IMG/VR virus record: IMGVR_UViG_3300025161_000007
Coordinates: 3,496-67,495 of that record
DNA from: a virus
Length of the DNA: 64,000 nt
Reading direction: 5' to 3' (one strand)
The notes beneath the pieces are model-generated. The model saw only the letters and a list, made by a program, of their open reading frames with translations. It was not told the DNA's origin and ran no database searches. Of this stretch, positions 1-64,000 are shown one piece after another (the first letter of the stretch is position 1; the number at the start of each line of letters is the position of its first letter). The position numbers and the translations under genes were made by a program.

Positions 1-5
1 TCCTC

Positions 6-785
6 ATGAAGGTCTTACCGTACAATGGCGTTATTGGTGGTGAGCGTCGCCCGTTGTACTTCCTGGCGGCCTATGGGCTGCCGGTGGTAGATGCTCGCAT
101 CATCTCGTTTGGGGCGTGCAATTTTGCGTGTCCCTATTGTAAGCGGGATGGGGCCTTTCGTGGGGAGAATGGCTCCATCGTGTCCTCGGTGGAAGCGTCG
201 ATGGAGGATATCCTGGTCGTATGTGATGACGCGATTGCGCGTGGCCAGGTAGTGCGGTTATCTGGGGGTGATCCCGTGATGTTTCAGAGGGAGAGCCTCC
301 AGATCGCTGAGTATTGTGCGTCGAAGGGGGTGAAGATCAGCATGGCTCATAACGGGTCATCGCCTGAGTTTGCCAGGCGGATGGCTCGTTATTTGAGCAG
401 TGCGGCGATTGACCTCAAGGGCCTTCCTCATGATCTGGGGAAGGTGGCAGGCATTGGCCACCATCTCGGAGAGAAGATGTTCTGGAGGTCTCTGGAGGTC
501 CAGCGTGTTTTGTCTGAGGCGGGTGTCCTGGTGGATGTGAGGACGCCGATCTTCGGAACAACTACCCTGGACGACATGCTTCAGATGGCAGAGTATGTCG
601 TCCAGAATGATGTCTTCTGGACCTGGCGGATGTACAAGCCGGTCACGGGATGCGACTGGATTCCGCCCCGGAAGGACAATGTCATCTGGATGATCGGGGA
701 GGTCAAGAAGGCCTTCCCTGGTCTCAAGATCGGCCTGAGGGCTAAGTGGGAGCCATCAGGCTTCATCATCTTCCAGGAGGTGTAA
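6..785 (+). CDS. Radical SAM protein (PflA/NrdG-activase-like)
   Basis: CxxxCxxC motif CNFACPYC; LSGGDP (SGGEP-like); AIDLKG; VDVRTP. Confidence 0.85.
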   Translation: MKVLPYNGVIGGERRPLYFLAAYGLPVVDARIISFGACNFACPYCKRDGAFRGENGSIVSSVEASMEDILVVCDDAIARGQVVRLSGGDPVMFQRESLQIAEYCASKGVKISMAHNGSSPEFARRMARYLSSAAIDLKGLPHDLGKVAGIGHHLGEKMFWRSLEVQRVLSEAGVLVDVRTPIFGTTTLDDMLQMAEYVVQNDVFWTWRMYKPVTGCDWIPPRKDNVIWMIGEVKKAFPGLKIGLRAKWEPSGFIIFQEV

Positions 786-786
786 G

Positions 787-945
787 ATGGGTCTCGAAGG
801 ATTGTTCTTCCTCTTCGTGATCCTTTACGGGATTTACGAAGCGTCGAAGAATCACGGAGCCGAGATGTGGGCCATCATCATCGCGGTCACCCTATTGATC
901 GCGGTGGGATGTGGCATCATCTCGCTCCCAATTCCTATCCAGTAG
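787..945 (+). CDS. Small membrane protein (52 aa)
   Basis: ATG 787 to TAG 945 with a GGAGG upstream; two hydrophobic stretches. Confidence 0.55.
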   Translation: MGLEGLFFLFVILYGIYEASKNHGAEMWAIIIAVTLLIAVGCGIISLPIPIQ

Positions 946-1043
946 TGGCAATTCCATTTGCCACATGGAAAGTCTGGTGTTAAACTGGCCCCATTCCTTA
1001 GTGTGTTAGAGTGGAAGTCTAATAGCAAGCTGAGGAATGGTCT

Positions 1044-1202
1044 TTACATCTCCCTGATCCAGGCAACCATCGTTGCCATGATCATGAAGGCAGCGATGAG
1101 CGAGAGGACTGGGGAGAAGGGCCATGTCATAACCAGGACGATCAGCGCAAAGATGCCTGAGGTAATCAGGCAGAAGAGCGCGATCGATTCTCGCATGTCC
1201 AT
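1044..1202 (-). CDS. Small two-TM membrane protein
   Basis: GGAGGTGA RBS and a TGgTATAGT extended -10 upstream on the minus strand; hydrophobic sequence. Confidence 0.55.
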   Translation of the reverse strand: MDMRESIALFCLITSGIFALIVLVMTWPFSPVLSLIAAFMIMATMVAWIREM

Positions 1203-1257
1203 AGTCACCTCCAGGTCAACTATACCACAACCTGGAGGGAGCACAAAAGGAGGACGT

Positions 1258-1647
1258 ATGTTCAACAAAGTAGTCTTGGTCGGGCGTCTTGGCGCTGATC
1301 CCGACCGGCGGTTCACCCCGTCCGGTCAAGCGGTCACCAACTTTCGTATGGCCGTCTCCCGCCAGTATACCCGCAATGGGGAGCGGGTGGAGGAGACAGT
1401 ATGGGTTCGCGTCACCGCCTGGGGGAAGCTCGCCGAAGTGGTGGGCGAGTATCTCCAGAAGGGGCGCATGGTGTTAGTGGAAGGCCGGTTAGAGCCGGCT
1501 TCGGCCTGGATCGACAAGGCCTCCGGTGAGGCGCGAGCATCCGTGGAGGTCACCGCCGAAACCGTGAAGTTCCTTAGTGGTCGCAGCAACGGCCAGACCG
1601 AGGAGGGGCCTCAAGCCTCCGAGGTTGTGGAGGATATGCCGTTCTGA
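1258..1647 (+). CDS. ssb: Single-stranded DNA-binding protein
   Basis: MFNKVVLVGRLGADP...VLVEGRL; acidic C-terminal tip EDMPF; AAGGAGG RBS. Confidence 0.95.
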   Translation: MFNKVVLVGRLGADPDRRFTPSGQAVTNFRMAVSRQYTRNGERVEETVWVRVTAWGKLAEVVGEYLQKGRMVLVEGRLEPASAWIDKASGEARASVEVTAETVKFLSGRSNGQTEEGPQASEVVEDMPF

Positions 1648-1727
1648 GGAAGAGGTAGGGAGTAGCCAGCGGCAGCCCTGAAGGACAGGGGAGAGGTATA
1701 GGGCCTCCCCTGTCCTCTGTCTCACCT

Positions 1728-3989
1728 ATGGGAGTGAACATGGCGCTTGCAATCCCGATCTTTGGCCATAAGGCGCTCAAGCATATCACGTACAGAAATA
1801 CTATGCTTGAGTGCGTCCACCCAGAGGAAGCGAAGGAGCTCATCATTCTCAAGACGGATGATGAGTTTCCCGAAGAGTTCAGGGGGAAACCCGCGTCGTT
1901 CATCAGCGCCAATGTCAAGTCGGGCTGCGCATTCTATGGCCCGGACGTCGCGCAGAGATACGGCAAGGTGGCAGAGGATGCCATCTATTGCGGCACCCTC
2001 CTGTCGTCTCTGCGCTTCCGGCCCGTTAAGAGGACCATCCGCGTCCTTGTGGTCAAGGATGGCGAGCGTGGCACTGGCGACTGCCACGGTATCGTCTCGC
2101 CACAGTTATTGGAGGCCCTCCGCCAGGAGGATCAGGCCACTCAAGAGGCGAGGATGTTGTCCAGTGGTCGTGGCCTGCGTGTACCCAAGTCGCAGGTCGC
2201 GCAGTTCAGAATGGTGGTGCCTAATCAGCATCTGGTGAAGGGCACCATCCGAGAGGGGAAGACCGGCGACTTCGATCTCATCCTCCCACTCTCCGCCTTT
2301 AAGGGCAATAAGCCCAATGAGGGGGAGAACGAGTGGGAAGCCTGGATCGGAGTCAGAGAGTGGGCTTCCCCCCGCAAGTATCGGATGGGATACCAGGTCT
2401 GGCAGTATATCCCATTCGATGTGCTCAGCAAGGATATTGATCCAGTCGAGGATGCCGCCTATCTCCTCAATCAGTGGGATCGCAAAGACATCCTGGAGCA
2501 TCTTGGCATCGAGGACCCAGAGATGCCACCCAGAGATGTCTTCTTCGAAATCCTCCTGGCCAGTGACAAGACGGGGGTATCCTTACTGCACCCTGTCATT
2601 GCCAAAAAGGTCGCGCAGGCGTACCGGAACAGATGGCGCGACCTGGCTCTGAATGCTGGCCAGTATGGGATCGGGTTAATGGGTGTCCCTGACGACTCCC
2701 TGCCCTTAGGGGTCGTCGCGGCACCTGATATTCATGCCCTGGAAGTGATCTGCACCAGATATCCTCTCAGGGGGCCACAGGATGTGCGCGTCTTCAAGAA
2801 CGCGCACAAGGGAGCCTTTAAGGTCCCTCATGGCTGTGTCGCCATGAGCCATGCCACAGCCTTATTGCTGGCAGGCGATTTCGATGGCGACATCTTTGTC
2901 TTGCGTGACGCAGACGATCTCCCCCACGTCACGCAGTTCTTGAAGGGAAGGGAGCTTCCCCCTGACATCGTCAAGGAGAAGAAGCGGTTGAAGACACCCT
3001 GGAGTGAACGTACAAAGGTCTTCAACCGCGCCCGGACGATGTCAGCCATGATTGCTCCCATCGCCAACAGCATCACTAAAGCAGTGACCGTTGGACGATG
3101 GGACATCGTCTATCAACTGGGCCAGCAACTCCAGATCGCCGTCGATGGCATCAAGTATGATGGCGAACTGGATGAGGCCCTGGTCAATAAGCTCATGGGA
3201 GAGTTGGACCAGGTAGACTGGCTGGTCCAGGCCAAAGACAAGGCCGTGTTCTCCATGAAGGCCCCCACGGAGAGCCAATCGGAAGGCACCATCGCCAGGA
3301 TTTGGTCCCTCGTTGCCCAGGAGTTCACCCCCGTTGAGGAGCGGGCAGTGGACTGGGAGGAGTGGCGAGGATTGGTGCCTGCACCCTCCAGGTCCCTCTA
3401 TGATCCGCAGTCGAAGCGGGTCAATGGGGGGAAGATCATCAAATGCCAGGCCAATGGGGTCAAGCCTGGCGATATTGTGGATGATCACGGTTGCCCTTCT
3501 CGGAAAGGGCACGTGGTCAGAGAGGTGCGCAAGGGGGAGATCCTTGTCGGCGGGGTCATCGACAAGGGACCTGCGCACTTCATGGCCTGGAAGCTCTTCC
3601 TCGGCCCTATTGCCACAGCTATGAAGGCCGAGGGGGAAGAGCGGGATGAGGCCATCGCCGAGATCTGCCAGAATCTGCGGCGATGGGCGGAGGGAGAATC
3701 GCTCATTCGCGGCGATGAGGTATTGCCTGGATTAACTCAGAACCGCGAGGAGTGGTTCAAGGCGTTCTGGCACATCGGGATCGATCACCGGTCCACAGTG
3801 TGCTTCGTCGCCTTTCCCGATCTTTGCATCAAGGCCTTCGCTGACCTCGAACCAGAGGCAGCCACAAAGGCTGGTATTCGGTGTAAAGGCGGAAAGGTGG
3901 TATCATGGGCGGCAGCCCAGCCACTCATCGACTCGCTGCCACCAGAGCGCCGCGCCAGGGCGCTCCAGGCCATGCGGCAGTTCGCGTGA
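1728..3989 (+). CDS. Single-subunit two-barrel RNA polymerase, YonO/QDE-1 (cellular RdRP)-like; start may be 1740
   Basis: GDFDGD catalytic loop (aa ~383-388) plus the motifs GDCHGIVS, QFR...KG, TRYP...D and AVDGIK in the order found in cellular RdRPs. Confidence 0.8.
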   Translation: MGVNMALAIPIFGHKALKHITYRNTMLECVHPEEAKELIILKTDDEFPEEFRGKPASFISANVKSGCAFYGPDVAQRYGKVAEDAIYCGTLLSSLRFRPVKRTIRVLVVKDGERGTGDCHGIVSPQLLEALRQEDQATQEARMLSSGRGLRVPKSQVAQFRMVVPNQHLVKGTIREGKTGDFDLILPLSAFKGNKPNEGENEWEAWIGVREWASPRKYRMGYQVWQYIPFDVLSKDIDPVEDAAYLLNQWDRKDILEHLGIEDPEMPPRDVFFEILLASDKTGVSLLHPVIAKKVAQAYRNRWRDLALNAGQYGIGLMGVPDDSLPLGVVAAPDIHALEVICTRYPLRGPQDVRVFKNAHKGAFKVPHGCVAMSHATALLLAGDFDGDIFVLRDADDLPHVTQFLKGRELPPDIVKEKKRLKTPWSERTKVFNRARTMSAMIAPIANSITKAVTVGRWDIVYQLGQQLQIAVDGIKYDGELDEALVNKLMGELDQVDWLVQAKDKAVFSMKAPTESQSEGTIARIWSLVAQEFTPVEERAVDWEEWRGLVPAPSRSLYDPQSKRVNGGKIIKCQANGVKPGDIVDDHGCPSRKGHVVREVRKGEILVGGVIDKGPAHFMAWKLFLGPIATAMKAEGEERDEAIAEICQNLRRWAEGESLIRGDEVLPGLTQNREEWFKAFWHIGIDHRSTVCFVAFPDLCIKAFADLEPEAATKAGIRCKGGKVVSWAAAQPLIDSLPPERRARALQAMRQFA

Positions 3990-4015
3990 TTCCTGATGGG
4001 AATCAAGGAGACAAA

Positions 4016-4525
4016 ATGATCGGCCTTGATGTTGACGGAACCCTACTCGACTATGCCTACTCCCAACAGGGAGAGGTGAACCGACAACTCATCGAGTCCA
4101 TCAAGGGACCGATTGCTCTCATCTCCAATCAGGGAGGTATCTCCCTGGGAGTTGAGGGCAAGGTCCGTGAGGATGGACGCCCTTACCCCACTCCGCAGGT
4201 GTTCGCCACCCGCTTTGCCACACTCATGGCAGAGCTAGGCAAGGTGGGCATTGAGGTCGCTTGTGTGCGGGTGTGTGTCTATCACCCACGGGCAAGCACC
4301 GAGGCCATTAAGAAGGCCAGGGAGGAGGTCCTCTCCATCATCAAGGGGTACTGCCGTGATGCAAAGGTATTCACGACCATCGCGGCGCGTAAACCAGCGC
4401 CGTATATGCTTCGCGAATCAAGGGTAAGTGCATACTACGGCGACGGTGACGAGGATGAACAGGCCGCCCAGGCAGCCGGAGTCGAGTTCATCCGCGTCGA
4501 CCGGCTCATGGGCAGCCAGGCGTAA
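4016..4525 (+). CDS. HAD-superfamily phosphatase (PNKP/GmhB-like)
   Basis: DVDGTL, ISNQGGI, RKPAP, GDGDED..AA..AG motifs. Confidence 0.85.
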   Translation: MIGLDVDGTLLDYAYSQQGEVNRQLIESIKGPIALISNQGGISLGVEGKVREDGRPYPTPQVFATRFATLMAELGKVGIEVACVRVCVYHPRASTEAIKKAREEVLSIIKGYCRDAKVFTTIAARKPAPYMLRESRVSAYYGDGDEDEQAAQAAGVEFIRVDRLMGSQA

Positions 4526-4570
4526 GAAGAGGCAGAAGATAATCTCAAGCTAAAGCAAGGAGAGGAACAC

Positions 4571-4945
4571 ATGATCACAGTCAAGACAGAGTTCTTCTGG
4601 GACTACAATCTGAAGGAACGGAAAGCCGGGCCAAACTGGAGGGTGATCGTATCCCTCCCAGTCGATGAGACCTGCTACATCTCTCCAGAGCTCACCTGCA
4701 ATGCAACACTGGCAGGCGAGAAGCTAGACCCCTGGTGGGGATACTACGATGACACAACCAACACCAGGACAATCTATATTAACGGTCGCGTCTGCGAGAC
4801 CTATGATGAAGCCTACCAGAAGGCGATGGAGCAGATCAGAAGGATCACAGAGGAGATCGGCAATATTGCCCCTGTGCGTGCCAAAGCAGGCGCAAAACCA
4901 GTAGATTTTATCCAGTCATTCGATATCAAGGAGGTGCAGCAATGA
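4571..4945 (+). CDS. Hypothetical protein (paralogue of 5817 and 63447 ORFs)
   Basis: Good RBS; shared motifs with two other ORFs. Confidence 0.7.
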   Translation: MITVKTEFFWDYNLKERKAGPNWRVIVSLPVDETCYISPELTCNATLAGEKLDPWWGYYDDTTNTRTIYINGRVCETYDEAYQKAMEQIRRITEEIGNIAPVRAKAGAKPVDFIQSFDIKEVQQ

Positions 4946-5391
4946 AGGCTATCGTTATTGGTCGGCATAGCGGCCAGATTCCAGGGATCGAGATCGTTGA
5001 CACCCTGCCCATCACGTTCCCAGCACATTCCGAGGAATGCGCCAGCGTGCTCGTGGAACTGATCGCGCGCTGCTATCAAGAGCAGTGCGCATTGCTCTTC
5101 CAGGCCATACCTGGGCAACTGGCGGTGGCCCTGGCCAAAGTCGAGAAGGATGTACCCGTGGGCGTCATCGTCTCCAAGCCTGGCGAGCGACCGGCTGGCA
5201 AGACGATGACCGTCTACAGCCAGGAAGCCGTCGATGCTGCCAAATTCGCCAACCCAAATGCCAGAGTCACCCGCGTTCAGCAAGAGGCCAGGGACGACAA
5301 AGTTGGCGACAACGTGTGGATGGCGGAAGCGTGGGAGATTACCGTTGACCCGCCCATGAAGTTCGAGTTCTCCCACATCGAGTGGTTCTAG
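4942..5391 (+). CDS. Hypothetical protein
   Basis: ATGA overlap with the upstream gene; AAGGAGG RBS. Confidence 0.7.
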   Translation: MKAIVIGRHSGQIPGIEIVDTLPITFPAHSEECASVLVELIARCYQEQCALLFQAIPGQLAVALAKVEKDVPVGVIVSKPGERPAGKTMTVYSQEAVDAAKFANPNARVTRVQQEARDDKVGDNVWMAEAWEITVDPPMKFEFSHIEWF

Positions 5392-5414
5392 ACATGCCAT
5401 AGGTGAAATGCCTT

Positions 5415-5456
5415 GCAGTCTGCGGAGTATTTGCTCCGCAGGCTGCTCTCTTTTTT
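5415..5456 (+). terminator. Rho-independent terminator
   Basis: GCAGTCTGCGGAGTA/TGCTCCGCAGGCTGC stem followed by TCTCTTTTTT. Confidence 0.8.
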
Positions 5457-5588
5457 GTCGGTACGCGGTCCGGAGTCACATTGCCGACCCCAGGCCGCGC
5501 TTCCAGGCCCTTATAGGGCCATTTTGAGGAGTCCCCCTACCGGTGGGTAGGAACGATGGAGACCAGATTACTGAGAAAGGAGTAGACG

Positions 5589-5807
5589 ATGAGAGCCCGT
5601 CTTGTTTTCCTGGCAATTCTACTGTCCATTCTGACAGTAGTTTCGCCTGACACTGCCGTCGATGCTGGCGTCCGGCCACCGCGCTATAGCGGCGGCTACT
5701 GCTGCTCAGCCTTCCTGGATGATTTCCGCCCACCTCGATGGTGGAATGGGAAGGTCGTCCAGACGCGGATCCCTAAGTTCTGTCGCCACACCTGTGGTCG
5801 GCGCTGA
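5589..5807 (+). CDS. Small protein with predicted signal peptide
   Basis: AAAGGAG RBS; basic then hydrophobic N-terminus. Confidence 0.55.
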   Translation: MRARLVFLAILLSILTVVSPDTAVDAGVRPPRYSGGYCCSAFLDDFRPPRWWNGKVVQTRIPKFCRHTCGRR

Positions 5808-5816
5808 GGAGGAGAG

Positions 5817-6197
5817 ATGGAGCCAGTCAGGATCGATGTCTCCTTCCACGAGGCCAATGGCCTCTGCAGCTATCAGGTGGTGGTCACGCTCCCTAAGGGC
5901 AGTAACCCGGTTGACTTCGCTGGGTCGGAGATCGTCGTGGCTGGAGAGAGCCTGTCGGAGGAGTGGAAGGAGATCGACGGCTATCCACGACGTATCCTCA
6001 ATGATCCATTCGGCTACTCCACATGGGAGGAGGCAAAGGCCGCTGCCGAGGTGGTCATAGCCTGTGTGAAGGCAGACCTGGCCGCAGCGTATCTGGAGTA
6101 TGTCTATGACCACGCGGAGGAGCGTGGCGACAAGCCATCTGGATGGCACGAGTACGTGAGATTGCCAATGGGAGATAAAGACGAACATCAAGATTGA
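5817..6197 (+). CDS. Hypothetical protein (paralogue of 4571 and 63447 ORFs)
   Basis: GAGGAGGAG RBS; shared motifs. Confidence 0.7.
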   Translation: MEPVRIDVSFHEANGLCSYQVVVTLPKGSNPVDFAGSEIVVAGESLSEEWKEIDGYPRRILNDPFGYSTWEEAKAAAEVVIACVKADLAAAYLEYVYDHAEERGDKPSGWHEYVRLPMGDKDEHQD

Positions 6198-6228
6198 CCA
6201 TCTCCCCCAATTGCAGAAGGAGGCCTGT

Positions 6229-7092
6229 ATGTGGGTGCTTACTCGCGTCAATAAGGACTTCACCACCAGGATGGGGTTTCAATACCCCAACCAGGTAGGG
6301 GAAATCGTGGAGATGTCCCAGTCCCATTCAGGGTTGGAGACCGGCCTGCGTGGCCTGCCTAATGGCCAGGGATCACTCTATTGGCTGGATGACCTCGACG
6401 GTCCCTTCCTGGTCGTCGAAACGTTGGATGAGCCGAAGGAGATCTCTCAGGGCATCGTCGAGTTCAAGCGCGGGATCATCCGCTATATCGGGGATGCAGA
6501 GGGAGCAGCCAGCTTTCTCCATAAAGCTGGGCTGCGCGGTGTAGTGTACGATCACTGCTACGAAGCCGATGCCGAGGTGGGGAATCACGGGATCGCGGTC
6601 TCGCCTCATGGCAATGCACGTGGGGGAGAGAACTCCAATGCATTCGCGGTCCGTGGAGATGCAACCGTCGAGAGTGGGATCGCGGTCTCGCCCAAATGGA
6701 GGGCTGCTGTCAAGCGCTCCGGCATTGCTGTCGGTTACAGGGCAGATACAACCTTCGGGGTCTCTGTCACCACGAGCGGGTCCGCGGTATCAGTAATGGG
6801 AGATGCGGTTGCCGCAGACAATGGCTACGCAAGCACAGAGTGTGGTGTGGCCGTTGCCAACCGCGGATTTGCCAATACCTCCAGGGGTGTCGCCATCGGA
6901 TCCGAGGTGATGGTTGGGCCAGGCGGGTTAGGCATCATCCGCGAGCCAGGCTATATGGCCTACGGGGAAGAGGGGGCAATGATCATCTTCCATGCTGGCC
7001 ACATTACCAGAGTATTCGAGGTCGGCAAGGATATGCTTCCCCGCACGTGGTACCGCTTTGACGAGAAGGGAGGACCAGTCCATGATCGATAA
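6229..7092 (+). CDS. Phage protein with Gly/Ala/Val-rich repeats (probable beta-helix)
   Basis: AAGGAGG RBS; repeated GIAVS/GVAVA-type units. Confidence 0.65.
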   Translation: MWVLTRVNKDFTTRMGFQYPNQVGEIVEMSQSHSGLETGLRGLPNGQGSLYWLDDLDGPFLVVETLDEPKEISQGIVEFKRGIIRYIGDAEGAASFLHKAGLRGVVYDHCYEADAEVGNHGIAVSPHGNARGGENSNAFAVRGDATVESGIAVSPKWRAAVKRSGIAVGYRADTTFGVSVTTSGSAVSVMGDAVAADNGYASTECGVAVANRGFANTSRGVAIGSEVMVGPGGLGIIREPGYMAYGEEGAMIIFHAGHITRVFEVGKDMLPRTWYRFDEKGGPVHDR

Positions 7093-7618
7093 GATGAAGC
7101 TGGCATCGGCGATCGCTGAGGTCGGACTCTCAGATACGAAGTATCTCGCCAGTGTTGCCGGGTTGCACTATACGGAACGCGAGAAGGTCGAGCAGATCAT
7201 TGACGCGATGCGCATGGCCGATGCCATAAAGCTGGATCGGCCGCAGATCAGGGCACCACAACATGCCTTCAACCTGATCTGGCCCATGGCCATCGGCCTG
7301 GAGAATGAAGTATTGTGGGTGATCACCCTCAACACGCGCAATCGAGTATTGAAGGTCACGGACCTCTATAAGGGGACCGTGAATATGTCCAACCTCCGCT
7401 ACGCGGAGCTCTTCCGTGATGCGGTCCGCCTCAATGGGGAAGCCATCATCATAGCGCACAACCACCCCTCTGGAGACCCCAGCCCGTCACCGGAGGATGT
7501 CAATGTCTTCCGCAGAGCAAAGGAAGCGGGGAAGATCCTGGATATCGACGTGCTGGACAGTATCATCATCGGTGGTAACCGCTATGTGAGCTTAGCGGAG
7601 CGAGGCTTAGGAGGGTAA
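7082..7618 (+). CDS. radC: RadC-family JAB/MPN domain protein
   Basis: IIAHNHPSGDPSPSPED...LDIDVLDSIIIG. Confidence 0.92.
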   Translation: MIDKMKLASAIAEVGLSDTKYLASVAGLHYTEREKVEQIIDAMRMADAIKLDRPQIRAPQHAFNLIWPMAIGLENEVLWVITLNTRNRVLKVTDLYKGTVNMSNLRYAELFRDAVRLNGEAIIIAHNHPSGDPSPSPEDVNVFRRAKEAGKILDIDVLDSIIIGGNRYVSLAERGLGG

Positions 7619-7619
7619 C

Positions 7620-8003
7620 ATGTACGATCTTGCAGCTGAATACCATGCCCACCTGGATCGCCTGGATGGTGTGTCAACTCCACGCACCATTCGGGGAGTG
7701 AAGTTGACAGACGTGATCATCGGCAAGCGAAATCCAGATGGGAGCACCACGATCCTGCTGGGAAACCGTGAGCTCCATCCCTCCTTGAAGCACAGCTACG
7801 ACTTCGAGTGGGGGTATGGGGGCTCCGGGCCTGCGGAGACCGCCTGGGTCATCCTCAGTGCGGTTTTCGATAAGGATACCGCCGATGATCTCTATCAGCA
7901 CTTCAAGTGGGAGATCGTTGCTGGCCTGCCTCGTCAGGGGTGGGCCATGACCGTTCAGGAAGTCATGGATTGGGTGCGCGAGAAGATCGCACTGCCAGTC
8001 TAG
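7620..8003 (+). CDS. DUF6166-like phage protein
   Basis: HSYDFEWGYGGSGPA motif; YQHFKW. Confidence 0.7.
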   Translation: MYDLAAEYHAHLDRLDGVSTPRTIRGVKLTDVIIGKRNPDGSTTILLGNRELHPSLKHSYDFEWGYGGSGPAETAWVILSAVFDKDTADDLYQHFKWEIVAGLPRQGWAMTVQEVMDWVREKIALPV

Positions 8004-8014
8004 AGGAGGAAGAC

Positions 8015-8911
8015 ATGTTGCACATCATGGCGTCACACGGCCAGGCTCTGCTCAACCAGGAAGATCGCGAGCGGGAGAGGCAGATCGAGGCTCGGAACAG
8101 GCAAGTCCAGGAGAAGATCAATGAGGCCAAGTGCGAGTTCGCCAGGCTACTCGGCGAGGCCTGGGGCGAGCTAGAGCCCTATATTGTCTGGGAGTGGGGA
8201 ACCCCATCGGGCGTCAAGGTGGAGTGCCACCACCCAGACTTCGGCAAGCTCACCCTCTTAAAAGAGGGGAGCATGTGCTACATCGGCTCACGAGAGACCA
8301 GCTACAGCTACAAGGCCTTAGGCACCAATGAGGTTGATAAGCTACTGGCCATTGCCTACAATGCGCAGTCCGTGCGCAAGCAGAAGTGGCAGGCTCTCAT
8401 GGAGAAGGCGAAGCAGGCCATCGCCATTGCCAGGCAGAACAAGGCGACTCTGACTGTCTACCAGGATGCTTGTCGGGCATACTGCATCAAGATGATGGAT
8501 GCTTACTGGTCGCCCTGGAAGGCCTACCTGATCGAGTACAACGCGGGGGATCACACGGACTTCGTAATGTCGCTCGATCCCCCCACGGAGCAGCCCATCA
8601 GGGCAATTAAGGACAACGGCAAGATCACGAAGATGTATCTTGGCCAGTACATCACCGCTTCGGAGAACCCGTTCGATGTTCGCCCAGGTATCTACGGGGC
8701 GGAGCCATATCACCAGAGCTTCACGGTAGGCGGGTTTGTGATCAATGTTCCCCCTATGGTCACCTTCCAACACGATAACCCACCGCAGCGCGGGGAGGTC
8801 CTCCAGGCTGAGGACCACGAGACTGAGGGGATGGTGCGCTACCTGGCTGAGGTGGAGTATGACATCAGCCCTGAGGAGTTGCTAACCCGCATGGGGTACG
8901 AGGAGCCGTGA
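8015..8911 (+). CDS. Hypothetical protein
   Basis: GAGGAGG RBS; long ORF. Confidence 0.7.
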   Translation: MLHIMASHGQALLNQEDRERERQIEARNRQVQEKINEAKCEFARLLGEAWGELEPYIVWEWGTPSGVKVECHHPDFGKLTLLKEGSMCYIGSRETSYSYKALGTNEVDKLLAIAYNAQSVRKQKWQALMEKAKQAIAIARQNKATLTVYQDACRAYCIKMMDAYWSPWKAYLIEYNAGDHTDFVMSLDPPTEQPIRAIKDNGKITKMYLGQYITASENPFDVRPGIYGAEPYHQSFTVGGFVINVPPMVTFQHDNPPQRGEVLQAEDHETEGMVRYLAEVEYDISPEELLTRMGYEEP

Positions 8912-9276
8912 TGGACGCCTACATGGTCATGAACGGGAAGATCGAAAGGGGAATCCCCCACGGATACGCCTACGGCATAGACCGCACGTACAGGGCTACC
9001 TACCTGGGTACACGTCCCATCATCTGGATCGACGATGCGGTCAGCGCCAATGGGTACATCCTCAGCGTGCCAGGCGATGGCGTGATCGTCATGATCACCA
9101 ACGTGCGGCAGAACACCCCAGACCGCTATGTCTACACTTACGAGTCAGACGGCTGGGGTCTCTGGAACATGATCGTGAAGCTTGGGGAGTGTGAGGAGAT
9201 ACGCTGGCAGGGAAGCGACGGCCAGTGGTATCTCCTCACAGTGAAGGATGGGGTTCCCCTGGTGTCTCCGCAATAA
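8908..9276 (+). CDS. Hypothetical protein
   Basis: Overlaps the upstream stop; RBS present. Confidence 0.6.
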   Translation: MMDAYMVMNGKIERGIPHGYAYGIDRTYRATYLGTRPIIWIDDAVSANGYILSVPGDGVIVMITNVRQNTPDRYVYTYESDGWGLWNMIVKLGECEEIRWQGSDGQWYLLTVKDGVPLVSPQ

Positions 9277-9862
9277 GCTCTTCATCAATGCTTTGCGAGT
9301 CATGGGTAGCCGGCAGCGCAGGGAGTTCCTCCTTCGCCCTGCGCTCCGGCAACACACTGTAGAGCGCATCGACGTAGTCGCGGTCAACGCCCTTCAGTTG
9401 CACCACATCTCCCTCCAGGATGTTGACCGTGACATTGGAAGCCTGCTTGAGGAAGTTCTTGAGGGTCTCTTCCTCCGACATCTCCATATCGTTGTTGACG
9501 CCGGTGATGCGGTAGACCATCTCTACTGCCCACTTGCGTATGGACCAGGGAGCATTGGGGTCCGTCAACGCTTCTGAGAGGGTGCGGTTGGCTACGGGGA
9601 GGAGATCTACGATCCAGTGCAGGGTGGTCTTGCGACGGGGATCAGCCGCCATCTCCTTGATGGCTTCCTTCATGGCATCCTCGTACTCCTTCGTCCTGGT
9701 GATCTTCCTCACCCTGGATTCGGGGATGCCAAGCTCCTCAGAGATCTCCTTATAGGTCTTCTGGGCGAGCACAAGGGTAACCACACGATTGATCAACCCC
9801 AACTCGACGATGGTCGCCATCGGCGCGTTGGGGGTAGCACGCAACTTCGGCATAGACATCAA
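9236..9862 (-). CDS. HTH protein, candidate terminase small subunit
   Basis: N-terminal HTH TYKEISEELGIPESRVRK followed by helical region; own RBS (AGGAG) and TGgTATACT extended -10. Confidence 0.55.
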   Translation of the reverse strand: MMSMPKLRATPNAPMATIVELGLINRVVTLVLAQKTYKEISEELGIPESRVRKITRTKEYEDAMKEAIKEMAADPRRKTTLHWIVDLLPVANRTLSEALTDPNAPWSIRKWAVEMVYRITGVNNDMEMSEEETLKNFLKQASNVTVNILEGDVVQLKGVDRDYVDALYSVLPERRAKEELPALPATHDSQSIDEELIAETPGEPHPSL

Positions 9863-9900
9863 CTCCTATCTCTGTAAGTATACCACAAGGGGGGGAGAAC

Positions 9901-10107
9901 ATGCTGTATCATATCGGACTGATCCGTGAGGGCGAGAAGGTGATTGTCCAGGCGCGCCGCAACATCGACCTCCTGGATGAGGAGCTATGGAGGTATCTTG
10001 GGGTGAGAGACATCACAAAGGAGTACCTCAGGGCAAGCCGGAAGGCGCTATTGGATGCGATCAACCAGAAGTATGGCGCCCAGTTCCAGCGCATTCAGAT
10101 CGACTGA
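9901..10107 (+). CDS. Hypothetical protein
   Basis: GGGAG RBS. Confidence 0.6.
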   Translation: MLYHIGLIREGEKVIVQARRNIDLLDEELWRYLGVRDITKEYLRASRKALLDAINQKYGAQFQRIQID

Positions 10108-10324
10108 AAAGGTTGGCCATGAAGGTTGGGAACACCTGCGTAGAGTTCTACGAGGATGGTGTGCGTATGCGTGGGTATGTCAGGAAGGATTTCACGCTGT
10201 ATCCCGCTCCAGTAAGAAAGGGGAAGCGGCCTGTTTCGGACAGTCTTTGAGAAGGATGAACAGGTGCACTTGATCAGGGATCTTGCGCGCTACTTCGACA
10301 ACATCCGTGAAAAGGAGGTGTATA

Positions 10325-10534
10325 ATGGCCTGGTACCAATACATCAATGGTCAGATGACCGAGGTGCAACCAGACCATCGGGAGTATGCCATATGGTATC
10401 TGGGAACAGCATTGGAGGATGCAGCAACTGTGGTCAGGGAAACCTGGCCTCTCACGGAGGAGGAGATCGACTCGCTGGTGGAGAGCTTCAACAAGCTCTT
10501 GAAGCTCAATCATCGCCATGTCAAGCTGGTATGA
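10325..10534 (+). CDS. Hypothetical protein
   Basis: AAGGAGGTG RBS before ATG 10325. Confidence 0.6.
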   Translation: MAWYQYINGQMTEVQPDHREYAIWYLGTALEDAATVVRETWPLTEEEIDSLVESFNKLLKLNHRHVKLV

Positions 10535-10686
10535 GGGAGATCGGCGAGCTCATCACGAGCGCCTTCTGCGTCTACGGAGGTTTGCTCGACGATCATTCTC
10601 CCAAGCGAGAAATCGCCTCGCAGATCGTTGATCTGGCGATGAAGCTCCAATCCATGTACATCAAGGAGATGGCCGATGCGCTATAA
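10531..10686 (+). CDS. Hypothetical protein
   Basis: ATGA overlap with the upstream gene. Confidence 0.45.
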   Translation: MREIGELITSAFCVYGGLLDDHSPKREIASQIVDLAMKLQSMYIKEMADAL

Positions 10687-10879
10687 GGTCCGCTGTGAGT
10701 GTGGAGAGAGTGAGATCGAGAAGGGAATGCATGATCCGTGGCCACTTTGTCCCATCTGTGGCAATTCTATGCGCCACGTGTTCACCAGTCCTTACATCGT
10801 CTACAACGCTCGCGACTTCTACACCAAAGAGAAGATCATCGATAGCCGTTACCCCATCGATTACGCGCCGGAGGGGTAA
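10676..10879 (+). CDS. FmdB-like zinc ribbon protein
   Basis: Y..RCECG...CPICG...FY.K pattern. Confidence 0.7.
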   Translation: MRYKVRCECGESEIEKGMHDPWPLCPICGNSMRHVFTSPYIVYNARDFYTKEKIIDSRYPIDYAPEG

Positions 10880-10881
10880 GC

Positions 10882-11817
10882 ATGAGAATCCTTGCCGTCG
10901 TCGCCGCGGTCACTGGATGCGAGTACTACCGCATCTATGTGCCCTTCAAGTACCTCAACCGCAATGGGGTAACGGCGCAGATTGCCTATAGCAAGGATAT
11001 GCCGAGGAACGCCAGCCACCTGGCGGACATCCTGGATCGGGAGATCATCGTCCTCCCTCGCATCACGAACGAGGGTACGGGATGGGGGATCGTGCCGGCG
11101 ATTCGTCACGTCTCTCAGGCCAGGGTAGTCTACGAAGCAGATGATGATCTCACCAACAAGTATCGATATGTGGGGGAGGATCCGCTGAGCGTGGCGCGGA
11201 TGTGCGATGCGATGACCGTTACCACACACCGGCTGGCGGAGATCATGGATGTCGGCATCCCCGCCTACGTCTGCCCCAATCACATTGACTTCGAGGTGGT
11301 CCCCACCTGGAACGAGCGTCCAGATGGGGTGCTCATCACCGGATCGCCCTCTCACAAAGACGATTGGGCGCAGATCGTGCCCGCAGTTGAGCAGTTGCTG
11401 AAGGATGGGGTGCGCGTGGTCACGCTAGGCTACCACCCACCCTACCTGGCTGAGCTAGGGGTGCCCAACATCCCGCCACAGAAGTATGTCAACTACCTGG
11501 ATGCCATATCGTCCTTCAAGGTGGGGTTGGCCCCTGTCAACAACGACCCCTTCAATCTTGGCAAGAGCAACATCAAGGCTCTAGAATACATGGCATGCGG
11601 GGTGATCCCTGTCTGCTCAGATCACCCCATCTACCGCGACACGAGCGGGCACTCCCTCCTCGTCAAGGATGGGGATTGGTACGGAGCCATCCGTAAGGCT
11701 CTGGAGCTTCCCTCCTCCAAGCGGAAGGAGAACTACAAGTGGGTGAGGAAGAACTATGACATCGCCAGAGGATACCGCTACTGGCTGGAGGCGTATGAGC
11801 GAATACGCAGACCCTGA
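10882..11817 (+). CDS. Glycosyltransferase, GT-B fold (GT4-like)
   Basis: YEADDDL; FNLGKSNIKALEYMACG. Confidence 0.85.
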   Translation: MRILAVVAAVTGCEYYRIYVPFKYLNRNGVTAQIAYSKDMPRNASHLADILDREIIVLPRITNEGTGWGIVPAIRHVSQARVVYEADDDLTNKYRYVGEDPLSVARMCDAMTVTTHRLAEIMDVGIPAYVCPNHIDFEVVPTWNERPDGVLITGSPSHKDDWAQIVPAVEQLLKDGVRVVTLGYHPPYLAELGVPNIPPQKYVNYLDAISSFKVGLAPVNNDPFNLGKSNIKALEYMACGVIPVCSDHPIYRDTSGHSLLVKDGDWYGAIRKALELPSSKRKENYKWVRKNYDIARGYRYWLEAYERIRRP

Positions 11818-11918
11818 TTGCCCACTCTGTCATGGTACGGGCATTGCGCCGTACAAGGTAGGCGACGTGGAAAGCATCGCGATCTGCCCGTGTGTTACGC
11901 GCAACATGGAGGCGAACG

Positions 11919-12251
11919 ATGATGGATCCTTTCGCTGGGATGCTGGCGATCGGCCTGGAGACTCCCATGCCCTGCACAGTGATTCACGCTGGGAATCGTT
12001 GCGGGACGATGACTAAGCTGGCCTTCGGCAGATCATTCCATACCTTCGGGCTGATGCCATGGGATGATACCGTCGAGATGTGGGTGATTGTCCCCGTCTG
12101 CGAAGGCTGCTACCATCAGATCAACAATCCACCCACAGAGAAGGATGTCGTGTTCGCAGACCCCATGTCGGATGTGGTCTGCGATGAGTTCGATGACGGC
12201 TTCGAGGAATTGGAAGCCGAATGTTCGTACAGGCAAGGAGAAGAGGAATAA
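11919..12251 (+). CDS. Hypothetical Cys-containing protein with acidic tail
   Basis: GGAGG RBS; CxxC motif. Confidence 0.5.
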   Translation: MMDPFAGMLAIGLETPMPCTVIHAGNRCGTMTKLAFGRSFHTFGLMPWDDTVEMWVIVPVCEGCYHQINNPPTEKDVVFADPMSDVVCDEFDDGFEELEAECSYRQGEEE

Positions 12252-12319
12252 ACGGGAAAGACCCGATCTATCCTGAAACAATTATCTACACACTATAAAC
12301 ACAAGCGGAGGAGGATGTC

Positions 12320-13963
12320 ATGCTATCGATCAAGCTCTTCAATGCGACGCCGTGGGATGGGGAGGCGCTGAATCCATGCCTGCTCACTGAGTACGGCGTG
12401 CTCGTTCAGGATGGTTCACAGCAAGCGCAGGTGCTCGCGTATCTCCAGGCCCATCGGCTGACGAAGGATCAGATGAACGAGACATCCTTCTTCCGCTCGT
12501 GGACAAAGGCAGCGACTGTGGATATTCGGGAGCGCCTGCTCCATCAGATGGTGCACTATCTCACCACCTATGGGCTGGGGATGTGGGATTCCCCCTATCT
12601 TCCCCTTGACCAATTTGTCGAGGATGCTCCTGATGGGTCTACCATCTACGTCATCCGTGCGATGCCTCGCAAGGAGATGATCGGCCTTGCCCTGGATGCG
12701 CTCAAGCGCAAGACCGATACCACGGACTATGTGCGCCTGCTCGTCGAGCTTGGCTATGAGTTCACCGGCGAGGAGGAGGTCGGCTCACTGGAGAGCGAGG
12801 TCCTGATCGCCGATCTGACGGGGAAGATGCCACGTGATATCGTTCGTTACCTGATCTACAAGGCAACGGGGGAAACCTTGAAGATCAAGTCGCAGCGTAT
12901 GCTCCAACAGATCGAGCAGTCGAAGTATGAGATCCCCAAGCTCTCGTGTGCGGAGATGGAGCGTGCTGCTGAGAGCTTCCTGAGGGATCGGATGCTATGG
13001 CTGGCCTTCAAGCGTGCCAATCGCAACAATGCGCCCATCGTGAACAAGATCAGGCGGCTGGCGGCACAGCACCACAAGCCATTCGTGGATCCGCTCATCC
13101 GTCGGCTCACATCGGCGAAGGTGAGCCAGGAAGAGCTTATCGCTCTGGCGCGCAAGACAAAGACAGGCGATCTGGCGCGTGCGGTCAATGCCATCCGCAT
13201 CTATAACGCCACGGATGCGCGCGTCTACCGCATTCGCAATGGCAGAACCCATGCCAGGGTCGGGAATCCACCAGTGTCGGTCGCCTACCTGGACATCTTG
13301 ATGGATGAGCTACGCTCTCGCATCAAGTCATATACAGCGCCGGAGGGTATTCATCTGGCGCTTCCAGTCAGCGCCAAGAAGTTCGTTGGAGAGCTACCGG
13401 AGGGAACGGCCATCGACCTTCCTGAGGGGTGTATCGTTGGCATCTACTGGCAAGGCGAGGGGGTTGATCTGGACCTCTCGGCCACCATGCTAGATGGCTA
13501 CTATGTCGGGTGGTACGGGAACTGGCAGGAAAAGGTCGTCTATTCGGGAGATATGACCTCGGCTCCTCACGGAGCCAGCGAGTGGCTATGGTTCAAGGAG
13601 AACACGACCGCGATGATCAACATCAACGCCTTTCGCGCTCCAAAAGACCAGGAGTTTATCCTTACCATAGCTCGCCGCAAGGACAAGCCCGGTAGTCTCT
13701 ACAACTACATGGTGTCTCCCGACGAGGTCATCTTCCAGGAGCGCTTCCAGATCACCCAGCGCCAGATGACCATTGGCCTGGCTCACAACTGGAAGCTGTA
13801 CATTTGCAACGCTGGGACAGGGAATGGGATGGTCGCTGTCGCTGATCCCACCAGGATAGCTTACCTGATCGCAGAGGCTGAAAATGCCTTGCGATTAGAG
13901 GATGTCTCAGTTCGTGAGGAAGGTCCGGTCAATCGAGATCAACTCATCAAGCTGATCTCTTGA
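12320..13963 (+). CDS. 547-aa protein: helical N-terminal region plus TerD-like C-terminal domain (possibly TROVE/Ro60-like architecture)
   Basis: GIYW...VDLDLSA...YSGDMTSAPHGASE is TerD-like; N-terminal QMVHYLTTYG; GGAGGAGG RBS. Confidence 0.65.
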   Translation: MLSIKLFNATPWDGEALNPCLLTEYGVLVQDGSQQAQVLAYLQAHRLTKDQMNETSFFRSWTKAATVDIRERLLHQMVHYLTTYGLGMWDSPYLPLDQFVEDAPDGSTIYVIRAMPRKEMIGLALDALKRKTDTTDYVRLLVELGYEFTGEEEVGSLESEVLIADLTGKMPRDIVRYLIYKATGETLKIKSQRMLQQIEQSKYEIPKLSCAEMERAAESFLRDRMLWLAFKRANRNNAPIVNKIRRLAAQHHKPFVDPLIRRLTSAKVSQEELIALARKTKTGDLARAVNAIRIYNATDARVYRIRNGRTHARVGNPPVSVAYLDILMDELRSRIKSYTAPEGIHLALPVSAKKFVGELPEGTAIDLPEGCIVGIYWQGEGVDLDLSATMLDGYYVGWYGNWQEKVVYSGDMTSAPHGASEWLWFKENTTAMININAFRAPKDQEFILTIARRKDKPGSLYNYMVSPDEVIFQERFQITQRQMTIGLAHNWKLYICNAGTGNGMVAVADPTRIAYLIAEAENALRLEDVSVREEGPVNRDQLIKLIS

Positions 13964-13987
13964 CAGAAATGGGAAGCTGAGGATAAT
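13960..13987 (+). promoter_or_regulatory. Sigma-70-type promoter for the ncRNA array
   Basis: TTGACA (13960-65), 16 nt, GATAAT (13982-87); the predicted start coincides with the first repeat. Confidence 0.65.
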
Positions 13988-13993
13988 AGGCCT

Positions 13994-14172
13994 GGCGCAT
14001 AGAGGGTTCCTTTCGCGCACTTTACAGGCCCATACCCTCCGCGCCAAACGCGCATAGGGAGTTCCTTTCCGCATATTTCAGATGCCCATTACTCCCCGCG
14101 CAGCCCCACATCGCGTATAGAGGGTTCCTTACACGGCTACCTAGCGTAGCCTTGTGCCTACCCTCCGCGCGA
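13994..14172 (+). ncRNA. Array of three structured RNA repeats (13994-14045, 14050-14101, 14111-14172)
   Basis: Consensus GCGY-AUA-GRGRGU-UCCUU-[variable]-CC..U-ACYCYC-C-GCGC; compensatory changes GAGGGU/ACCCUC vs GGGAGU/ACUCCC. Confidence 0.75.
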
Positions 14173-14238
14173 ATGACGGCAGCTTCGCATGGGGCGGTAA
14201 GGAATGGCGGTACAGAGGATTGCTTAGCAGGGGTGCTT

Positions 14239-14281
14239 ACTACAGGTAGTGTCTCTCCACAAGCGAGGCACTACCTGTAGT
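14239..14281. terminator. Long hairpin between the convergent ncRNA array and tRNA
   Basis: ACTACAGGTAGTGTCTC / GAGGCACTACCTGTAGT 17-bp stem. Confidence 0.65.
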
Positions 14282-14287
14282 GTTCAG

Positions 14288-14370
14288 TAGGGCGGGTGGG
14301 GGTCGAACCCACACGTTCTCACGAACAGAGGTTTTTAAGACCTCCGCGTCTGCCATTCCGCCACCGCCCC
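14288..14370 (-). tRNA. tRNA-Leu(TAA), no encoded CCA; probable attP region
   Basis: Acceptor stem GGGGCGG/CCGCCCT; anticodon arm GAGGT-CTTAAAA-ACCTC; long variable arm; GTGGG-TTCGACC-CCCAC T arm; adjacent to the integrase. Confidence 0.92.
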
Positions 14371-14392
14371 ACATATAGTGGTCCTCATCGTC

Positions 14393-14418
14393 TGTGCACA
14401 CAACATATTGTGTACACA
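14393..14418. promoter_or_regulatory. Inverted repeat between tRNA and integrase (operator or Int-binding site)
   Basis: TGTGCACACAA-cata-TTGTGTACACA, one mismatch. Confidence 0.45.
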
Positions 14419-14442
14419 AGCCATTTGGAGGGAGGGAGGCAA

Positions 14443-15339
14443 ATGGCAGTCAAGAGGACTTTGCGCGATGCGCTTCAGGACTATCTAACGTACCTGAAGG
14501 TATCTGGAAAATCGCAAGGTACGCTTCGCTATTACATGGTGAAGGTACCATCGCTCATCGAGTTCCTGGAGTCGCGGGGGGTTCACACCATCGATGGGAT
14601 CACCAGCCAGTTGGTACGCGACTTCATCGCAGAACTCCAGAAGACGCATGAGCCAGGTGGAGTCCATGCCATCTACCGTGGCATCAAAGCCTTTATCCGC
14701 TTCCTCTTTCAGGAAGGGATGATCGACAGCAACCCAATGGAGCGTGTGCGCTACCATGTGGGCGAGCAGGTCCCTCTCGATCCGGTCCCCATTGAGCACA
14801 TATCGGCCATTCTGGATACATGCGGTAGATCGCTGGTTGGCCTGCGTGATCGTGTGGCCATCATGATCCTGACCGATACGGGCGTTAGAGCACAAGAGCT
14901 GCTCAATCTGAACATTGGGGACATTGATCTCTCTGACGGCTCCATCATCGTGCGCAGGGGGAAGTCGTGCAAGCCACGTGTGGTCTTCATCGGCAAGAAG
15001 ACGCGCAGGGTCCTGCTCACGTACCTGAGGATGCGAGAGCCATACTCCAGCAATGATCCCCTCATTGTCTCATTCCCGTCGATGGAGCGCATGTCGTACT
15101 ATGGCTTACGCATCATGGTCAGGAGAAGGGCGATCGAGGCCGGCGTCAAGCCGCCAGTTATCCACGGCTTCCGCAGAACCTTTGCGCTGACGATGCTCAG
15201 AAATGGGGTGGATGTACTGACGCTGAGCAGGCTCATGGGCCACGGCTCCCTTCCCATCTTACTGCGTTACATCAAGCTGGAGAAGGGAGACTTGATCGAG
15301 GCCCACGAGAGTGGATCACCGGTCGACCGGCTGCTTTAG
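14443..15339 (+). CDS. int: Tyrosine recombinase/integrase
   Basis: TGVRAQEL, HGFRRTFA, LMGH and Y catalytic residues; N-terminal SAM-like domain. Confidence 0.95.
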   Translation: MAVKRTLRDALQDYLTYLKVSGKSQGTLRYYMVKVPSLIEFLESRGVHTIDGITSQLVRDFIAELQKTHEPGGVHAIYRGIKAFIRFLFQEGMIDSNPMERVRYHVGEQVPLDPVPIEHISAILDTCGRSLVGLRDRVAIMILTDTGVRAQELLNLNIGDIDLSDGSIIVRRGKSCKPRVVFIGKKTRRVLLTYLRMREPYSSNDPLIVSFPSMERMSYYGLRIMVRRRAIEAGVKPPVIHGFRRTFALTMLRNGVDVLTLSRLMGHGSLPILLRYIKLEKGDLIEAHESGSPVDRLL

Positions 15340-15729
15340 CTGTTCGACCTTGAACCTGATAAAGGCGGCAATGTCATTGAGGTCGTCTCCGGAGATGTTC
15401 ACCTGCTTGCTCACGTCGAGCAGGTCCAGGAGAGCATGTCCGAAGTTATCGCTCATGGAGATCAACGCGCTCAGGAGATGCTCATGAGCGCTCAGTTCTC
15501 CATTGGAGTCGATCATGTCGAAGATCGCCCTGGCTGGCACACCGCAGAACCTGGCGATACTGACGATAGTCTCAGTATCCAGGTTGGTGTGCCACCCTTC
15601 CAGGATATGCGCCAGGGTTGTGTGGGAGATCGGGCTACCATCAGGCTTGATGATGCGCATGGAAGCCTGGCGCACGGAAGTGATCCCTTTGTTCTTGATC
15701 ACTTGTTTCAGGTACTCGTTGAGCTTCAT
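15316..15729 (-). CDS. XRE-like HTH repressor
   Basis: ISHTTLAHILEG...DTETIVSIARFCGV; AGGAGG RBS; next to int and divergent from the replication operon. Confidence 0.7.
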   Translation of the reverse strand: MKLNEYLKQVIKNKGITSVRQASMRIIKPDGSPISHTTLAHILEGWHTNLDTETIVSIARFCGVPARAIFDMIDSNGELSAHEHLLSALISMSDNFGHALLDLLDVSKQVNISGDDLNDIAAFIRFKVEQLKQPVDR

Positions 15730-15745
15730 GGTCCCCCTCCTGCGT

Positions 15746-15824
15746 GGATTATAAACGCGAGGATTGTAAAATGCAACTTCCACGCTGTCGATAGATTTGG
15801 CACTGTCTTCAGAAGTGGTATAAT
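15746..15824. promoter_or_regulatory. Divergent promoters / lysogeny switch
   Basis: Minus: TTGCAT-17-TATAAT (15776-15748). Plus: TTGGCA-16-TATAAT with extended TG (15797-15824). Direct repeats GGATTATAAA/GGATTGTAAA at 15746 and 15761. Confidence 0.7.
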
Positions 15825-15856
15825 AGGCAAGCCCACACCATACTTCAGGAGGAAGC

Positions 15857-16123
15857 ATGTCTGAGATCATCGTCCCCGTCGCCTGTGTCCAATCGCTCCT
15901 GGCCTATAAGGTATCAGAGGTCATGTATGGGCGAGGGGAAATCGAGCGCGACATCGCGGGTGTGTCCATGATCATCATCCCCACCATCCTGATAGCGATC
16001 TTCCGTGGTCCGCTACCAGCGATTGAGGTCACTGCCTCACTCCTGGTCGGAGCTATGGCCGTCGGATTCGGGAAGCTCTATCGGATGTATGAGGATAGGA
16101 GGAACGATGAGTGTCTGCGTTAG
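15857..16123 (+). CDS. Small membrane protein
   Basis: AGGAGG RBS; hydrophobic segments. Confidence 0.6.
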   Translation: MSEIIVPVACVQSLLAYKVSEVMYGRGEIERDIAGVSMIIIPTILIAIFRGPLPAIEVTASLLVGAMAVGFGKLYRMYEDRRNDECLR

Positions 16124-16974
16124 TATCACCGAGTAGCTACCTCCCCACGCTGAAGGAGCGAGCACGGGCAGAGGCGGTTGAGCTACTCACTCGTATCGGA
16201 TCCATGGAGGGATTAACCGAGCCACAGAAGGAAGCGCTCATTCTGGCCCAGACCATCGATATCCTCAACGTGGCTGAGTTCTATGTTGAGATGGCGATGG
16301 GGGAAGTATTCAATGAGATCGAGGCAAAGCAGTTGGCGGGGATGCACCCGTCCGACATGTACCACGACATCGATGACATCGCTGGCGAGTTTGGTATAAG
16401 CCCATCTGAAGTATCTGATCTACGCATTTTGAGTGGCACAGTGGTCCCGTACTTAGCCAGCATAGGCATCGACCCCGTGGAAGCCTGGCGCAGGATCGGC
16501 AAGGCCAAGTTCCGCAGCATCTTGCCGATCCTGCGCATAGCGATCACCGGCAAAGGAGACATGCGTCCAGGTGTCTCCCAGCGTGTTCAGAAGCAGCTAG
16601 AGGAGGTGAGAAAAGATATCACTCTCGCTTACGAGCAGATGGGGAAGCCCTTGCCGGAGGATATGAGCAGAGCCACCGTGGAGTATCTGATCGACATCGC
16701 TTCCGACTTCAGTTGGAGCGATCTCCAGCGCATCATCCACAAGCATGAGGGGGAACCCGTCTGCTTCATTTACGACGACATTGGCAATTCCATGTTCAAG
16801 TTGGAATCTACAATTCACAAGGCGGAGCACGTCGATACGGTTCGCAAGAAGATGGGTGCTTTCGCCGAGATCATCATCAACCGAGGAGCAATCGATGCCC
16901 AAAGTGATTGCGAAGACGATCCTGACGACGATGGAGAACAAGTGGGAAAAGTCCGATGGCGAAGCCTTAGCTGA
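16111..16974 (+). CDS. Hypothetical protein with possible HTH
   Basis: DIDDIAGEFGISPSEVSDL; AGGAGG upstream of GTG. Confidence 0.65.
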   Translation: MSALVSPSSYLPTLKERARAEAVELLTRIGSMEGLTEPQKEALILAQTIDILNVAEFYVEMAMGEVFNEIEAKQLAGMHPSDMYHDIDDIAGEFGISPSEVSDLRILSGTVVPYLASIGIDPVEAWRRIGKAKFRSILPILRIAITGKGDMRPGVSQRVQKQLEEVRKDITLAYEQMGKPLPEDMSRATVEYLIDIASDFSWSDLQRIIHKHEGEPVCFIYDDIGNSMFKLESTIHKAEHVDTVRKKMGAFAEIIINRGAIDAQSDCEDDPDDDGEQVGKVRWRSLS

Positions 16975-17269
16975 GTATGCCGCGCGGGTGTGCTACAACT
17001 CCACCCACGCCATGGGAAGGTCTCCTAACTTCATCCAACAGCGCCTTAAGGAAGGCCATGAGGACGTGATCGAGCATGCCACCTTCACGGTGGAGTTCGA
17101 GGATGAGCCACTCGTATATGGGGAAGCCATGCAACGCTACGGTCGTGTGGATGGCAAGACCATCACTGCCAATGCCCGTGTCTGGCGGCAGGCTTTTCAG
17201 AAGGGAGTCCTCCTCTCTGCTCTCCCACTTCTTAAGGCGGAAGCCCCCGCCTTCTTCGGAGACCTCTGA
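16895..17269 (+). CDS. thyX: ThyX N-terminal part
   Basis: EYAARVCYNS...GHEDVIEHATFT; ends in a TGATG overlap. Confidence 0.75.
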   Translation: MPKVIAKTILTTMENKWEKSDGEALAEYAARVCYNSTHAMGRSPNFIQQRLKEGHEDVIEHATFTVEFEDEPLVYGEAMQRYGRVDGKTITANARVWRQAFQKGVLLSALPLLKAEAPAFFGDL

Positions 17270-17754
17270 TGGTAGAGCTAATCGCACACGCTTTTCCTCT
17301 CATGGGGAAGCCAGAGTATGACCGCTTCACATTCCTCATCGCCTGTTCGCGTGCCTGCTCACACCAGCTGGTACGCCACCGTCGCCTGAGCTTCTCACAG
17401 GCTTCCCAGCGCTACATCGAGTTGGAGAAGGCAGGGTGGGAGTACATCACCCCGCCCTCCATCGAGGCCAACCGTGAGGCAAAGTTCACGCTCATGAAGG
17501 CGTGGAACGATCTGGAGCGGGCCTACGCCAGGCTGCGGGAGATCGGCATCCCCAAAGAGGATGCTCGCTACCTGCTCCCCAACGCCTGCGAGACCAGGTT
17601 GGTGGTCACAGGCTACCTGGATGAATGGCAGCACTTCCTCTCGCTACGCGCAGATAAGGCCGCACAGTGGGAGATTCGCAATATCGCTATGCACATCAAG
17701 GAGGAGATCGAGAGAACCTATGCAGTTCACGGAATTCGCCTACAAACGCTTTGA
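17269..17754 (+). CDS. thyX: FAD-dependent thymidylate synthase ThyX, catalytic part
   Basis: SHQLVRHRRLSFSQASQRY; EDARYLLP; AQWEIR. Confidence 0.92.
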   Translation: MVELIAHAFPLMGKPEYDRFTFLIACSRACSHQLVRHRRLSFSQASQRYIELEKAGWEYITPPSIEANREAKFTLMKAWNDLERAYARLREIGIPKEDARYLLPNACETRLVVTGYLDEWQHFLSLRADKAAQWEIRNIAMHIKEEIERTYAVHGIRLQTL

Positions 17755-18007
17755 GATCGCTGGCCAGAAGTACGTCAACCCCGATGGCACCAACCAGGCC
17801 ATGAGCCGTGACAACGTGCTCGACATCCTGGAGGAACTCGCCGATGCCTACATCATCGCTCGCCTGGGAACGATGCGTGGCATCTCGATCTGTCCCAAGA
17901 TCGCATCCAGGCTAGAAGACTTAGGAGAGGAGATTCTCGATGAGTACCGCTACATCCCAGAAGGCTACAAAGTGGAGTCGGTCGAACGGATCGTCCGCCC
18001 AGTGTAG
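17720..18007 (+). CDS. Possible all-alpha NTP pyrophosphatase-like protein
   Basis: GQKY...ILEELADAY motif. Confidence 0.45.
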   Translation: MQFTEFAYKRFEIAGQKYVNPDGTNQAMSRDNVLDILEELADAYIIARLGTMRGISICPKIASRLEDLGEEILDEYRYIPEGYKVESVERIVRPV

Positions 18008-18107
18008 CCATACGTGGAAGCTGGTCAAGACCTTCAAAGAAGGCAACAAGACAAAGGGTGTTTTCGAGTGCCCCAAGTGTGGGGCTATTACCACTTCGAC
18101 CTTATAG
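17940..18107 (+). CDS. Micro zinc-ribbon protein
   Basis: CSHTW...FECPKCG. Confidence 0.45.
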   Translation: MSTATSQKATKWSRSNGSSAQCSHTWKLVKTFKEGNKTKGVFECPKCGAITTSTL

Positions 18108-18117
18108 GAGGATCACC

Positions 18118-18237
18118 ATGGGACCCAGATATGCAAGCTGCGAGCATGACTACGTGGAGGTGCGCCAGGTTCGCATGGGCGCAGTCACAAAGTACACCTA
18201 TCGTTGCACAAAGTGTGGGGATGAGTTCACGGTATGA
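18118..18237 (+). CDS. Micro zinc-ribbon protein
   Basis: AGGAGG RBS; CEHDY...YRCTKCG; ATGA overlap with nrdJ. Confidence 0.6.
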   Translation: MGPRYASCEHDYVEVRQVRMGAVTKYTYRCTKCGDEFTV

Positions 18238-20426
18238 ACGTTATCAAGCGCGACGGACGCGTTGTCCCCTATGATCGCACGCGCATCGAGCGTGCTATCG
18301 GTAAATGCTTCGCGAGTTTAGGGGTCGAGGCAGATGCTGAGGCGCTCTCCTACGACGTGGAGGAGGCCCTCTTCGCCCTCTATGAGACCCCTACCGTTGA
18401 GCAGATTCAGGATGTGGTGGAAGGCATCCTGGCAGAGGTGGACTTCCAGGCTGCACGCGCCTATATCCTCTATCGGGAGCAGAAGGCAAAGCAGCGTGAG
18501 CGCAAGCCCATCCCACAGGAAGTGCGCACGGCCTTCGAGGAATCGGCGCGTTACTTCCCTACCCCTCTTCAGCAGTTCCAGTTCTACGACAAGTACTCTC
18601 GCTTCAACTACGAGTTGGGAAGGCGAGAGACCTGGCCGGAGACCGTGGAACGTGCGGTCGCCTTCCTGCGTGAGTTGGGGGGAGATCGCATTCCAGAGAA
18701 GGAGTATGAGCGCATCCACCGCATGATCCTGGAGATGAAGGTCATGCCCTCCATGCGCTTGCTGGCAATGGCTGGACCTGCTGCTCGACGGTCGAATATC
18801 ACCATCTACAACTGTAGCTATATGCCAGTGATCGACCTGGATACCTTTGTGGAAGCCCTCATCATTTCCATGAGCGGGTGCGGAGTTGGCTACTCAGTGG
18901 AGAGCCGCTACGTGAGCCAGCTGCCGCGCATCATCCCACAAACGGGCAAAGTACACCAGTGGATCGTGGGAGATTCCGCGGAAGGTTGGGCCGAAGCCCT
19001 GCGCGCTGGCCTCAATGCCTGGTTCGCAGGGGAAGACATCCAGTTCGACTACTCACTGGTGCGACCGGCTGGCACTCCTCTGCGCACCAAAGGCGGACGC
19101 GCCTCTGGCCCAGAGCCTCTGCGCCGCATGCTGGAGTTCACACGCAACAAGATCCTATCCCGTCAGGGAGGATACCTCCGCCCCATCGATGCCCACGACA
19201 TCATGTGTATGGTGGGGAGCGCCGCGGTGAGCGGGGGAGTACGCCGTACCGCCATGATCTCCCTCTTCGACTTCGACGATCTGGAGATGCGCCTGTGCAA
19301 AAGCGGCAGTAACATCGTTGGCAATGAACAGCGATGGAACGCCAACAATTCTGCAGTCTGGCCAGACCGTGAGCTTTCACAGATGGAGGTGACACGCTTC
19401 ATGCTGGACATGTTCGAATCGCAGCGAGGAGAGCCAGGCATCTTCAGCCGGCAGGCAGCGCTCAACACCAGACCGGCGCGGCGTCTTCCAGCTGCATTCG
19501 GCACGAACCCATGTGGCGAGATCGTCCTGCGCCCCTTCCAGTTCTGTAACCTCTCAGCGGCTGTTGCCAGGGAGGGAGATACCTACCGCGATCTGGCAGA
19601 GAAGGTGGAGGTTGCCGCCATCATCGGCGTGATCCAGTCGCTGGCTACCCACTTCCCTGGATTGCGTCCTGAGTGGAAGAAGAACTGTGAGGAAGAACGT
19701 CTGCTTGGCGTAGACATCAACGGTCAGATGGATTGCAGCCTGGCCCGCGATCCCTATATCCAGCAGGAGCTCCAGAACCTGGCAACCGCTGTAGCAGATC
19801 GCTATGCGGAGATGTTAGGGATCAACAAGCCTGCTGCCATCACCTGCGTCAAACCATCGGGCAACTCCTCAACGTTGCTCAACTGCTCCTCTGGTCTGCA
19901 CGCCCGCTGGTCCCCCTTCTACATCCGCAATGTGCGCGTCGATGCGCACTCCCCTATATGCAAGGTCTTGCGTGATGCAGGGGTGCCTATGGATCCAGAG
20001 AATGGCCAGATGCCAGAGAGCGCAACCACCTGGGTGGTCCACTTCCCTGTGCGCAGCCCAGAGGGAGCGATCACGCGCAAAGACCGCAGCGCACTCGATC
20101 AGTGCGAGTACTGGCTGCAGTGCAAGCTCCACTGGACTCAGCACAATCCGTCTTGCACGATCACCTACCGCGAGGATGAGATCATCGAGTTGATCGATTG
20201 GGTGTACAAGCACCAGAACGTGTTGGGCGGCATCTCCTTCCTGCCGGAAAGCGATGCCCAATACGATCAGATGCCTTACGAGGAGATCTCCCGTGAGGAG
20301 TATGAGAGATTGGCGCAAGCATTCCCTGAGATCGACTACTCGAAGCTCTACCGCTACGAGGATGAGGATCTGACCACGGCGGCTCAGGAGGTGGCGTGCA
20401 CAGCGGGAGCCTGCGACCTACGCTAG
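18234..20426 (+). CDS. nrdJ: Class II (B12-dependent) ribonucleotide reductase with ATP cone
   Basis: N-terminal VIKRDGR ATP cone; GTNPCGEI; TCVKPSG; C-terminal ACTAGACD. Confidence 0.95.
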   Translation: MNVIKRDGRVVPYDRTRIERAIGKCFASLGVEADAEALSYDVEEALFALYETPTVEQIQDVVEGILAEVDFQAARAYILYREQKAKQRERKPIPQEVRTAFEESARYFPTPLQQFQFYDKYSRFNYELGRRETWPETVERAVAFLRELGGDRIPEKEYERIHRMILEMKVMPSMRLLAMAGPAARRSNITIYNCSYMPVIDLDTFVEALIISMSGCGVGYSVESRYVSQLPRIIPQTGKVHQWIVGDSAEGWAEALRAGLNAWFAGEDIQFDYSLVRPAGTPLRTKGGRASGPEPLRRMLEFTRNKILSRQGGYLRPIDAHDIMCMVGSAAVSGGVRRTAMISLFDFDDLEMRLCKSGSNIVGNEQRWNANNSAVWPDRELSQMEVTRFMLDMFESQRGEPGIFSRQAALNTRPARRLPAAFGTNPCGEIVLRPFQFCNLSAAVAREGDTYRDLAEKVEVAAIIGVIQSLATHFPGLRPEWKKNCEEERLLGVDINGQMDCSLARDPYIQQELQNLATAVADRYAEMLGINKPAAITCVKPSGNSSTLLNCSSGLHARWSPFYIRNVRVDAHSPICKVLRDAGVPMDPENGQMPESATTWVVHFPVRSPEGAITRKDRSALDQCEYWLQCKLHWTQHNPSCTITYREDEIIELIDWVYKHQNVLGGISFLPESDAQYDQMPYEEISREEYERLAQAFPEIDYSKLYRYEDEDLTTAAQEVACTAGACDLR

Positions 20427-20493
20427 CCTGTCATAGTTCCTGGTCTGTGGGAGCTTTTCATGAGCTCCCACAGCTATCTCTGGGAGGGTAGAG

Positions 20494-20940
20494 ATGTCCA
20501 AGCCATGCCCTGTATGCAAGAGCATGGTCATACGCAGAAACGGCGCCTGCCCGATCTGTGGGGCGAAGCTCAGGCTATACCACGGCAACTATGAGGTGGA
20601 TACAGGGAAGCCGCCGGCGGTGGAGATCCTTGACCGCTTCCTGGAGCTAAAGCCACACATCCAGCTGACGCATCAGGAGCGCATCAGGGAGCTTCGCCTC
20701 TGCCGGCTCTACTACGAGCGCTGCGGGAAGGATATCGAGGTAGCGCTCAAGTCCGTGGAGCTACAACTAACCGATCCCAAGTTCTCATGGGCCAATCGTT
20801 CGGGGATCGGCGGGTTGTTCTTCGATTTGCCCGATGCGCGTGGGCAGGCCAGGCGCATCATCGACCGTCAGCGAGCGAGCGTGGCCCAGCAATCCGATAC
20901 CGCGGCCACGATCCAGAGCCGCGAGAACGTATTCGCGTAG
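20494..20940 (+). CDS. Zn-finger hypothetical protein
   Basis: CPVC...CPICG; RBS present. Confidence 0.65.
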   Translation: MSKPCPVCKSMVIRRNGACPICGAKLRLYHGNYEVDTGKPPAVEILDRFLELKPHIQLTHQERIRELRLCRLYYERCGKDIEVALKSVELQLTDPKFSWANRSGIGGLFFDLPDARGQARRIIDRQRASVAQQSDTAATIQSRENVFA

Positions 20941-20949
20941 TAGGAGAAG

Positions 20950-21027
20950 ATGGCATGGAAATGTCCCAATTGCGGGTACCAGGGGAATCTCGGCAGCCAC
21001 TGCCGTATCTGCGGGTATCGCAAATAG
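20950..21027 (+). CDS. 25-aa RanBP2-type zinc finger peptide
   Basis: MAWKCPNCGYQGNLGSHCRICGYRK; AGGAG RBS. Confidence 0.55.
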   Translation: MAWKCPNCGYQGNLGSHCRICGYRK

Positions 21028-21035
21028 GAGGCGAG

Positions 21036-21278
21036 ATGCACGAGGTCACGAACAAGTTCGCATTCCTCAGATACCTGATGAGTGAGTGCGCCGTCTCGGA
21101 GGCTAATCGCATCATCCAGATGATGGAGGTCGTGTTGCCGGAGAACATGCTATGGGCGCTGTATCAGTTGGGGTTCCCTGGCATTACCAGGAACAGTGGG
21201 TTCTGCTACCACTGCGGGTATGATGGGAACCAGGAAGAGCAGGAGTACTGCGAAGTATGTGAGTGCCGGAGGGAATGA
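21036..21278 (+). CDS. Hypothetical protein with C-terminal Zn finger
   Basis: AGGAGG RBS; CYHC...CEVC. Confidence 0.6.
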   Translation: MHEVTNKFAFLRYLMSECAVSEANRIIQMMEVVLPENMLWALYQLGFPGITRNSGFCYHCGYDGNQEEQEYCEVCECRRE

Positions 21279-21367
21279 TGTGGACGTGCAGTGATTGCGG
21301 AGCCCAGAACGTGGGCGGGATGTTCTGCATGAAGTGCGGCAAGCTGCGCAAGGTGACGCATGGTTGA
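21278..21367 (+). CDS. 29-aa RanBP2-type zinc finger peptide
   Basis: MWTCSDCGAQNVGGMFCMKCG; TGATG overlap. Confidence 0.55.
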   Translation: MWTCSDCGAQNVGGMFCMKCGKLRKVTHG

Positions 21368-21542
21368 CCTCGACAAGCTGTTTACCCTCGCAGGATACAC
21401 CACCATCTGCCTGCTGACGGTACTACCTGTAGCCTATGCAGCGACCAGGGTAGAGGATGCCAACACCAGACGCATCGCCATGCTGGTCATCCCGCTGCTT
21501 GTCACGCTCTGTATCTCCATCGCGGTCGTCATCTCGTTGTGA
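21360..21542 (+). CDS. Small two-TM membrane protein
   Basis: Hydrophobic segments; AAGGTGA upstream. Confidence 0.55.
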   Translation: MVDLDKLFTLAGYTTICLLTVLPVAYAATRVEDANTRRIAMLVIPLLVTLCISIAVVISL

Positions 21543-21594
21543 TCAGGTGCTGCCCTATAGCTCCCTATAGGGCAGCACTCACTTGAGGTTCCCT

Positions 21595-22548
21595 ATGTAC
21601 AATCCATCGATCAAATGGCTGGTCGATAACGACCAGTGGGGAGACCCGCTTGCCAATCGCGCGAACCTGGTCCCCTACCCCTGGGGAGCCGATTCCCCCA
21701 TCAATCAGGCGCTGTACGGGATCAACATGAGCGGGGAGTTGATCGGCATCCAGGGTCCCAATAAGAACCGCAAGACCACGTTCCTGATGAACATCGTCTA
21801 CTTCATCATGGCGCAGGAGAAGCCCAAAGACAAGCCTAACATCACCCTGCTCACCCTGGAATCGGGGAGCCGACCACGGAAGCTAAAGGATATCCTGATC
21901 TGTATGCAGGCCACCGACCTGCTCTTGAAGCAGGGGAAGCCGGAGCTTTGTGTGATCACCCCCAAGTTCCTGAGATACAACCGGCGCACCCCAGAACAGC
22001 AGAAGGCCATCGATGATGCGGTCAGCATCGTCAGGGAGTGGCCGATCTACCTCTATGGGCCAGGGAAGGAGGAGGGGGATGTCAGGAACCCTGACCAGAT
22101 CAAGAAGGTGATTACGCAGGCTGAGGGAGGGATTGTTGCCCTCGACCATGCGCAGCAGATTCAGTTTGATTGCGCGGCATGGGAGAAGCTGGGGAGGGCA
22201 GTCGATCTCTTTGCCTACCTGATCAACTACATGGGGATCGTTGGCATCCTGCTCTCCCAGGTATCGCTGACATCGGTCAGAGCCTACCAGAAGGGCGAGG
22301 GAGAACTCACCGCTTCAGGGGGCATGAAGCTGGAAGAGGAAGCCAACGTTTTGTTCAATACGTTGTTGGTGGAGGAGAACCTGATGGAGATCGCCATCCA
22401 TCGCGCTCGTGATGCGGAGGGAATCACGGTCTTACAGCCCCTGGAGCCACATTCGGGGCTATTCTGGAAACCACCGAGGCTGAAGTATGCTCCCAAGCCC
22501 AGAGTCAACGGAAAGGTTAGCGGAACTCAGAACGTTCAGAGCAGCTAA
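21595..22548 (+). CDS. DnaB/RecA-family helicase-like ATPase
   Basis: Walker A variant GPNKNRKTT; LTLE; VALDHAQQI; LLSQV; LEEEAN. Confidence 0.75.
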   Translation: MYNPSIKWLVDNDQWGDPLANRANLVPYPWGADSPINQALYGINMSGELIGIQGPNKNRKTTFLMNIVYFIMAQEKPKDKPNITLLTLESGSRPRKLKDILICMQATDLLLKQGKPELCVITPKFLRYNRRTPEQQKAIDDAVSIVREWPIYLYGPGKEEGDVRNPDQIKKVITQAEGGIVALDHAQQIQFDCAAWEKLGRAVDLFAYLINYMGIVGILLSQVSLTSVRAYQKGEGELTASGGMKLEEEANVLFNTLLVEENLMEIAIHRARDAEGITVLQPLEPHSGLFWKPPRLKYAPKPRVNGKVSGTQNVQSS

Positions 22549-22855
22549 GCGAGAACAGCGCATCCTCCTCGACACCTGGTTCTTCCAGATGTTGGAGATG
22601 TGTCGAGGAGATCGCATCGTCAGACGTGGTGTATGCCCCTGCGGGAAACACGCAGGGCTGGTCGTGCAGATACGCAACGAGGAGGGAGAGTATGTAGACA
22701 AGGCCACGATTTGCCCGATCACGTACTACACCACAAAATGGAGCGAACGACTCAGGAAGTCGCCAGAGGAGGCGCAGCGCTTCCTGAGAGAAAATCCCTA
22801 TAGCGCCTTCGTGGAGAAATATGCGCTTCAAACAAAACAACCAGTGGCTACGTGA
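22487..22855 (+). CDS. Hypothetical protein
   Basis: CPCG...CP; lies in the operon. Confidence 0.5.
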   Translation: MLPSPESTERLAELRTFRAAKREQRILLDTWFFQMLEMCRGDRIVRRGVCPCGKHAGLVVQIRNEEGEYVDKATICPITYYTTKWSERLRKSPEEAQRFLRENPYSAFVEKYALQTKQPVAT

Positions 22856-23141
22856 TGCAGACGATAAGATCGTCTCGATTCCTCTCTTCCGATGGCTCAC
22901 GCGTTCGGAGAGCCAGATCAGCCTGTTCTGTACGCTCTTCGCCATCGATGACTATCTCATTCCCTACTATCGGGGGATCATCACACTCACCTTCATCCCA
23001 CGCAAGGGGAGAGTGAGGAAGCAGGTGGCGTTGGAGATCGCATTGCCAGGGGGTCGCTCCCTGTGCTTCTACTTCGCAGAGCCGTGGTGGATTCCTATCG
23101 GGAAAGGCCGCATCCGCATCCTGGAGGAGCTATGCGGGTAG
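22821..23141 (+). CDS. Hypothetical protein
   Basis: GGAG RBS; lies in the operon. Confidence 0.5.
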   Translation: MRFKQNNQWLRDADDKIVSIPLFRWLTRSESQISLFCTLFAIDDYLIPYYRGIITLTFIPRKGRVRKQVALEIALPGGRSLCFYFAEPWWIPIGKGRIRILEELCG

Positions 23142-23914
23142 GGTTCAAGTGGTATGGTCAGAATGTGTCCGTTGAGGAGATGATCACCTTTGCCAGGGAA
23201 GACCCGCTCTTCCCCTACTCAGAGGCGCTCATTCGCTGGCTGGCTGCTACCTCCATAACCAGCCGTGAGGGAATCCACGTCTCCTCCCTGATCTCTCCCT
23301 GTCACCTGCGGGAGAGATTGGAGCGCGAGGTGGACTACTGGTCCTACCCACAAGAGGTATTGGGCCTGGCCATTGGCAGCCTGGTACATGGTATCCTGGA
23401 GCAGGGAGATGGCCTGAAGGAACTGGAGCTATCCGCACCATGTGAAGGCACCACCATCATCGGCCACATCGATCACTATGATCCAGAACGAGGAGTGATC
23501 ACCGACTACAAGACGGCCAGGTATGTGATCCCCCATAAGCTCCCTTACGGCAATCATGGCATGCAGGTCAACGTCTACGCCTGGTTGCTCAGGAAGAATG
23601 GGTATACGCCCAGGATGGCAGTGGTGCGCTACATCGACATGAGTGGCCCCAGCAAGTGCAAGGCCTGCTCTCTCCCTCTGGTCGACGAGGGGGAGATGCT
23701 GGAGTGTCCCGAATGCGGTGGCCTCTACTCTAAGGAAGAATGCCATACTGGCGTGGTTCCGGTCCCCATTCGATTGTGGGATGAGCGTGAGGCCGATGAG
23801 AAGGTCGGCAGGATGGTGGCTGATCTCATGAGCGCGCTCCATGGACCAGAGCCTGCTCCCAAGAGGGTATGGCTCTGCAACTACTGTCAATTCTACAGGA
23901 GGTGTTGGAAATAG
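23132..23914 (+). CDS. Cas4-like PD-(D/E)XK exonuclease with inserted Zn finger
   Basis: GHID...ITDYKT...QVNVY; one N-terminal Cys and C-terminal CNYCQFYRRC. Confidence 0.85.
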   Translation: MRVGFKWYGQNVSVEEMITFAREDPLFPYSEALIRWLAATSITSREGIHVSSLISPCHLRERLEREVDYWSYPQEVLGLAIGSLVHGILEQGDGLKELELSAPCEGTTIIGHIDHYDPERGVITDYKTARYVIPHKLPYGNHGMQVNVYAWLLRKNGYTPRMAVVRYIDMSGPSKCKACSLPLVDEGEMLECPECGGLYSKEECHTGVVPVPIRLWDEREADEKVGRMVADLMSALHGPEPAPKRVWLCNYCQFYRRCWK

Positions 23915-23915
23915 A

Positions 23916-24086
23916 ATGGACACCATGCACAAGATCAACTTCATCGCCAACAAGATCATGGAGCTACGGCTCCAGAAGCCCTACGGTATGAACACCTCCG
24001 AGATCAAGCGGTTGGAGGCTAAGCTTGCCGAGCTATGGAATCAGCGAAGACAAGAGTTGGCGGGAAAGTACGAGGATTGGGATTAA
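23916..24086 (+). CDS. Hypothetical protein
   Basis: Short coupled ORF. Confidence 0.45.
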   Translation: MDTMHKINFIANKIMELRLQKPYGMNTSEIKRLEAKLAELWNQRRQELAGKYEDWD

Positions 24087-24293
24087 GCGTGCGCTTGGGA
24101 AGGATATCCCGATCCATGCTGTGATGGTTTCTGAGGAGAGGGCGTTTCTCCTGGTACCACGCTGGGCATTGAAGTACAACGATGATCCTCGCATCCAGAT
24201 CGGGAAACGGCCTGTCACGCTGGTCTGCGAACCATTAGTGGAGTATGCGCTCTCGCTGGGCGCTACCGTCATTCAGTTATGGAGGGAGTGAAG

Positions 24294-24992
24294 ATGGAAG
24301 CCGCACCGTTTGGCAGCATCCTGGTGTGGGGAGCGCCAGGATCAGGCAAAACGCTCTTTGGGTGGAACAGCCCCTACAAGCCAGTCCTCTACTTCGACTT
24401 CGAGCGGTCATCTCTGCCTTACCGCAGGCTGGCCGAGAAGTACGAGGTGAAGGTCGTGGACATCGCCGACCTCAAGCAGTTCCTGGATTACGTCGGCAAG
24501 ATTCCGGCCAACAAGTACAAGACTGTCATGTTCGATACAGGCTGGCAGCCGTTCGACTGGCTCTCTAACCACATCTTCGAGAAGGCTGGTCCCAAAGCTG
24601 AGAAGCAGTCGCAGTTGGTGTGGGCTGATGTGCGCAAGGCGATCCGCGAGATCATGCTGGATGTGATGGGGAAGTGCGAGATGTTCATCCTCACTGCGCA
24701 CACCCGCAAGTACATGGATCGCCAGGAAGAACCACGCATCAGCCCGACACCGTTCGAGTTGGTGGATGTTGCTATCCAGTTGGTGCGCCGACCCAACGAG
24801 CAGTTGCCGTGTGGAATCGTGGGTACACGCAATCGCCTGATGGGTCTGTTGCCACCCAAGATCACACCGTGCACATGGGAGAAGATCCTGGAGTACACGG
24901 TCAACCCACCGGATTGGAACAACCTGAAGCCAGAGGAGATCGCTGAGGATAAGATCTACGTTCCCATCGGCGATTCCCTGGAGATGGCATAG
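24294..24992 (+). CDS. Sak4-like/AAA_24 ATPase (recombinase)
   Basis: GAPGSGKT; YFDFERS; TVMFDT; ILTAH. Confidence 0.8.
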   Translation: MEAAPFGSILVWGAPGSGKTLFGWNSPYKPVLYFDFERSSLPYRRLAEKYEVKVVDIADLKQFLDYVGKIPANKYKTVMFDTGWQPFDWLSNHIFEKAGPKAEKQSQLVWADVRKAIREIMLDVMGKCEMFILTAHTRKYMDRQEEPRISPTPFELVDVAIQLVRRPNEQLPCGIVGTRNRLMGLLPPKITPCTWEKILEYTVNPPDWNNLKPEEIAEDKIYVPIGDSLEMA

Positions 24993-25045
24993 AGTAAGCT
25001 GGATGGAGGTAGGCCTCCATCCAGCTTGCACAAGAGGAGGAGACT

Positions 25046-25198
25046 GTGTCAGACGAAATCGCGGAGTTCGCGCTCGTAGATGGCGAGTGCTTTCCAGACG
25101 AAGCGTTCGATGATCCCATTCTGGAGGATTGGGAGTGGTTCATCCACACCATTCCTCCAGACCAGTTAGACGATCACCATGGGGAGGAAGGACAATGA
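25046..25198 (+). CDS. Small, highly acidic protein
   Basis: GAGGAGG RBS, GTG start; 17 D/E and no K/R in 50 aa. Confidence 0.55.
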   Translation: MSDEIAEFALVDGECFPDEAFDDPILEDWEWFIHTIPPDQLDDHHGEEGQ

Positions 25199-26280
25199 AG
25201 CTGCTTGCTAACCAACTATCCGATGTACTGGACAGAGCGGAACTCACGTGGAGAGACAGCGTGTTCCTCTTTCCGCAGGAGAGGTCCTGCCAGGTGTGTA
25301 TCAAGAAGCCTGGAGTCTACAACGCCTGCTTCGACATCGATTGCCTGGAGCGTGGAGCACCCATCGGCGTGAATGCTGTAGAGCTATTCGAGTTCCTGAG
25401 GATTGCGGATGGCGAGGAGATAGAGCTTGAGGATTGCCGCGATCTCGTTGCGGCTCGCTGTGGCAGTGTGCAGACACGCCTGTACAACACGCCACCACTT
25501 GATGATTTCGAACACGAGGATACGACGATCGTGGAGCTTGGTCATGTCATGGGCAAGTACATCGTCAAGCCGTACTTGCCGCTACTCCCCTCTACTCCAG
25601 GAGACATATATGCTACTGGCTGCGTGGTGATCATGCCGGATGGCGATAGAACCAGCTACATGATGACTGACGGGAGGATCATGGTAGTGATCGGCGTTGA
25701 TCACCAGACCAAGGACACCTTCGTGATCCCAGCAAAGGTATTCACCTGCTTCAATGGCTACGATACCATCTACGTTGGGAAAAACGGCGATGGGCGGGTT
25801 ACGCTCAAGAGCGAGAATGTAGCCGTTGTCTCACACTATGCGCGCGATATCCCAAACTTCAAGAACCTCTTGAAGAAGCTGGATGGTAGCACTCCGCTAC
25901 GCATCCCGCTGGGCAAGCTAGCTGAGTTCATGAGGCGTATCCAGAGTGTTCGTAGCAACACGGGCATGATCATCGTGTCCGTTGGTAAGGGAGAGATGGT
26001 CATCTATGCAGATACCAAACACATCACGGTAAAGGCCGCGGAAAGCATCCCCTACCAGGGCGACAGGATCTACCTACCATTCGATGTAGAGCATGTTACC
26101 ATCTTGCTGGACTCGCTCCATGAAGAATCCGTAGAGATGATGCTTCCCGCTCTCAAGCCGTTCCGCGATGGGTTCCTTGCGGACAAAGTGATGTTCATAC
26201 AGGCCGACACGCATACGCTGATTGCCATTGCTCCCTTCAGCGAGAATGCAGTCGGGGAAATCCTGGAACGGTTCTGTTAA
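25195..26280 (+). CDS. Divergent DNA polymerase III beta-clamp-like protein
   Basis: ~361 aa; MTDGRIM (ATDGHRL-like); IPNFKNLL (FPDYxxVI-like); three-domain size. Confidence 0.65.
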   Translation: MKLLANQLSDVLDRAELTWRDSVFLFPQERSCQVCIKKPGVYNACFDIDCLERGAPIGVNAVELFEFLRIADGEEIELEDCRDLVAARCGSVQTRLYNTPPLDDFEHEDTTIVELGHVMGKYIVKPYLPLLPSTPGDIYATGCVVIMPDGDRTSYMMTDGRIMVVIGVDHQTKDTFVIPAKVFTCFNGYDTIYVGKNGDGRVTLKSENVAVVSHYARDIPNFKNLLKKLDGSTPLRIPLGKLAEFMRRIQSVRSNTGMIIVSVGKGEMVIYADTKHITVKAAESIPYQGDRIYLPFDVEHVTILLDSLHEESVEMMLPALKPFRDGFLADKVMFIQADTHTLIAIAPFSENAVGEILERFC

Positions 26281-26285
26281 GTAAA

Positions 26286-26311
26286 GAGAGGGGAGTGTGA
26301 TCTCCCCTCTC
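26286..26311. terminator. Bidirectional terminator between convergent arms
   Basis: GAGAGGGGAG-tgtgat-CTCCCCTCTC. Confidence 0.65.
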
Positions 26312-26314
26312 TGC

Positions 26315-26626
26315 TCATTTCTGGCCACGCACAAGCGTGATCGCTTTGGCGTTGACCATCGATTGCCGTCTCACAACCTCCACGCATAGCTCGCAGAAGG
26401 CGTCTCGGCTGATGAAGAAGCCCACCAGGGTACCCTTGAAGCCATCATAGACTTCCCCTGCGATCTCCCTGATCTCATCGTCCGAGACCTGATGGCTAAC
26501 CGCAGAGGCCAGGCGGTTGAGCGCCTCAATCGCCAGGTTGAGCAACATCTGCTTATCATTGGCATACTTGATGTACACCACAACGGCTACCACGACCAGG
26601 CTGAGCACAGAGCTAACGATCTCCAT
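26315..26626 (-). CDS. Holin-like single-TM protein
   Basis: N-terminal TM helix; last gene of the structural arm. Confidence 0.5.
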   Translation of the reverse strand: MEIVSSVLSLVVVAVVVYIKYANDKQMLLNLAIEALNRLASAVSHQVSDDEIREIAGEVYDGFKGTLVGFFISRDAFCELCVEVVRRQSMVNAKAITLVRGQK

Positions 26627-26627
26627 C

Positions 26628-27344
26628 CTATAGGCCTCCCGTAATGTTCACATAGAGCGTAACGCACATGATAATCATGATCAGCGTCAACAAGATGCTG
26701 TTCACACCAATGGTGGGCGTTGTGCTGATGTAGTCCAGACGCTTCGATAGCTCCTCTACCGTAGTACAGAGGCCATCCAGCTTGGCATCGAACTCATTCA
26801 TACGACTGATGATCTCATGAAAACTATCCTCGGAGACGTGATGACTCCCATTGATCAAGACCGGCGAGGCTGCCTCGCCCATATTCAGCACGCCGAGCGC
26901 AGAGACCGACTCACGAAATGCCTGCTGGATATTGCGTCCATTGCCCAGTGCATTGTAGAGTTCCTCTGCAAAGGCCGATGCCGCTCTATCCGTGATGCTC
27001 ATGCCGTGAGCGATCACCGGAACCCCCAGCGCATTGTGAATCAGGGACGCGATGCCTACCGAATCACACGCATTCATCACGACGAGCTTTAGGGAGGTCT
27101 GCGCCTCTAAGGCGCGAACGATACGATCTCCCGCGATCATCCCATCGCTCATCTCCAATGCCATACGGTTGCCGTGCTGAGCGAAGTGGACCACATCGAA
27201 CTGTTCCGCAGACAATACCGACTCAACTTCTCGCTTGGTAACGATCCCAGATAGAAGACGCACGTTATTCTTCTGCGATGCCCACGCTACCTCATTGACG
27301 ACATCGATGCCAGGTTGCGTGGGGGAGATGACCAGAACTTTCAT
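26628..27344 (-). CDS. CHAT/caspase-like protease domain with coiled coil and C-terminal TM
   Basis: DVVHFAQHG (His) and LVVMNACDS (Cys) dyad; ITDRAASAFAEELY..L..G. Confidence 0.75.
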   Translation of the reverse strand: MKVLVISPTQPGIDVVNEVAWASQKNNVRLLSGIVTKREVESVLSAEQFDVVHFAQHGNRMALEMSDGMIAGDRIVRALEAQTSLKLVVMNACDSVGIASLIHNALGVPVIAHGMSITDRAASAFAEELYNALGNGRNIQQAFRESVSALGVLNMGEAASPVLINGSHHVSEDSFHEIISRMNEFDAKLDGLCTTVEELSKRLDYISTTPTIGVNSILLTLIMIIMCVTLYVNITGGL

Positions 27345-27670
27345 GACTCATCGCCTATCCCTAATTGTTCTGCCAGATCGATCACCTCCCTCGCAAACTG
27401 GGCTGGCCACTTGCTGTAGCTCGCCACGGCATTCTTCAGGGTGAGCGCAGCCTCCTCATCGTTGATCTCGATCTCCCACTTTTCCTCATGCGGGTTCCAT
27501 ACGTATCCATCAGGTGTTTGCTGTAGCCCAATACGCTCCCGCTCATCCTTCTTGAACTCCAGAGCATCGAGCGCCTTCATGGCCTTGCGGATCGTGCGCA
27601 CATCGCCATTCATCCCGCCCACGATCACGTTGCACATCACGCGCTGGTAGGTAGACAGCTTGAGCTTCAT
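27341..27670 (-). CDS. Hypothetical protein (tail-fibre-associated)
   Basis: Coupled ORF downstream of the tail fibre. Confidence 0.6.
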   Translation of the reverse strand: MKLKLSTYQRVMCNVIVGGMNGDVRTIRKAMKALDALEFKKDERERIGLQQTPDGYVWNPHEEKWEIEINDEEAALTLKNAVASYSKWPAQFAREVIDLAEQLGIGDES

Positions 27671-27672
27671 GG

Positions 27673-27963
27673 CTACACCCTCACCCGGCTGATCTTGCCT
27701 GCCTGATCATCAGGCACAGAGTAGGCCACCATCGATAGCGTGCTGAACGCGTCAACTAAATCTGCCAGGTTGACATCAGAATTGCCATCGATGAAATCCT
27801 CTTGCGATAGATCGCCCGCTGAGAACCCAGTGCCAGTTGGGATGATGTAGCCGCTGGTAACCCCTTCATGCTGGACGCGCATCAGATCGTAGAAGGCATC
27901 CATGAAGTTGGCGGCCACCACACGAGTACGATAGATCCAATCAGACTTCCTTGCGTTCGGCAT
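27673..27963 (-). CDS. Hypothetical protein
   Basis: AGGAGG RBS; TGtTATAAT extended -10 at ~27994-28002. Confidence 0.6.
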   Translation of the reverse strand: MPNARKSDWIYRTRVVAANFMDAFYDLMRVQHEGVTSGYIIPTGTGFSAGDLSQEDFIDGNSDVNLADLVDAFSTLSMVAYSVPDDQAGKISRVRV

Positions 27964-28002
27964 GTTTCCTCCTGAGAATGATTGATCACATGTATTATAA
28001 CA

Positions 28003-31000
28003 TCATGTCGTGGAATCCGTAATCAGACCATAGTTAGCCAGTGCGGTGATCAGGCTGGCAAGAGCCGCATTACCACCCTTGCTGCCAGTAACCGTGGGTT
28101 TGGTGATCATATTGGTGCCATTGAATCCGAGCTTGGGATTTCCAGAGGAATCCACGCCCATCTTCATGACAGCCACCTCGCCCCCATAGTAGTTCACATA
28201 GAACGTAGCGCTCCCAATGCGCGAGGAGTGCGTCGCGGTCTCCCATAGCGAGGCTAGCTTGAAGATCACCTGGTCCTCGGTCGTCGAGGTCTCTGCTCCC
28301 ATGGTCAATGACACGCCAATCGCACTGGCAGGGGTGGTCGTAGAGTTATGATTGATGTACAGGCAGTTGGTTACCCCGCTGTAATTGCTGTCCTTGATAG
28401 CAAGATACCCGCCACCATACCCGTAGAGGGTGCCACCAATGATCGACCCATTGACAGTCAGCCCCGTATCGTTGATGATCGCCATATGATACGACATGCC
28501 AGACCCGATAATGAAACGGATCGAAGTCTTGCTGGCTGTATTGTAGTCAGAGTAGAGAACGATCCCGGCGTTCTTCGAGTTGACCGAGGGGGTGCTGGCA
28601 TAGATGTCAACCATCGCACTCTTGTAAAGCGTTGGTTCATTGGCCTCCGACGATGCATACAGGTAGGCCTCTGTGGCATACGAGTAGTCGGAATACTGTG
28701 TACTGAAGTTGCTGTGGTAGCCACCAATGCCAACGACTGGCTGGGTAGTACTGTAGTCGTAGGCAGCCAGCCCATTGAACACAGAATCAGTCATCGTCAT
28801 CCTGATACCAGTTGCATCAAGGACGACTCTTCCGCCACCAGCATACAACTTGCCATCGGATGCTTTCGCCTCAAACTGGGTAGTCCCGCTGTTCACGCCA
28901 CGCAGGTAGTAGCCATCGCTCAGGTACCCAAAGCGGATGCCGGTCGAGGTGGAGCCAGCCCGCAACTCGCCAGTGCTTCCAAGCGAGAGTACGCCACTCA
29001 CGGTCAGATCACCTGTGTTCACGCTAAGCGCAGACAACGTAGAGACCGAGATGTGGTTGGCCGTGATCGTGCCCGTGTTGATCCAGTCGCCGGAGATCAG
29101 CGTAGCGCCAGCCAGGATTTGCACCGATGCCTTCGTGGTACCATTCTTCGCGTACCCGACCAGCACATGATTGGCTCCCAACGCGGAGAGGCTGGTGGTC
29201 GTGGAGAGCGTAAGGGGAGCACTGGCGGTCGCATCCACATACAGGTAGGTGAGCGCGGTCATGTTGCCTGTATTGCCATCGCTCACCGTCTTGGTGGTGC
29301 CATCCCCGAAGCGGATCGACACGCCACTCCAGGAGATCGTATCCGCATCCGTGGCCGTGAAAGTGCCGGAGACGGCCACGATTCGCCTCTGGTTGGTATA
29401 GGTCTGGGTGGCCGCATCGCCGCCCACAACCGTGATGTTCCCCTTCACATTCAGCGCAGAACCATCCCAGGTCAGATAACTGCCAGAGGGGTTGCCCACG
29501 CTGAACTTGTAGGTGGAGGTGTCATAGCCTAGCCAGAAGCCAGTGCCAGTATTGTAGGCCGTCTGGCCGCCAGAGATCCTACCCGATGATCCCACCGAGA
29601 TTCCAGAGGAGCTGATAGACACCACATTCGCTCCGCCCAGGTTACCAGAGGTAGCGTAGATCGTGCCCGATACTTCCAGAGCAGAGCCATCCCACTTCAG
29701 GTACTTCGAGGAGCCATCCCCCACGCTGAACTTGTACCCAGAGCTATACCCCAGCCAGAAGCCAGAGCCAGTGTTGTAAGCTGTCTGGCCACCAGCAATG
29801 CGCCCTGAGTTCCCGACGTTGATACCAGACGAGTCGATGGCGACCACGTTCGAGGAGTTACCGATGTAGCCTGCCACCGCATTGATGGTGCCCATCACAG
29901 TCAGCGCCGTACCATTCCAGGTCAGGTAGTTGCCGGATGGGTTGCCGATGCTCAGCTTGTACCCTGAGTCGTAGCCCAGCCAGAACCCTGTGCCTGTATT
30001 GTAGGCGGTCTGCCCGCCCTTGATGCGCCCCGTAGTGCCTATATCGATGCCATAGGAGTCGATGTCCACATGGTTGGAGTTTCCACCGATCCACCCCGCA
30101 GTAGCCTTGATGGTGCCTGCAACCTCCATGAGAGCAGCGCTGTTATCCCACAAGATGTACCCACCACGTGAGGCATCGCCAATCAGCCCATCGCCTGGCT
30201 CAAGCGTCTTGCCACCCCAGGCTTTGGTAGCAGATGCACCATAGAAGCCGAGGATCTTGTTGCCAGAGGTATCTTGCATCCATAACCCCTCGGAATCTGC
30301 CCACACAGGGGAGGCAGAGGTGGTGCGGAAGGCGAAGGTGGAGGTCTCTACAAAGACAGGAGCATCTGATTCGTAGATGGCACGAATCTCATCGGCACTC
30401 ATGGCGCGACCGATGAGAACCATGTCGTCGATCATGCCATCAAAGTAGCTGCTACCGTAATAGCCAACGTATGTGTTAGCGCCAGAGGTTGGAGTACCAT
30501 ACCCACCAGAAGCAACCAGGCTTCCGTTCAGATAGAGCTTCGTGGAGCTTGTGCTCTCATCCCATGTCACGCAGACGTGGTGCCAGGTATCCTTAGGGAA
30601 GCTGGTCGAGTTGAGCGCATAGCTACAGCGCATCACGCCGCCAATATAGGCGGCCAGGTTGTTGCTGTTCGTGATATACAGGATCACCCCAGCCGTGTAG
30701 TTGTGATCGAAGATCCACCGATATGTGCCAGACTGCGCATCGCTGGTCGGATACACCCATGCCATCACGGTGCCAGATGTTGGGAGCGTGATCCCAGTGT
30801 AATAGAGCGAGGCCGCGCTGCGCGAACTGGTGGAGTAGTGAGCGGTTCCCGACCAGGAGTGGCCTTGCCCTAGAGAGCCATCGCAGTACGGCGTAGCATA
30901 GGGAAGGTTCTCGAACTGCACGGCATCGATCCAGATCGAGCCACCGACAGGTAGGTTGCGGATCGCCACCCTGGCAGTCACGGCACCAGTCTCCATAGTG

Positions 31001-34000
31001 GCAGTAAAGCTCGCATGCTTCCAGGTAGTGGAGGCAGGGAGATCCACATAGGTGAAGAGCGAGCCACCAATCACATTTCCACTAGAGTTATAGCGGAAAA
31101 TATGCAGCCTGGCAGGGTATGGCCCCATGTAGTACAGCGAGGCTGTATAGGTCTGACCTTCAGTAACGCTTATCGAGGCCGAGTAGGCATCTGTAGTCTG
31201 CGAGCTACCATTATTGGTAATCTTCAGACAATAAGAGCCGTATGCACCACCACTCTCGCGAGAGATCACGCGGTCCGTGTAGGCGGTCCACCCATTTGTA
31301 TTCACCTCAAGGCTGGGGTTGATGATCAGGTTGGTGGTGGCTCGCGAGACGCTGACCGCCTTCCCGAACTTACCTGCCGAGAACAGCAGGTTGGCTCCAA
31401 CCCCCTTCTGTCCCAAAACGCTGGTAGTGTCACCGTCACGGTTCGTCTCGTAGGGTCCTGGCCCATCGAAGTGGCAGAGAAGGATCGCATCCTTGATCTG
31501 GATCGCATGTTTGCCTACGATCCATCCCCTGGCGCGCAGGTTCCCGTTCACATCGAGGTCGAACTGCTGATCTGGTGCGCAGTTCACCCCGATGTTGGCC
31601 TGCGAGTAGTCCACAAAGAGGATGTTGTTACCAACGGTCACATCATCGGTAAACGATGCGCCTCCCGTCACCACGATCCCACCGCTCTCCGGAATGCGCA
31701 CGATCTCCGTGAGCGCAGTCCCATTGTGCACGGAGAAGGAGAGTTGGCCCTTCCCAGAGGAGCCAGCCATCATCTTCACCTGCGCCAGAGAGCGGGAGTT
31801 GGATGTGTCATAAGCGGTGATCGCTCCCAGCGTGGCATTGGGAGATTGCGAGGGAGCCGAGAAACGAATCTCATCCCCTGGCGTCCCAAAGTCCAGGCGT
31901 GCTGAGGGGGAAGAGCGCAGGATGCCAATGCGCTGGTTAGTCGTGTCGATGTTCAGGATGTTGGCGCTTCCACTCGCATTGTAAAAGGCGATCCCAGAGG
32001 TTCCATCAGCCAATGGCCTTATAAGCTGAGTGGCTACATAACTGCCAGAGCCAGTAGCCACCAGCTTGAGAGGAGTGCGCTTGCTGGCATAGTCATAGAC
32101 CGATAGCCACATCTCCCCCTTGTAGCTGGCGTGGGTCGCATCGTTCCACAATGATTCGATATTACCAGACGGAACATCATTGGTCGTGCTCGTCTGAAGC
32201 CGGAAGACCAGTCCGCTACCAAAGCTCGCCGATGGAGTGCCCGTAGAGCGGTGGTTGATCGTCATCAGGTTAGAGACCGTGTTGGTAGCGCTATCCGAAA
32301 CCCCAAGATAGAGGGGAGTATCCGGCGTGATCGTCGAGCCAATGGAGAGATACCCACCCAGTGGTTGCAAGTAGAGGGGCGTTGTGCTACCACCAGTCGA
32401 TGTGTAGCCCTGGAGCGAGATCTTGTTGCTGGAGGTCAGAACACGCAGCCCAACATCACGGTAGGTATTGTTGAAGACGGCGATTATCGCTGGATCGGAA
32501 GAGGCTCCAGTGGTTACATGCAGACGGCCTGCGGGAAGGGTCGATGCCGATCCGCCTAACATCATGTTGGAGGAGGTGTCGAAGTAGAACAACGGCGTTG
32601 GGGTTGCCTGGATCGTGTATGAGGAGACGTCAGTCTCGAACGCAGCTTGCCAGCCATTCGGGTTCAGACCATTCGATGTAGTAGGTGCGCTCACGGTGAT
32701 CTGTGGGTATTGCCAAACCGTAGTGGTGTCGCCAATGATGATCAGTGGATTATTGCTGCCATCTTTCGCGAGGCGCACAAGCCGTGTAGGGCAACGCCCA
32801 ATGATGTTGACAGACGTTGAGTACCATGTGCTACCAGTGGAATACCAGTACCCACCAAGATTAATTGTCCAGGCACCAGTGCTTCCAGTGTAGTCATAGC
32901 CACAGATCGTTAAATTGAGAAACGTATTACCGCACTGCGGTCTGATTACAAGTGCGCCCGTGACATTGGCAGTCCACGTGCCTATAGCAGCCAGCAACAT
33001 AGCACTCCAGACTGCGTCATCAGTGCTTTTGACACCAACAGTGCCCTTCACCTGCAATGTGGCGGTTGGGTTGGTTCCCCCGATGTACACACGCTTGTTG
33101 GTGGAGTCAATGCTCACAATCGATGCGCCAGTGCTGGTTGCAATGTTGAGTGCGTTTGTGCTGTCTGAGGATGGCTTCCAGGATGGTGCAATGATGCCGT
33201 TGGTGAATACTTGCGCCTGGGAAGTTGCACCTGCCCGTGTTCCAGAAGCGAGCAGGAAGGATGACTCGTGGACGCCATCCACCATGTCAGCACTCAGATT
33301 GGAGACCGTGGTTGTGCTCGTCACCACGAGGGGGGCCGTACCGGTGGCAACCGTGCTCTGGAATTGCGGAGCATGGACATTGCCACTTCTGCGCACCATG
33401 AACTGATTCGAATTGCCATCCGTAGCCACAGCGAGCACAGGCTCGTAGGTATCGAGATCGATCTGTGTGACTGCAAATCCACTGGGTACCGATCCCGCTT
33501 CCCAGTTGAGGGGAGTCCAGCCAGCGGAATGCTCGTTATCATAGATCGTGAAGCTGACAGAGCCAGCTTCAGCAACGTAGACCTCAACCGCAGCGCCCTC
33601 ATAGACACCCCCCTCGATCAGGCGAATCTTGCGCACGATGCCAGAGGATGAGTAGAATGATCTACTCAAGACAGAGAGGGTTGGGTTGGCCCCATAGTGC
33701 ACGTTGGCATAGAAGGTGGTAGATGAGTGACGGCCGGATTGAGTATCACGCACGGTGAATAGAGCAGAGGCGCGAGTGCCACCAGTCCCCCCAGGAGCTA
33801 CAGGCCCATTACTGGCGATGCGATACCAGCCAGCAGCACTGATCGTCGCGCTGTATCCCTGGCGTTTGGCAAGATCGGCTGCATGGGATCCATCGACCAT
33901 ATCTGCGTTCAGATTGGTCACGGCCGTGGTGCTGCTCACACTGAGGGGAGCCGTGCCAGTGGCCACATTCGAGATGAAGCGCGTGGCCGTGATGCTGGAG

Positions 34001-34569
34001 GTGGCAGTAGCTCCCCCGTCCTTCAGGAGCACCCCATCAATGGTCACGCCAGCATTGCTGGTCATCTCATTGACAACATCGGTGTTGATGCCATTGGTGA
34101 ATGCCTGAGCCTGGCTCGATGCACCCGCACGTGCTCCAGAGGCAAGAAGGTATTGGGGATGGTCATCATCACTCAATCCGCCAATGCTGCCGTGATCGAC
34201 TACCAGGGAGCCATGAAGCTGCTGATCGGCATGGCGGACAGTGGTTAGATATTGTGGATGGTCATCGCTTTCCAGGCCAGGGAGGTCGGAATGCCTTGTG
34301 CCAACCAGGAGAAAACTGCTGGCATGATAGTTATCCACCATGTCCGCGTTCAGTGGCAATACACCCATGTCCGATGATGAACCGACAGAGGCACTTGCCG
34401 TAGATGAAACGACGTAGGCAACACCATCCACGATATCGATCAAGGCATTGTCGCCAGCAGCAATATCGCCAGCAGATGACATCACACGCGCCTGGCGCGG
34501 GGTCACGCTCCCAGGGTAGACAACGGTTGCCTTATCCCCAGCAACATCGATTACCTTGCACAGAATCAT
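28003..34569 (-). CDS. Tail fibre/receptor-binding protein with LamG-like and carbohydrate-binding-like domains
   Basis: S/T/G-rich 2188 aa; LNADMVDG repeats; TWHHVCVTWD...LYLNG...FDGMIDD (LamG); three GGQTAYNTG repeats. Confidence 0.85.
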   Translation of the reverse strand: MILCKVIDVAGDKATVVYPGSVTPRQARVMSSAGDIAAGDNALIDIVDGVAYVVSSTASASVGSSSDMGVLPLNADMVDNYHASSFLLVGTRHSDLPGLESDDHPQYLTTVRHADQQLHGSLVVDHGSIGGLSDDDHPQYLLASGARAGASSQAQAFTNGINTDVVNEMTSNAGVTIDGVLLKDGGATATSSITATRFISNVATGTAPLSVSSTTAVTNLNADMVDGSHAADLAKRQGYSATISAAGWYRIASNGPVAPGGTGGTRASALFTVRDTQSGRHSSTTFYANVHYGANPTLSVLSRSFYSSSGIVRKIRLIEGGVYEGAAVEVYVAEAGSVSFTIYDNEHSAGWTPLNWEAGSVPSGFAVTQIDLDTYEPVLAVATDGNSNQFMVRRSGNVHAPQFQSTVATGTAPLVVTSTTTVSNLSADMVDGVHESSFLLASGTRAGATSQAQVFTNGIIAPSWKPSSDSTNALNIATSTGASIVSIDSTNKRVYIGGTNPTATLQVKGTVGVKSTDDAVWSAMLLAAIGTWTANVTGALVIRPQCGNTFLNLTICGYDYTGSTGAWTINLGGYWYSTGSTWYSTSVNIIGRCPTRLVRLAKDGSNNPLIIIGDTTTVWQYPQITVSAPTTSNGLNPNGWQAAFETDVSSYTIQATPTPLFYFDTSSNMMLGGSASTLPAGRLHVTTGASSDPAIIAVFNNTYRDVGLRVLTSSNKISLQGYTSTGGSTTPLYLQPLGGYLSIGSTITPDTPLYLGVSDSATNTVSNLMTINHRSTGTPSASFGSGLVFRLQTSTTNDVPSGNIESLWNDATHASYKGEMWLSVYDYASKRTPLKLVATGSGSYVATQLIRPLADGTSGIAFYNASGSANILNIDTTNQRIGILRSSPSARLDFGTPGDEIRFSAPSQSPNATLGAITAYDTSNSRSLAQVKMMAGSSGKGQLSFSVHNGTALTEIVRIPESGGIVVTGGASFTDDVTVGNNILFVDYSQANIGVNCAPDQQFDLDVNGNLRARGWIVGKHAIQIKDAILLCHFDGPGPYETNRDGDTTSVLGQKGVGANLLFSAGKFGKAVSVSRATTNLIINPSLEVNTNGWTAYTDRVISRESGGAYGSYCLKITNNGSSQTTDAYSASISVTEGQTYTASLYYMGPYPARLHIFRYNSSGNVIGGSLFTYVDLPASTTWKHASFTATMETGAVTARVAIRNLPVGGSIWIDAVQFENLPYATPYCDGSLGQGHSWSGTAHYSTSSRSAASLYYTGITLPTSGTVMAWVYPTSDAQSGTYRWIFDHNYTAGVILYITNSNNLAAYIGGVMRCSYALNSTSFPKDTWHHVCVTWDESTSSTKLYLNGSLVASGGYGTPTSGANTYVGYYGSSYFDGMIDDMVLIGRAMSADEIRAIYESDAPVFVETSTFAFRTTSASPVWADSEGLWMQDTSGNKILGFYGASATKAWGGKTLEPGDGLIGDASRGGYILWDNSAALMEVAGTIKATAGWIGGNSNHVDIDSYGIDIGTTGRIKGGQTAYNTGTGFWLGYDSGYKLSIGNPSGNYLTWNGTALTVMGTINAVAGYIGNSSNVVAIDSSGINVGNSGRIAGGQTAYNTGSGFWLGYSSGYKFSVGDGSSKYLKWDGSALEVSGTIYATSGNLGGANVVSISSSGISVGSSGRISGGQTAYNTGTGFWLGYDTSTYKFSVGNPSGSYLTWDGSALNVKGNITVVGGDAATQTYTNQRRIVAVSGTFTATDADTISWSGVSIRFGDGTTKTVSDGNTGNMTALTYLYVDATASAPLTLSTTTSLSALGANHVLVGYAKNGTTKASVQILAGATLISGDWINTGTITANHISVSTLSALSVNTGDLTVSGVLSLGSTGELRAGSTSTGIRFGYLSDGYYLRGVNSGTTQFEAKASDGKLYAGGGRVVLDATGIRMTMTDSVFNGLAAYDYSTTQPVVGIGGYHSNFSTQYSDYSYATEAYLYASSEANEPTLYKSAMVDIYASTPSVNSKNAGIVLYSDYNTASKTSIRFIIGSGMSYHMAIINDTGLTVNGSIIGGTLYGYGGGYLAIKDSNYSGVTNCLYINHNSTTTPASAIGVSLTMGAETSTTEDQVIFKLASLWETATHSSRIGSATFYVNYYGGEVAVMKMGVDSSGNPKLGFNGTNMITKPTVTGSKGGNAALASLITALANYGLITDSTT

Positions 34570-37500
34570 GACGGCTTCCTCACAAGATAGACTAACGCTT
34601 CGCCATACTGATCTTCGCCATTGAACGAGATATCCACGCGTGTCACGACATAGGTCCCAGAGTACCCAGAGTACTCACTCGCGGTGATGTAAACGACGCC
34701 TCCAACACGGTAAGCCTGATTCTCTGTGAATACAGAGAGTGGCATCCCGAGAACAATGCCGCAGGAGTAGGAAATAGCGCGCTGTACAGACGCGCGCGCA
34801 GAGGAGTATACGTCACGGCTAGACAGGGAGTTCGGCCTCTGGATGTTATCCCATCGCAATGTAGTGGCAGAAGGATCAATGTAGTAAGACACAGCCTCCC
34901 CGCCATAGAGCTTGACGGCCGTATACTGCTCATCTGGCGATGTCGTGTAGATGATCGAGAGAAGGCTACTCAGATCACTGCTGGTACCGCGGATATCCAG
35001 AGACTTTGTCGGAATGCTCCCTGTATTGTTGAGCATTCCGAAGCGTGCAACCAGAATGGTGTCATAGTCAACGTCGTAGAACCACCCACCATGGCTATCG
35101 AGCAGCCTGAACATGGAAGACATCAGGTCGGACCCGCTATCCACAGAATAGGCATCAACGTAGTCACACAAGCTGTCCAGATGCGGAGTCAATGTGACTC
35201 CAGTTGATGCAGCCCATCCAAAGTAGTCCCCCTTCTTCCAGTTGCTCCCCAGCGGGAACGCAGCCACCATCTTGTTGAACGCGTAGACGCAGATACCGTC
35301 TGGAGAGATGCTCACATCGATTATACCACTGCCAGGCAATGTGTAGGGGAGCATGAAATCGTCCACGAGGGTGTAAGACCCATTTGCAAGATCGTATAAC
35401 TCGACCTTGTTTGTGTAGATAACAATGAAGTGTGAAGCAAGGATCTGTCCGGTGCTGGTCGCATCAGTCGCAAATCGTATGGCATTGCCACTTGCCATCC
35501 CGCTGTAATTTACAGAGATCTTGTAGTACTGCGTATCTGGAATGACCATCAAGTAGGTGACGTCAGAGTAGGATCCGGTCGATCTTGGCAAGAAGTCGAA
35601 ACCTGAGGCAATCAGACGATCGCACATGGTCGATGACAGGCCACTCATCCTGATGATCGCCGCTGACACGCTGCCAGATGTATAGGAGGGCTTGATCTCA
35701 GCGATGCGAAGTGCGCGGAATCTGACGAGTGTATCGTATTCCCTATACACAGAGAAGCGTGTCATAGCGGGATAGTAGGCAGGCATAGCAGAGCACAAGG
35801 TATTATTGTTCGTTGCATTGCGATCAACATCAATTGTGCGATAGTCTTGCGTAACCCATTTCATTATCGCAGAAGGCGGCGTACCGTATGAGCTAATAGA
35901 CGTGAACGATGTAGCTCCTTTTTGGATGTCGTATGGCGTGTAGTACATGTGGTACGATCCCCATACCCCACAGAGATTTGTTGAGCTGTATCGGAGGCAC
36001 GCGGAAAATGATCGCGTCTGCGAAGAATCGATAGGACTTCCCACTGTGCGAACGTAGGCCGTCAGACTCCTACCGCGAACGATTGCTGTGAAACGGTACC
36101 AGCCAGTCGTAACGATACTGGTAACGTCAACAGGTTGATATTGGTCACTATTGAGTATCCCGAATAGCCACTGGTTGGAATTGTCCCTGGCCTGGAATAT
36201 CCCAACCGCATATCCAGGGGAGTCCCCAGACGCCCCTACCACAATGCCAGCCCCAATCATCTCGGCCTTGTAGTATGGATCAATGTACACATCAGCCTCT
36301 ACAACATACGATTCTCCGACCGTCTTCGCGGAGAGCAATGCAGAGAAAGAATCAAGAGATTCCCATGAGCTACTATTGAGATAGACTGTCCACCCATCAG
36401 AAGCCAGGGCCGCCGAAAATGTACCACTGCGAATGATCTTGCCAGTAAGCGGACTAGTACTGCCAGACGCAAACTCGTTGTACAATCCAGGTGATTCAAA
36501 CGTGACATCGTACTGAAACGCTGTGTCAGACATGACAGTTTGCAGCCCTCGCACCATAACAGAGATGCTGCTACCATCTCCGCTGATGGTCTCTGTATAG
36601 TCACGCATCATCCACAAGCCTGGATACATAAGGTTCCCGTTCTCCAGGATGGAGATCGCCATGTCACGTGACTCGGCTGTACTCTTATCGAAGTATGGGC
36701 CATCCAGATAGTACATGTTGGATATATCAATGCGAGCCTGGCTGACGGTAGAGACGGCTGCAGTCAGCGAGTACGATAGGGTGCGTTCGGACATATCGTA
36801 TGACGGGTTGATGGGCGACCAGTTCGGTTCCAGCATTCTAGAACACGGTACTCTATACACAACATCTTCCGATGCAGCACGAACCGTTCCCTGGCCGTAT
36901 GGATTTGTTGTAATGCTAGGCTTAAGGAAGGATGGCGTAATCGATGAGCTTGAATACAGATACCCGTAAGACGGAGTTGCCCACATAACCCCATCTTCAG
37001 TATGGCAGATCGTGTAATACACGATATCTCCAGTATCGCTAAACAGACGGAAGTAAGCAACGCCGTAGACACGCCACTTGCCATCTGGGGACTTATCCAG
37101 ATTAAGGCCAGTGATAATTACCTGGACATAGTCGTCCCAGCGTATGTTATGGAACGACATCGGATCAGACACGTAGCCAGAATAGCCCAGGATAACATAC
37201 CTGGTGGTATTCGCCATCTTGTACGTGACAAGATAGCCAACGCCAGGGAGATCAATAGCATCGGAGGCCAACGTATCGTAGGGATACCGATAGTATTGGT
37301 GCTTATCGCGCGTGCTTATGTCAATAACACTGTCGATCACCCATAAGCCAAGAGAGCTTGCTGTCTGTCGGTATAGTCTAACATATTCATTGTCAGAAGT
37401 AGGAGCATTTGGTTGTGTAACCAGGATCACATCGTCAACACCAACGGGATTCACTCCAACCACATCATACTGCCCGCGGGTATACGTTCCGAAGGGAACC

Positions 37501-37862
37501 GATGCGCTCCATGTCCCACTAGAGATGTTGTAGGTCTTCTTACGCAAGGAGTAGCCGCTGATGTAGTAGGCATGGATCACGTTGTTTGCAGAATCGAGCG
37601 CAAGACCAATGGATGTGGAATACACCTCTGGAGGGTAGGCGTCAGTGGCAGTAAGATTCTCATTTACAGTAAAGCTACGGCTGTACTTGATCCCAGATCC
37701 AGGCGAGAACCACACGCGCAGATACGGGTAGATGGTATCGCTTGTCTTGTTGTACTTATTCTCCCCAGTATCCCTCCATGCGATTAGACTGTGGTCATCG
37801 AATTCAAAGACGCGAAACTCACTAGAGCTGCCCCCAGCGTGGAAGTAGATATTTTTGGTCAT
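34566..37862 (-). CDS. Minor tail/baseplate-hub protein
   Basis: 1098 aa, Y/S-rich; between Dit-like gene and fibre; C-terminal GTYVVTRVDISF. Confidence 0.65.
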   Translation of the reverse strand: MTKNIYFHAGGSSSEFRVFEFDDHSLIAWRDTGENKYNKTSDTIYPYLRVWFSPGSGIKYSRSFTVNENLTATDAYPPEVYSTSIGLALDSANNVIHAYYISGYSLRKKTYNISSGTWSASVPFGTYTRGQYDVVGVNPVGVDDVILVTQPNAPTSDNEYVRLYRQTASSLGLWVIDSVIDISTRDKHQYYRYPYDTLASDAIDLPGVGYLVTYKMANTTRYVILGYSGYVSDPMSFHNIRWDDYVQVIITGLNLDKSPDGKWRVYGVAYFRLFSDTGDIVYYTICHTEDGVMWATPSYGYLYSSSSITPSFLKPSITTNPYGQGTVRAASEDVVYRVPCSRMLEPNWSPINPSYDMSERTLSYSLTAAVSTVSQARIDISNMYYLDGPYFDKSTAESRDMAISILENGNLMYPGLWMMRDYTETISGDGSSISVMVRGLQTVMSDTAFQYDVTFESPGLYNEFASGSTSPLTGKIIRSGTFSAALASDGWTVYLNSSSWESLDSFSALLSAKTVGESYVVEADVYIDPYYKAEMIGAGIVVGASGDSPGYAVGIFQARDNSNQWLFGILNSDQYQPVDVTSIVTTGWYRFTAIVRGRSLTAYVRTVGSPIDSSQTRSFSACLRYSSTNLCGVWGSYHMYYTPYDIQKGATSFTSISSYGTPPSAIMKWVTQDYRTIDVDRNATNNNTLCSAMPAYYPAMTRFSVYREYDTLVRFRALRIAEIKPSYTSGSVSAAIIRMSGLSSTMCDRLIASGFDFLPRSTGSYSDVTYLMVIPDTQYYKISVNYSGMASGNAIRFATDATSTGQILASHFIVIYTNKVELYDLANGSYTLVDDFMLPYTLPGSGIIDVSISPDGICVYAFNKMVAAFPLGSNWKKGDYFGWAASTGVTLTPHLDSLCDYVDAYSVDSGSDLMSSMFRLLDSHGGWFYDVDYDTILVARFGMLNNTGSIPTKSLDIRGTSSDLSSLLSIIYTTSPDEQYTAVKLYGGEAVSYYIDPSATTLRWDNIQRPNSLSSRDVYSSARASVQRAISYSCGIVLGMPLSVFTENQAYRVGGVVYITASEYSGYSGTYVVTRVDISFNGEDQYGEALVYLVRKPS

Positions 37863-38227
37863 TACAGTATCTCCACCAGATCGAGTAAGCAGACAAACTT
37901 TTTGCCGGCTGGATCAAGTAATCGTATCTCCATAGGTTGGGTCAGTGCCATGTTGTAAGTCGTCCCGTCGTTCATTGTGATCGTGCAATGCCCATAGTCA
38001 TCGAAGTGGGTACGTATCGTCGATATGGTGCCATATCCAGGCTCATAGGTATCATCACTCGGCACAAGGAGAGCGATCCTGGCCCTGGTGCGCCTGGCAG
38101 GATCGGCTACCAGCACATCATGGTCATTGATCGTGCGCGCGTATTTCCTGACCCTACCAGCGCTTGTGGAGTAATTATCGAACAAGGTCCGATACTTGTA
38201 GTAGTTGATGGTTACGTAGTTGTTCAT
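37862..38227 (-). CDS. Distal-tail-like small protein
   Basis: Position immediately after the tape measure gene. Confidence 0.5.
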   Translation of the reverse strand: MNNYVTINYYKYRTLFDNYSTSAGRVRKYARTINDHDVLVADPARRTRARIALLVPSDDTYEPGYGTISTIRTHFDDYGHCTITMNDGTTYNMALTQPMEIRLLDPAGKKFVCLLDLVEIL

Positions 38228-38230
38228 ATC

Positions 38231-41200
38231 TCACTCCATCGCTCCGCCCATTCGCCTGCCCTGAGCGCCAGATGGCGGCATGGGTGATATATTGCGTGCA
38301 CCATTCATGCTATCCTTGAGATAGTCGATCATATCATCAATCGCATCCTCCCACGCCTTCTGGAATGGCCCATTGGGAGCCAGCGATGCAATGACAAGGT
38401 TCTGATACGATGCCCAGGCATCCTCGATCTGCCGTTGCCGCTCCTTCGTCTTGTCCTGATACGGCCAGACAATCTCCTCGTAGTACTGCTTCTGGCGCTG
38501 GATGTCCTCCAGTTGCCACTCCTCACGCTCTATCTGCGCCTTGCGCTCAGTCTCGCGCATCTGGTCCTCAACCTGGCGCTGCTGGTTGGTGAACTCCATC
38601 TGCTGACGCAGGCGCTCGTCCTGAAGGTCATAGAGCCGGCGCTGTAGCTCGATGATCTTATTGGTCTGCTCCTCCTCAATCTGGTAGACCTGGTCCTGAG
38701 CACCCCACACGATCTGCTGACGCCCGATCACAGTCTGGCGCTGAGTCTCCTCCAGCCCATACATGATCTGAGCGCGCTCCATCTGGCGACGAATCGCCCG
38801 CCGCTCTCTCCCCGTGGAGTAGCGCAGCGCCTCCTGGAGGTCCTCCATGTTCCAGGTGTACTGGAGGCCAGATACTGTCCCCTGGTAGTTCATGTCCTCC
38901 AGCCACCACTGGCGTTGCTGGAGGTCGAGCCCGCGGTTGATCTGGCGAATCCGGCGATTGTCCCCAGCACGCATCTCGAAAATTCTGCGCTGGATAGCGT
39001 TCTCCGCAGAGGCCATGCCAAATTGCCAGTCCTCGTACTGCCTGCTCAGAGCAAGCGATTGATCTTGCAAGGCCCACTGCTGGCGCGTGACCTGCTGCGT
39101 GCGCCCTAGACGAGTGATGTCGATCTGCCACTCGTTGCGCTGGTAAGCACGTTGCTGCCCCATGTACCAGTCTTCCAGCCCACGCATCGCCAGCGTACCA
39201 GCCTGGTAGGCACGCCCACCCGCGAACTCGAACAGCCCACCCCCTCGCAGCGTGTAAGCCTCTGGGGTCATACCAAAGGAGACGTTCATCAGCTTCATGA
39301 GCGTGCTGGCATCCATCTGCCCAGCCGCGCCCATCAGCATCCGATAGACCTCCCCCGACCTCCCGAAGGGGATATTGGCATTCTGTACCAGGTTCGATAT
39401 GAACGAGCCGGTCATCAACTGCGCATGGGGTAGCGCGCTCATGGCCGCGATGTAACTCGTGCTGGCCGCTGTGCCAGGAACGTATCCAAGATTGCCAGCA
39501 ATCCCCATCGCCAGCGGAGCATTGCTCGCCAGCATCATAGCGTTCCCTAGCGAGAGGCCAGAGAGCGCATCGAACCGTCTCTGGAACGCGGGTTGGTTGG
39601 GGGTCAACCCCAACGCGCCAAGATACTGCGAGATGTAGGGAGCCATTTGTGCCAGGCCAGCCACCCTGCTCGCCTGCTGGTTGGCAAGGTTCAGGACAAA
39701 TGTGTCATAGTTGGGCGCGCCAGCCCCAATCCCGCGCGTGTAGGCGATGTTCTGAGCGTAGCCAAGCGCCATGCGCAGGTTTCGCCTCTGGAACCCACCC
39801 ATGCGGCCAAACTGCTCCATCAGCCTGGCATAACGCGGGTCTGTGGGAGAGATCGCCAGGTTCCCCAGCACATCTGCCCCAAACTCGGTATCCTCCATCA
39901 GGCTGAGCAGGTCGCCTTGGGAAAGTGTGGCTACGTTGGCTAGATTGATGCCATATAGCGAGTCACTTCTCGCATACCCATACGTGCCGAGTACGCGCTG
40001 CGCCATCTCTACAATGCCAGGTCCACGCAGCGCCATCTGCTGGTAGACCGGCCAGAACCGACGCTCGATCTCAGGAGAAGTCACATCGAAGCCGGTCATC
40101 TCGGCAAAGCGACGCCGGATTGTGATGTCACCCTCAATACCAGAGCCTGTGATGTGCCCCAGCGTGTTCGAGCCAATCACCTTGCGGATTTGCTCAGTGT
40201 AGCTAAGTGCCCCACCTCCACCAGAGGGCGGTATGTACTCCCCTCTTGTGTATCGCCGGTACTCATCGCTCATGGTGTAATTGATTGTGGCATCCCAGGC
40301 GCTCTTGAGTACGCTATCCCCTCTGGCCTCACGAGCCACTATATCGTCACTGAGCCGCCCAAACTCCCTTAAGATCATGCGCGTATTGGTGACAAGGCTA
40401 GTCGGGTCGAGGGCGCGCAACACAAGACGCTTGAGAGGGCTTGCGCCTGGGTCAGTATCTGCGATTCTAGACGCAGAGTATGTCGTCGTTGCAAGGCCCA
40501 CCAGGGCAGCAGCGGGAGCAACTGTGCTTGCGGCGGCCCCCATTGCTGTGCCAATCAAGCCAACAGAGAGGCCAGTGCCGGCTCCGGCCACAATTGGAGA
40601 TATAGCACGCCCGAACTTGTATGGATCACCTCCAGTACCCAGGAGACTACCATAGATGGTGGTCAGCCCTTCACCAACGCCAGCCTGCCAATTCGCGATA
40701 GACGACTGCATCCCAAGGATGTTGCTGGTGGATGGGGAGACAGGCACGCCAGCCATCGCATAGGCTCCCAGAGCCCCCTCCTCTGCCCTGGAGAAGGCAG
40801 CCATCATCCGCATCTGCGGGCTGACCGCATACCACTGTGCCAGAGAGGTACCAAAGAGTATGAGGCCAGGCTGAGAGACAATCCTGGATAGCATGCGTTG
40901 AGCAGGACCACCCTGCTCCAGCGGAAGCGTGCTGATCTGTCGCCGCAATTTTGCCAGGCGCTTCTGCGCTGCGCCAATCTGGTTGGACTGCTCCAGGTAT
41001 TGCTGGATGGTGGTATCAACCTCCCAAAGCTCGGCCTCAGCTTCAGCCTTCTCTGCCTGGGCTCTGCCGAGAATGCCCTCAGCCCCTTTGGCTGTCCCAC
41101 CTACGCTGAGCCTCTCGATAGTGCTCTTCGCACTCTCAATCGTGTCCATCAGCGACTTGCGGCGATCGCGCAACAGGTCTACCTCAGTCTTAACCGTTGC

Positions 41201-44200
41201 CGACAACTCCCCAAACCGCTTGTTGACAACGTCCAGATTGTCAGCAAGCTCCTTGAGGCCCTTGATGGACCGGCTGTACGACTCTCCCCCCAAGACACGC
41301 GAGAGGATGCCCTTTGGCCTATTCCCAGCCACACCAGCGATCTGCTTCTCAAGGATATCCTCACCAGCAGTCATCTCACCCAGGAGCATATCCCGCTCCT
41401 GCATGGTGTCCTCGACGGTCATGATGGCAGTGTTGATGTATCCCCACTGATCATTGGGGCCAATCTTCCACTTCCAGGGAGCACCTTGCCTGTGCGGGAA
41501 GTTCGTGCGAGGGATCGAGGACCAGGCCGTCTCATTGGGCTTCGCTGGTGGCGGAGTGAACGGAGGCCCATAGAGGGAGGCCGTTGATTGCGTGGCAGGA
41601 TTGTATGGGATAACCGATGTCTCAGGAACTTCTATAGAGTCGCCAGTACCCCCTGCCACGAGCTTGACCATCCCTGGCTGGCTGGATGGGTACACATAGT
41701 AGGCCTTCCCGCCATGCAAGGCCTGCTTGGGCACATTCACATTAGCACCCAACGTTCCCGCAGCCTGTGCAGCCTGTACGTATGGGCTATTGGCCCACCC
41801 CTGAGCATCCAGGGGGTTGTTGAGCACCTCCGCCTTGCCGCCCTCCGGTAAGGCATAGAGGCCGTAGCTGGTCTGCGAGGCAGCGATCGCTACGTTGACC
41901 GTGCGTGTCTGCGGTATCCCATTGACCTCCGAGGTCGTATACCTGGTCTCGGTGCCAATGATCTTCAGGGGCGTGTTGCCCATGAAGATGGTGCTGCCGA
42001 TCTTCTGCTCTCCCTCTGGGGAGATCTTGCCAACCGTGACCGCCATGATTTGATCAACGGGCGCATCCTCAATCCTGAGTGGGTTGACGACGCTGGTCAA
42101 CTGAACTCTATCCAGACCCACGCGACCAGTGACCTGCCAGAGCTCACGGTTGAACAAGTACAACTGGCCAGGTCCAACAGGAGACTGAGGAGAAGGCGAA
42201 GGCTGGGCTGGCGGTGGAGCAGCAGGCGGAGTACCACCAGAGGCAGGTAGTTGTGTGCCACCAGTCGAGTATGTAACGCTCGCTTCGGCAATGCTCTGCG
42301 CGGCCTGAACGGTAGCAGGTTGCGCGGCCTGCTGCGCCTTCTTCCTGCTTCGACTTGGCTTCTTCGCCTTCTGAGCAGGTCCTCCCTGTTGAGCAGAAGT
42401 CTGTAAGGGCAACGGCAACTGCTGGATATTGGTGGAGGAAGTAGCAGATGCAGCCTGAGGAGCAGGCGGAACAGGCGCAGTAGCAGTGGCTGGCGGATTC
42501 ACAATCGCTGCCTGGGCACCTAAGTGCGAGAAGAACGCCTGCCAGTTCCTGTTCCAGGTCTCGTGATACTCGCCAGCAAGCTGCTCCTGCTTGCGCCAGT
42601 ACTGGTTCTTCTCCTCAGGCGTGCTGGCTGCACGCGCCTTCTGGATGTACTCCCTTGACTTCGCCAGGAACTCATCCAGCGCAGTTCTGGCGTCCACAAA
42701 GAATTCTGATGACTCCTTGATTACTTCGGGAGGGACGCCCGCCTGAGGAGCGATGATCTCATTCAACGCACTGATCCTGGCGATCTCATTCTGTAGCGCT
42801 ACCCTGCGCTGCTTGTTGTAGAACTCATAGGCCTCATCCCAGGAGATCGCAGGGTCCGACAAGGCAGCGCTCAACGCCTTGCGAGCCTCACTCATCTCCT
42901 TGAAGTACGACGAGGATGCTCCCTTGATCGCCTTGAGATACCCCTCCATCGTCGGCTCTACGCCCTTGACCAAATCCTCAGGACTTAGCTGAGGAGGCGC
43001 ATCAAGCAACTGTTGCCCAGCAAGTGGTAGCACATCAAGCGGTGGTGGCTCGCTGCTTGCTGCTGAACCAATGCCAACTGGTAGAAGGGGTGGCGGCTCC
43101 ATAGTGCCACGCACTATCCTGGCAATAGACGGGTGCACAGCATAGAGACGGCCCTGCTCAGTAATGGCATCCTTGAGATACTGATAGCCATACTTGAGTA
43201 CGTTCGCAGCCATGCTCGCAAGCTCGCTGAGTCTGAGCGGACGTTTGCTGGTAGCATGTACAGGCAGTTGCTGCTCCCCGCCCCTGAACTTTCGGAAGAA
43301 GCCAGCATCGCGTCTCTCAATGCCGAATGCGCTGGCCAATGCTCTCCCCTCTGGAAGATCACCATATTCGCCAAGCGCAAAGCCGATCTTGGCCGCAATG
43401 TCACCAGGAAGCTCGAACCCCTCCACGGATGCGCCCAGCACGTCGAGAGGGACCGCAACCCCCCTCGTCCACTCAGGAGCGTCCTTGTCCCACCCGGCCG
43501 ACATCGTGGCCAGATCGAACTCCGTTGCGTTTCTGATGTACAGTGCTGCCAGGCGTGCTGCCGCGCCAGGCTTGCGTGGCGGGGGAACATATGGCTTGCT
43601 GGCCTCGATCAGCTGGGATACCATAGCAAGCTGCTCAGGGGGAACACCATCTTCGTCGTACAGACTGGTGAGGTAATCACGACGCCCCTTGATCTTCTCC
43701 CTGGCCCTGGCCAGAGCCTGATCATACCGGCTCATCCCACCAGAGGCCAGAAGCTCTGCGGCATACACATTCGTAAGAGGCTCCCAGGCCTCATCATTGA
43801 GAAGCGTCCCCAGTGGCAACGTCTTCTGTAGTAACGGAGATAATGTGAGAAGGTTCATGCGCGTCCTGGCCAACTCGCCCATGATCGCGCTCTCGGCAAT
43901 AGATGGGTCCTCGGCGATGTACGGCTTGTAACGGTTAGACTCCCTGATGCCAGGAGCAATGTTCGCCAGCATGTTGCGCACCTTCCAGTCTGTAAGCGGC
44001 TCATCGCGAGCACCAGTCATCGAGTAGTAGCGTTGCGAGGAGACATACCCATACTTGTAAGTGCCGTATTTCTTGACTTCCGCGAGGGTTGGCTTGAACC
44101 CGCCTGGCATGACGATTCCCCAATTGGGCGTTCCCTTACCAAACATCCCCCTCGGATAGATCGCGATGCGTCGCGGACCAGGGTTCCCTCTCCCGCCAGC

Positions 44201-47038
44201 CAAAACACTCATAGGGATCGTGTACTCAATGGGCTGGTCTGCGCCAGGAGCCCAGTAACGCGCCTTCGAATAGAACGTGTAGGGTATCCCCTTCTCGTCT
44301 AGCTCGCGGCGCATGTGCATGACTTCATCATCAATCGCCACGTCATTGTCAGTGCTGTAGTCATCAACGGCCGGCCCTGATGGACCAGCGTGCATCCCAG
44401 CCAGCATGTGCCCGGCATAGGCTATCAATCCGGCTGCTCTGGCTTTCTCCCCCTGTGCGGCCAGAACGGGCGCATTCTTAATCATGTTCTGGAAGGCAGT
44501 CCCCACCGCGCCAGGGAGCTTCACGTTGTACGTGCGCCGCATGATCTTAAAGGCCTGGTTCATCCTGGCCGAAGATTCAGCTGGCACATCATTGATCCCC
44601 TCGCGCTGGATGTAGGCAGCCTCGAAGACGCCCTCACGCAGTTCGGGGGGAAGATAGTCGGCATATCCTAAGATGCGATTGAACCGCTCGCGATTGAAGA
44701 TCGTCTCGTAGGATATGGCAGGACGCAGGCTCCTGGCTTTGGCCGACTGCTCGACCAGAGAGCCCTCGTCAATATCCAGAGCCATATCGCCTAAACTGTA
44801 CCTGTCTGCAAGCGATTGCGCCCTCGCGATAGCCCCATACCCAGGCATAAAGTTAGGGTCAATCCGCTCAGCAGGCATCTCAATGTATGGCGCGCCATAG
44901 AAGGCGGTATGTGGTCCAGTCAAGGCTGGCGGCAACTTGTCGCCAGGCCGAATCCCAGCCAGGCGATCTGCTGGCCCGTAAACACGCAGGGTTCCACCGC
45001 GAAGGATCCTATCCAATGACTGCGCAGGGTCCTCAATGTCAAATACCTTCCCGGCCTGGGCCTCCTCCTCAAACATGTAGTTCTCGTCGTCGAAATCGTT
45101 GCCAGCCAGAGCCTCCAGGCTGACAACGCCCCCCTCGCTGCGAGCAGAGGTAACCGCTCTCCTTACAGCAAACTTCACCCTGGTGGCCGCGTAGGGAGCA
45201 AATGAGTAGGGGTTCACATTGCCCCTCTTATCCACACCGGGATCCCATGTGGAGGCTGCCTCAATCAAGGCCAGACGCGCTTCCTGAAGCAAGTCGCCAA
45301 CTGGAACCCCCTTGCCAGTGTGAGGAGCTATCCAGACAGGCAGGTTAGCCATCTCCTGTTCGACAAGCTTATTGCGCAGAGGGTCCAGATGCTTCGTGTA
45401 CTCACGTGCCTGACGGATCGCCTCTAGAGGAACACTGTACCTCCAGACAGGAGATACTCCAGAACGGAAGAGGTAGTACGCATTCTTCTCGCTGGGCACG
45501 GAGAATACCGAATGATCAGGAGACTCTCTGTAGATGTCACGTAAGGCCACGCGAATTCTGGTCGTGTCCTCTGGGTTGGAAACGCCACGCGCGGAGAGCC
45601 TGGCCATGAGATCGGAGGCGCTCTCAGGAGAGAGGCCACTCAACTGCCCACCCTTCATGGCCTGCTGAATATCAGCAATGATCTCATGCTCGTTACGGGG
45701 AACCGCCAGGATCGGGCTGTCAGGATGCTCCTGACGAAACTTCTGGAAGGCCTCTTTGTAGCCAGATAACAGTTGCGCGGCAATCCCAGACTGCTCAAGC
45801 CCACCAGGCTGCGGCGTACCCAAAGTGCTGGGGAAGTCGATGGTCCACGGGAAGTTGATGGAGGCGATGGGTGGGCGGACACTGAAGGGGAACTGTTGCT
45901 TCCCCTGCAAATGTTGGGGAGGCGCAGCACTTTCTGGGTTGACAGATGCCATCATGACAGAGTACAACTGCGCGCTTGATGGCAAGATGGTGCCCGAAAA
46001 AGGACCACGAATAGTATAAGCCCTGGGAATCTCCTCAATGCGCCTTGACAAGTCTTCGAGGAGGGCACGTGGCCATAAAGTTTCCCCGCCAAGCCCCATC
46101 CGATGGAATGTGGCCCCCAGTACAACATTGCTCAGCAGCCCTGCCCAGCGCGGAGAGATGTCTGCCCAACGCGCCAACTCAGGCCTGTCGCGGGCAATGT
46201 CTACAACGGGAAGCAAGGTTTTGTATTTAGGATCACCGCCAAAGATCGCCCTGGCAGCAGCGATCATCTTATCGGGAGAGGTCTTCCACCCAACCATCTC
46301 CCTGATGTAATTCGCAAAGACTGGGAAATACCCCGTCTGCTGGGCGCCAAGGGCGGGGTTGTCAGCCATCCCAACCCCAGCCGTGGCCATAAACCTGTTG
46401 AATGCCTCGCTATTGAGATCTACCTCACTGCGCCATGCGCTCATCGCAGCATAATCGCCACGCAGCAAAGCGCGAGCAAAGCTCTGGAATGTCTTGCTCA
46501 TGGGATTGACATTGCTGCGCCAGGCGCCAAGGAGATCGACAAGGGCCCCAGACTGAACAAAGGCCTTTGTCTCTATGCCTGCCATAACGCTGTTACTGAA
46601 GTTCTCAAGGGCTCCGCTGGTGGACTCGCTACCCGCGTTTATCGGGCTTCTGAATGCGCCGAAGGCGACGGAAAGGCGCCTGACGTAGTCAATGGAATCC
46701 GCTGCCTCGGTCGTTGGACTACGCAACTCTGGAACTCTGGGCCACGGGGCACTCGTGCGCTCCCCGCCAGATTTCCACAACGGAGAAGGCCCACCACCTG
46801 TCTTCCCCAGCTTGGGTTGTGTCTCCTCAACAGTGCCAAAGTCGATCTCCAGACCATGTGGCCCTGTGCTCGGCTCGCTCTCTCTGCCAAGAAACTGCTG
46901 ATAGGCCGTGTAGACGAACTTCTGCATCGTCTTACTGGATGGATCGAAGCTCGAACGCCACGCCTCACGCAGCGTATCAGTCGCAATATTGGAGAGCGCT
47001 ACCCGAAATGTTCCCCTACGCGTCTTTCTCTTTGCCAT
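38231..47038 (-). CDS. Giant tape-measure-like protein with embedded sigma-70 region-2-like segment
   Basis: Follows the frameshifted tail chaperones; C-terminal Q/R/E coiled coils and G/A-rich hydrophobic segments; aa ~554-642 resemble sigma region 2. Confidence 0.75.
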   Translation of the reverse strand: MAKRKTRRGTFRVALSNIATDTLREAWRSSFDPSSKTMQKFVYTAYQQFLGRESEPSTGPHGLEIDFGTVEETQPKLGKTGGGPSPLWKSGGERTSAPWPRVPELRSPTTEAADSIDYVRRLSVAFGAFRSPINAGSESTSGALENFSNSVMAGIETKAFVQSGALVDLLGAWRSNVNPMSKTFQSFARALLRGDYAAMSAWRSEVDLNSEAFNRFMATAGVGMADNPALGAQQTGYFPVFANYIREMVGWKTSPDKMIAAARAIFGGDPKYKTLLPVVDIARDRPELARWADISPRWAGLLSNVVLGATFHRMGLGGETLWPRALLEDLSRRIEEIPRAYTIRGPFSGTILPSSAQLYSVMMASVNPESAAPPQHLQGKQQFPFSVRPPIASINFPWTIDFPSTLGTPQPGGLEQSGIAAQLLSGYKEAFQKFRQEHPDSPILAVPRNEHEIIADIQQAMKGGQLSGLSPESASDLMARLSARGVSNPEDTTRIRVALRDIYRESPDHSVFSVPSEKNAYYLFRSGVSPVWRYSVPLEAIRQAREYTKHLDPLRNKLVEQEMANLPVWIAPHTGKGVPVGDLLQEARLALIEAASTWDPGVDKRGNVNPYSFAPYAATRVKFAVRRAVTSARSEGGVVSLEALAGNDFDDENYMFEEEAQAGKVFDIEDPAQSLDRILRGGTLRVYGPADRLAGIRPGDKLPPALTGPHTAFYGAPYIEMPAERIDPNFMPGYGAIARAQSLADRYSLGDMALDIDEGSLVEQSAKARSLRPAISYETIFNRERFNRILGYADYLPPELREGVFEAAYIQREGINDVPAESSARMNQAFKIMRRTYNVKLPGAVGTAFQNMIKNAPVLAAQGEKARAAGLIAYAGHMLAGMHAGPSGPAVDDYSTDNDVAIDDEVMHMRRELDEKGIPYTFYSKARYWAPGADQPIEYTIPMSVLAGGRGNPGPRRIAIYPRGMFGKGTPNWGIVMPGGFKPTLAEVKKYGTYKYGYVSSQRYYSMTGARDEPLTDWKVRNMLANIAPGIRESNRYKPYIAEDPSIAESAIMGELARTRMNLLTLSPLLQKTLPLGTLLNDEAWEPLTNVYAAELLASGGMSRYDQALARAREKIKGRRDYLTSLYDEDGVPPEQLAMVSQLIEASKPYVPPPRKPGAAARLAALYIRNATEFDLATMSAGWDKDAPEWTRGVAVPLDVLGASVEGFELPGDIAAKIGFALGEYGDLPEGRALASAFGIERRDAGFFRKFRGGEQQLPVHATSKRPLRLSELASMAANVLKYGYQYLKDAITEQGRLYAVHPSIARIVRGTMEPPPLLPVGIGSAASSEPPPLDVLPLAGQQLLDAPPQLSPEDLVKGVEPTMEGYLKAIKGASSSYFKEMSEARKALSAALSDPAISWDEAYEFYNKQRRVALQNEIARISALNEIIAPQAGVPPEVIKESSEFFVDARTALDEFLAKSREYIQKARAASTPEEKNQYWRKQEQLAGEYHETWNRNWQAFFSHLGAQAAIVNPPATATAPVPPAPQAASATSSTNIQQLPLPLQTSAQQGGPAQKAKKPSRSRKKAQQAAQPATVQAAQSIAEASVTYSTGGTQLPASGGTPPAAPPPAQPSPSPQSPVGPGQLYLFNRELWQVTGRVGLDRVQLTSVVNPLRIEDAPVDQIMAVTVGKISPEGEQKIGSTIFMGNTPLKIIGTETRYTTSEVNGIPQTRTVNVAIAASQTSYGLYALPEGGKAEVLNNPLDAQGWANSPYVQAAQAAGTLGANVNVPKQALHGGKAYYVYPSSQPGMVKLVAGGTGDSIEVPETSVIPYNPATQSTASLYGPPFTPPPAKPNETAWSSIPRTNFPHRQGAPWKWKIGPNDQWGYINTAIMTVEDTMQERDMLLGEMTAGEDILEKQIAGVAGNRPKGILSRVLGGESYSRSIKGLKELADNLDVVNKRFGELSATVKTEVDLLRDRRKSLMDTIESAKSTIERLSVGGTAKGAEGILGRAQAEKAEAEAELWEVDTTIQQYLEQSNQIGAAQKRLAKLRRQISTLPLEQGGPAQRMLSRIVSQPGLILFGTSLAQWYAVSPQMRMMAAFSRAEEGALGAYAMAGVPVSPSTSNILGMQSSIANWQAGVGEGLTTIYGSLLGTGGDPYKFGRAISPIVAGAGTGLSVGLIGTAMGAAASTVAPAAALVGLATTTYSASRIADTDPGASPLKRLVLRALDPTSLVTNTRMILREFGRLSDDIVAREARGDSVLKSAWDATINYTMSDEYRRYTRGEYIPPSGGGGALSYTEQIRKVIGSNTLGHITGSGIEGDITIRRRFAEMTGFDVTSPEIERRFWPVYQQMALRGPGIVEMAQRVLGTYGYARSDSLYGINLANVATLSQGDLLSLMEDTEFGADVLGNLAISPTDPRYARLMEQFGRMGGFQRRNLRMALGYAQNIAYTRGIGAGAPNYDTFVLNLANQQASRVAGLAQMAPYISQYLGALGLTPNQPAFQRRFDALSGLSLGNAMMLASNAPLAMGIAGNLGYVPGTAASTSYIAAMSALPHAQLMTGSFISNLVQNANIPFGRSGEVYRMLMGAAGQMDASTLMKLMNVSFGMTPEAYTLRGGGLFEFAGGRAYQAGTLAMRGLEDWYMGQQRAYQRNEWQIDITRLGRTQQVTRQQWALQDQSLALSRQYEDWQFGMASAENAIQRRIFEMRAGDNRRIRQINRGLDLQQRQWWLEDMNYQGTVSGLQYTWNMEDLQEALRYSTGRERRAIRRQMERAQIMYGLEETQRQTVIGRQQIVWGAQDQVYQIEEEQTNKIIELQRRLYDLQDERLRQQMEFTNQQRQVEDQMRETERKAQIEREEWQLEDIQRQKQYYEEIVWPYQDKTKERQRQIEDAWASYQNLVIASLAPNGPFQKAWEDAIDDMIDYLKDSMNGARNISPMPPSGAQGRRMGGAME

Positions 47039-47076
47039 ATCACACTTCCCATGCGGGAATCAGTCCCCTATTAGAC

Positions 47077-47104
47077 AACTAGCCGTCACATGTGACGGCT
47101 AGTT
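47077..47104. repeat. Perfect 28-bp palindrome
   Basis: AACTAGCCGTCACA|TGTGACGGCTAGTT. Confidence 0.9.
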
Positions 47105-47371
47105 ACCACTGAGAGCTTTCTTGATCGCTGTCTTGTCCGACAGCCCCTTCCTGATCGCCGGAAAGACCACCGCGGTTACCAACCACGGCTGGTCCATCAG
47201 CCCGCCCGCGACCAGTGGAATCCCATACTCCTTCAGGGCCAGGAAGGTCTCCTCAAGGGAGAGCAGGTCATCGTCCTCCCTCTCGCTGATGATCTTGAGG
47301 ACGATCTCGTCACGCAACTGCGTGAGATCGGCCTGGCCTACGATCCTGCGTAGAGACTCTACGGGTTTGGG
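47099..47371 (-). CDS. Tail assembly chaperone, -1 frameshift extension (gpT-like)
   Basis: Slippery C CCA AAC at 47371-47365; the -1 frame continues PKPVESL...GGLMDQPW. Confidence 0.75.
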   Translation of the reverse strand, partial: PKPVESLRRIVGQADLTQLRDEIVLKIISEREDDDLLSLEETFLALKEYGIPLVAGGLMDQPWLVTAVVFPAIRKGLSDKTAIKKALSGN

Positions 47372-47751
47372 CGGGCAGTGATGTCCCACTGCGGATTCAT
47401 CTGAAGCACGAACCCGTAGATCTCATAGATCATCTCCGGTGGCATCGCTCCCAGACGGGCCATGAACTCTTCCTCGCTCATGTCCCTGGTCAGGTACGGC
47501 TTTCCATTCTCATCCTTGATGTTGGTGGCCTCGAAGGTGCGCCAGATGCGCAGTTGCACTGGCTCCAGCACACCCTTGCTCACCTCACGGATGGGAACAC
47601 CTTCAACGTAGCGCACCTGATAACCGGCATTCAGACGCTGGTCGAGGAACGCTTCATCAGCCCAAGTCGTCGGGCGCACCGTCCAGGTCAGGGACGGATC
47701 GCGCTCGAACTTGAACTCCCTCGGAACGATGCTACCATAAGCGCCAAACAT
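47359..47751 (-). CDS. Tail assembly chaperone (gpG-like)
   Basis: Between tail tube and tape measure; ends at the slippery site. Confidence 0.75.
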   Translation of the reverse strand: MFGAYGSIVPREFKFERDPSLTWTVRPTTWADEAFLDQRLNAGYQVRYVEGVPIREVSKGVLEPVQLRIWRTFEATNIKDENGKPYLTRDMSEEEFMARLGAMPPEMIYEIYGFVLQMNPQWDITARPNP

Positions 47752-47773
47752 CAGCTTCTCCTCCTATCTTAGA

Positions 47774-48781
47774 TTAGTTGTAGTCCGACCTGGCGTTCTG
47801 CAAGACCGCCTTGATCGGCGACGAATTGCCAGTCATGATGAACGTGCCATTCAAGACCATCATCTGCGTTGTATCACCCGCCGAGTTCACAACCGGCTCA
47901 GCCGCCCAGACCGTGTTCCCGCCGCTGTCAACGGAGATCACAAGAGACTCGGTATTCGCTGCAGTCACCGTCTTCAAGGTCATGGTGAACGATGTGCTCT
48001 TGAGCGGCGTCACGCTTGGATCGGTACTACTGACAGTGCCATACATGGCTTGCCTGTACGTGTTGTAATCATCCAGCCGTGTCACCAGGCGGATCGTGAC
48101 CGTGCGCATGGCAACATCGACATCATCAGGGTAGTAGCTGCCGATAATGAACTCGTTGTTAACCGTCAGGCCATTGGCGATGGTCAGCGAGGCCGCAATC
48201 GGCTTCAGTGTGATATTGGAATCCGGCGAAGTAAGTGCCGACGTGCACGAGATGAACGGATTCGTCGCATCGAGGGTCCCAGCAGCCCACGTTGACGTAA
48301 CAACAGATGGCTTGAGACCTACAAATGCGGCCGATGCCGTTACGATGTCAGATGCCTGCGCGTTGATCACCAACGTATCGAGCCGGCTGTCAGCCATACG
48401 CTCCCAGCCAAGGCTGGAAACCCTGCGCATGATGGATAGATATGGGATACTCGTGAAGTCCGACGCATTCCACGTAAACGTGTGCGTATATGGACCCGTA
48501 CCAGAGACACTCGCGAACCCCAAAGCGGCCTTCAGCAATACACCGATTCCACTCACGCGCGGGACGAAGTCCAACGATCCGCCCGCGTAGAAGCCAGTCG
48601 TCACAACGTCACGGATCGTTGGCACACCCCCAGCCTCCACGGGCAGAGGACGCCGCATCCCAATTGGACCAACGCTGGCCCCCGTGAAGGGAAGGTAGGT
48701 GTAGTTTGCCGTTGTGGTGACAGCCGTCCCCTTCGCCGTCTGAAACGCGAACCCAAGATAAGATGCTAATGGACTAGCCAT
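47774..48781 (-). CDS. Major tail tube protein
   Basis: T/S-rich; YLGFAFQTAKGT; GPYTHTFT; gene position. Confidence 0.8.
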   Translation of the reverse strand: MASPLASYLGFAFQTAKGTAVTTTANYTYLPFTGASVGPIGMRRPLPVEAGGVPTIRDVVTTGFYAGGSLDFVPRVSGIGVLLKAALGFASVSGTGPYTHTFTWNASDFTSIPYLSIMRRVSSLGWERMADSRLDTLVINAQASDIVTASAAFVGLKPSVVTSTWAAGTLDATNPFISCTSALTSPDSNITLKPIAASLTIANGLTVNNEFIIGSYYPDDVDVAMRTVTIRLVTRLDDYNTYRQAMYGTVSSTDPSVTPLKSTSFTMTLKTVTAANTESLVISVDSGGNTVWAAEPVVNSAGDTTQMMVLNGTFIMTGNSSPIKAVLQNARSDYN

Positions 48782-48785
48782 AGTT

Positions 48786-49295
48786 TCACTCCGTTAAATA
48801 TTCAAGCAACAACTTGCCAGTGAACACGTTCTCGCCCTCGATCCCCCCGCTTGGTCGCAGATGGGAACTCACAACACCAGGGCAGAAGACGCACGACTCC
48901 CCGTTATCTCCCACGCACTGTGGATGCCAGAGAGCAAAGGCTTCCTCCACCTTCCCCATCATCGCCCTGGCAACCCTGTAAGCCTCTTCTTGCGTCTCCC
49001 CCGTCCTGGTGAAGTACATCTCCAGGTGAATGGAGAAGCGCCTGCGCCAGGGGATCCGTGATCTCCCGATCTCCAGGCGCTCGTAGTCCACCTCATGGCC
49101 CCAGGTATCCTCCTTGTCCGTCGGATCGCACTCGGCCACCAGGATCGAGATGCGATAGTCCTCTGGATCAGCCTGCAAAGGCCACATGCGGATCAACCCA
49201 GCATAAGCCGTATCATCAGGCGAGGTACCTGTCGCGCAGGTGGACTCCAGGTGCTCGATGATGGCTGCCACACAGCTATCGGTGAATGTAGCCAT
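48786..49295 (-). CDS. Tail terminator / neck protein
   Basis: Position between adaptor and tail tube. Confidence 0.55.
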   Translation of the reverse strand: MATFTDSCVAAIIEHLESTCATGTSPDDTAYAGLIRMWPLQADPEDYRISILVAECDPTDKEDTWGHEVDYERLEIGRSRIPWRRRFSIHLEMYFTRTGETQEEAYRVARAMMGKVEEAFALWHPQCVGDNGESCVFCPGVVSSHLRPSGGIEGENVFTGKLLLEYLTE

Positions 49296-49920
49296 GCCGC
49301 CTCCTCCCGAAGCTGAGCGTCAGAGAGCGTCCTCCCAGCCTTTCAAAGATTCCCTGCCGATAACGCTCGTAGTAATGGTTCACCATGACCACGAGCGGGT
49401 TATCGTCGCGCTGTCCCTGGTTGCGCCAGCGATCCAGACCGGCCGATTGCTCTCCCACCCGTTCGGTGCACTTCGCAAGCACATAGAGGACAATCAGTTC
49501 GAGATCGGCAGTGGGAACATCCACTACATCCGTATCGTTCACAATGCGACCACGTGCTGTGTAGAAGTGCACCGTAACCGAAGAGGGAGAATCGGGGTGG
49601 AGCACCCACAGTTTATCCTCTAACTGGTACCACCCCCGCATCCCCTGCCATACCCGCGTGCCTGGCTTGATCGAGATCTCAGGCAGGAAGGTATCATCAG
49701 GGTATTCGACGGCAAAAACCTGATAGTCTTCTGGCAAGATTGTGGAGCCATCCCCAGCCAGACCAGTCACGCACGATGACTGTAGAGGGAAGTAGCGGCT
49801 GTAGTCGGCCAATGCGTAGTTGACATAGGTCTGAAGCTCCGCATCAGGCCAACGCGGGGTCGCCGCTGTATCCTTCAGTTGATAACGAATCTCCGTGCGC
49901 AGGTCTGCCCAGGTAACCAT
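49276..49920 (-). CDS. Head-tail adaptor
   Basis: LRTEIRYQLKD...RWPDAELQTYVNYAL; follows the capsid gene. Confidence 0.7.
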   Translation of the reverse strand: MVTWADLRTEIRYQLKDTAATPRWPDAELQTYVNYALADYSRYFPLQSSCVTGLAGDGSTILPEDYQVFAVEYPDDTFLPEISIKPGTRVWQGMRGWYQLEDKLWVLHPDSPSSVTVHFYTARGRIVNDTDVVDVPTADLELIVLYVLAKCTERVGEQSAGLDRWRNQGQRDDNPLVVMVNHYYERYRQGIFERLGGRSLTLSFGRRRHGYIHR

Positions 49921-51260
49921 TACTGATTCACCACATCGCCCTTCATGCGGACCGAGCCAGCCGAGAAGACGACCTCGAAGACCTCAGGCCGGAAGACCTG
50001 GTACTTCATGTACGAATCCCACGAAAAGCGGTACATCGCCATCAGGTCATCGACAACAGGAGCCTCATGGAACTCAGGCGGCTGCGCAACGCCCGCGACC
50101 ACACCATTGGGGCCAGCCAGGAAGATGGTCGCATGGATGTGCCGCCCCTTCGTCACGTAGCCATACACGCCACCACCCAAATCGGTCGTGTACTCCTTCA
50201 TGACCGGCTTATCGAGCGAGATGCGATTGTTGACGGTATCGATGGAGACGATGCGACGCACGGTGTTCTTGCCAGAGCGATAGTCCACGCCATTGGTGAC
50301 GCCAAAGTCATTGGTGCGCACCGTGTGGATGGTGACGACATCGTTGACCTCAAGGCCAGCCACACTGTTCAACTGGATGTAGGTGGTAGCGTCTGACTGA
50401 CCAACCGTGTAGACGGTATCCACAGTGCGAGCCGCGCCAGCACCCGGCTGCACCGCGCTGGTGATCGTCTTCTGAGTAACGATCGCACCACAGTTCCACA
50501 GGGTATTGCGCGTGGTGCTCAGGAAGCGAGCATTGTAGATCGTGCCCACCTCATAGCGCAGTGCACGGCTAATGTCCGCATACTTCAGGATGTCCAGCCA
50601 CTCGCTCTTGTTGTTCTGGATGTCGTAGATGACACCAGGCGAGGCGATCGCGACCAGAGCGCCATTGGTGCCACCCGATGGGTTCTGCGCCAACGGAACA
50701 TCGCGATAGCTCAGGCCCAGCCAGATATCCTTGATCGTATCAGCATCGAACACGTCAGTAGCAGCGATCCCAGAAAACAGCGTGCCAGTGCCAGAGGCCG
50801 CGTAGATCGCGTAGGGGGCAGTCAGGAAGGCATTGCGGGCCAGGATGTCCATCGTCTCCGTCATGGAGATCGCGATCTTGTCGCGGATGATGGGGCGCAG
50901 GCCCACGCGGCCATTCTGCCGCCAGTAGGTGATCATCTCGTCATACTTGTGCAGCGAGACCTTGTCGCCGTAATGCTCCATGCCGATCGTCAGCGACGCG
51001 CTGTCGGTATACGCTGAGGGCAGCCACAGATCGCGCAGGCCAATGGCATCGGTATTAGGCTCCATGTCATAGACCAGGTTGAAGACCATCAACCCAGTGC
51101 GCTGAGCCGCCAGATCGACCTTCATCGGCACAAACTGATTGTAGACCGCCTTGGCGCGAAAGACATCCAACAGATCGGGCACATACCAGGACCGTTGATT
51201 GGCGCTCAACCCACTCCACGGGTTGTCGCCATAGTAGGTGTCAAAACCACTCGTAGGCAT
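49920..51260 (-). CDS. Major capsid protein (HK97 fold, N4-gp56-like) with inserted domain
   Basis: EHYGD; ETMDILAR; YEVGTIYNARF; DDLMAMYRFSW. Confidence 0.85.
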   Translation of the reverse strand: MPTSGFDTYYGDNPWSGLSANQRSWYVPDLLDVFRAKAVYNQFVPMKVDLAAQRTGLMVFNLVYDMEPNTDAIGLRDLWLPSAYTDSASLTIGMEHYGDKVSLHKYDEMITYWRQNGRVGLRPIIRDKIAISMTETMDILARNAFLTAPYAIYAASGTGTLFSGIAATDVFDADTIKDIWLGLSYRDVPLAQNPSGGTNGALVAIASPGVIYDIQNNKSEWLDILKYADISRALRYEVGTIYNARFLSTTRNTLWNCGAIVTQKTITSAVQPGAGAARTVDTVYTVGQSDATTYIQLNSVAGLEVNDVVTIHTVRTNDFGVTNGVDYRSGKNTVRRIVSIDTVNNRISLDKPVMKEYTTDLGGGVYGYVTKGRHIHATIFLAGPNGVVAGVAQPPEFHEAPVVDDLMAMYRFSWDSYMKYQVFRPEVFEVVFSAGSVRMKGDVVNQ

Positions 51261-51272
51261 CTCGAAAACTCC

Positions 51273-51869
51273 TTATTTGACCATTTCGTTCCACAGGTTG
51301 ATCCACTCTTGGGCTTGAGGTGTGCCAGCGTACTTCTCGATATTGGCATACACCTCTTCCCTCGATAGCTTGCTGGCAGGTGGGTTGGCTGGAGGAACAA
51401 CGCCTGCCTTCCACTGCTCTCGCTTGCTGCTCAGGATCGCCTCGATGCCCTGGCTGAGCCGTTCCACCGCCGACTTCACCTGTTCAGGATCCGTAGACGA
51501 GGGGACCACATCCGCCAGATGCACCAGATCAGGATACTGGCGCAACACTTCCCACTTGGTCGCCTGTGCAGCAAACGAGTCCCTCTCCTTCTGGAGAGCC
51601 TCCAGCTGCTGCCTGACCTTCTCCGCCTCTTTCTCGTAGGACCCACGGAAGTTCTCAAGCTCGCCACTACGCTCATCGAGGGCTTTTCGAAGCTGCTCGA
51701 CCTGCTCCGCGAGTTGACCCTTCTCAGATTCATGCTTCGCCAGGGCTTCGCTCAAAGAAGCAATCTTCTGATCCTTCTCCGAAAGCACGCGCATCAGGCC
51801 CTTATAACGGGCTTCCCAATCCTGCTGCCCAGAGGTCTCCTGCTGGACAGGGGTATCGGTATCAGCCAT
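51273..51869 (-). CDS. Capsid scaffolding protein
   Basis: DWEARYKGL; coiled coil; immediately upstream of the capsid gene. Confidence 0.75.
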   Translation of the reverse strand: MADTDTPVQQETSGQQDWEARYKGLMRVLSEKDQKIASLSEALAKHESEKGQLAEQVEQLRKALDERSGELENFRGSYEKEAEKVRQQLEALQKERDSFAAQATKWEVLRQYPDLVHLADVVPSSTDPEQVKSAVERLSQGIEAILSSKREQWKAGVVPPANPPASKLSREEVYANIEKYAGTPQAQEWINLWNEMVK

Positions 51870-52734
51870 CTTCTTCCTCTCCTGTCTCGATTTCTGCTCT
51901 CTTCATGTCGTAAAGATAGCAAACATCATTTTGTAAGATCGCAAACCCTGGTACCCAACGGGCATATCGGGTGATGCGTAACGCCTTATAAGGGGTCGCT
52001 GACTCCAGACACATACAACCGATCTCAACCGCCTCATACTTTCCACTACGACTCTTGGTGATCCCCCACTGGTGCGTGTGGCCGGCGATCACGTTCATCC
52101 CATAAATATCAGCCAGATCACGCGTCACTGCCAGCTTCTCCGAGTAAGACACTGGGTGCACAATCATCCACGAACCGATGTAGCAATACCAGTGATCTGA
52201 CCACACGCCTGGTAGACCCAAGTCAGCGACCCCTAACCCTCCTCCTAAGTGATGCGCCAGTCGCGCATCGTGATTTCCAGTTAAGCAGATCACCTCTTCG
52301 AAGTTATCCTCAAGCTCCTCCAACCTCTCCCTGGCCAACCGTAACTCCTCACGAACGGATAAGGACTCTGTCTGCCCTGGATAAGAGGAGATCGAGCCGA
52401 AATCCACAAGGTCACCAGCAATCACGACACGCCCAATCCCACGATTACGAGCCACGCGAATCGCCTTCTCGTACAAAGGCACATTAAGGTACGGAATGTG
52501 TAGATCGGATAGAATCAGGGCATCCCGACCATCCACGGTGATCGGCTCTGGTAGAACTGGCGCAGCGCTCCGCATGATGATGGGGATCACATGCCCTTCA
52601 CGGCGCAACTGCTGCTTCCACTCACGAATCGTGCTCTGCGACTTGTGGTAGCGCTGCGCCAACTCATACGTGTCCAGCTTCCCACAATCACTCAGGAATC
52701 GCTCGATTAGCTCGTTCGGTATTCTTCCCGCCAA
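51862..52734 (-). CDS. Calcineurin-like metallophosphoesterase with N-terminal HTH
   Basis: SDLH, GDLVD, GNHD, GHTH motifs. Confidence 0.9.
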   Translation of the reverse strand: MAGRIPNELIERFLSDCGKLDTYELAQRYHKSQSTIREWKQQLRREGHVIPIIMRSAAPVLPEPITVDGRDALILSDLHIPYLNVPLYEKAIRVARNRGIGRVVIAGDLVDFGSISSYPGQTESLSVREELRLARERLEELEDNFEEVICLTGNHDARLAHHLGGGLGVADLGLPGVWSDHWYCYIGSWMIVHPVSYSEKLAVTRDLADIYGMNVIAGHTHQWGITKSRSGKYEAVEIGCMCLESATPYKALRITRYARWVPGFAILQNDVCYLYDMKRAEIETGEEEDG

Positions 52735-54136
52735 CCTTCTTTTCCCATGTCATGAGCACCCTGGCGATCTCCTCTTCGAGGTCGTCGGTGTACCCAAGTT
52801 TCTCAACGATCGTCTCCAACGAGACCGCCGGATACTCAGTGTTCCACATCAGGTTCAACTCGTTGACCATATCCATGCGATCACGCGGGAGGACGGGCGC
52901 GAATTGCACATCTACCTCTGCGCCAATCATGTCGTCCGTAACCGCAGGTTTGCGACCATCCAGTGGATCACGGAACTTGCGGATACGCAGCGTCATATCG
53001 GTCAAACGGCGGATGCCGGAAGCGATGAAGACTCGCGTCCACTTGGCCGATTGCACCAATGGCCACATACGAAGCGTCAACGTCAGCCCAGAACGTTGCG
53101 ATCCCTCATCAACCCCTAAAGCCACGGCGGGGATCATCGCCGAGTAGCGCGAGAGGTCCCACAAGAAGTTGATGTAGTTGAGCGTGCTGGCCGGCTCGGT
53201 CTCCGCAGGGAGCACCCCGATCTCAGGATCATGCTGATCGCCAATGCTCTGCCCAAGATCGAGGATCTTGTCAGGAGCAATCATCAAGTCCTTCTTCCCG
53301 CGATAATTGCGCACCCAACGTACAGGATGCGCCACGTAGTTGATGCGATCCCCCATATCGGCCAGACGCAGGTTCAACTCATCCTGCAGCCCCATGATGT
53401 CGTCGATCACGCTCACGCCATAGAACTCATTGGCGCCACGGAAGCGCGGGATATAGACGAAGGGGACGAACCCATAAGGGTTAGGGCCAGAGTACTCCTC
53501 GATGCGCAGGTTATCCACGCGCACCTCGTACTCCCTGGGTGTCCAGTGCTCCGAATAGAGCACCATGCGCTCAGGTGAATCCTTGATGGGGATGCCGTAC
53601 ATCAGGTTGGCATCAGCCGCCGTGATGTAATACTGCACCCAACATTCCATGATGCGCTTGACATCCTGAGGATGCCAGCGTGGGATGAAGTAGGAAGGGT
53701 TGATCAACTCATAACGAATCCCACAATTCAGCGCGGGGTCTGCCGAAACCTTGATCACCGCTCCCCCGTAACGCTGGATGGCCAATGCCATCTCAGCGAA
53801 CATCTGATCGCGCTCGTTCTCCTCCCAGATACCATCCAGGACCTCGTTCACCCGCTGTGCCCGCTCGTCTGTACCTGGCATCTTGATCGTCACCACCGCA
53901 TCCTCCCACTGGCCCAAAAGAGCCTGAGCGTGAAGGATGCACAGCATCTTGGCGATGTTGATGCGCAACGGGTAGAGCAGAGGAGGTTCCGTGTCTGGGC
54001 TATCCGATGGGACCTCGGAACGCTCATCGAAGATGTCGCCGGAATAGTAACGATCCCACTCCTCGTACTTCGAGAACTGGGAGTCGATCAACCGCCTCTC
54101 AGGCAAGTCAGCGATCTGACCAGAAAACAGCGCCAT
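52688..54136 (-). CDS. Portal protein (SPP1 gp6-like)
   Basis: PNPYGFVPFVYIP...YGVSVIDDIMGLQDELN; SGLTL; follows TerL. Confidence 0.9.
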   Translation of the reverse strand: MALFSGQIADLPERRLIDSQFSKYEEWDRYYSGDIFDERSEVPSDSPDTEPPLLYPLRINIAKMLCILHAQALLGQWEDAVVTIKMPGTDERAQRVNEVLDGIWEENERDQMFAEMALAIQRYGGAVIKVSADPALNCGIRYELINPSYFIPRWHPQDVKRIMECWVQYYITAADANLMYGIPIKDSPERMVLYSEHWTPREYEVRVDNLRIEEYSGPNPYGFVPFVYIPRFRGANEFYGVSVIDDIMGLQDELNLRLADMGDRINYVAHPVRWVRNYRGKKDLMIAPDKILDLGQSIGDQHDPEIGVLPAETEPASTLNYINFLWDLSRYSAMIPAVALGVDEGSQRSGLTLTLRMWPLVQSAKWTRVFIASGIRRLTDMTLRIRKFRDPLDGRKPAVTDDMIGAEVDVQFAPVLPRDRMDMVNELNLMWNTEYPAVSLETIVEKLGYTDDLEEEIARVLMTWEKKVGGKNTERANRAIPE

Positions 54137-54225
54137 GCACGCTCCTTCAGTGCGGGTACGGGGCTAAGATCAGGAAGATCGAAGGAGGAGAACTGGAGGG
54201 AGGACTTCCCCGTACCCGCATTGCG

Positions 54226-54253
54226 ATTATAACATCGCTGGAAAATCTGTCAA
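54226..54253 (-). promoter_or_regulatory. Consensus sigma-70 promoter for the portal/head operon
   Basis: TTGACA (54253-48), 16 nt, TATAAT (54231-26), with extended TG. Confidence 0.8.
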
Positions 54254-54277
54254 CCATTTTGCAAGGTGATTTTACAC

Positions 54278-55813
54278 TCATCGCCGGCGTGACCTTCGAC
54301 CCCCCGCATAGACCGCACGGAGCACACGTGTGTCTACTTTGGGGATAGACTCAGAGATCGCCGTCTTTTGCGCATCGATGTTCCTGCTCAGGTACGTGAT
54401 CTGCATGATCGTCGCTACGATGTCCTGGGGGATCTTGCGGTCATCATCCGATCGATAGTTGCGCAACTGTTCACGCAGACCACGGATGAAGGGGAAGCGC
54501 AGATCGTGATTGGACAGCGCGAAGCGCAGCGAGTTGACCATCGCATACTTGTTGGACCCGAACATAATGGGGTCGGTCTGAATCCCATAGCGCTCAAAGG
54601 CAAGCTCGTTGAGAGCCTGCTGAGCACCTGTGGCATCGATGCCGCAATAGACTGGCCGGTACTTATCGACGGCATACTTGTAGCTCTTGATGAACGGGAT
54701 GTAAGAGCCATTGCCATCGACCCAGTCGAAGTACACCATCTTAAAGGGTTTCTCGGTGACATCGAAAACCATCACGCAGCCAGCGTTACGACGAGGGGGA
54801 CCATCGGTTCCAGGATCGCCAGCCAGGATGTAGATGTGATCAGGGTGAGAGGGGACCTCCCAGTAGGTGCAGCCATACCTCCCCTCTTTGCAGGCATACC
54901 CCTTCTTGGGACTGACGCCAGCATCTGGGTCACCATAAACCGCCAGTTGCATCTCATCGTTCATCGAGTAGTCCTGACAGGCATCGATGGACTCACGTGT
55001 GAAGTCATGGTCGCCGAAGTTGGGGAGCTCCGCCTCGATCTCCTGGCGGATCATCTCCTCGGTGTAGTCGGCGATCATGTTGCTGATCTGCTCTTTGGTC
55101 AGGCTCGTGTTGTCGTATGTGCGCGCCCGAATGGAGAGATAAGTGGAGAGGTCTGCTCCCTCCCCATCGGGAATCCCCTTCGCCCAACGCCTGACCAGCC
55201 ACTCGACATCGGTGGGGGTGGTGATCAGGTCAAGGCGTGGCCCCAGATTGGCACTCCCTGGTCGGGTTCCCCGCGGCGTCCCATCAGGGCGTATCCCCCG
55301 CAGACGGCCACGTAGCGTCGTGAAGGTCATCTCGTAGGGTTCGTACCCTGCCTCGTCCATCACGATGCGGTCGAACTCACCACCACGCAATAACTGCGCC
55401 TGGAAGCCCGCTGTACGGTAAGTCACGAACGATCCATTGAGGAAGACGATCTTGGGATAGGGGTGACGCTCAATGGTCTTGATGTAGCGCTCGATGCGCT
55501 TGTTGTTTTCGATGCGTGCCAGTATCTTCTCGTAAGCAAGCTCAGCCTGGTAGGTAGAGATCGAGGTGTGCAGCACGTAGTAATACGGAGAGAGCATACA
55601 GTCGCAGATCTCCGACATGGCTGCGCATTCTGTCTTACCAGCGCCAATGCCAGCTAGAAGGGTGATGTTAGGCTGGGGAGCATGATGAAATACGAACTGG
55701 TAACGTAATGGCTCCCAGTCGAAGAAATAGCGCGTGAAGGCGCTCAGCCCACCTGTTTCGGGTAACATCGCGTTCTGCAAGACAACGCGGTCACTATTCG
55801 TAAGAATAGCCAT
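54278..55813 (-). CDS. terL: Terminase large subunit
   Basis: Walker A AGIGAGKT; Walker B IVMDEA; TTP coupling motif; nuclease ILAGDPG, IDATG, QDIV. Confidence 0.92.
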   Translation of the reverse strand: MAILTNSDRVVLQNAMLPETGGLSAFTRYFFDWEPLRYQFVFHHAPQPNITLLAGIGAGKTECAAMSEICDCMLSPYYYVLHTSISTYQAELAYEKILARIENNKRIERYIKTIERHPYPKIVFLNGSFVTYRTAGFQAQLLRGGEFDRIVMDEAGYEPYEMTFTTLRGRLRGIRPDGTPRGTRPGSANLGPRLDLITTPTDVEWLVRRWAKGIPDGEGADLSTYLSIRARTYDNTSLTKEQISNMIADYTEEMIRQEIEAELPNFGDHDFTRESIDACQDYSMNDEMQLAVYGDPDAGVSPKKGYACKEGRYGCTYWEVPSHPDHIYILAGDPGTDGPPRRNAGCVMVFDVTEKPFKMVYFDWVDGNGSYIPFIKSYKYAVDKYRPVYCGIDATGAQQALNELAFERYGIQTDPIMFGSNKYAMVNSLRFALSNHDLRFPFIRGLREQLRNYRSDDDRKIPQDIVATIMQITYLSRNIDAQKTAISESIPKVDTRVLRAVYAGGRRSRRR

Positions 55814-56087
55814 ATTCCTCGCTCAGAATCCCCTGCAGGTCTTCCCGCTTGTACTTGCCGCAGTGGTACTCGATATGATGGGTACGACACAGGCAGATCA
55901 GGTTGGTGAGGTCCCAGCTTCCCCCTGCTCCACGCGAGTGGATGTGATGCACATCGTAGGCAGAGGGCATGTAGACCTTCCCTGGTAAGCTGCCACGGGC
56001 GATGTAGTAGCAGAGCATACATCGCCCGTCGCGCAGCCTAGCTAAGATTCTGTTCCGTCTCGGTACGTCGTGATTGTGCAAGGGCAT
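55794..56087 (-). CDS. HNH endonuclease
   Basis: RDGRCMLC...DVHHIHSRGAGG...NLICLCRTHH. Confidence 0.9.
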   Translation of the reverse strand: MPLHNHDVPRRNRILARLRDGRCMLCYYIARGSLPGKVYMPSAYDVHHIHSRGAGGSWDLTNLICLCRTHHIEYHCGKYKREDLQGILSEEYGYSYE

Positions 56088-56226
56088 GGTCGATCAAGAC
56101 CATCTGGATTTGTTTGAGAAGCTCCACACGGGCGTAGGCATCAACGCCCGCCAGGTTTAACCAGTTGTTGTACTCAGCGATCTGTTTGGCCACAGACCGC
56201 ATCACATCGCCTGACATCAGGCTCAC
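56038..56226 (-). CDS. Hypothetical protein
   Basis: GTGA overlap with upstream GT; GGAG RBS. Confidence 0.45.
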   Translation of the reverse strand: MSLMSGDVMRSVAKQIAEYNNWLNLAGVDAYARVELLKQIQMVLIDHALAQSRRTETEQNLS

Positions 56227-56858
56227 GTCATCTCCACCCAACTCTTCACCCCCCATTTGCGAGATAACTCGCGATTCATCTGCTCCACGTTGGCGATCAC
56301 ATCGACCAACCCATACGCCTGCGAGGTGGCTCCCCCGATGTGGTTGACCATGAAGCTCTCGTCAACGAACATCGTGATCCTCATCTCCCTGGCGCGCCGA
56401 CACCAGTCCAGGTCAGCACCATAGCCTGGCATCGACTCATCGAAGTCGCCAACCTTCTCCCATGCCCACCATGCCACGACTGGACATGCCCAATCTACCC
56501 AGCGCACGCTACGCACCGTACCGGATATCTTGTGCATGTGCTGATGGGGGGAGTTGAAGGCCGGCGTCATCACGCCACACCCACACCTCTTCATCTTCTC
56601 CACGATGGATGAGAACATGGCGGGATGAATGCCAGTCACATCGCTGTTCAACATCCACACGTAGTCACAGTTGTAGCGCTCACGGAGGATGCGCATGGCG
56701 CGATTCCACCCTCCAGAGAAGTAGTAGTTGGCATCCAGCCGGATGGCTCCCTCGATAGGAGTGGGAGAGCCATTGTCGATGATCACGATCTCCGGTATCT
56801 GAAGACGCAAGGCGTCCACCAACTCGTTCCCGTAGCAGAGCGCAGCTATCGTGTCCAC
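56223..56858 (-). CDS. Glycosyltransferase family 2
   Basis: IIDNGS; FSGGWNRA; LNSDV; GDFDE...GYGADLDWC. Confidence 0.85.
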   Translation of the reverse strand: MDTIAALCYGNELVDALRLQIPEIVIIDNGSPTPIEGAIRLDANYYFSGGWNRAMRILRERYNCDYVWMLNSDVTGIHPAMFSSIVEKMKRCGCGVMTPAFNSPHQHMHKISGTVRSVRWVDWACPVVAWWAWEKVGDFDESMPGYGADLDWCRRAREMRITMFVDESFMVNHIGGATSQAYGLVDVIANVEQMNRELSRKWGVKSWVEMT

Positions 56859-57541
56859 GGCTTGTAGCCTCCTGGAGCCCAGTAGTTCCAGATACCGTCG
56901 TAGGTGCTGTAATGGGCGAGGCCGGAATCATAATGGCGGATCACCTTCCCAGCCCGTTCCAGATCACGGTACAGATACCACTCGTAAGCGTAATCGCCGA
57001 TCGCCAACTGATAATCGGGTGGCACAGCCGACTTGCGCATGATCATGGTCGGCGAGATGATGAATGCGTTGTGCTCCAGATCGCCAGGCGTATACTCACG
57101 CAGGTATGAGCCAAGAATCCTACCAGTCTCACGCTCATGCAGGATGGCGCGCGAGTAGACCAGGTCAGCATTGTACTTACGGATGGCAACAACCATCGTC
57201 TTGAGGAACCGTCGGTCCCACCAGTCATCATCATCTAGCCAGCAGATGAACTCGCCACGGGCCGCTCGTAATCCACGCATCTTCCCTTGCGCTCCCCAGT
57301 CATTCACCGATACGAACGGTTCGGCTACGATCACGCGCGGATCATCCCAACGCGGAACAACGTAGTCATGCGGCAGGTTGTTGGGGAAGATCAGGAGCTC
57401 GAAGTCCTTGTAGGTCTGTTCCAGGACGCTCTCGACCGCTCGTGGCAAGGTCGGGCGACCAACCGTTGCTGTCACAACGGTTACAGCTGGCGTGGCCGAC
57501 GTGTTGACGCCGCGGCCATCAGCCATCTCTCCACTCTCCAT
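56846..57541 (-). CDS. Glycosyltransferase family 2
   Basis: LPRAVESVLEQTYKDFELLI; ARGEFICWLDDDD. Confidence 0.9.
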   Translation of the reverse strand: MESGEMADGRGVNTSATPAVTVVTATVGRPTLPRAVESVLEQTYKDFELLIFPNNLPHDYVVPRWDDPRVIVAEPFVSVNDWGAQGKMRGLRAARGEFICWLDDDDWWDRRFLKTMVVAIRKYNADLVYSRAILHERETGRILGSYLREYTPGDLEHNAFIISPTMIMRKSAVPPDYQLAIGDYAYEWYLYRDLERAGKVIRHYDSGLAHYSTYDGIWNYWAPGGYKPWTR

Positions 57542-58044
57542 ACAGTTACCTCCTCGTAGAATCGAGAAAGCAAGGCGAGAAGATCATCCTTGCTGTACTC
57601 ACGCACATGATCTGGGCACATGGATGGCGGGTATTCCCCTGGAGCAGGCGTAGACAGGAAGAACCTGGGAGCGCAATCGAAAGCCAGTTGCAGCAAATGG
57701 GCAGGATCGTCCAGATGCTCGATCACCTCCGTGCATACCCCCACGTCGAACTGCTCATCCAGATGGACTTCTCGCCGTAGATCGACCACGTCCGCCCGTA
57801 TGCCACTCTGGCGCAATCGCTCTACCGCCTCTCGTGAGAAGTCCACCACGTACACAGAGTGCCCTTCCCGCAACGCAAAGCTTGAAAATCGTGAGAGACC
57901 TCCCCCAATATCAATGATCCTGGAAGGAGCCTTGATCTCCCTCAGAATCTCACGATAGATACTATCGCGCAGGGGGTCTTGCAAATAGCCACTCCCGCAG
58001 GTATCCCAAACGTGATCCCAGTGCTCTGGCGTGTTGATGTTCAA
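57481..58044 (-). CDS. Class I SAM-dependent methyltransferase
   Basis: IIDIGGG; VDFS; FDVGVCTEVIEHLDDP; STP. Confidence 0.9.
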   Translation of the reverse strand: MNINTPEHWDHVWDTCGSGYLQDPLRDSIYREILREIKAPSRIIDIGGGLSRFSSFALREGHSVYVVDFSREAVERLRQSGIRADVVDLRREVHLDEQFDVGVCTEVIEHLDDPAHLLQLAFDCAPRFFLSTPAPGEYPPSMCPDHVREYSKDDLLALLSRFYEEVTVWRVERWLMAAASTRRPRQL

Positions 58045-58739
58045 TAAGGAGCAACCTCCTCTCGCGTCAGGGGATGTTCAGGATTGTCGAGATGCTTTGC
58101 GACCAAAGTCGTGTCGATGATCCATCGCCCAAACCCCAAATCTCTGCACAATTCCCCGTACAAAGGGTCCTCGCTGCACGGAATCCCATCTGCTGAGTTC
58201 CCATAACGCCAGGGGACCCGCGAGAACACATCACGATGTAACAGCAGGAAGCCAGCCGTCCCGTAATCGCAATCCCATAACTCCCCTCTGCGCAGCTTGG
58301 GGTTGAAGATGTAGCGAGCGCGAGCATGCACCCCTCTTCCAGGGACAGTCCCTCCAATGATCTTCTTGCTCCTGGAGAGCAATACCTCGATGGAGTTTTC
58401 GGGGATGATCACGTCGGCATCCACATAGAGCAGCCACTCTGCGCCCAACGCGAAGGCCGCGTAGCGCGCCATCTCCCTGGCTAAGGTGATTGGGAAGAGC
58501 CTGGCCTGGTCCTGATCGTAACGAGGGGGAGTCCACCACCCAGAATCGATGTTCCACGTGTCAATGATGGCATCCGTCCCCTCCAATACATGAAACAACG
58601 GCTCATAAAGAGCCTTGTTGGAGGTCTGGATGTTGACGTAAATTCGCTTGTCTGGGTAGGTTAACCTCAGGTTATTGGGGACAGCATACAACTGCGAGTA
58701 TGCCTTGCGGTCACACAACAACGTGGCTACCAGGATCAT
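58041..58739 (-). CDS. GT-A fold glycosyltransferase-like protein
   Basis: LLYVDADV (DxD); GFLLLHRDVF; SEDP. Confidence 0.75.
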   Translation of the reverse strand: MILVATLLCDRKAYSQLYAVPNNLRLTYPDKRIYVNIQTSNKALYEPLFHVLEGTDAIIDTWNIDSGWWTPPRYDQDQARLFPITLAREMARYAAFALGAEWLLYVDADVIIPENSIEVLLSRSKKIIGGTVPGRGVHARARYIFNPKLRRGELWDCDYGTAGFLLLHRDVFSRVPWRYGNSADGIPCSEDPLYGELCRDLGFGRWIIDTTLVAKHLDNPEHPLTREEVAPY

Positions 58740-58918
58740 TTGTTCATGCCCATCAGGTTGAGTGCCAAACGCGCCTGGCGCTTGGTTGTAGCGCTGGCGC
58801 GGCTTCCCTTGCGCAGCACATGCCGCGCATACTGGCGCGTGGTCATGCCAGCCCGCCTCGCCTTCTCACGAAAAGCCCCAGGATGCTTGATCGCCCCCTG
58901 AATCCACTTCTTGGCCAT
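58736..58918 (-). CDS. Small basic phage protein (60 aa)
   Basis: KKWIQGAIKHPGA...RQARLA; AAAGGTGG RBS. Confidence 0.7.
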   Translation of the reverse strand: MAKKWIQGAIKHPGAFREKARRAGMTTRQYARHVLRKGSRASATTKRQARLALNLMGMNK

Positions 58919-58955
58919 ATCATCACCACCTTTCGCGATCATATACTGCACCAGG

Positions 58956-59006
58956 ATTATATCATGATCGCCGCGAATTTGCAAGTGTAGTAAAGATGTG
59001 TATAAT
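58956..59006. promoter_or_regulatory. Back-to-back promoters sharing one palindromic -35
   Basis: TTGCAA (58979-84) with TATAAT 17 nt away on minus (58961-56, extended TG) and 16 nt away on plus (59001-06). Confidence 0.7.
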
Positions 59007-59015
59007 AGAATTGCC

Positions 59016-59219
59016 ATGAGATACGCTGACGTGTACATCCGAGTTTGTGAAGAGGGAACTGACGTAGAGGTCTCAGCCGGCATCCTGAAGTGCAAGGCAG
59101 TGAACATCGCCATGCGCGAGGGACAGGATGGCTACGTCACCCTCACCGTCCCCCTCGAAGCCTGCGATATCGAGGGGCGACTGGCCTATGTCAAGGGTAG
59201 GCCAAAAAAGAATATCTGA
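59016..59219 (+). CDS. Hypothetical protein (probably leaderless)
   Basis: ATG 9 nt after the -10 box; no RBS. Confidence 0.5.
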   Translation: MRYADVYIRVCEEGTDVEVSAGILKCKAVNIAMREGQDGYVTLTVPLEACDIEGRLAYVKGRPKKNI

Positions 59220-59563
59220 CACACCTGGTCTTCCAGGCACAGGCTAAACTGGAGCCGGATATATGGCGTAACCGAGGGTACCTCGCAGGAGGAATGTCGC
59301 CCGTCCCCATCACGTTACTGGGAACTTCCGGGATGATCCCCAACAATGGGGTGCCGCCGCGAAAGTGGACAATGCAGGGCATCAGTGCAGGGCACCGGCT
59401 GCGTCTCGCAAGAGTAAGTCCACAAGTAGGCTCTCTGAGCGCTCACAGAAGGCGCTCTCTGTGCTTTATACCTTACATTCAGTTAGCGGAGAACAACGTT
59501 AATAGTAAGAATACAGTAATAGAATGTGCTCGATTTTTCAAAAAGTTTGTGGGAGGTGATCGT

Positions 59564-59896
59564 TTGTTACCAGGGGTATTCCAGATTACGCGGGTGATGG
59601 AGGAGATCCGGAGATGGGTCCATGAATTCCCGACTGAGGGTCGTTCCCCTGCTCAGGTCGTGGCTTCTTTAACTGAGGAGCTAGGTGAGTTTGCGGGGGC
59701 CATTATGCGCGATGAAGAGGACGCTGCTGCCGAAGAACTGGCTGATTTACTCTTCGTGGCGCTCAAGGCCTTCCATTTGCTGGGATTAGACCCAGAAGCA
59801 CTCACGAAAGTCGCTGAGAAGAACAGCAGAAAGACCAGGGAGACGTGCTATGTCACAGACGCCGGAAAGATTGTCAGACGCACTCAGGAGAATTGA
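59564..59896 (+). CDS. MazG-like nucleotide pyrophosphohydrolase
   Basis: LTEELGEFA...EELADLLF; GGAGGTGA RBS before TTG. Confidence 0.8.
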   Translation: MLPGVFQITRVMEEIRRWVHEFPTEGRSPAQVVASLTEELGEFAGAIMRDEEDAAAEELADLLFVALKAFHLLGLDPEALTKVAEKNSRKTRETCYVTDAGKIVRRTQEN

Positions 59897-59907
59897 GGAG
59901 GACATCA

Positions 59908-60192
59908 ATGACCTCGCGTACCGCATCAGGGTACTCGAAAGGATCGCCCACAACTTACAAGCTGATCCCACTATCGGAAGCACAGGGGAGAAGGATGCTG
60001 GCAGTACTTAAGGACCTATCTCCAGGAGTAGAAGCGCTCGTCTTCGAGGGAAATGCCATCGTAGTCACAGTTGCCGCTTACTCGCTGGGGGTCAACGCGA
60101 TCTATCACCCAATCGTCACCTCCAATGGCGCAGAGAGAGTCACCTCCTGGGCGGAAGAGCTCAAAAAAAGGGGCTACCATGTGGAAGGATGA
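59908..60192 (+). CDS. Hypothetical protein
   Basis: GAGGAGG RBS. Confidence 0.6.
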   Translation: MTSRTASGYSKGSPTTYKLIPLSEAQGRRMLAVLKDLSPGVEALVFEGNAIVVTVAAYSLGVNAIYHPIVTSNGAERVTSWAEELKKRGYHVEG

Positions 60193-60562
60193 AGAACGAC
60201 GCATCGCAAAGCTCTTCTGCGGCACGCGAACGGGGAATCTGGGGTCTAATACCCCCGATGTAACCACCGATACCCTCGCCATCGAGGTCAAAGAGCGCCA
60301 ATCCTTACCCAAATGGCTCTGGAAAGCCATCGACCAGGCCCGTACCAACGCCCAAAACCGCATCCCTATCGTCATCCTTCACGAGAAAAACCGTAAACGA
60401 CGACTCATCCTCATGGAGCTAGATACCCTTCAGAGGCTACTATGTCCACCGATTGCGACCACTCCTTCCGAACTATCTCTACCTTCCGCGAACGTAAGGG
60501 ACGTAAAACCGTCCGTATCTCCGTCATCGAATGCACCAAGTGCAAATACCGAACCAGAATAG
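60179..60562 (+). CDS. PD-(D/E)XK nuclease, Holliday-junction-resolvase-like
   Basis: WKDEERRIAK...PDV...IEVKER. Confidence 0.75.
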   Translation: MWKDEERRIAKLFCGTRTGNLGSNTPDVTTDTLAIEVKERQSLPKWLWKAIDQARTNAQNRIPIVILHEKNRKRRLILMELDTLQRLLCPPIATTPSELSLPSANVRDVKPSVSPSSNAPSANTEPE

Positions 60563-60614
60563 AGCGCAAATAGCCAGGCGCAAGGGGGAAGAGGCCACCC
60601 CTTCCCCCTTACCC

Positions 60615-60716
60615 TCATAACTCAATCCACTTCGCTACACCTCCTACATCCACCAAAACACCTCCCTCCCCCACATACATGACCTCATACCAGTCGCCGT
60701 CAATGTAGATCGTCAT
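60615..60716 (-). CDS. 33-aa hypothetical protein
   Basis: GGAGGTGA RBS; MTIYIDGDWYEV... Confidence 0.45.
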   Translation of the reverse strand: MTIYIDGDWYEVMYVGEGGVLVDVGGVAKWIEL

Positions 60717-61171
60717 GGTTCACCTCCACTCACCAGCTTGCTATTCCATACCCACACGGGGAATATGAGCACACATGATAGAAATAGGCTTGTGTACATG
60801 CCAGACTGTCGCTAGACTAGAGGTGAGCGGGAGATGGGATTGTGGACAGAACCGGAGGGAGCAGAATTTTTGGTGGGGTATTAAGGTGGCACTCTTAAAG
60901 GGCAAAAGTGATCCCACCCCCCCCCACATAGCATGTTGTGCACGCCGCCATAGGGGGGCGTGTGTGGGAGGGAAGGGTCCGTGAAGTTGGGCCTGCCGCC
61001 TGAGGGAGTTGGGGGATCGTGGGAGAGAAGGCAGGGGAGCGCGTCTTGGGAAGGGGAGCTCTGATTGTGAGAGACGGCGACTGCCTACGGCGAGGCTTCA
61101 GTGAGCAGAGCGAGACTCTGCTAATTGAAGCCGCCGGCTGCTGAGAGGCGGCTGTAAGCAGCGGAGGTCGT

Positions 61172-61534
61172 ATGGCAGGGGAGCTCGTGCTGGCGAGGGT
61201 CGGGCAGGCAGTGCAAGCGGACATTAAGTTGCAGATCACCTATAGCAGTAAGGGACTACAGAAGGGGTGGACGTGGATTCCGCAACTTGGTCCTTCGCGG
61301 GACCTGTTCGCCCAGTATATGGACTGGTGCCGTGCCGGTCTCTGGCCGGCGATGTGGGAGGAGTACAGGCTGGCGTTTGAGGCTGAGCTTAATCAGCCTC
61401 GCCAGCAGGCGTATCTGAAGCGTATCGCCCTGCGTATCCAGCAGGGCAGGCGAGTAGCAATCGCCTGCTTCTGCCCGGAAGAGCGATTCTGCCACCGCAG
61501 CCTTGTCGCAGCAGCAGTGAAGAAGCTGCTGTGA
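61172..61534 (+). CDS. DUF488-family protein
   Basis: IPQLGPSRDL...WEEY...ACFCPEERFCHRSLVA. Confidence 0.75.
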   Translation: MAGELVLARVGQAVQADIKLQITYSSKGLQKGWTWIPQLGPSRDLFAQYMDWCRAGLWPAMWEEYRLAFEAELNQPRQQAYLKRIALRIQQGRRVAIACFCPEERFCHRSLVAAAVKKLL

Positions 61535-61664
61535 TAGGGGAGCGAAGTTCGCCGTAGGTGGTTCACGAGAACTGCCTGCGGCGAATTTCGCATTGCCAGA
61601 GCGTTGACTCTGGTAATTGAAACCGGCAGCTGCTGAGAGCCGGTTGCAAGCAGCGGAGGTTGCT

Positions 61665-61913
61665 ATGTTTCACGGTGCTACCATCCCCTTCCTGGAGACA
61701 TGCCCTGTCTGCGGTGACCCGATGACCGCGGACCAGCAAGTGGATGGGATCTGCATTGCCTGCGCAGAGCTTGCTCTGCCAGGCGACTGCGAGCATGACT
61801 GGATCGCAGTGCAAAACCGCCTGGACGACGACGGCTATCAGGTGGCACCGTTCTCGGTCTGGGTCTGCCGCATCTGTGCGGCAGTTATGACAGACGAGGA
61901 GGCCCCATTCTAA
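61665..61913 (+). CDS. Zn-finger hypothetical protein
   Basis: CPVC, CIAC, CEHDW, CRIC; GGAGG RBS. Confidence 0.65.
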   Translation: MFHGATIPFLETCPVCGDPMTADQQVDGICIACAELALPGDCEHDWIAVQNRLDDDGYQVAPFSVWVCRICAAVMTDEEAPF

Positions 61914-62226
61914 CAGAATCGCCGCAGGTGGTCGCGAGACTGCCTGCGGCGTTATTCTCGTTGCCAGAGTCAGGCCCCTCCCTCAGTTACGGGACAGGAA
62001 GAGGGAGGGGTCTGAGAGTTAGACTCGCCCCTTCCTGAGAGTCGCCGGGCAGCGGCGCGCCCAGGAGGGGGGCGGGAGGGGTGGGAAGTATGGGGGGAAA
62101 AATGTGCTATCGGGCCAGGCGCATTTTCCCCCTATAGGCAAATTCCTCGCTTCCCACCCTCTGGAATTGCCTTCGGCGAATATCGTGTTGCTAGAGTGCT
62201 CTAGCAATCTCACAAAGGAGGCAGTG

Positions 62227-62607
62227 ATGAGAGTGATCATTGCCGTTGACGGATCGTGTATCGGCAACCCAGGCCCCGGAGCCTGGGCTGCCATCATGAT
62301 CTATGGACAGCACAGGAAGGAGTTGGTGGGAGCAGAGCCAGCAACCACCAACTCCAGAATGGAGTTAGTGGCGGCCATCAGGGGGCTTCAGGCCCTCAAG
62401 CGTCCGTGTGAAGTAGAGCTTCACACGGACAGTTCGTACGTTGCAGGCGTAGTGTCCGGGCGCTATGCCTGCAAGACCAACCTGGACCTGGTCGGGGAGC
62501 TAAGGTCCCTGACCAGGGTCCACAAAGTCCAGGTCGTCCGCAGTGAGGACGACCTGGTGAAGCGGGCGCACAGCCTGGCACTGGCAGAAGCCAGGCTATG
62601 CGCCTGA
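62227..62607 (+). CDS. rnhA: Ribonuclease HI
   Basis: [14 protein letters not shown]; [10 protein letters not shown]; HTDSSYV. Confidence 0.9.
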
Positions 62608-62729
62608 GCGAATCTCGCCGAAGGCAAGCGCTATAATTGCCTTCGGCGAGATTTGCATTGCCAGACTGTTGAGTCTGGTAATCAAAGCCAGCAGCGCCGG
62701 AGGGCTGGCTGAAAGGCGCGGAGGGTAAT

Positions 62730-63185
62730 ATGGTAGTTTATTTCACGAGCCAGGGCTCGGTGGAGACCGAGCTCGTGGCCGTCACGTTCTTCCCCTCATG
62801 CGAGGGGATGGACCCATCCGCCTATGGGTGGATAGATGGATACAAGTTTGCTGCTGACACGGATCATGCAACGATCTATGTTCCGTCCTGGTGGCGGGTC
62901 CACCAGGTAGCAAAGGAAGCGGTGAAGCAGGGCATCCTTATTGCTGAGGAGTGCCGATCCTGCGAGATCGTCCGGCGCGTCCTGGAGACGGCCGGCAAGC
63001 ACTGGAGCTACCGCGGGGATATCATCTACCTCCGCGGAGAACCGTTCGCATACTTCCGTCACGTGGACGACGAAGTCCACGAGGCGGGAGTAGTCGGGGT
63101 CCCCGACGAGATCGGGGACCCCGATTGGAACGAGTTTACCATGAGGGAGATGTCAGATTTCCTCTCCCGCATGGCGTACGGATGA
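62730..63185 (+). CDS. Hypothetical protein
   Basis: GGAGG RBS after the pseudoknot. Confidence 0.65.
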   Translation: MVVYFTSQGSVETELVAVTFFPSCEGMDPSAYGWIDGYKFAADTDHATIYVPSWWRVHQVAKEAVKQGILIAEECRSCEIVRRVLETAGKHWSYRGDIIYLRGEPFAYFRHVDDEVHEAGVVGVPDEIGDPDWNEFTMREMSDFLSRMAYG

Positions 63186-63326
63186 TCCGCTCGCCGCAGG
63201 TAGCCAACTGCCTGCGGCGATATCCGCATTGCCAGACCATTGAGTCTGGTAACTCGTCCTTCCCACAAAGCCTATGCTCACCTCAACAAGGAGGGGGCCA
63301 AAAGGCCGGGGAAGGCAGCGGAATTA

Positions 63327-63905
63327 CCCGCCCTGGGCCGTGGCGGGATACAAGTAACGGCCCCTTTTTTGAAGCAGTAAATGCCCTCGCGGGCATTGGC
63401 GACCGGCGGTGCGCCGGTCGCCAAAATCTACAAGGGGAGGTACAACATGGCAACAGCAGTGGCAGTGGTAAAGGTGTCATTTTTCTGGGGCGGCGGCCAG
63501 GGAAGCTACGGGCCGTCGTTCAATGTCAGGGTAGCAGTAGAGATCGACGCCATGGGGGAGATCCCCATGGAGATTCGGTCGCACCTGCCTCTGGCAGGGC
63601 AGCCGTTTGACGAAACGTGGGGCGGGCGCGTCGCCCGCCTCCGCGTACTCGACAACGAGTACGGCCCGTATCCCACATGGGCCGCCTGCGTGGCGGCCGC
63701 CGAGGCCGCGATCGCGCGGATCGCGGCAGAGGCCGCCGCGATCCGCGCCGACCGCGCCGCGCGCGGCGAGATTCCCGCAGATATCGAGCGGGAGATCGAT
63801 CTATAGGTTTCGCCGCCCTGGCCGCGGCGGGGTATAAATAGCGGTCTTCTCGTTAGAAGCACGAATGCCCGCGAGGGCATTGGCGACCGGCGCACTACCG
63901 GCGCC
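63327..63905 (+). repeat. Second repeat family, two copies (63327-63422, 63813-63905): pseudoknot + two hairpins
   Basis: CCGCC-ct-GGCCGy-GGCGG...rCGGyC; GAAGCA; AATGCCC-N4-GGGCATT; GGCGACCGG hairpin. Confidence 0.8.
63447..63806 (+). CDS. Hypothetical protein (paralogue of 4571 and 5817 ORFs)
   Basis: GGGGAGG RBS; shared motifs. Confidence 0.7.
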   Translation: MATAVAVVKVSFFWGGGQGSYGPSFNVRVAVEIDAMGEIPMEIRSHLPLAGQPFDETWGGRVARLRVLDNEYGPYPTWAACVAAAEAAIARIAAEAAAIRADRAARGEIPADIEREIDL

Positions 63906-63954
63906 GAAATTCACGGTCTGCCGGCCTCACCGCAAGACCGGCAAGGAGGAAGAG

Positions 63955-64000
63955 ATGTCAAAAGTGGACTTCGGATATCCATACGGGGTGATCAGGCTTC
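63955..64000 (+). CDS. Partial ORF running off the window
   Basis: AAGGAGG RBS; MSKVDFGYPYGVIRL. Confidence 0.5.
   Translation, partial: MSKVDFGYPYGVIRL

What the first reader, a model, noticed from the sequence alone, without database searches (positions are those of the whole stretch)
1728..3989. Compact single-chain two-barrel RNA polymerase related to eukaryotic RNAi RdRPs / YonO
Seen: GDFDGD at nt 2874-2891, with GDCHGIVSPQL, QFR...KG, VICTRYP...DVRV upstream and LQIAVDGIK downstream. Established: these match in order the DGxGxIS, QxRxxGxKG, VxRxP..GD, GxDxDGD and AVDxxK motifs of QDE-1-type RdRPs and their phage DNA-dependent relatives (SPbeta YonO, phi14:2 gp66). Inference: at ~750 aa it is a small member of the group. 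It sits in a temperate phage whose head and terminase operons have near-consensus host sigma-70 promoters, so its targets may not be late genes as in SPbeta.
Basis: partly seen in the sequence, partly recalled or inferred. Interest (0 to 1): 0.8.

Follow-up and report, generated by a model that had tools for sequence, protein, structure and literature searches.

The report
Phage single-chain two-barrel RNA polymerase
A complete 67-kb integrase-bearing phage genome encodes a compact, roughly 750-residue RNA polymerase of the same fold as the eukaryotic RNAi polymerases QDE-1 and RDR2; this kind of phage enzyme is already known, but this branch has never been tested and its job in the phage is still open.

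Summary
ORF 1728-3989 (+) is intact, and its likelier start is ATG 1740.

An AlphaFold model (pLDDT 87.6) matches maize and Arabidopsis RDR2 and QDE-1 best (Foldseek E 2e-18 to 1e-12, TM about 0.5). Thermus-phage gp64/gp62, P23-45 gp96 and phi14:2 gp66 follow. All eight residues that define two-barrel RNA polymerases are present.

Pfam RdRP does not hit this protein directly, but it hits 10 of 28 relatives. YonO is not detectable by sequence.

The gene sits on the early/replication strand, directly after an SSB gene, in a complete temperate phage that shows no other polymerase or primase. A perfect sigma-70 consensus precedes the portal gene.

Relatives pair with SSB, RNase H or an HU-like protein. 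YonO pairs with the HU-like YonN in the same gene order.

Best reading: a non-virion DNA-templated RNA polymerase for early or middle phage genes (0.45). Main rival: a replication primer or R-loop synthase (0.30), which is already proposed in print.

This is a new member of a known kind.

The parts
1728..3989 (+). Gene for the single-chain two-barrel RNA polymerase (753 aa from ATG 1728; the likelier start is ATG 1740, giving 749 aa)
   Evidence: ORF and translation. SD GGGAG at 1730-1734 lies ahead of ATG 1740. The identical 749-aa database protein is P0002. AF2 model pLDDT 87.6, pTM 0.81. Foldseek against RDR2 and QDE-1 gives E 2e-18 to 1e-12.
2025..2387 (+). First barrel (beta-subunit-like DPBB, residues about 100-220). 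It carries GTGDCHG (nt 2070-2090, with D118 at 2079-2081) and QFR..KG (nt 2202-2243, R161 and K171).
   Evidence: Strand pattern of the model. D111, D118, R161, K171 and G172 are invariant in 28 homologues. The region aligns to the maize RDR2 motifs SDGIGKIS and QIR..KG. The domain limits are my estimate from the secondary structure.
2664..2909 (+). Second barrel (beta-prime-like DPBB, residues about 313-394). It carries R344-Y-P346 (nt 2757-2765) and the metal-binding D384-F-D386-G-D388 (nt 2877-2891).
   Evidence: Pattern match. P346, D384, D386, G387 and D388 are invariant. The region aligns to QDE-1 ARSP...GGDYDGD. The Pol IV and Pol II largest subunits match this part in Foldseek.
3129..3155 (+). 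LQIAVDGIK motif (residues 468-476), at the end of the long helix pair that follows the second barrel
   Evidence: Q469 and K476 are invariant; V472 and D473 are nearly invariant. Helices 425-454 and 458-474 appear in the model.
3393..3563 (+). Insertion of about 55 residues (556-612) that the three closest relatives lack. It is modelled with low confidence.
   Evidence: Alignment A2. pLDDT is below 50 at 563-576 and 602-611.
1261..1647 (+). Phage SSB gene directly upstream (128 aa, with an acidic ...EDMPF tail). It probably shares an operon with the polymerase gene.
   Evidence: Pfam SSB, E 7.8e-31. Alignment of SSBs from related loci. An SSB lies near the polymerase gene in four lineages.
1683..1715 (+). 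11-bp GC-rich hairpin (GGACAGGGGAG..CTCCCCTGTCC) in the 80-nt gap between the SSB and polymerase genes
   Evidence: Read directly from the sequence. Its function is untested.
62228..62607 (+). RNase H gene on the same strand, about 6.6 kb upstream across the record's joined ends
   Evidence: Pfam RNase_H, E 3.3e-19. Homologues lie directly upstream of the polymerase homologue in L005, L039, L040 and L043, and in 5 of 16 cyanobacterial loci.
61045..63305 (+). Cluster of six strong copies of a repeated cassette of about 100-130 nt: a terminator-like hairpin, then TTGC-hairpin-TAAT, a third hairpin, then RBS and ATG. Three weaker copies lie in the first 1.9 kb of the record. It is a candidate phage-specific transcription signal; the link to the polymerase is inferred only.
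   Evidence: the repeat finder families D2-D4. Alignment and fold with compensatory changes. Covariance-model hits at 61045-61175, 61536-61668, 61906-62017, 62131-62229, 62602-62733 and 63178-63305, plus L002 760-848, 1774-1876 and 115-215. There were no comparable hits elsewhere.
54226..54253 (-). Perfect sigma-70 consensus promoter (TTGACA-16-TATAAT preceded by TG), 90 nt upstream of the portal gene
   Evidence: Promoter scan. The expected number of 12/12 sites in the 64-kb window is 0.007.
14287..15339 (.). tRNA-Leu(UAA) gene (minus strand, 14287-14370) abutting a tyrosine integrase gene (plus strand, ORF 14296-15339). This is the lysogeny module.
   Evidence: ARAGORN, Rfam, and Pfam Phage_integrase at E 2.2e-27.

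Best explanation
The gene encodes a single-chain RNA polymerase of about 750 residues, built on two double-psi beta-barrels. It belongs to the branch of this superfamily that also holds the eukaryotic RNAi polymerases.

The active site is formed between the two barrels. The second barrel gives the metal-binding triad D384/D386/D388 and R344-x-P346. The first barrel gives D118, R161 and K171.

I take it to be a non-virion, DNA-templated RNA polymerase. The host RNA polymerase would make it early, from the plus-strand operon it shares with the phage SSB gene. It would then transcribe a subset of early or middle phage genes on its own, possibly helped by a small DNA-binding partner. That partner is SSB here, and an HU-like protein in SPbeta and in many cyanobacterial relatives. 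The head and tail genes would be left to the host enzyme. This is the P23-45 gp64 pattern, not the SPbeta YonO pattern.

Shown: the gene, the fold, the catalytic residues, the gene neighbourhood, and the consensus host-type promoter before the portal gene.

Inferred: a DNA template, RNA as the product, the timing, the target genes, and any use of the repeated cassettes at 61-63 kb as its promoters.
For: Fold:
- AF2 model pLDDT 87.6, pTM 0.81.
- The best PDB matches are maize and Arabidopsis RDR2 and QDE-1 (E 2.2e-18 to 2.4e-12, TMq 0.47-0.53, apart from the open-form ZmRDR2 entry 7w88 at 0.40). Then come gp64/gp62 (6e-11, 6e-10), gp96 (4e-7) and gp66 (2e-6).
- The best viral models include two proteins their depositors named RNA-dependent RNA polymerase, and P23-45 A7XX94.

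Catalytic residues:
- They are invariant in 28 homologues and align with RDR2 and QDE-1.
- They correspond to the eight residues that PMC2919709 (passages read) lists as invariant in all two-barrel RNA polymerases.

Precedent:
- YonO (PMC5467207, passages read) and gp64 and gp96 (PMC10770324, sections 9 and 12 plus passages read) are shown to be DNA-dependent transcriptases.
- gp64 transcribes early and some middle genes, while the host enzyme does the late genes.

Not a virion enzyme:
- The gene is on the early strand, among SSB, RNR, ThyX and recombination genes.
- No second DxDGD is present in the giant tail-module ORFs.

Host-type late promoter:
- A 12/12 consensus with TG lies 90 nt before the portal gene. 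The expected number is 0.007 per window.

Partner pattern:
- An HU-like gene lies directly downstream of the polymerase homologue in 15 of 16 loci of the roughly 900-aa cyanobacterial clade.
- yonN lies directly downstream of yonO and is homologous to that HU-like protein (E 3e-12).

Candidate signals:
- Nine copies of a cassette occur only in the early region. The spacing between TTGC and TAAT varies from 11 to 16 nt, which does not fit a sigma-70 promoter.
- P23-45 likewise has clustered conserved promoter and terminator motifs for its phage polymerases (PMC10770324, section 9).
Against: - No activity, template or transcript data exist for this protein or its clade.
- Outside the 61-63 kb cassette cluster, 20 intergenic gaps share no motif except an RBS-like word, which is found in 5 of the 20. 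I see no genome-wide promoter set.
- The cassettes lie upstream of the polymerase gene in the direction of transcription. They were not found in the related loci searched. They could equally be RNA-level elements.
- The recurrent neighbours (SSB, RNase H, and in one locus a clamp-loader/clamp/PolA/helicase operon) are replication proteins. That fits the primer-synthase rival as well or better.
- No recognisable primase or DNA polymerase was found in this phage or in four related phage records (0 of 5 for each of five families).
- Pfam RdRP does not match this protein itself.
Confidence: 0.45

Rival explanations
1. Replication primer or R-loop synthase. The enzyme would make RNA on phage DNA, either on SSB-coated single strands or at an origin. 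The RNA:DNA hybrid would prime host DNA polymerases and be trimmed by the phage RNase H. It would then be the phage's substitute for a primase, as with RNA-polymerase-primed ColE1 or T7 origins (both recalled).
For: - The gene directly follows the SSB gene.
- SSB genes lie near the homologue in four lineages: W, A, C and G.
- RNase H lies on the same strand here. It lies directly upstream of the homologue in L005, L039, L040 and L043 and in 5 of 16 cyanobacterial loci.
- An RNase-H-clan gene (RVT_3) lies directly upstream in L003.
- In L016 the homologue sits between a beta-clamp gene and a PolA gene. They are part of a seven-gene operon with clamp-loader and UvrD-like helicase genes and no primase.
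- DNA_pol_A, DNA_pol_B, Toprim_2, Toprim_4 and Prim-Pol are each found in 0 of 5 phage records. DnaB is found in 2 of 5.
- The idea is in print. PMC3417536 (passage read), citing Iyer and Aravind 2011, proposes that these enzymes act as primases and notes RNase H fusions in cyanobacterial versions.
Against: - YonO, gp64 and gp96, the relatives whose activity I read about (PMC5467207, PMC10770324), are transcriptases.
- The L016 replisome arrangement was not seen in any of the 20 other cyanobacterial loci examined.
- Many temperate phages lack a primase and a DNA polymerase and simply use the host's (recalled), so their absence is weak evidence.
- Phage RNA polymerase genes often sit beside DNA-metabolism genes, as in T7 (recalled).
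- The partner in most cyanobacterial loci and in SPbeta is HU-like rather than a replication enzyme.
Confidence: 0.3
2. Late-gene transcriptase, as YonO is in SPbeta. The enzyme would transcribe the head, tail and lysis genes on the minus strand.
For: YonO does this (PMC5467207, passages read). The structural genes form one long minus-strand block, 26.3-59.1 kb, with few gaps.
Against: - A perfect host-type promoter precedes the portal gene, and a 10/12 site with TG lies near the start of the block.
- The gaps of the late block share no phage-specific motif.
- The protein is not detectably similar to YonO in sequence.
Confidence: 0.07
3. RNA-templated RNA polymerase, as in eukaryotic RNAi. It would copy phage or host RNA into double-stranded RNA, for regulation or counter-defence.
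For: The nearest solved structures are RDR2 and QDE-1. Pfam RdRP hits 10 of 28 relatives. QDE-1 uses both DNA and RNA templates (PMC9508822, abstract only).
Against: - The window shows no Dicer- or Argonaute-like partner among the Pfam hits.
- The neighbours are DNA-binding proteins.
- The literature treats the phage relatives as DNA-dependent enzymes (PMC5303251 and PMC7281927, passages read).
Confidence: 0.07
4. A DNA polymerase with a two-barrel core (as archaeal PolD has), or an inactive relic.
For: PolD shows that the fold can make DNA (PMC7708050, abstract only). This phage has no recognisable DNA polymerase.
Against: - PolD is not among the listed Foldseek matches, while RNA polymerases fill the list.
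- The full catalytic set is conserved across 28 homologues, which argues against an inactive relic.
Confidence: 0.03

Closest known systems
Eukaryotic cellular RNA-dependent RNA polymerases (QDE-1, RDR2; Pfam PF05183)
   Same: They are the best structural matches over the whole catalytic core (E 2e-18 to 1e-12, TMq 0.47-0.53). The motifs are collinear and all eight invariant active-site residues are shared. Pfam RdRP hits 10 of 28 relatives.
   Different: - This protein is shorter than the solved RDR2 and QDE-1 chains (753 aa against about 900-1070 residues).
- The Pfam model does not reach this protein itself.
- It is encoded by a phage beside an SSB gene, with no RNAi partners.
- It has a 10-residue spacing between the conserved R and K of the first barrel, where RDR2 has 5.
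- The template is unknown.
Thermus phage P23-45 gp64 / P74-26 gp62 non-virion RNA polymerase
   Same: It is a single-chain two-barrel phage enzyme of similar size, encoded outside the structural module. Foldseek gives E 6e-11 and 6e-10, with TM by target 0.45-0.47. In P23-45, late genes are likewise left to the host polymerase (PMC10770324, section 12).
   Different: - Sequence identity is only 12-13% over the structural alignment.
- RDR2 and QDE-1 match better than gp64 does.
- This phage has no virion polymerase to make the first transcripts.
- This phage is temperate.
Bacillus prophage SPbeta YonO
   Same: It is a single-chain two-barrel polymerase of a temperate phage. The motifs are collinear in the hhalign output: QFR/DFR, SAFKG/SQFKM, YQxxQ, GDFDGD/FDNDGD and AVDxxK/TIDFAK. 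It is paired with a small DNA-binding protein gene, yonN.
   Different: - The similarity is not statistically detectable: no profile hit at E <= 10, and hhalign E 0.088 with probability below 1%.
- YonO transcribes late genes (PMC5467207), whereas here a consensus host promoter precedes the head genes.
- The partner here is SSB, not HU.
Virion RNA polymerases phi14:2 gp66 and P23-45 gp96
   Same: They share the two-barrel core with a DFDGD-type metal site. Foldseek gives E 2e-6 and 4e-7.
   Different: Those are giant virion proteins or tape-measure fusions (2166 and 5002 residues). This one is a free 750-aa protein in the early module. The match is weak (TMq 0.19-0.28).
[quoted passage not shown]
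   Same: This is the same sequence family. Relatives come from Coleofasciculus, Allocoleopsis, Crinalium and Cyanosarcina. 50 of 401 sampled cyanobacterial genomes hold a member. The association with RNase H that those authors noted recurs here.
   Different: This copy is in a complete tailed-phage genome, and its nearest named relatives are Anaerolineae or Chloroflexota assemblies. It is unfused, and its immediate neighbour is SSB. I could not see those papers' supplementary family lists to check whether this clade is in them.

Membership tests
Two-barrel (double-psi beta-barrel) RNA polymerase superfamily | Two double-psi beta-barrels in one catalytic core, seen as fold similarity to solved members | tested here: met
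   The AF2 model has pLDDT 87.6. Of the 28 PDB matches at E <= 0.001, every row listed is a two-barrel polymerase: RDR2, QDE-1, gp64/gp62, gp96 or gp66. Pol IV and Pol II largest subunits follow at E about 0.005-0.01. I did not inspect coordinates. The barrels are inferred from the matches and the strand pattern.
Two-barrel (double-psi beta-barrel) RNA polymerase superfamily | DxDxD metal-binding triad in the beta-prime-like barrel | tested here: met
   D384-F-D386-G-D388. It is invariant in 28 homologues and aligns to QDE-1 DYDGD.
Two-barrel (double-psi beta-barrel) RNA polymerase superfamily | The eight invariant residues listed in PMC2919709 (QDE-1 D709, R738, K743, R962, P964, D1007, D1009, D1011) | tested here: met
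   The counterparts are D118, R161, K171, R344, P346, D384, D386 and D388, by the alignments to RDR2 and QDE-1. Seven are invariant in A1; R344 is present here but is not invariant among the 28. The residue numbers of QDE-1 come from the paper's text, and the pairing of D118 with D709 goes through the RDR2 alignment.
Two-barrel (double-psi beta-barrel) RNA polymerase superfamily | Template-dependent nucleotide polymerase activity | not testable with these tools
   This needs purified protein.
Pfam RdRP (PF05183; eukaryotic cellular RdRPs) | Match to the family model above its curated cut-off | tested here: not met
   There is no PF05183 hit for this protein, even at E <= 10. 10 of 28 relatives hit it at E <= 0.01, best 1.9e-9. 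3 of 11 database relatives carry a precomputed PF05183 hit. The protein is related to the family but, by this test, is not a member itself.
Pfam RdRP (PF05183; eukaryotic cellular RdRPs) | RNA-templated RNA synthesis | not testable with these tools
YonO-like phage RNA polymerases (SPbeta) | Detectable sequence similarity to YonO | tested here: not met
   The profile of 28 homologues finds nothing in the SPbeta record at E <= 10. hhalign against YonO gives E 0.088 and probability 0.65%. The motif order is nevertheless the same.
YonO-like phage RNA polymerases (SPbeta) | Transcribes the phage late operon | tested here: inconclusive
   The evidence is indirect. A perfect host-type promoter precedes the portal gene, and no shared phage motif occurs in the late-block gaps. 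No transcript data exist.
P23-45 gp64-type non-virion RNA polymerases | Fold match to gp64/gp62, and a gene outside the virion module | tested here: met
   8f72_B at E 6.2e-11 and 8f5m_B at E 5.9e-10. The gene is on the early strand. RDR2 and QDE-1 match better, so this protein is a neighbour of that family, not a member.
Virion-packaged two-barrel RNA polymerases (phi14:2 gp66, P23-45 gp96) | Polymerase domain inside a giant virion or tape-measure protein | tested here: not met
   The protein is free-standing and 753 aa long. The giant ORFs of 2935, 2188 and 1098 aa carry no DxDGD.

The most novel reading that the evidence does not exclude
This compact polymerase and its relatives work as a pair with a small DNA-binding protein: SSB here, HU-like in SPbeta and many cyanobacteria. 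In this phage the pair, together with the phage RNase H, would make and process RNA on single-stranded or origin DNA to start phage replication. The enzyme would then be a two-barrel 'primase'. It would also be the prokaryotic counterpart of the recalled QDE-1 and RPA partnership on single-stranded DNA, and so a living model of the activity from which the eukaryotic RNAi polymerases arose.
Probability: 0.3. Interest if true: 0.7.

Novelty: new member of a known kind. Interest (0 to 1): 0.4.

Why it matters
Phage single-chain two-barrel polymerases are regarded as the stock from which the eukaryotic RNAi polymerases were drawn (PMC7281927 and PMC5303251, passages read). Only a few distant members have been studied: YonO, gp64, gp96 and gp66.

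This clade lies closer to RDR2 and QDE-1 in fold than those do. It is short and models with high confidence. It also comes in a complete phage genome with a clear neighbourhood.

That makes it a practical subject for settling a question that is already in print but untested: do these enzymes transcribe phage genes or prime replication?

The recurring pairing with SSB, HU-like or RNase H genes gives concrete partners to test.

Tried and rejected
- Direct family and sequence searches gave nothing useful. Pfam gave only a sub-threshold leucine-zipper hit. PHROGs gave one unnamed family. PDB phmmer gave only chance hits. tblastn against 50,697 deposited phage records gave no match.
- A complex prediction of the polymerase with the phage SSB gave no verdict: score 0.00 in two runs, controls not run. 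It counts neither for nor against binding.
- Host identification through the tRNA-Leu gene failed. 333 of 401 sampled genomes of the phylum of the Chloroflexota assembly G005 matched, but the best identity was only 86%. The host therefore remains unassigned. Four genomes of that sample are flagged unpublished (G352, G046, G280, G181).
- I searched for a second two-barrel enzyme in the giant tail-module ORFs and found none.
- I searched 20 intergenic gaps for a shared promoter motif and found only an RBS-like word.
- Rfam found only the tRNA, so the repeated cassette is not a described RNA family.
- The covariance model of the cassette found no copies in the 14 related loci searched.
- The 547-aa ORF at 12320 was checked as a possible hidden polymerase or primase. 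Its nearest Atlas clusters are unnamed viral proteins.
- The 9236-9862 (-) ORF with a Sigma70_r4 hit has only an N-terminal helix-turn-helix and no region 2. I do not count it as a sigma factor.
- The metagenome scan returned only 5 short loci.
- Iyer et al. 2003 could not be read: it is not held, and a title search found nothing.
- The search of earlier findings was not open.
Full report
1. What is there

The window holds an intact ORF at 1728-3989 on the plus strand, 753 codons long. The back-translated GDFDGD pattern occurs once in the 64 kb, at 2874-2891, and in none of 100 shuffles.

ATG 1740 is the likelier start. It has a GGGAG 5 nt upstream, and ATG 1728 has none. The identical database protein P0002 begins at the 1740 ATG.

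An 11-bp GC-rich hairpin at 1683-1715 lies in the 80-nt gap after the preceding gene.

2. What the protein is

Direct searches say little:
- Pfam gives no relevant hit, even at E <= 10.
- PHROGs gives one family of unknown function (phrog_34895, E 1.2e-16).
- phmmer against PDB sequences gives only chance hits.
- tblastn against 50,697 deposited phage genomes gives nothing.

The protein is not an orphan, however.
- The word-indexed search found 11 relatives. 3 of those 11 carry a precomputed Pfam RdRP (PF05183) hit.
- The exhaustive HMMER search found 187 cluster representatives at E <= 0.001, 100 at <= 1e-10 and 21 at <= 1e-30.
- In an alignment of 28 full-length relatives, D111, D118, R161, K171, G172, P346, D384, D386, G387, D388, Q469 and K476 are invariant.
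- Scanned one by one, 10 of these 28 match Pfam RdRP at E <= 0.01, best 1.9e-9. The window's protein does not.

A profile of the 28 found 12 PDB sequences at E <= 10.
- Five are cellular RdRPs: maize RDR2 at 9.5e-4 over three collinear stretches, two QDE-1 sequences at 0.049, Arabidopsis RDR2 at 0.1, and Thielavia QDE-1 at 0.74.
- Two are Pol IV largest subunits (E 2.1).
- Five are unrelated.

The printed alignments pair GTGDCHG with the RDR2 SDGIGKIS motif, QFR..KG with QIR..KG, RYP with QDE-1 RSP, and GDFDGD with GGDYDGD.

3. Structure

AlphaFold2 with the 28-row alignment gives a confident model: mean pLDDT 87.6, pTM 0.81, and 498 of 753 residues at pLDDT >= 90. The weak stretches are 262-269, 563-576 and 602-611.

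Foldseek against the PDB gives 28 matches at E <= 0.001.
- The list is headed by maize and Arabidopsis RDR2 and by QDE-1. E runs from 2.2e-18 to 2.4e-12, TM by query is mostly 0.47-0.53, and the alignments span 625-969 columns.
- Next come P23-45-type gp64 (8f72, 6.2e-11) and P74-26 gp62 (8f5m, 5.9e-10).
- Then come P23-45 gp96 (4.4e-7) and phi14:2 gp66 (2.1e-6).
- The largest subunits of Pol IV and Pol II match the second barrel at E about 0.005-0.01.

Against predicted viral structures there are 23 matches at E <= 0.001. They include two phage proteins their depositors named RNA-dependent RNA polymerase, P23-45 A7XX94, and several crAss-like proteins.

The RMSD values over the long alignments are large, about 7-12 Å. 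The domains are therefore probably posed differently. I did not see coordinates, so the two barrels are inferred from these matches and from the strand pattern (residues about 100-220 and 313-394).

4. Active site

PMC2919709 (passages read) lists eight residues as invariant in all two-barrel RNA polymerases. In QDE-1 they are D709, R738, K743, R962, P964, D1007, D1009 and D1011. By the alignments, the counterparts here are D118, R161, K171, R344, P346, D384, D386 and D388. All eight are present. Seven are invariant in the 28 relatives; R344 is not.

5. Relation to the named phage enzymes

YonO was fetched from the SPbeta record. The 28-sequence profile finds nothing in that record at E <= 10. 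hhalign of the profile against YonO gives E 0.088 and probability 0.65%. The alignment does put QFR on DFR, SAFKG on SQFKM, GDFDGD on FDNDGD and AVDxxK on TIDFAK.

The YonO link is therefore one of superfamily and motif order, not of measurable sequence similarity. By fold, RDR2 and QDE-1 are nearer than gp64, gp96 or gp66.

On size:
- Smaller than this 750-aa protein: gp64/gp62, at 591-595 residues in the solved chains.
- Larger: YonO (839 aa), the solved RDR2 and QDE-1 chains (about 900-1070 residues) and gp66 (2166).

6. The genome around it

The window is bases 3496-67495 of a 67,495-base IMG/VR virus record that CheckV rates 100% complete.

The record's two ends overlap. Window 63294-63407 equals record bases 2-115, and window 63893-64000 equals bases 148-255. 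A 485-nt stretch is present at one end only. The assembly therefore closes on itself, with an indel variant.

The plus strand, from about 59.3 kb through the join to 26.3 kb, carries these genes:
- MazG, DUF488 and RNase H (62228-62607)
- a radical-SAM protein, SSB (1261-1647) and the polymerase
- RadC and DUF6166
- glycosyltransferases
- a tyrosine integrase abutting a tRNA-Leu gene
- ThyX and a class II ribonucleotide reductase
- a PD-(D/E)XK nuclease and an AAA_24 ATPase

The minus strand (26.3-59.1 kb) carries terminase, portal, major head and tail genes, and three giant ORFs.

No ORF scanned matched a DNA polymerase, primase, helicase, sigma factor with region 2, or second RNA polymerase. 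Six-frame family searches of the whole record found no DNA_pol_A, DNA_pol_B, DnaB_C, Toprim_2, Toprim_4 or Prim-Pol. The giant ORFs have no DxDGD.

7. Promoters and repeats

Across 46-64 kb, promoter-like sites are no more frequent than in shuffles (9 found, 8.8 expected). One of them, however, is a perfect TTGACA-16-TATAAT with an upstream TG, at 54253-54226 (-), 90 nt before the portal gene. The expected number of such perfect sites is 0.007 per window. A 10/12 site with TG lies at 58984-58956 (-), near the 5' end of the first minus-strand ORF. Two 11/12 sites lie on the plus strand at 13960 and 15797.

The only repeated regulatory-looking element is a cassette of about 100-130 nt. There are six strong copies at 61045-63305 and three weaker copies in the first 1.9 kb of the record. 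Each copy ends at the RBS and start codon of a small plus-strand gene.

The cassette starts with a conserved terminator-like hairpin. Next comes TTGC, a hairpin whose stem changes by compensatory substitutions, and TAAT. In three copies a third covarying hairpin follows. The distance from TTGC to TAAT varies from 11 to 16 nt, which does not suit a sigma-70 promoter.

The cassette is not a known Rfam family. It is not found elsewhere in the genome or in 14 related loci. Twenty other intergenic gaps share only an RBS-like word.

8. What travels with the gene elsewhere

Related loci came from four sources: IMG/VR, GTDB genomes, metagenomes and a sample of cyanobacterial genomes. In that sample, 50 of 401 hold a member at E <= 1e-10.

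Named sources of relatives are Anaerolineae and Chloroflexota assemblies, Coleofasciculus, Allocoleopsis, Crinalium, Cyanosarcina, a Desulfobacteraceae assembly, and one assembly labelled Methanomethylicaceae.

Neighbour by neighbour:
- SSB is the only neighbour shared with the window across lineages. It is found in four lineages: this phage, L015, L003 and L006-L010.
- An RNase H homologue lies directly upstream of the polymerase homologue in L005, L039, L040 and L043 and in 5 of 16 loci of the roughly 900-aa cyanobacterial clade. An RNase-H-clan gene (RVT_3) lies directly upstream in L003.
- In that cyanobacterial clade, an HU-like gene lies directly downstream in 15 of 16 loci. The sixteenth locus is cut at a contig end.
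- In SPbeta, yonN lies directly downstream of yonO and is homologous to that HU-like protein (E 3e-12).
- In one Coleofasciculus locus (L016) the homologue sits between a beta-clamp gene and a PolA gene, in an operon with clamp-loader and UvrD-like helicase genes. None of the 20 other cyanobacterial loci shows this.
- Of five phage records with the gene, 0 of 5 have PolA, PolB, Toprim_2, Toprim_4 or Prim-Pol. 2 of 5 have DnaB. Three of those five records are incomplete (31-86%).

9. How it most likely works

The enzyme chemistry is the safe part. This is a two-barrel nucleotide polymerase with a complete, conserved active site, and I put that at 0.9 or higher. That it makes RNA on DNA is inferred from YonO, gp64 and gp96 (PMC5467207, PMC10770324).

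Its role in the phage is open. I rank first a gp64-like role, at 0.45. In this reading the host polymerase makes the enzyme early, together with SSB. The enzyme then transcribes a subset of early or middle genes, perhaps from the cassettes, and the late genes are left to the host polymerase.

Close behind, at 0.30, is RNA synthesis for replication: priming or R-loop formation with SSB and RNase H. This reading fits the neighbours at least as well and is already proposed in print (PMC3417536, citing Iyer and Aravind 2011).

A YonO-like late role (0.07), RNA-templated synthesis (0.07), and a DNA-polymerase or dead-enzyme reading (0.03) are less likely. The remaining 0.08 is left for something I have not thought of.

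10. Novelty and limits

The kind is known:
- YonO-like proteins in firmicute phages and cyanobacteria (PMC2919709)
- their kinship to eukaryotic RdRPs (PMC7281927, PMC5303251)
- their RNase H link and a primase proposal (PMC3417536)

This is a new, uncharacterised member in a complete phage genome.

For all papers I read passages or named sections only. For PMC9508822 and PMC7708050 I saw only the abstracts in the search listing. Supplements were closed, so I cannot say whether this clade is already among the published family lists. Iyer et al. 2003 and Iyer and Aravind 2011 were not seen.

The host is unassigned. The SSB-polymerase complex prediction gave no verdict.

Noticed in passing
window 61045-63305 and L002 (record bases) 115-215, 760-848, 1774-1876: Nine copies of a cassette of about 100-130 nt, each ending at the RBS and ATG of a small plus-strand gene. 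It has a conserved terminator-like hairpin, then TTGC-hairpin-TAAT with compensatory stem changes and variable spacing. Three copies have a third covarying hairpin. It is not in Rfam and was not found in related loci.
   Followed up: partly
window 63294-64000 versus L002 1-255: The two ends of the virus record overlap (114 nt at 100% identity, 108 nt at 99%). A 485-nt stretch holding ORF 63449-63806 is present at one end only, between two 29-nt direct repeats (63380-63408 and 63864-63892). The genome therefore closes on itself, and an indel variant exists in the population.
   Followed up: partly
L016 6299-17239 (Coleofasciculus assembly, 182-kb contig): A seven-gene same-strand operon: DnaX-like clamp loader, pol III delta, beta clamp, the polymerase homologue, PolA with 3'-5' exonuclease, a 155-aa protein and a UvrD-like helicase. 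It is flanked by Macro-VWA and NACHT/STAND genes. It looks like a self-contained replication module without a primase. The arrangement was not seen in 20 other cyanobacterial loci.
   Followed up: partly
L074-L089 (cyanobacterial loci); SPbeta NC_001884 60834-63875: An HU-like DNA-binding protein gene lies directly downstream of the polymerase homologue in 15 of 16 loci of one cyanobacterial clade. The same order (yonO, then yonN) holds in SPbeta. YonN and the cyanobacterial protein are homologous (E 3e-12). This suggests a conserved polymerase-HU pair.
   Followed up: partly
P0003 (closest relative: 44% identity by BLASTP, 49% by phmmer): The nearest homologue is labelled as coming from a Candidatus Methanomethylicaceae (archaeal) assembly, on a 4.9-kb contig. 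The literature I read says these enzymes are unknown in archaeal viruses. This could be mis-binning, or it could be something of interest.
   Followed up: no
P0043/P0158 (1221 aa) and other long relatives: Some relatives are much longer: 1100-3300 aa, with open frames up to about 2600 aa in cyanobacteria. One cluster is named AlkB by its source, which suggests fusions of the polymerase with other nucleic-acid enzymes.
   Followed up: no
window 4016-4525 (+): The gene directly after the polymerase starts MIGLDVDGTLL, which looks like a haloacid-dehalogenase-type DxDxT phosphatase motif (the motif is recalled). Pfam gives only a weak HAD_2 hit (E 0.051).
   Followed up: no
window 3393-3563 (residues 556-612 of the polymerase): An insertion of about 55 residues that is absent from the three closest relatives and modelled with low confidence.
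   Followed up: no
window 28003-47038 (-): Three very large ORFs in the tail module (2188, 1098 and 2935 aa) that are rich in S/G/T/A. The one scanned (1098 aa) had no PHROG hit, and none of the three has a DxDGD motif.
   Followed up: partly
window 13995-14135 (+): Three 23-nt direct repeats spaced 55 and 63 nt apart, just upstream of the tRNA-Leu and integrase pair. They may be integrase arm-type sites.
   Followed up: no
G003 (IMG/VR record, 75 kb) 22.4-31.7 kb and 45.1-46.3 kb: A related phage that also carries the polymerase gene has its own clusters of short repeated intergenic elements, one cluster just upstream of its polymerase gene. A third phage (G001) shows none at the same sensitivity.
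   Followed up: no
window, Pfam tally of 42 smaller ORFs: The phage also encodes proteins with CHAT, DUF488, MazG, calcineurin-like phosphoesterase and SU10-adaptor domains. Only the MazG ORF (59294-59896) was placed.
   Followed up: no
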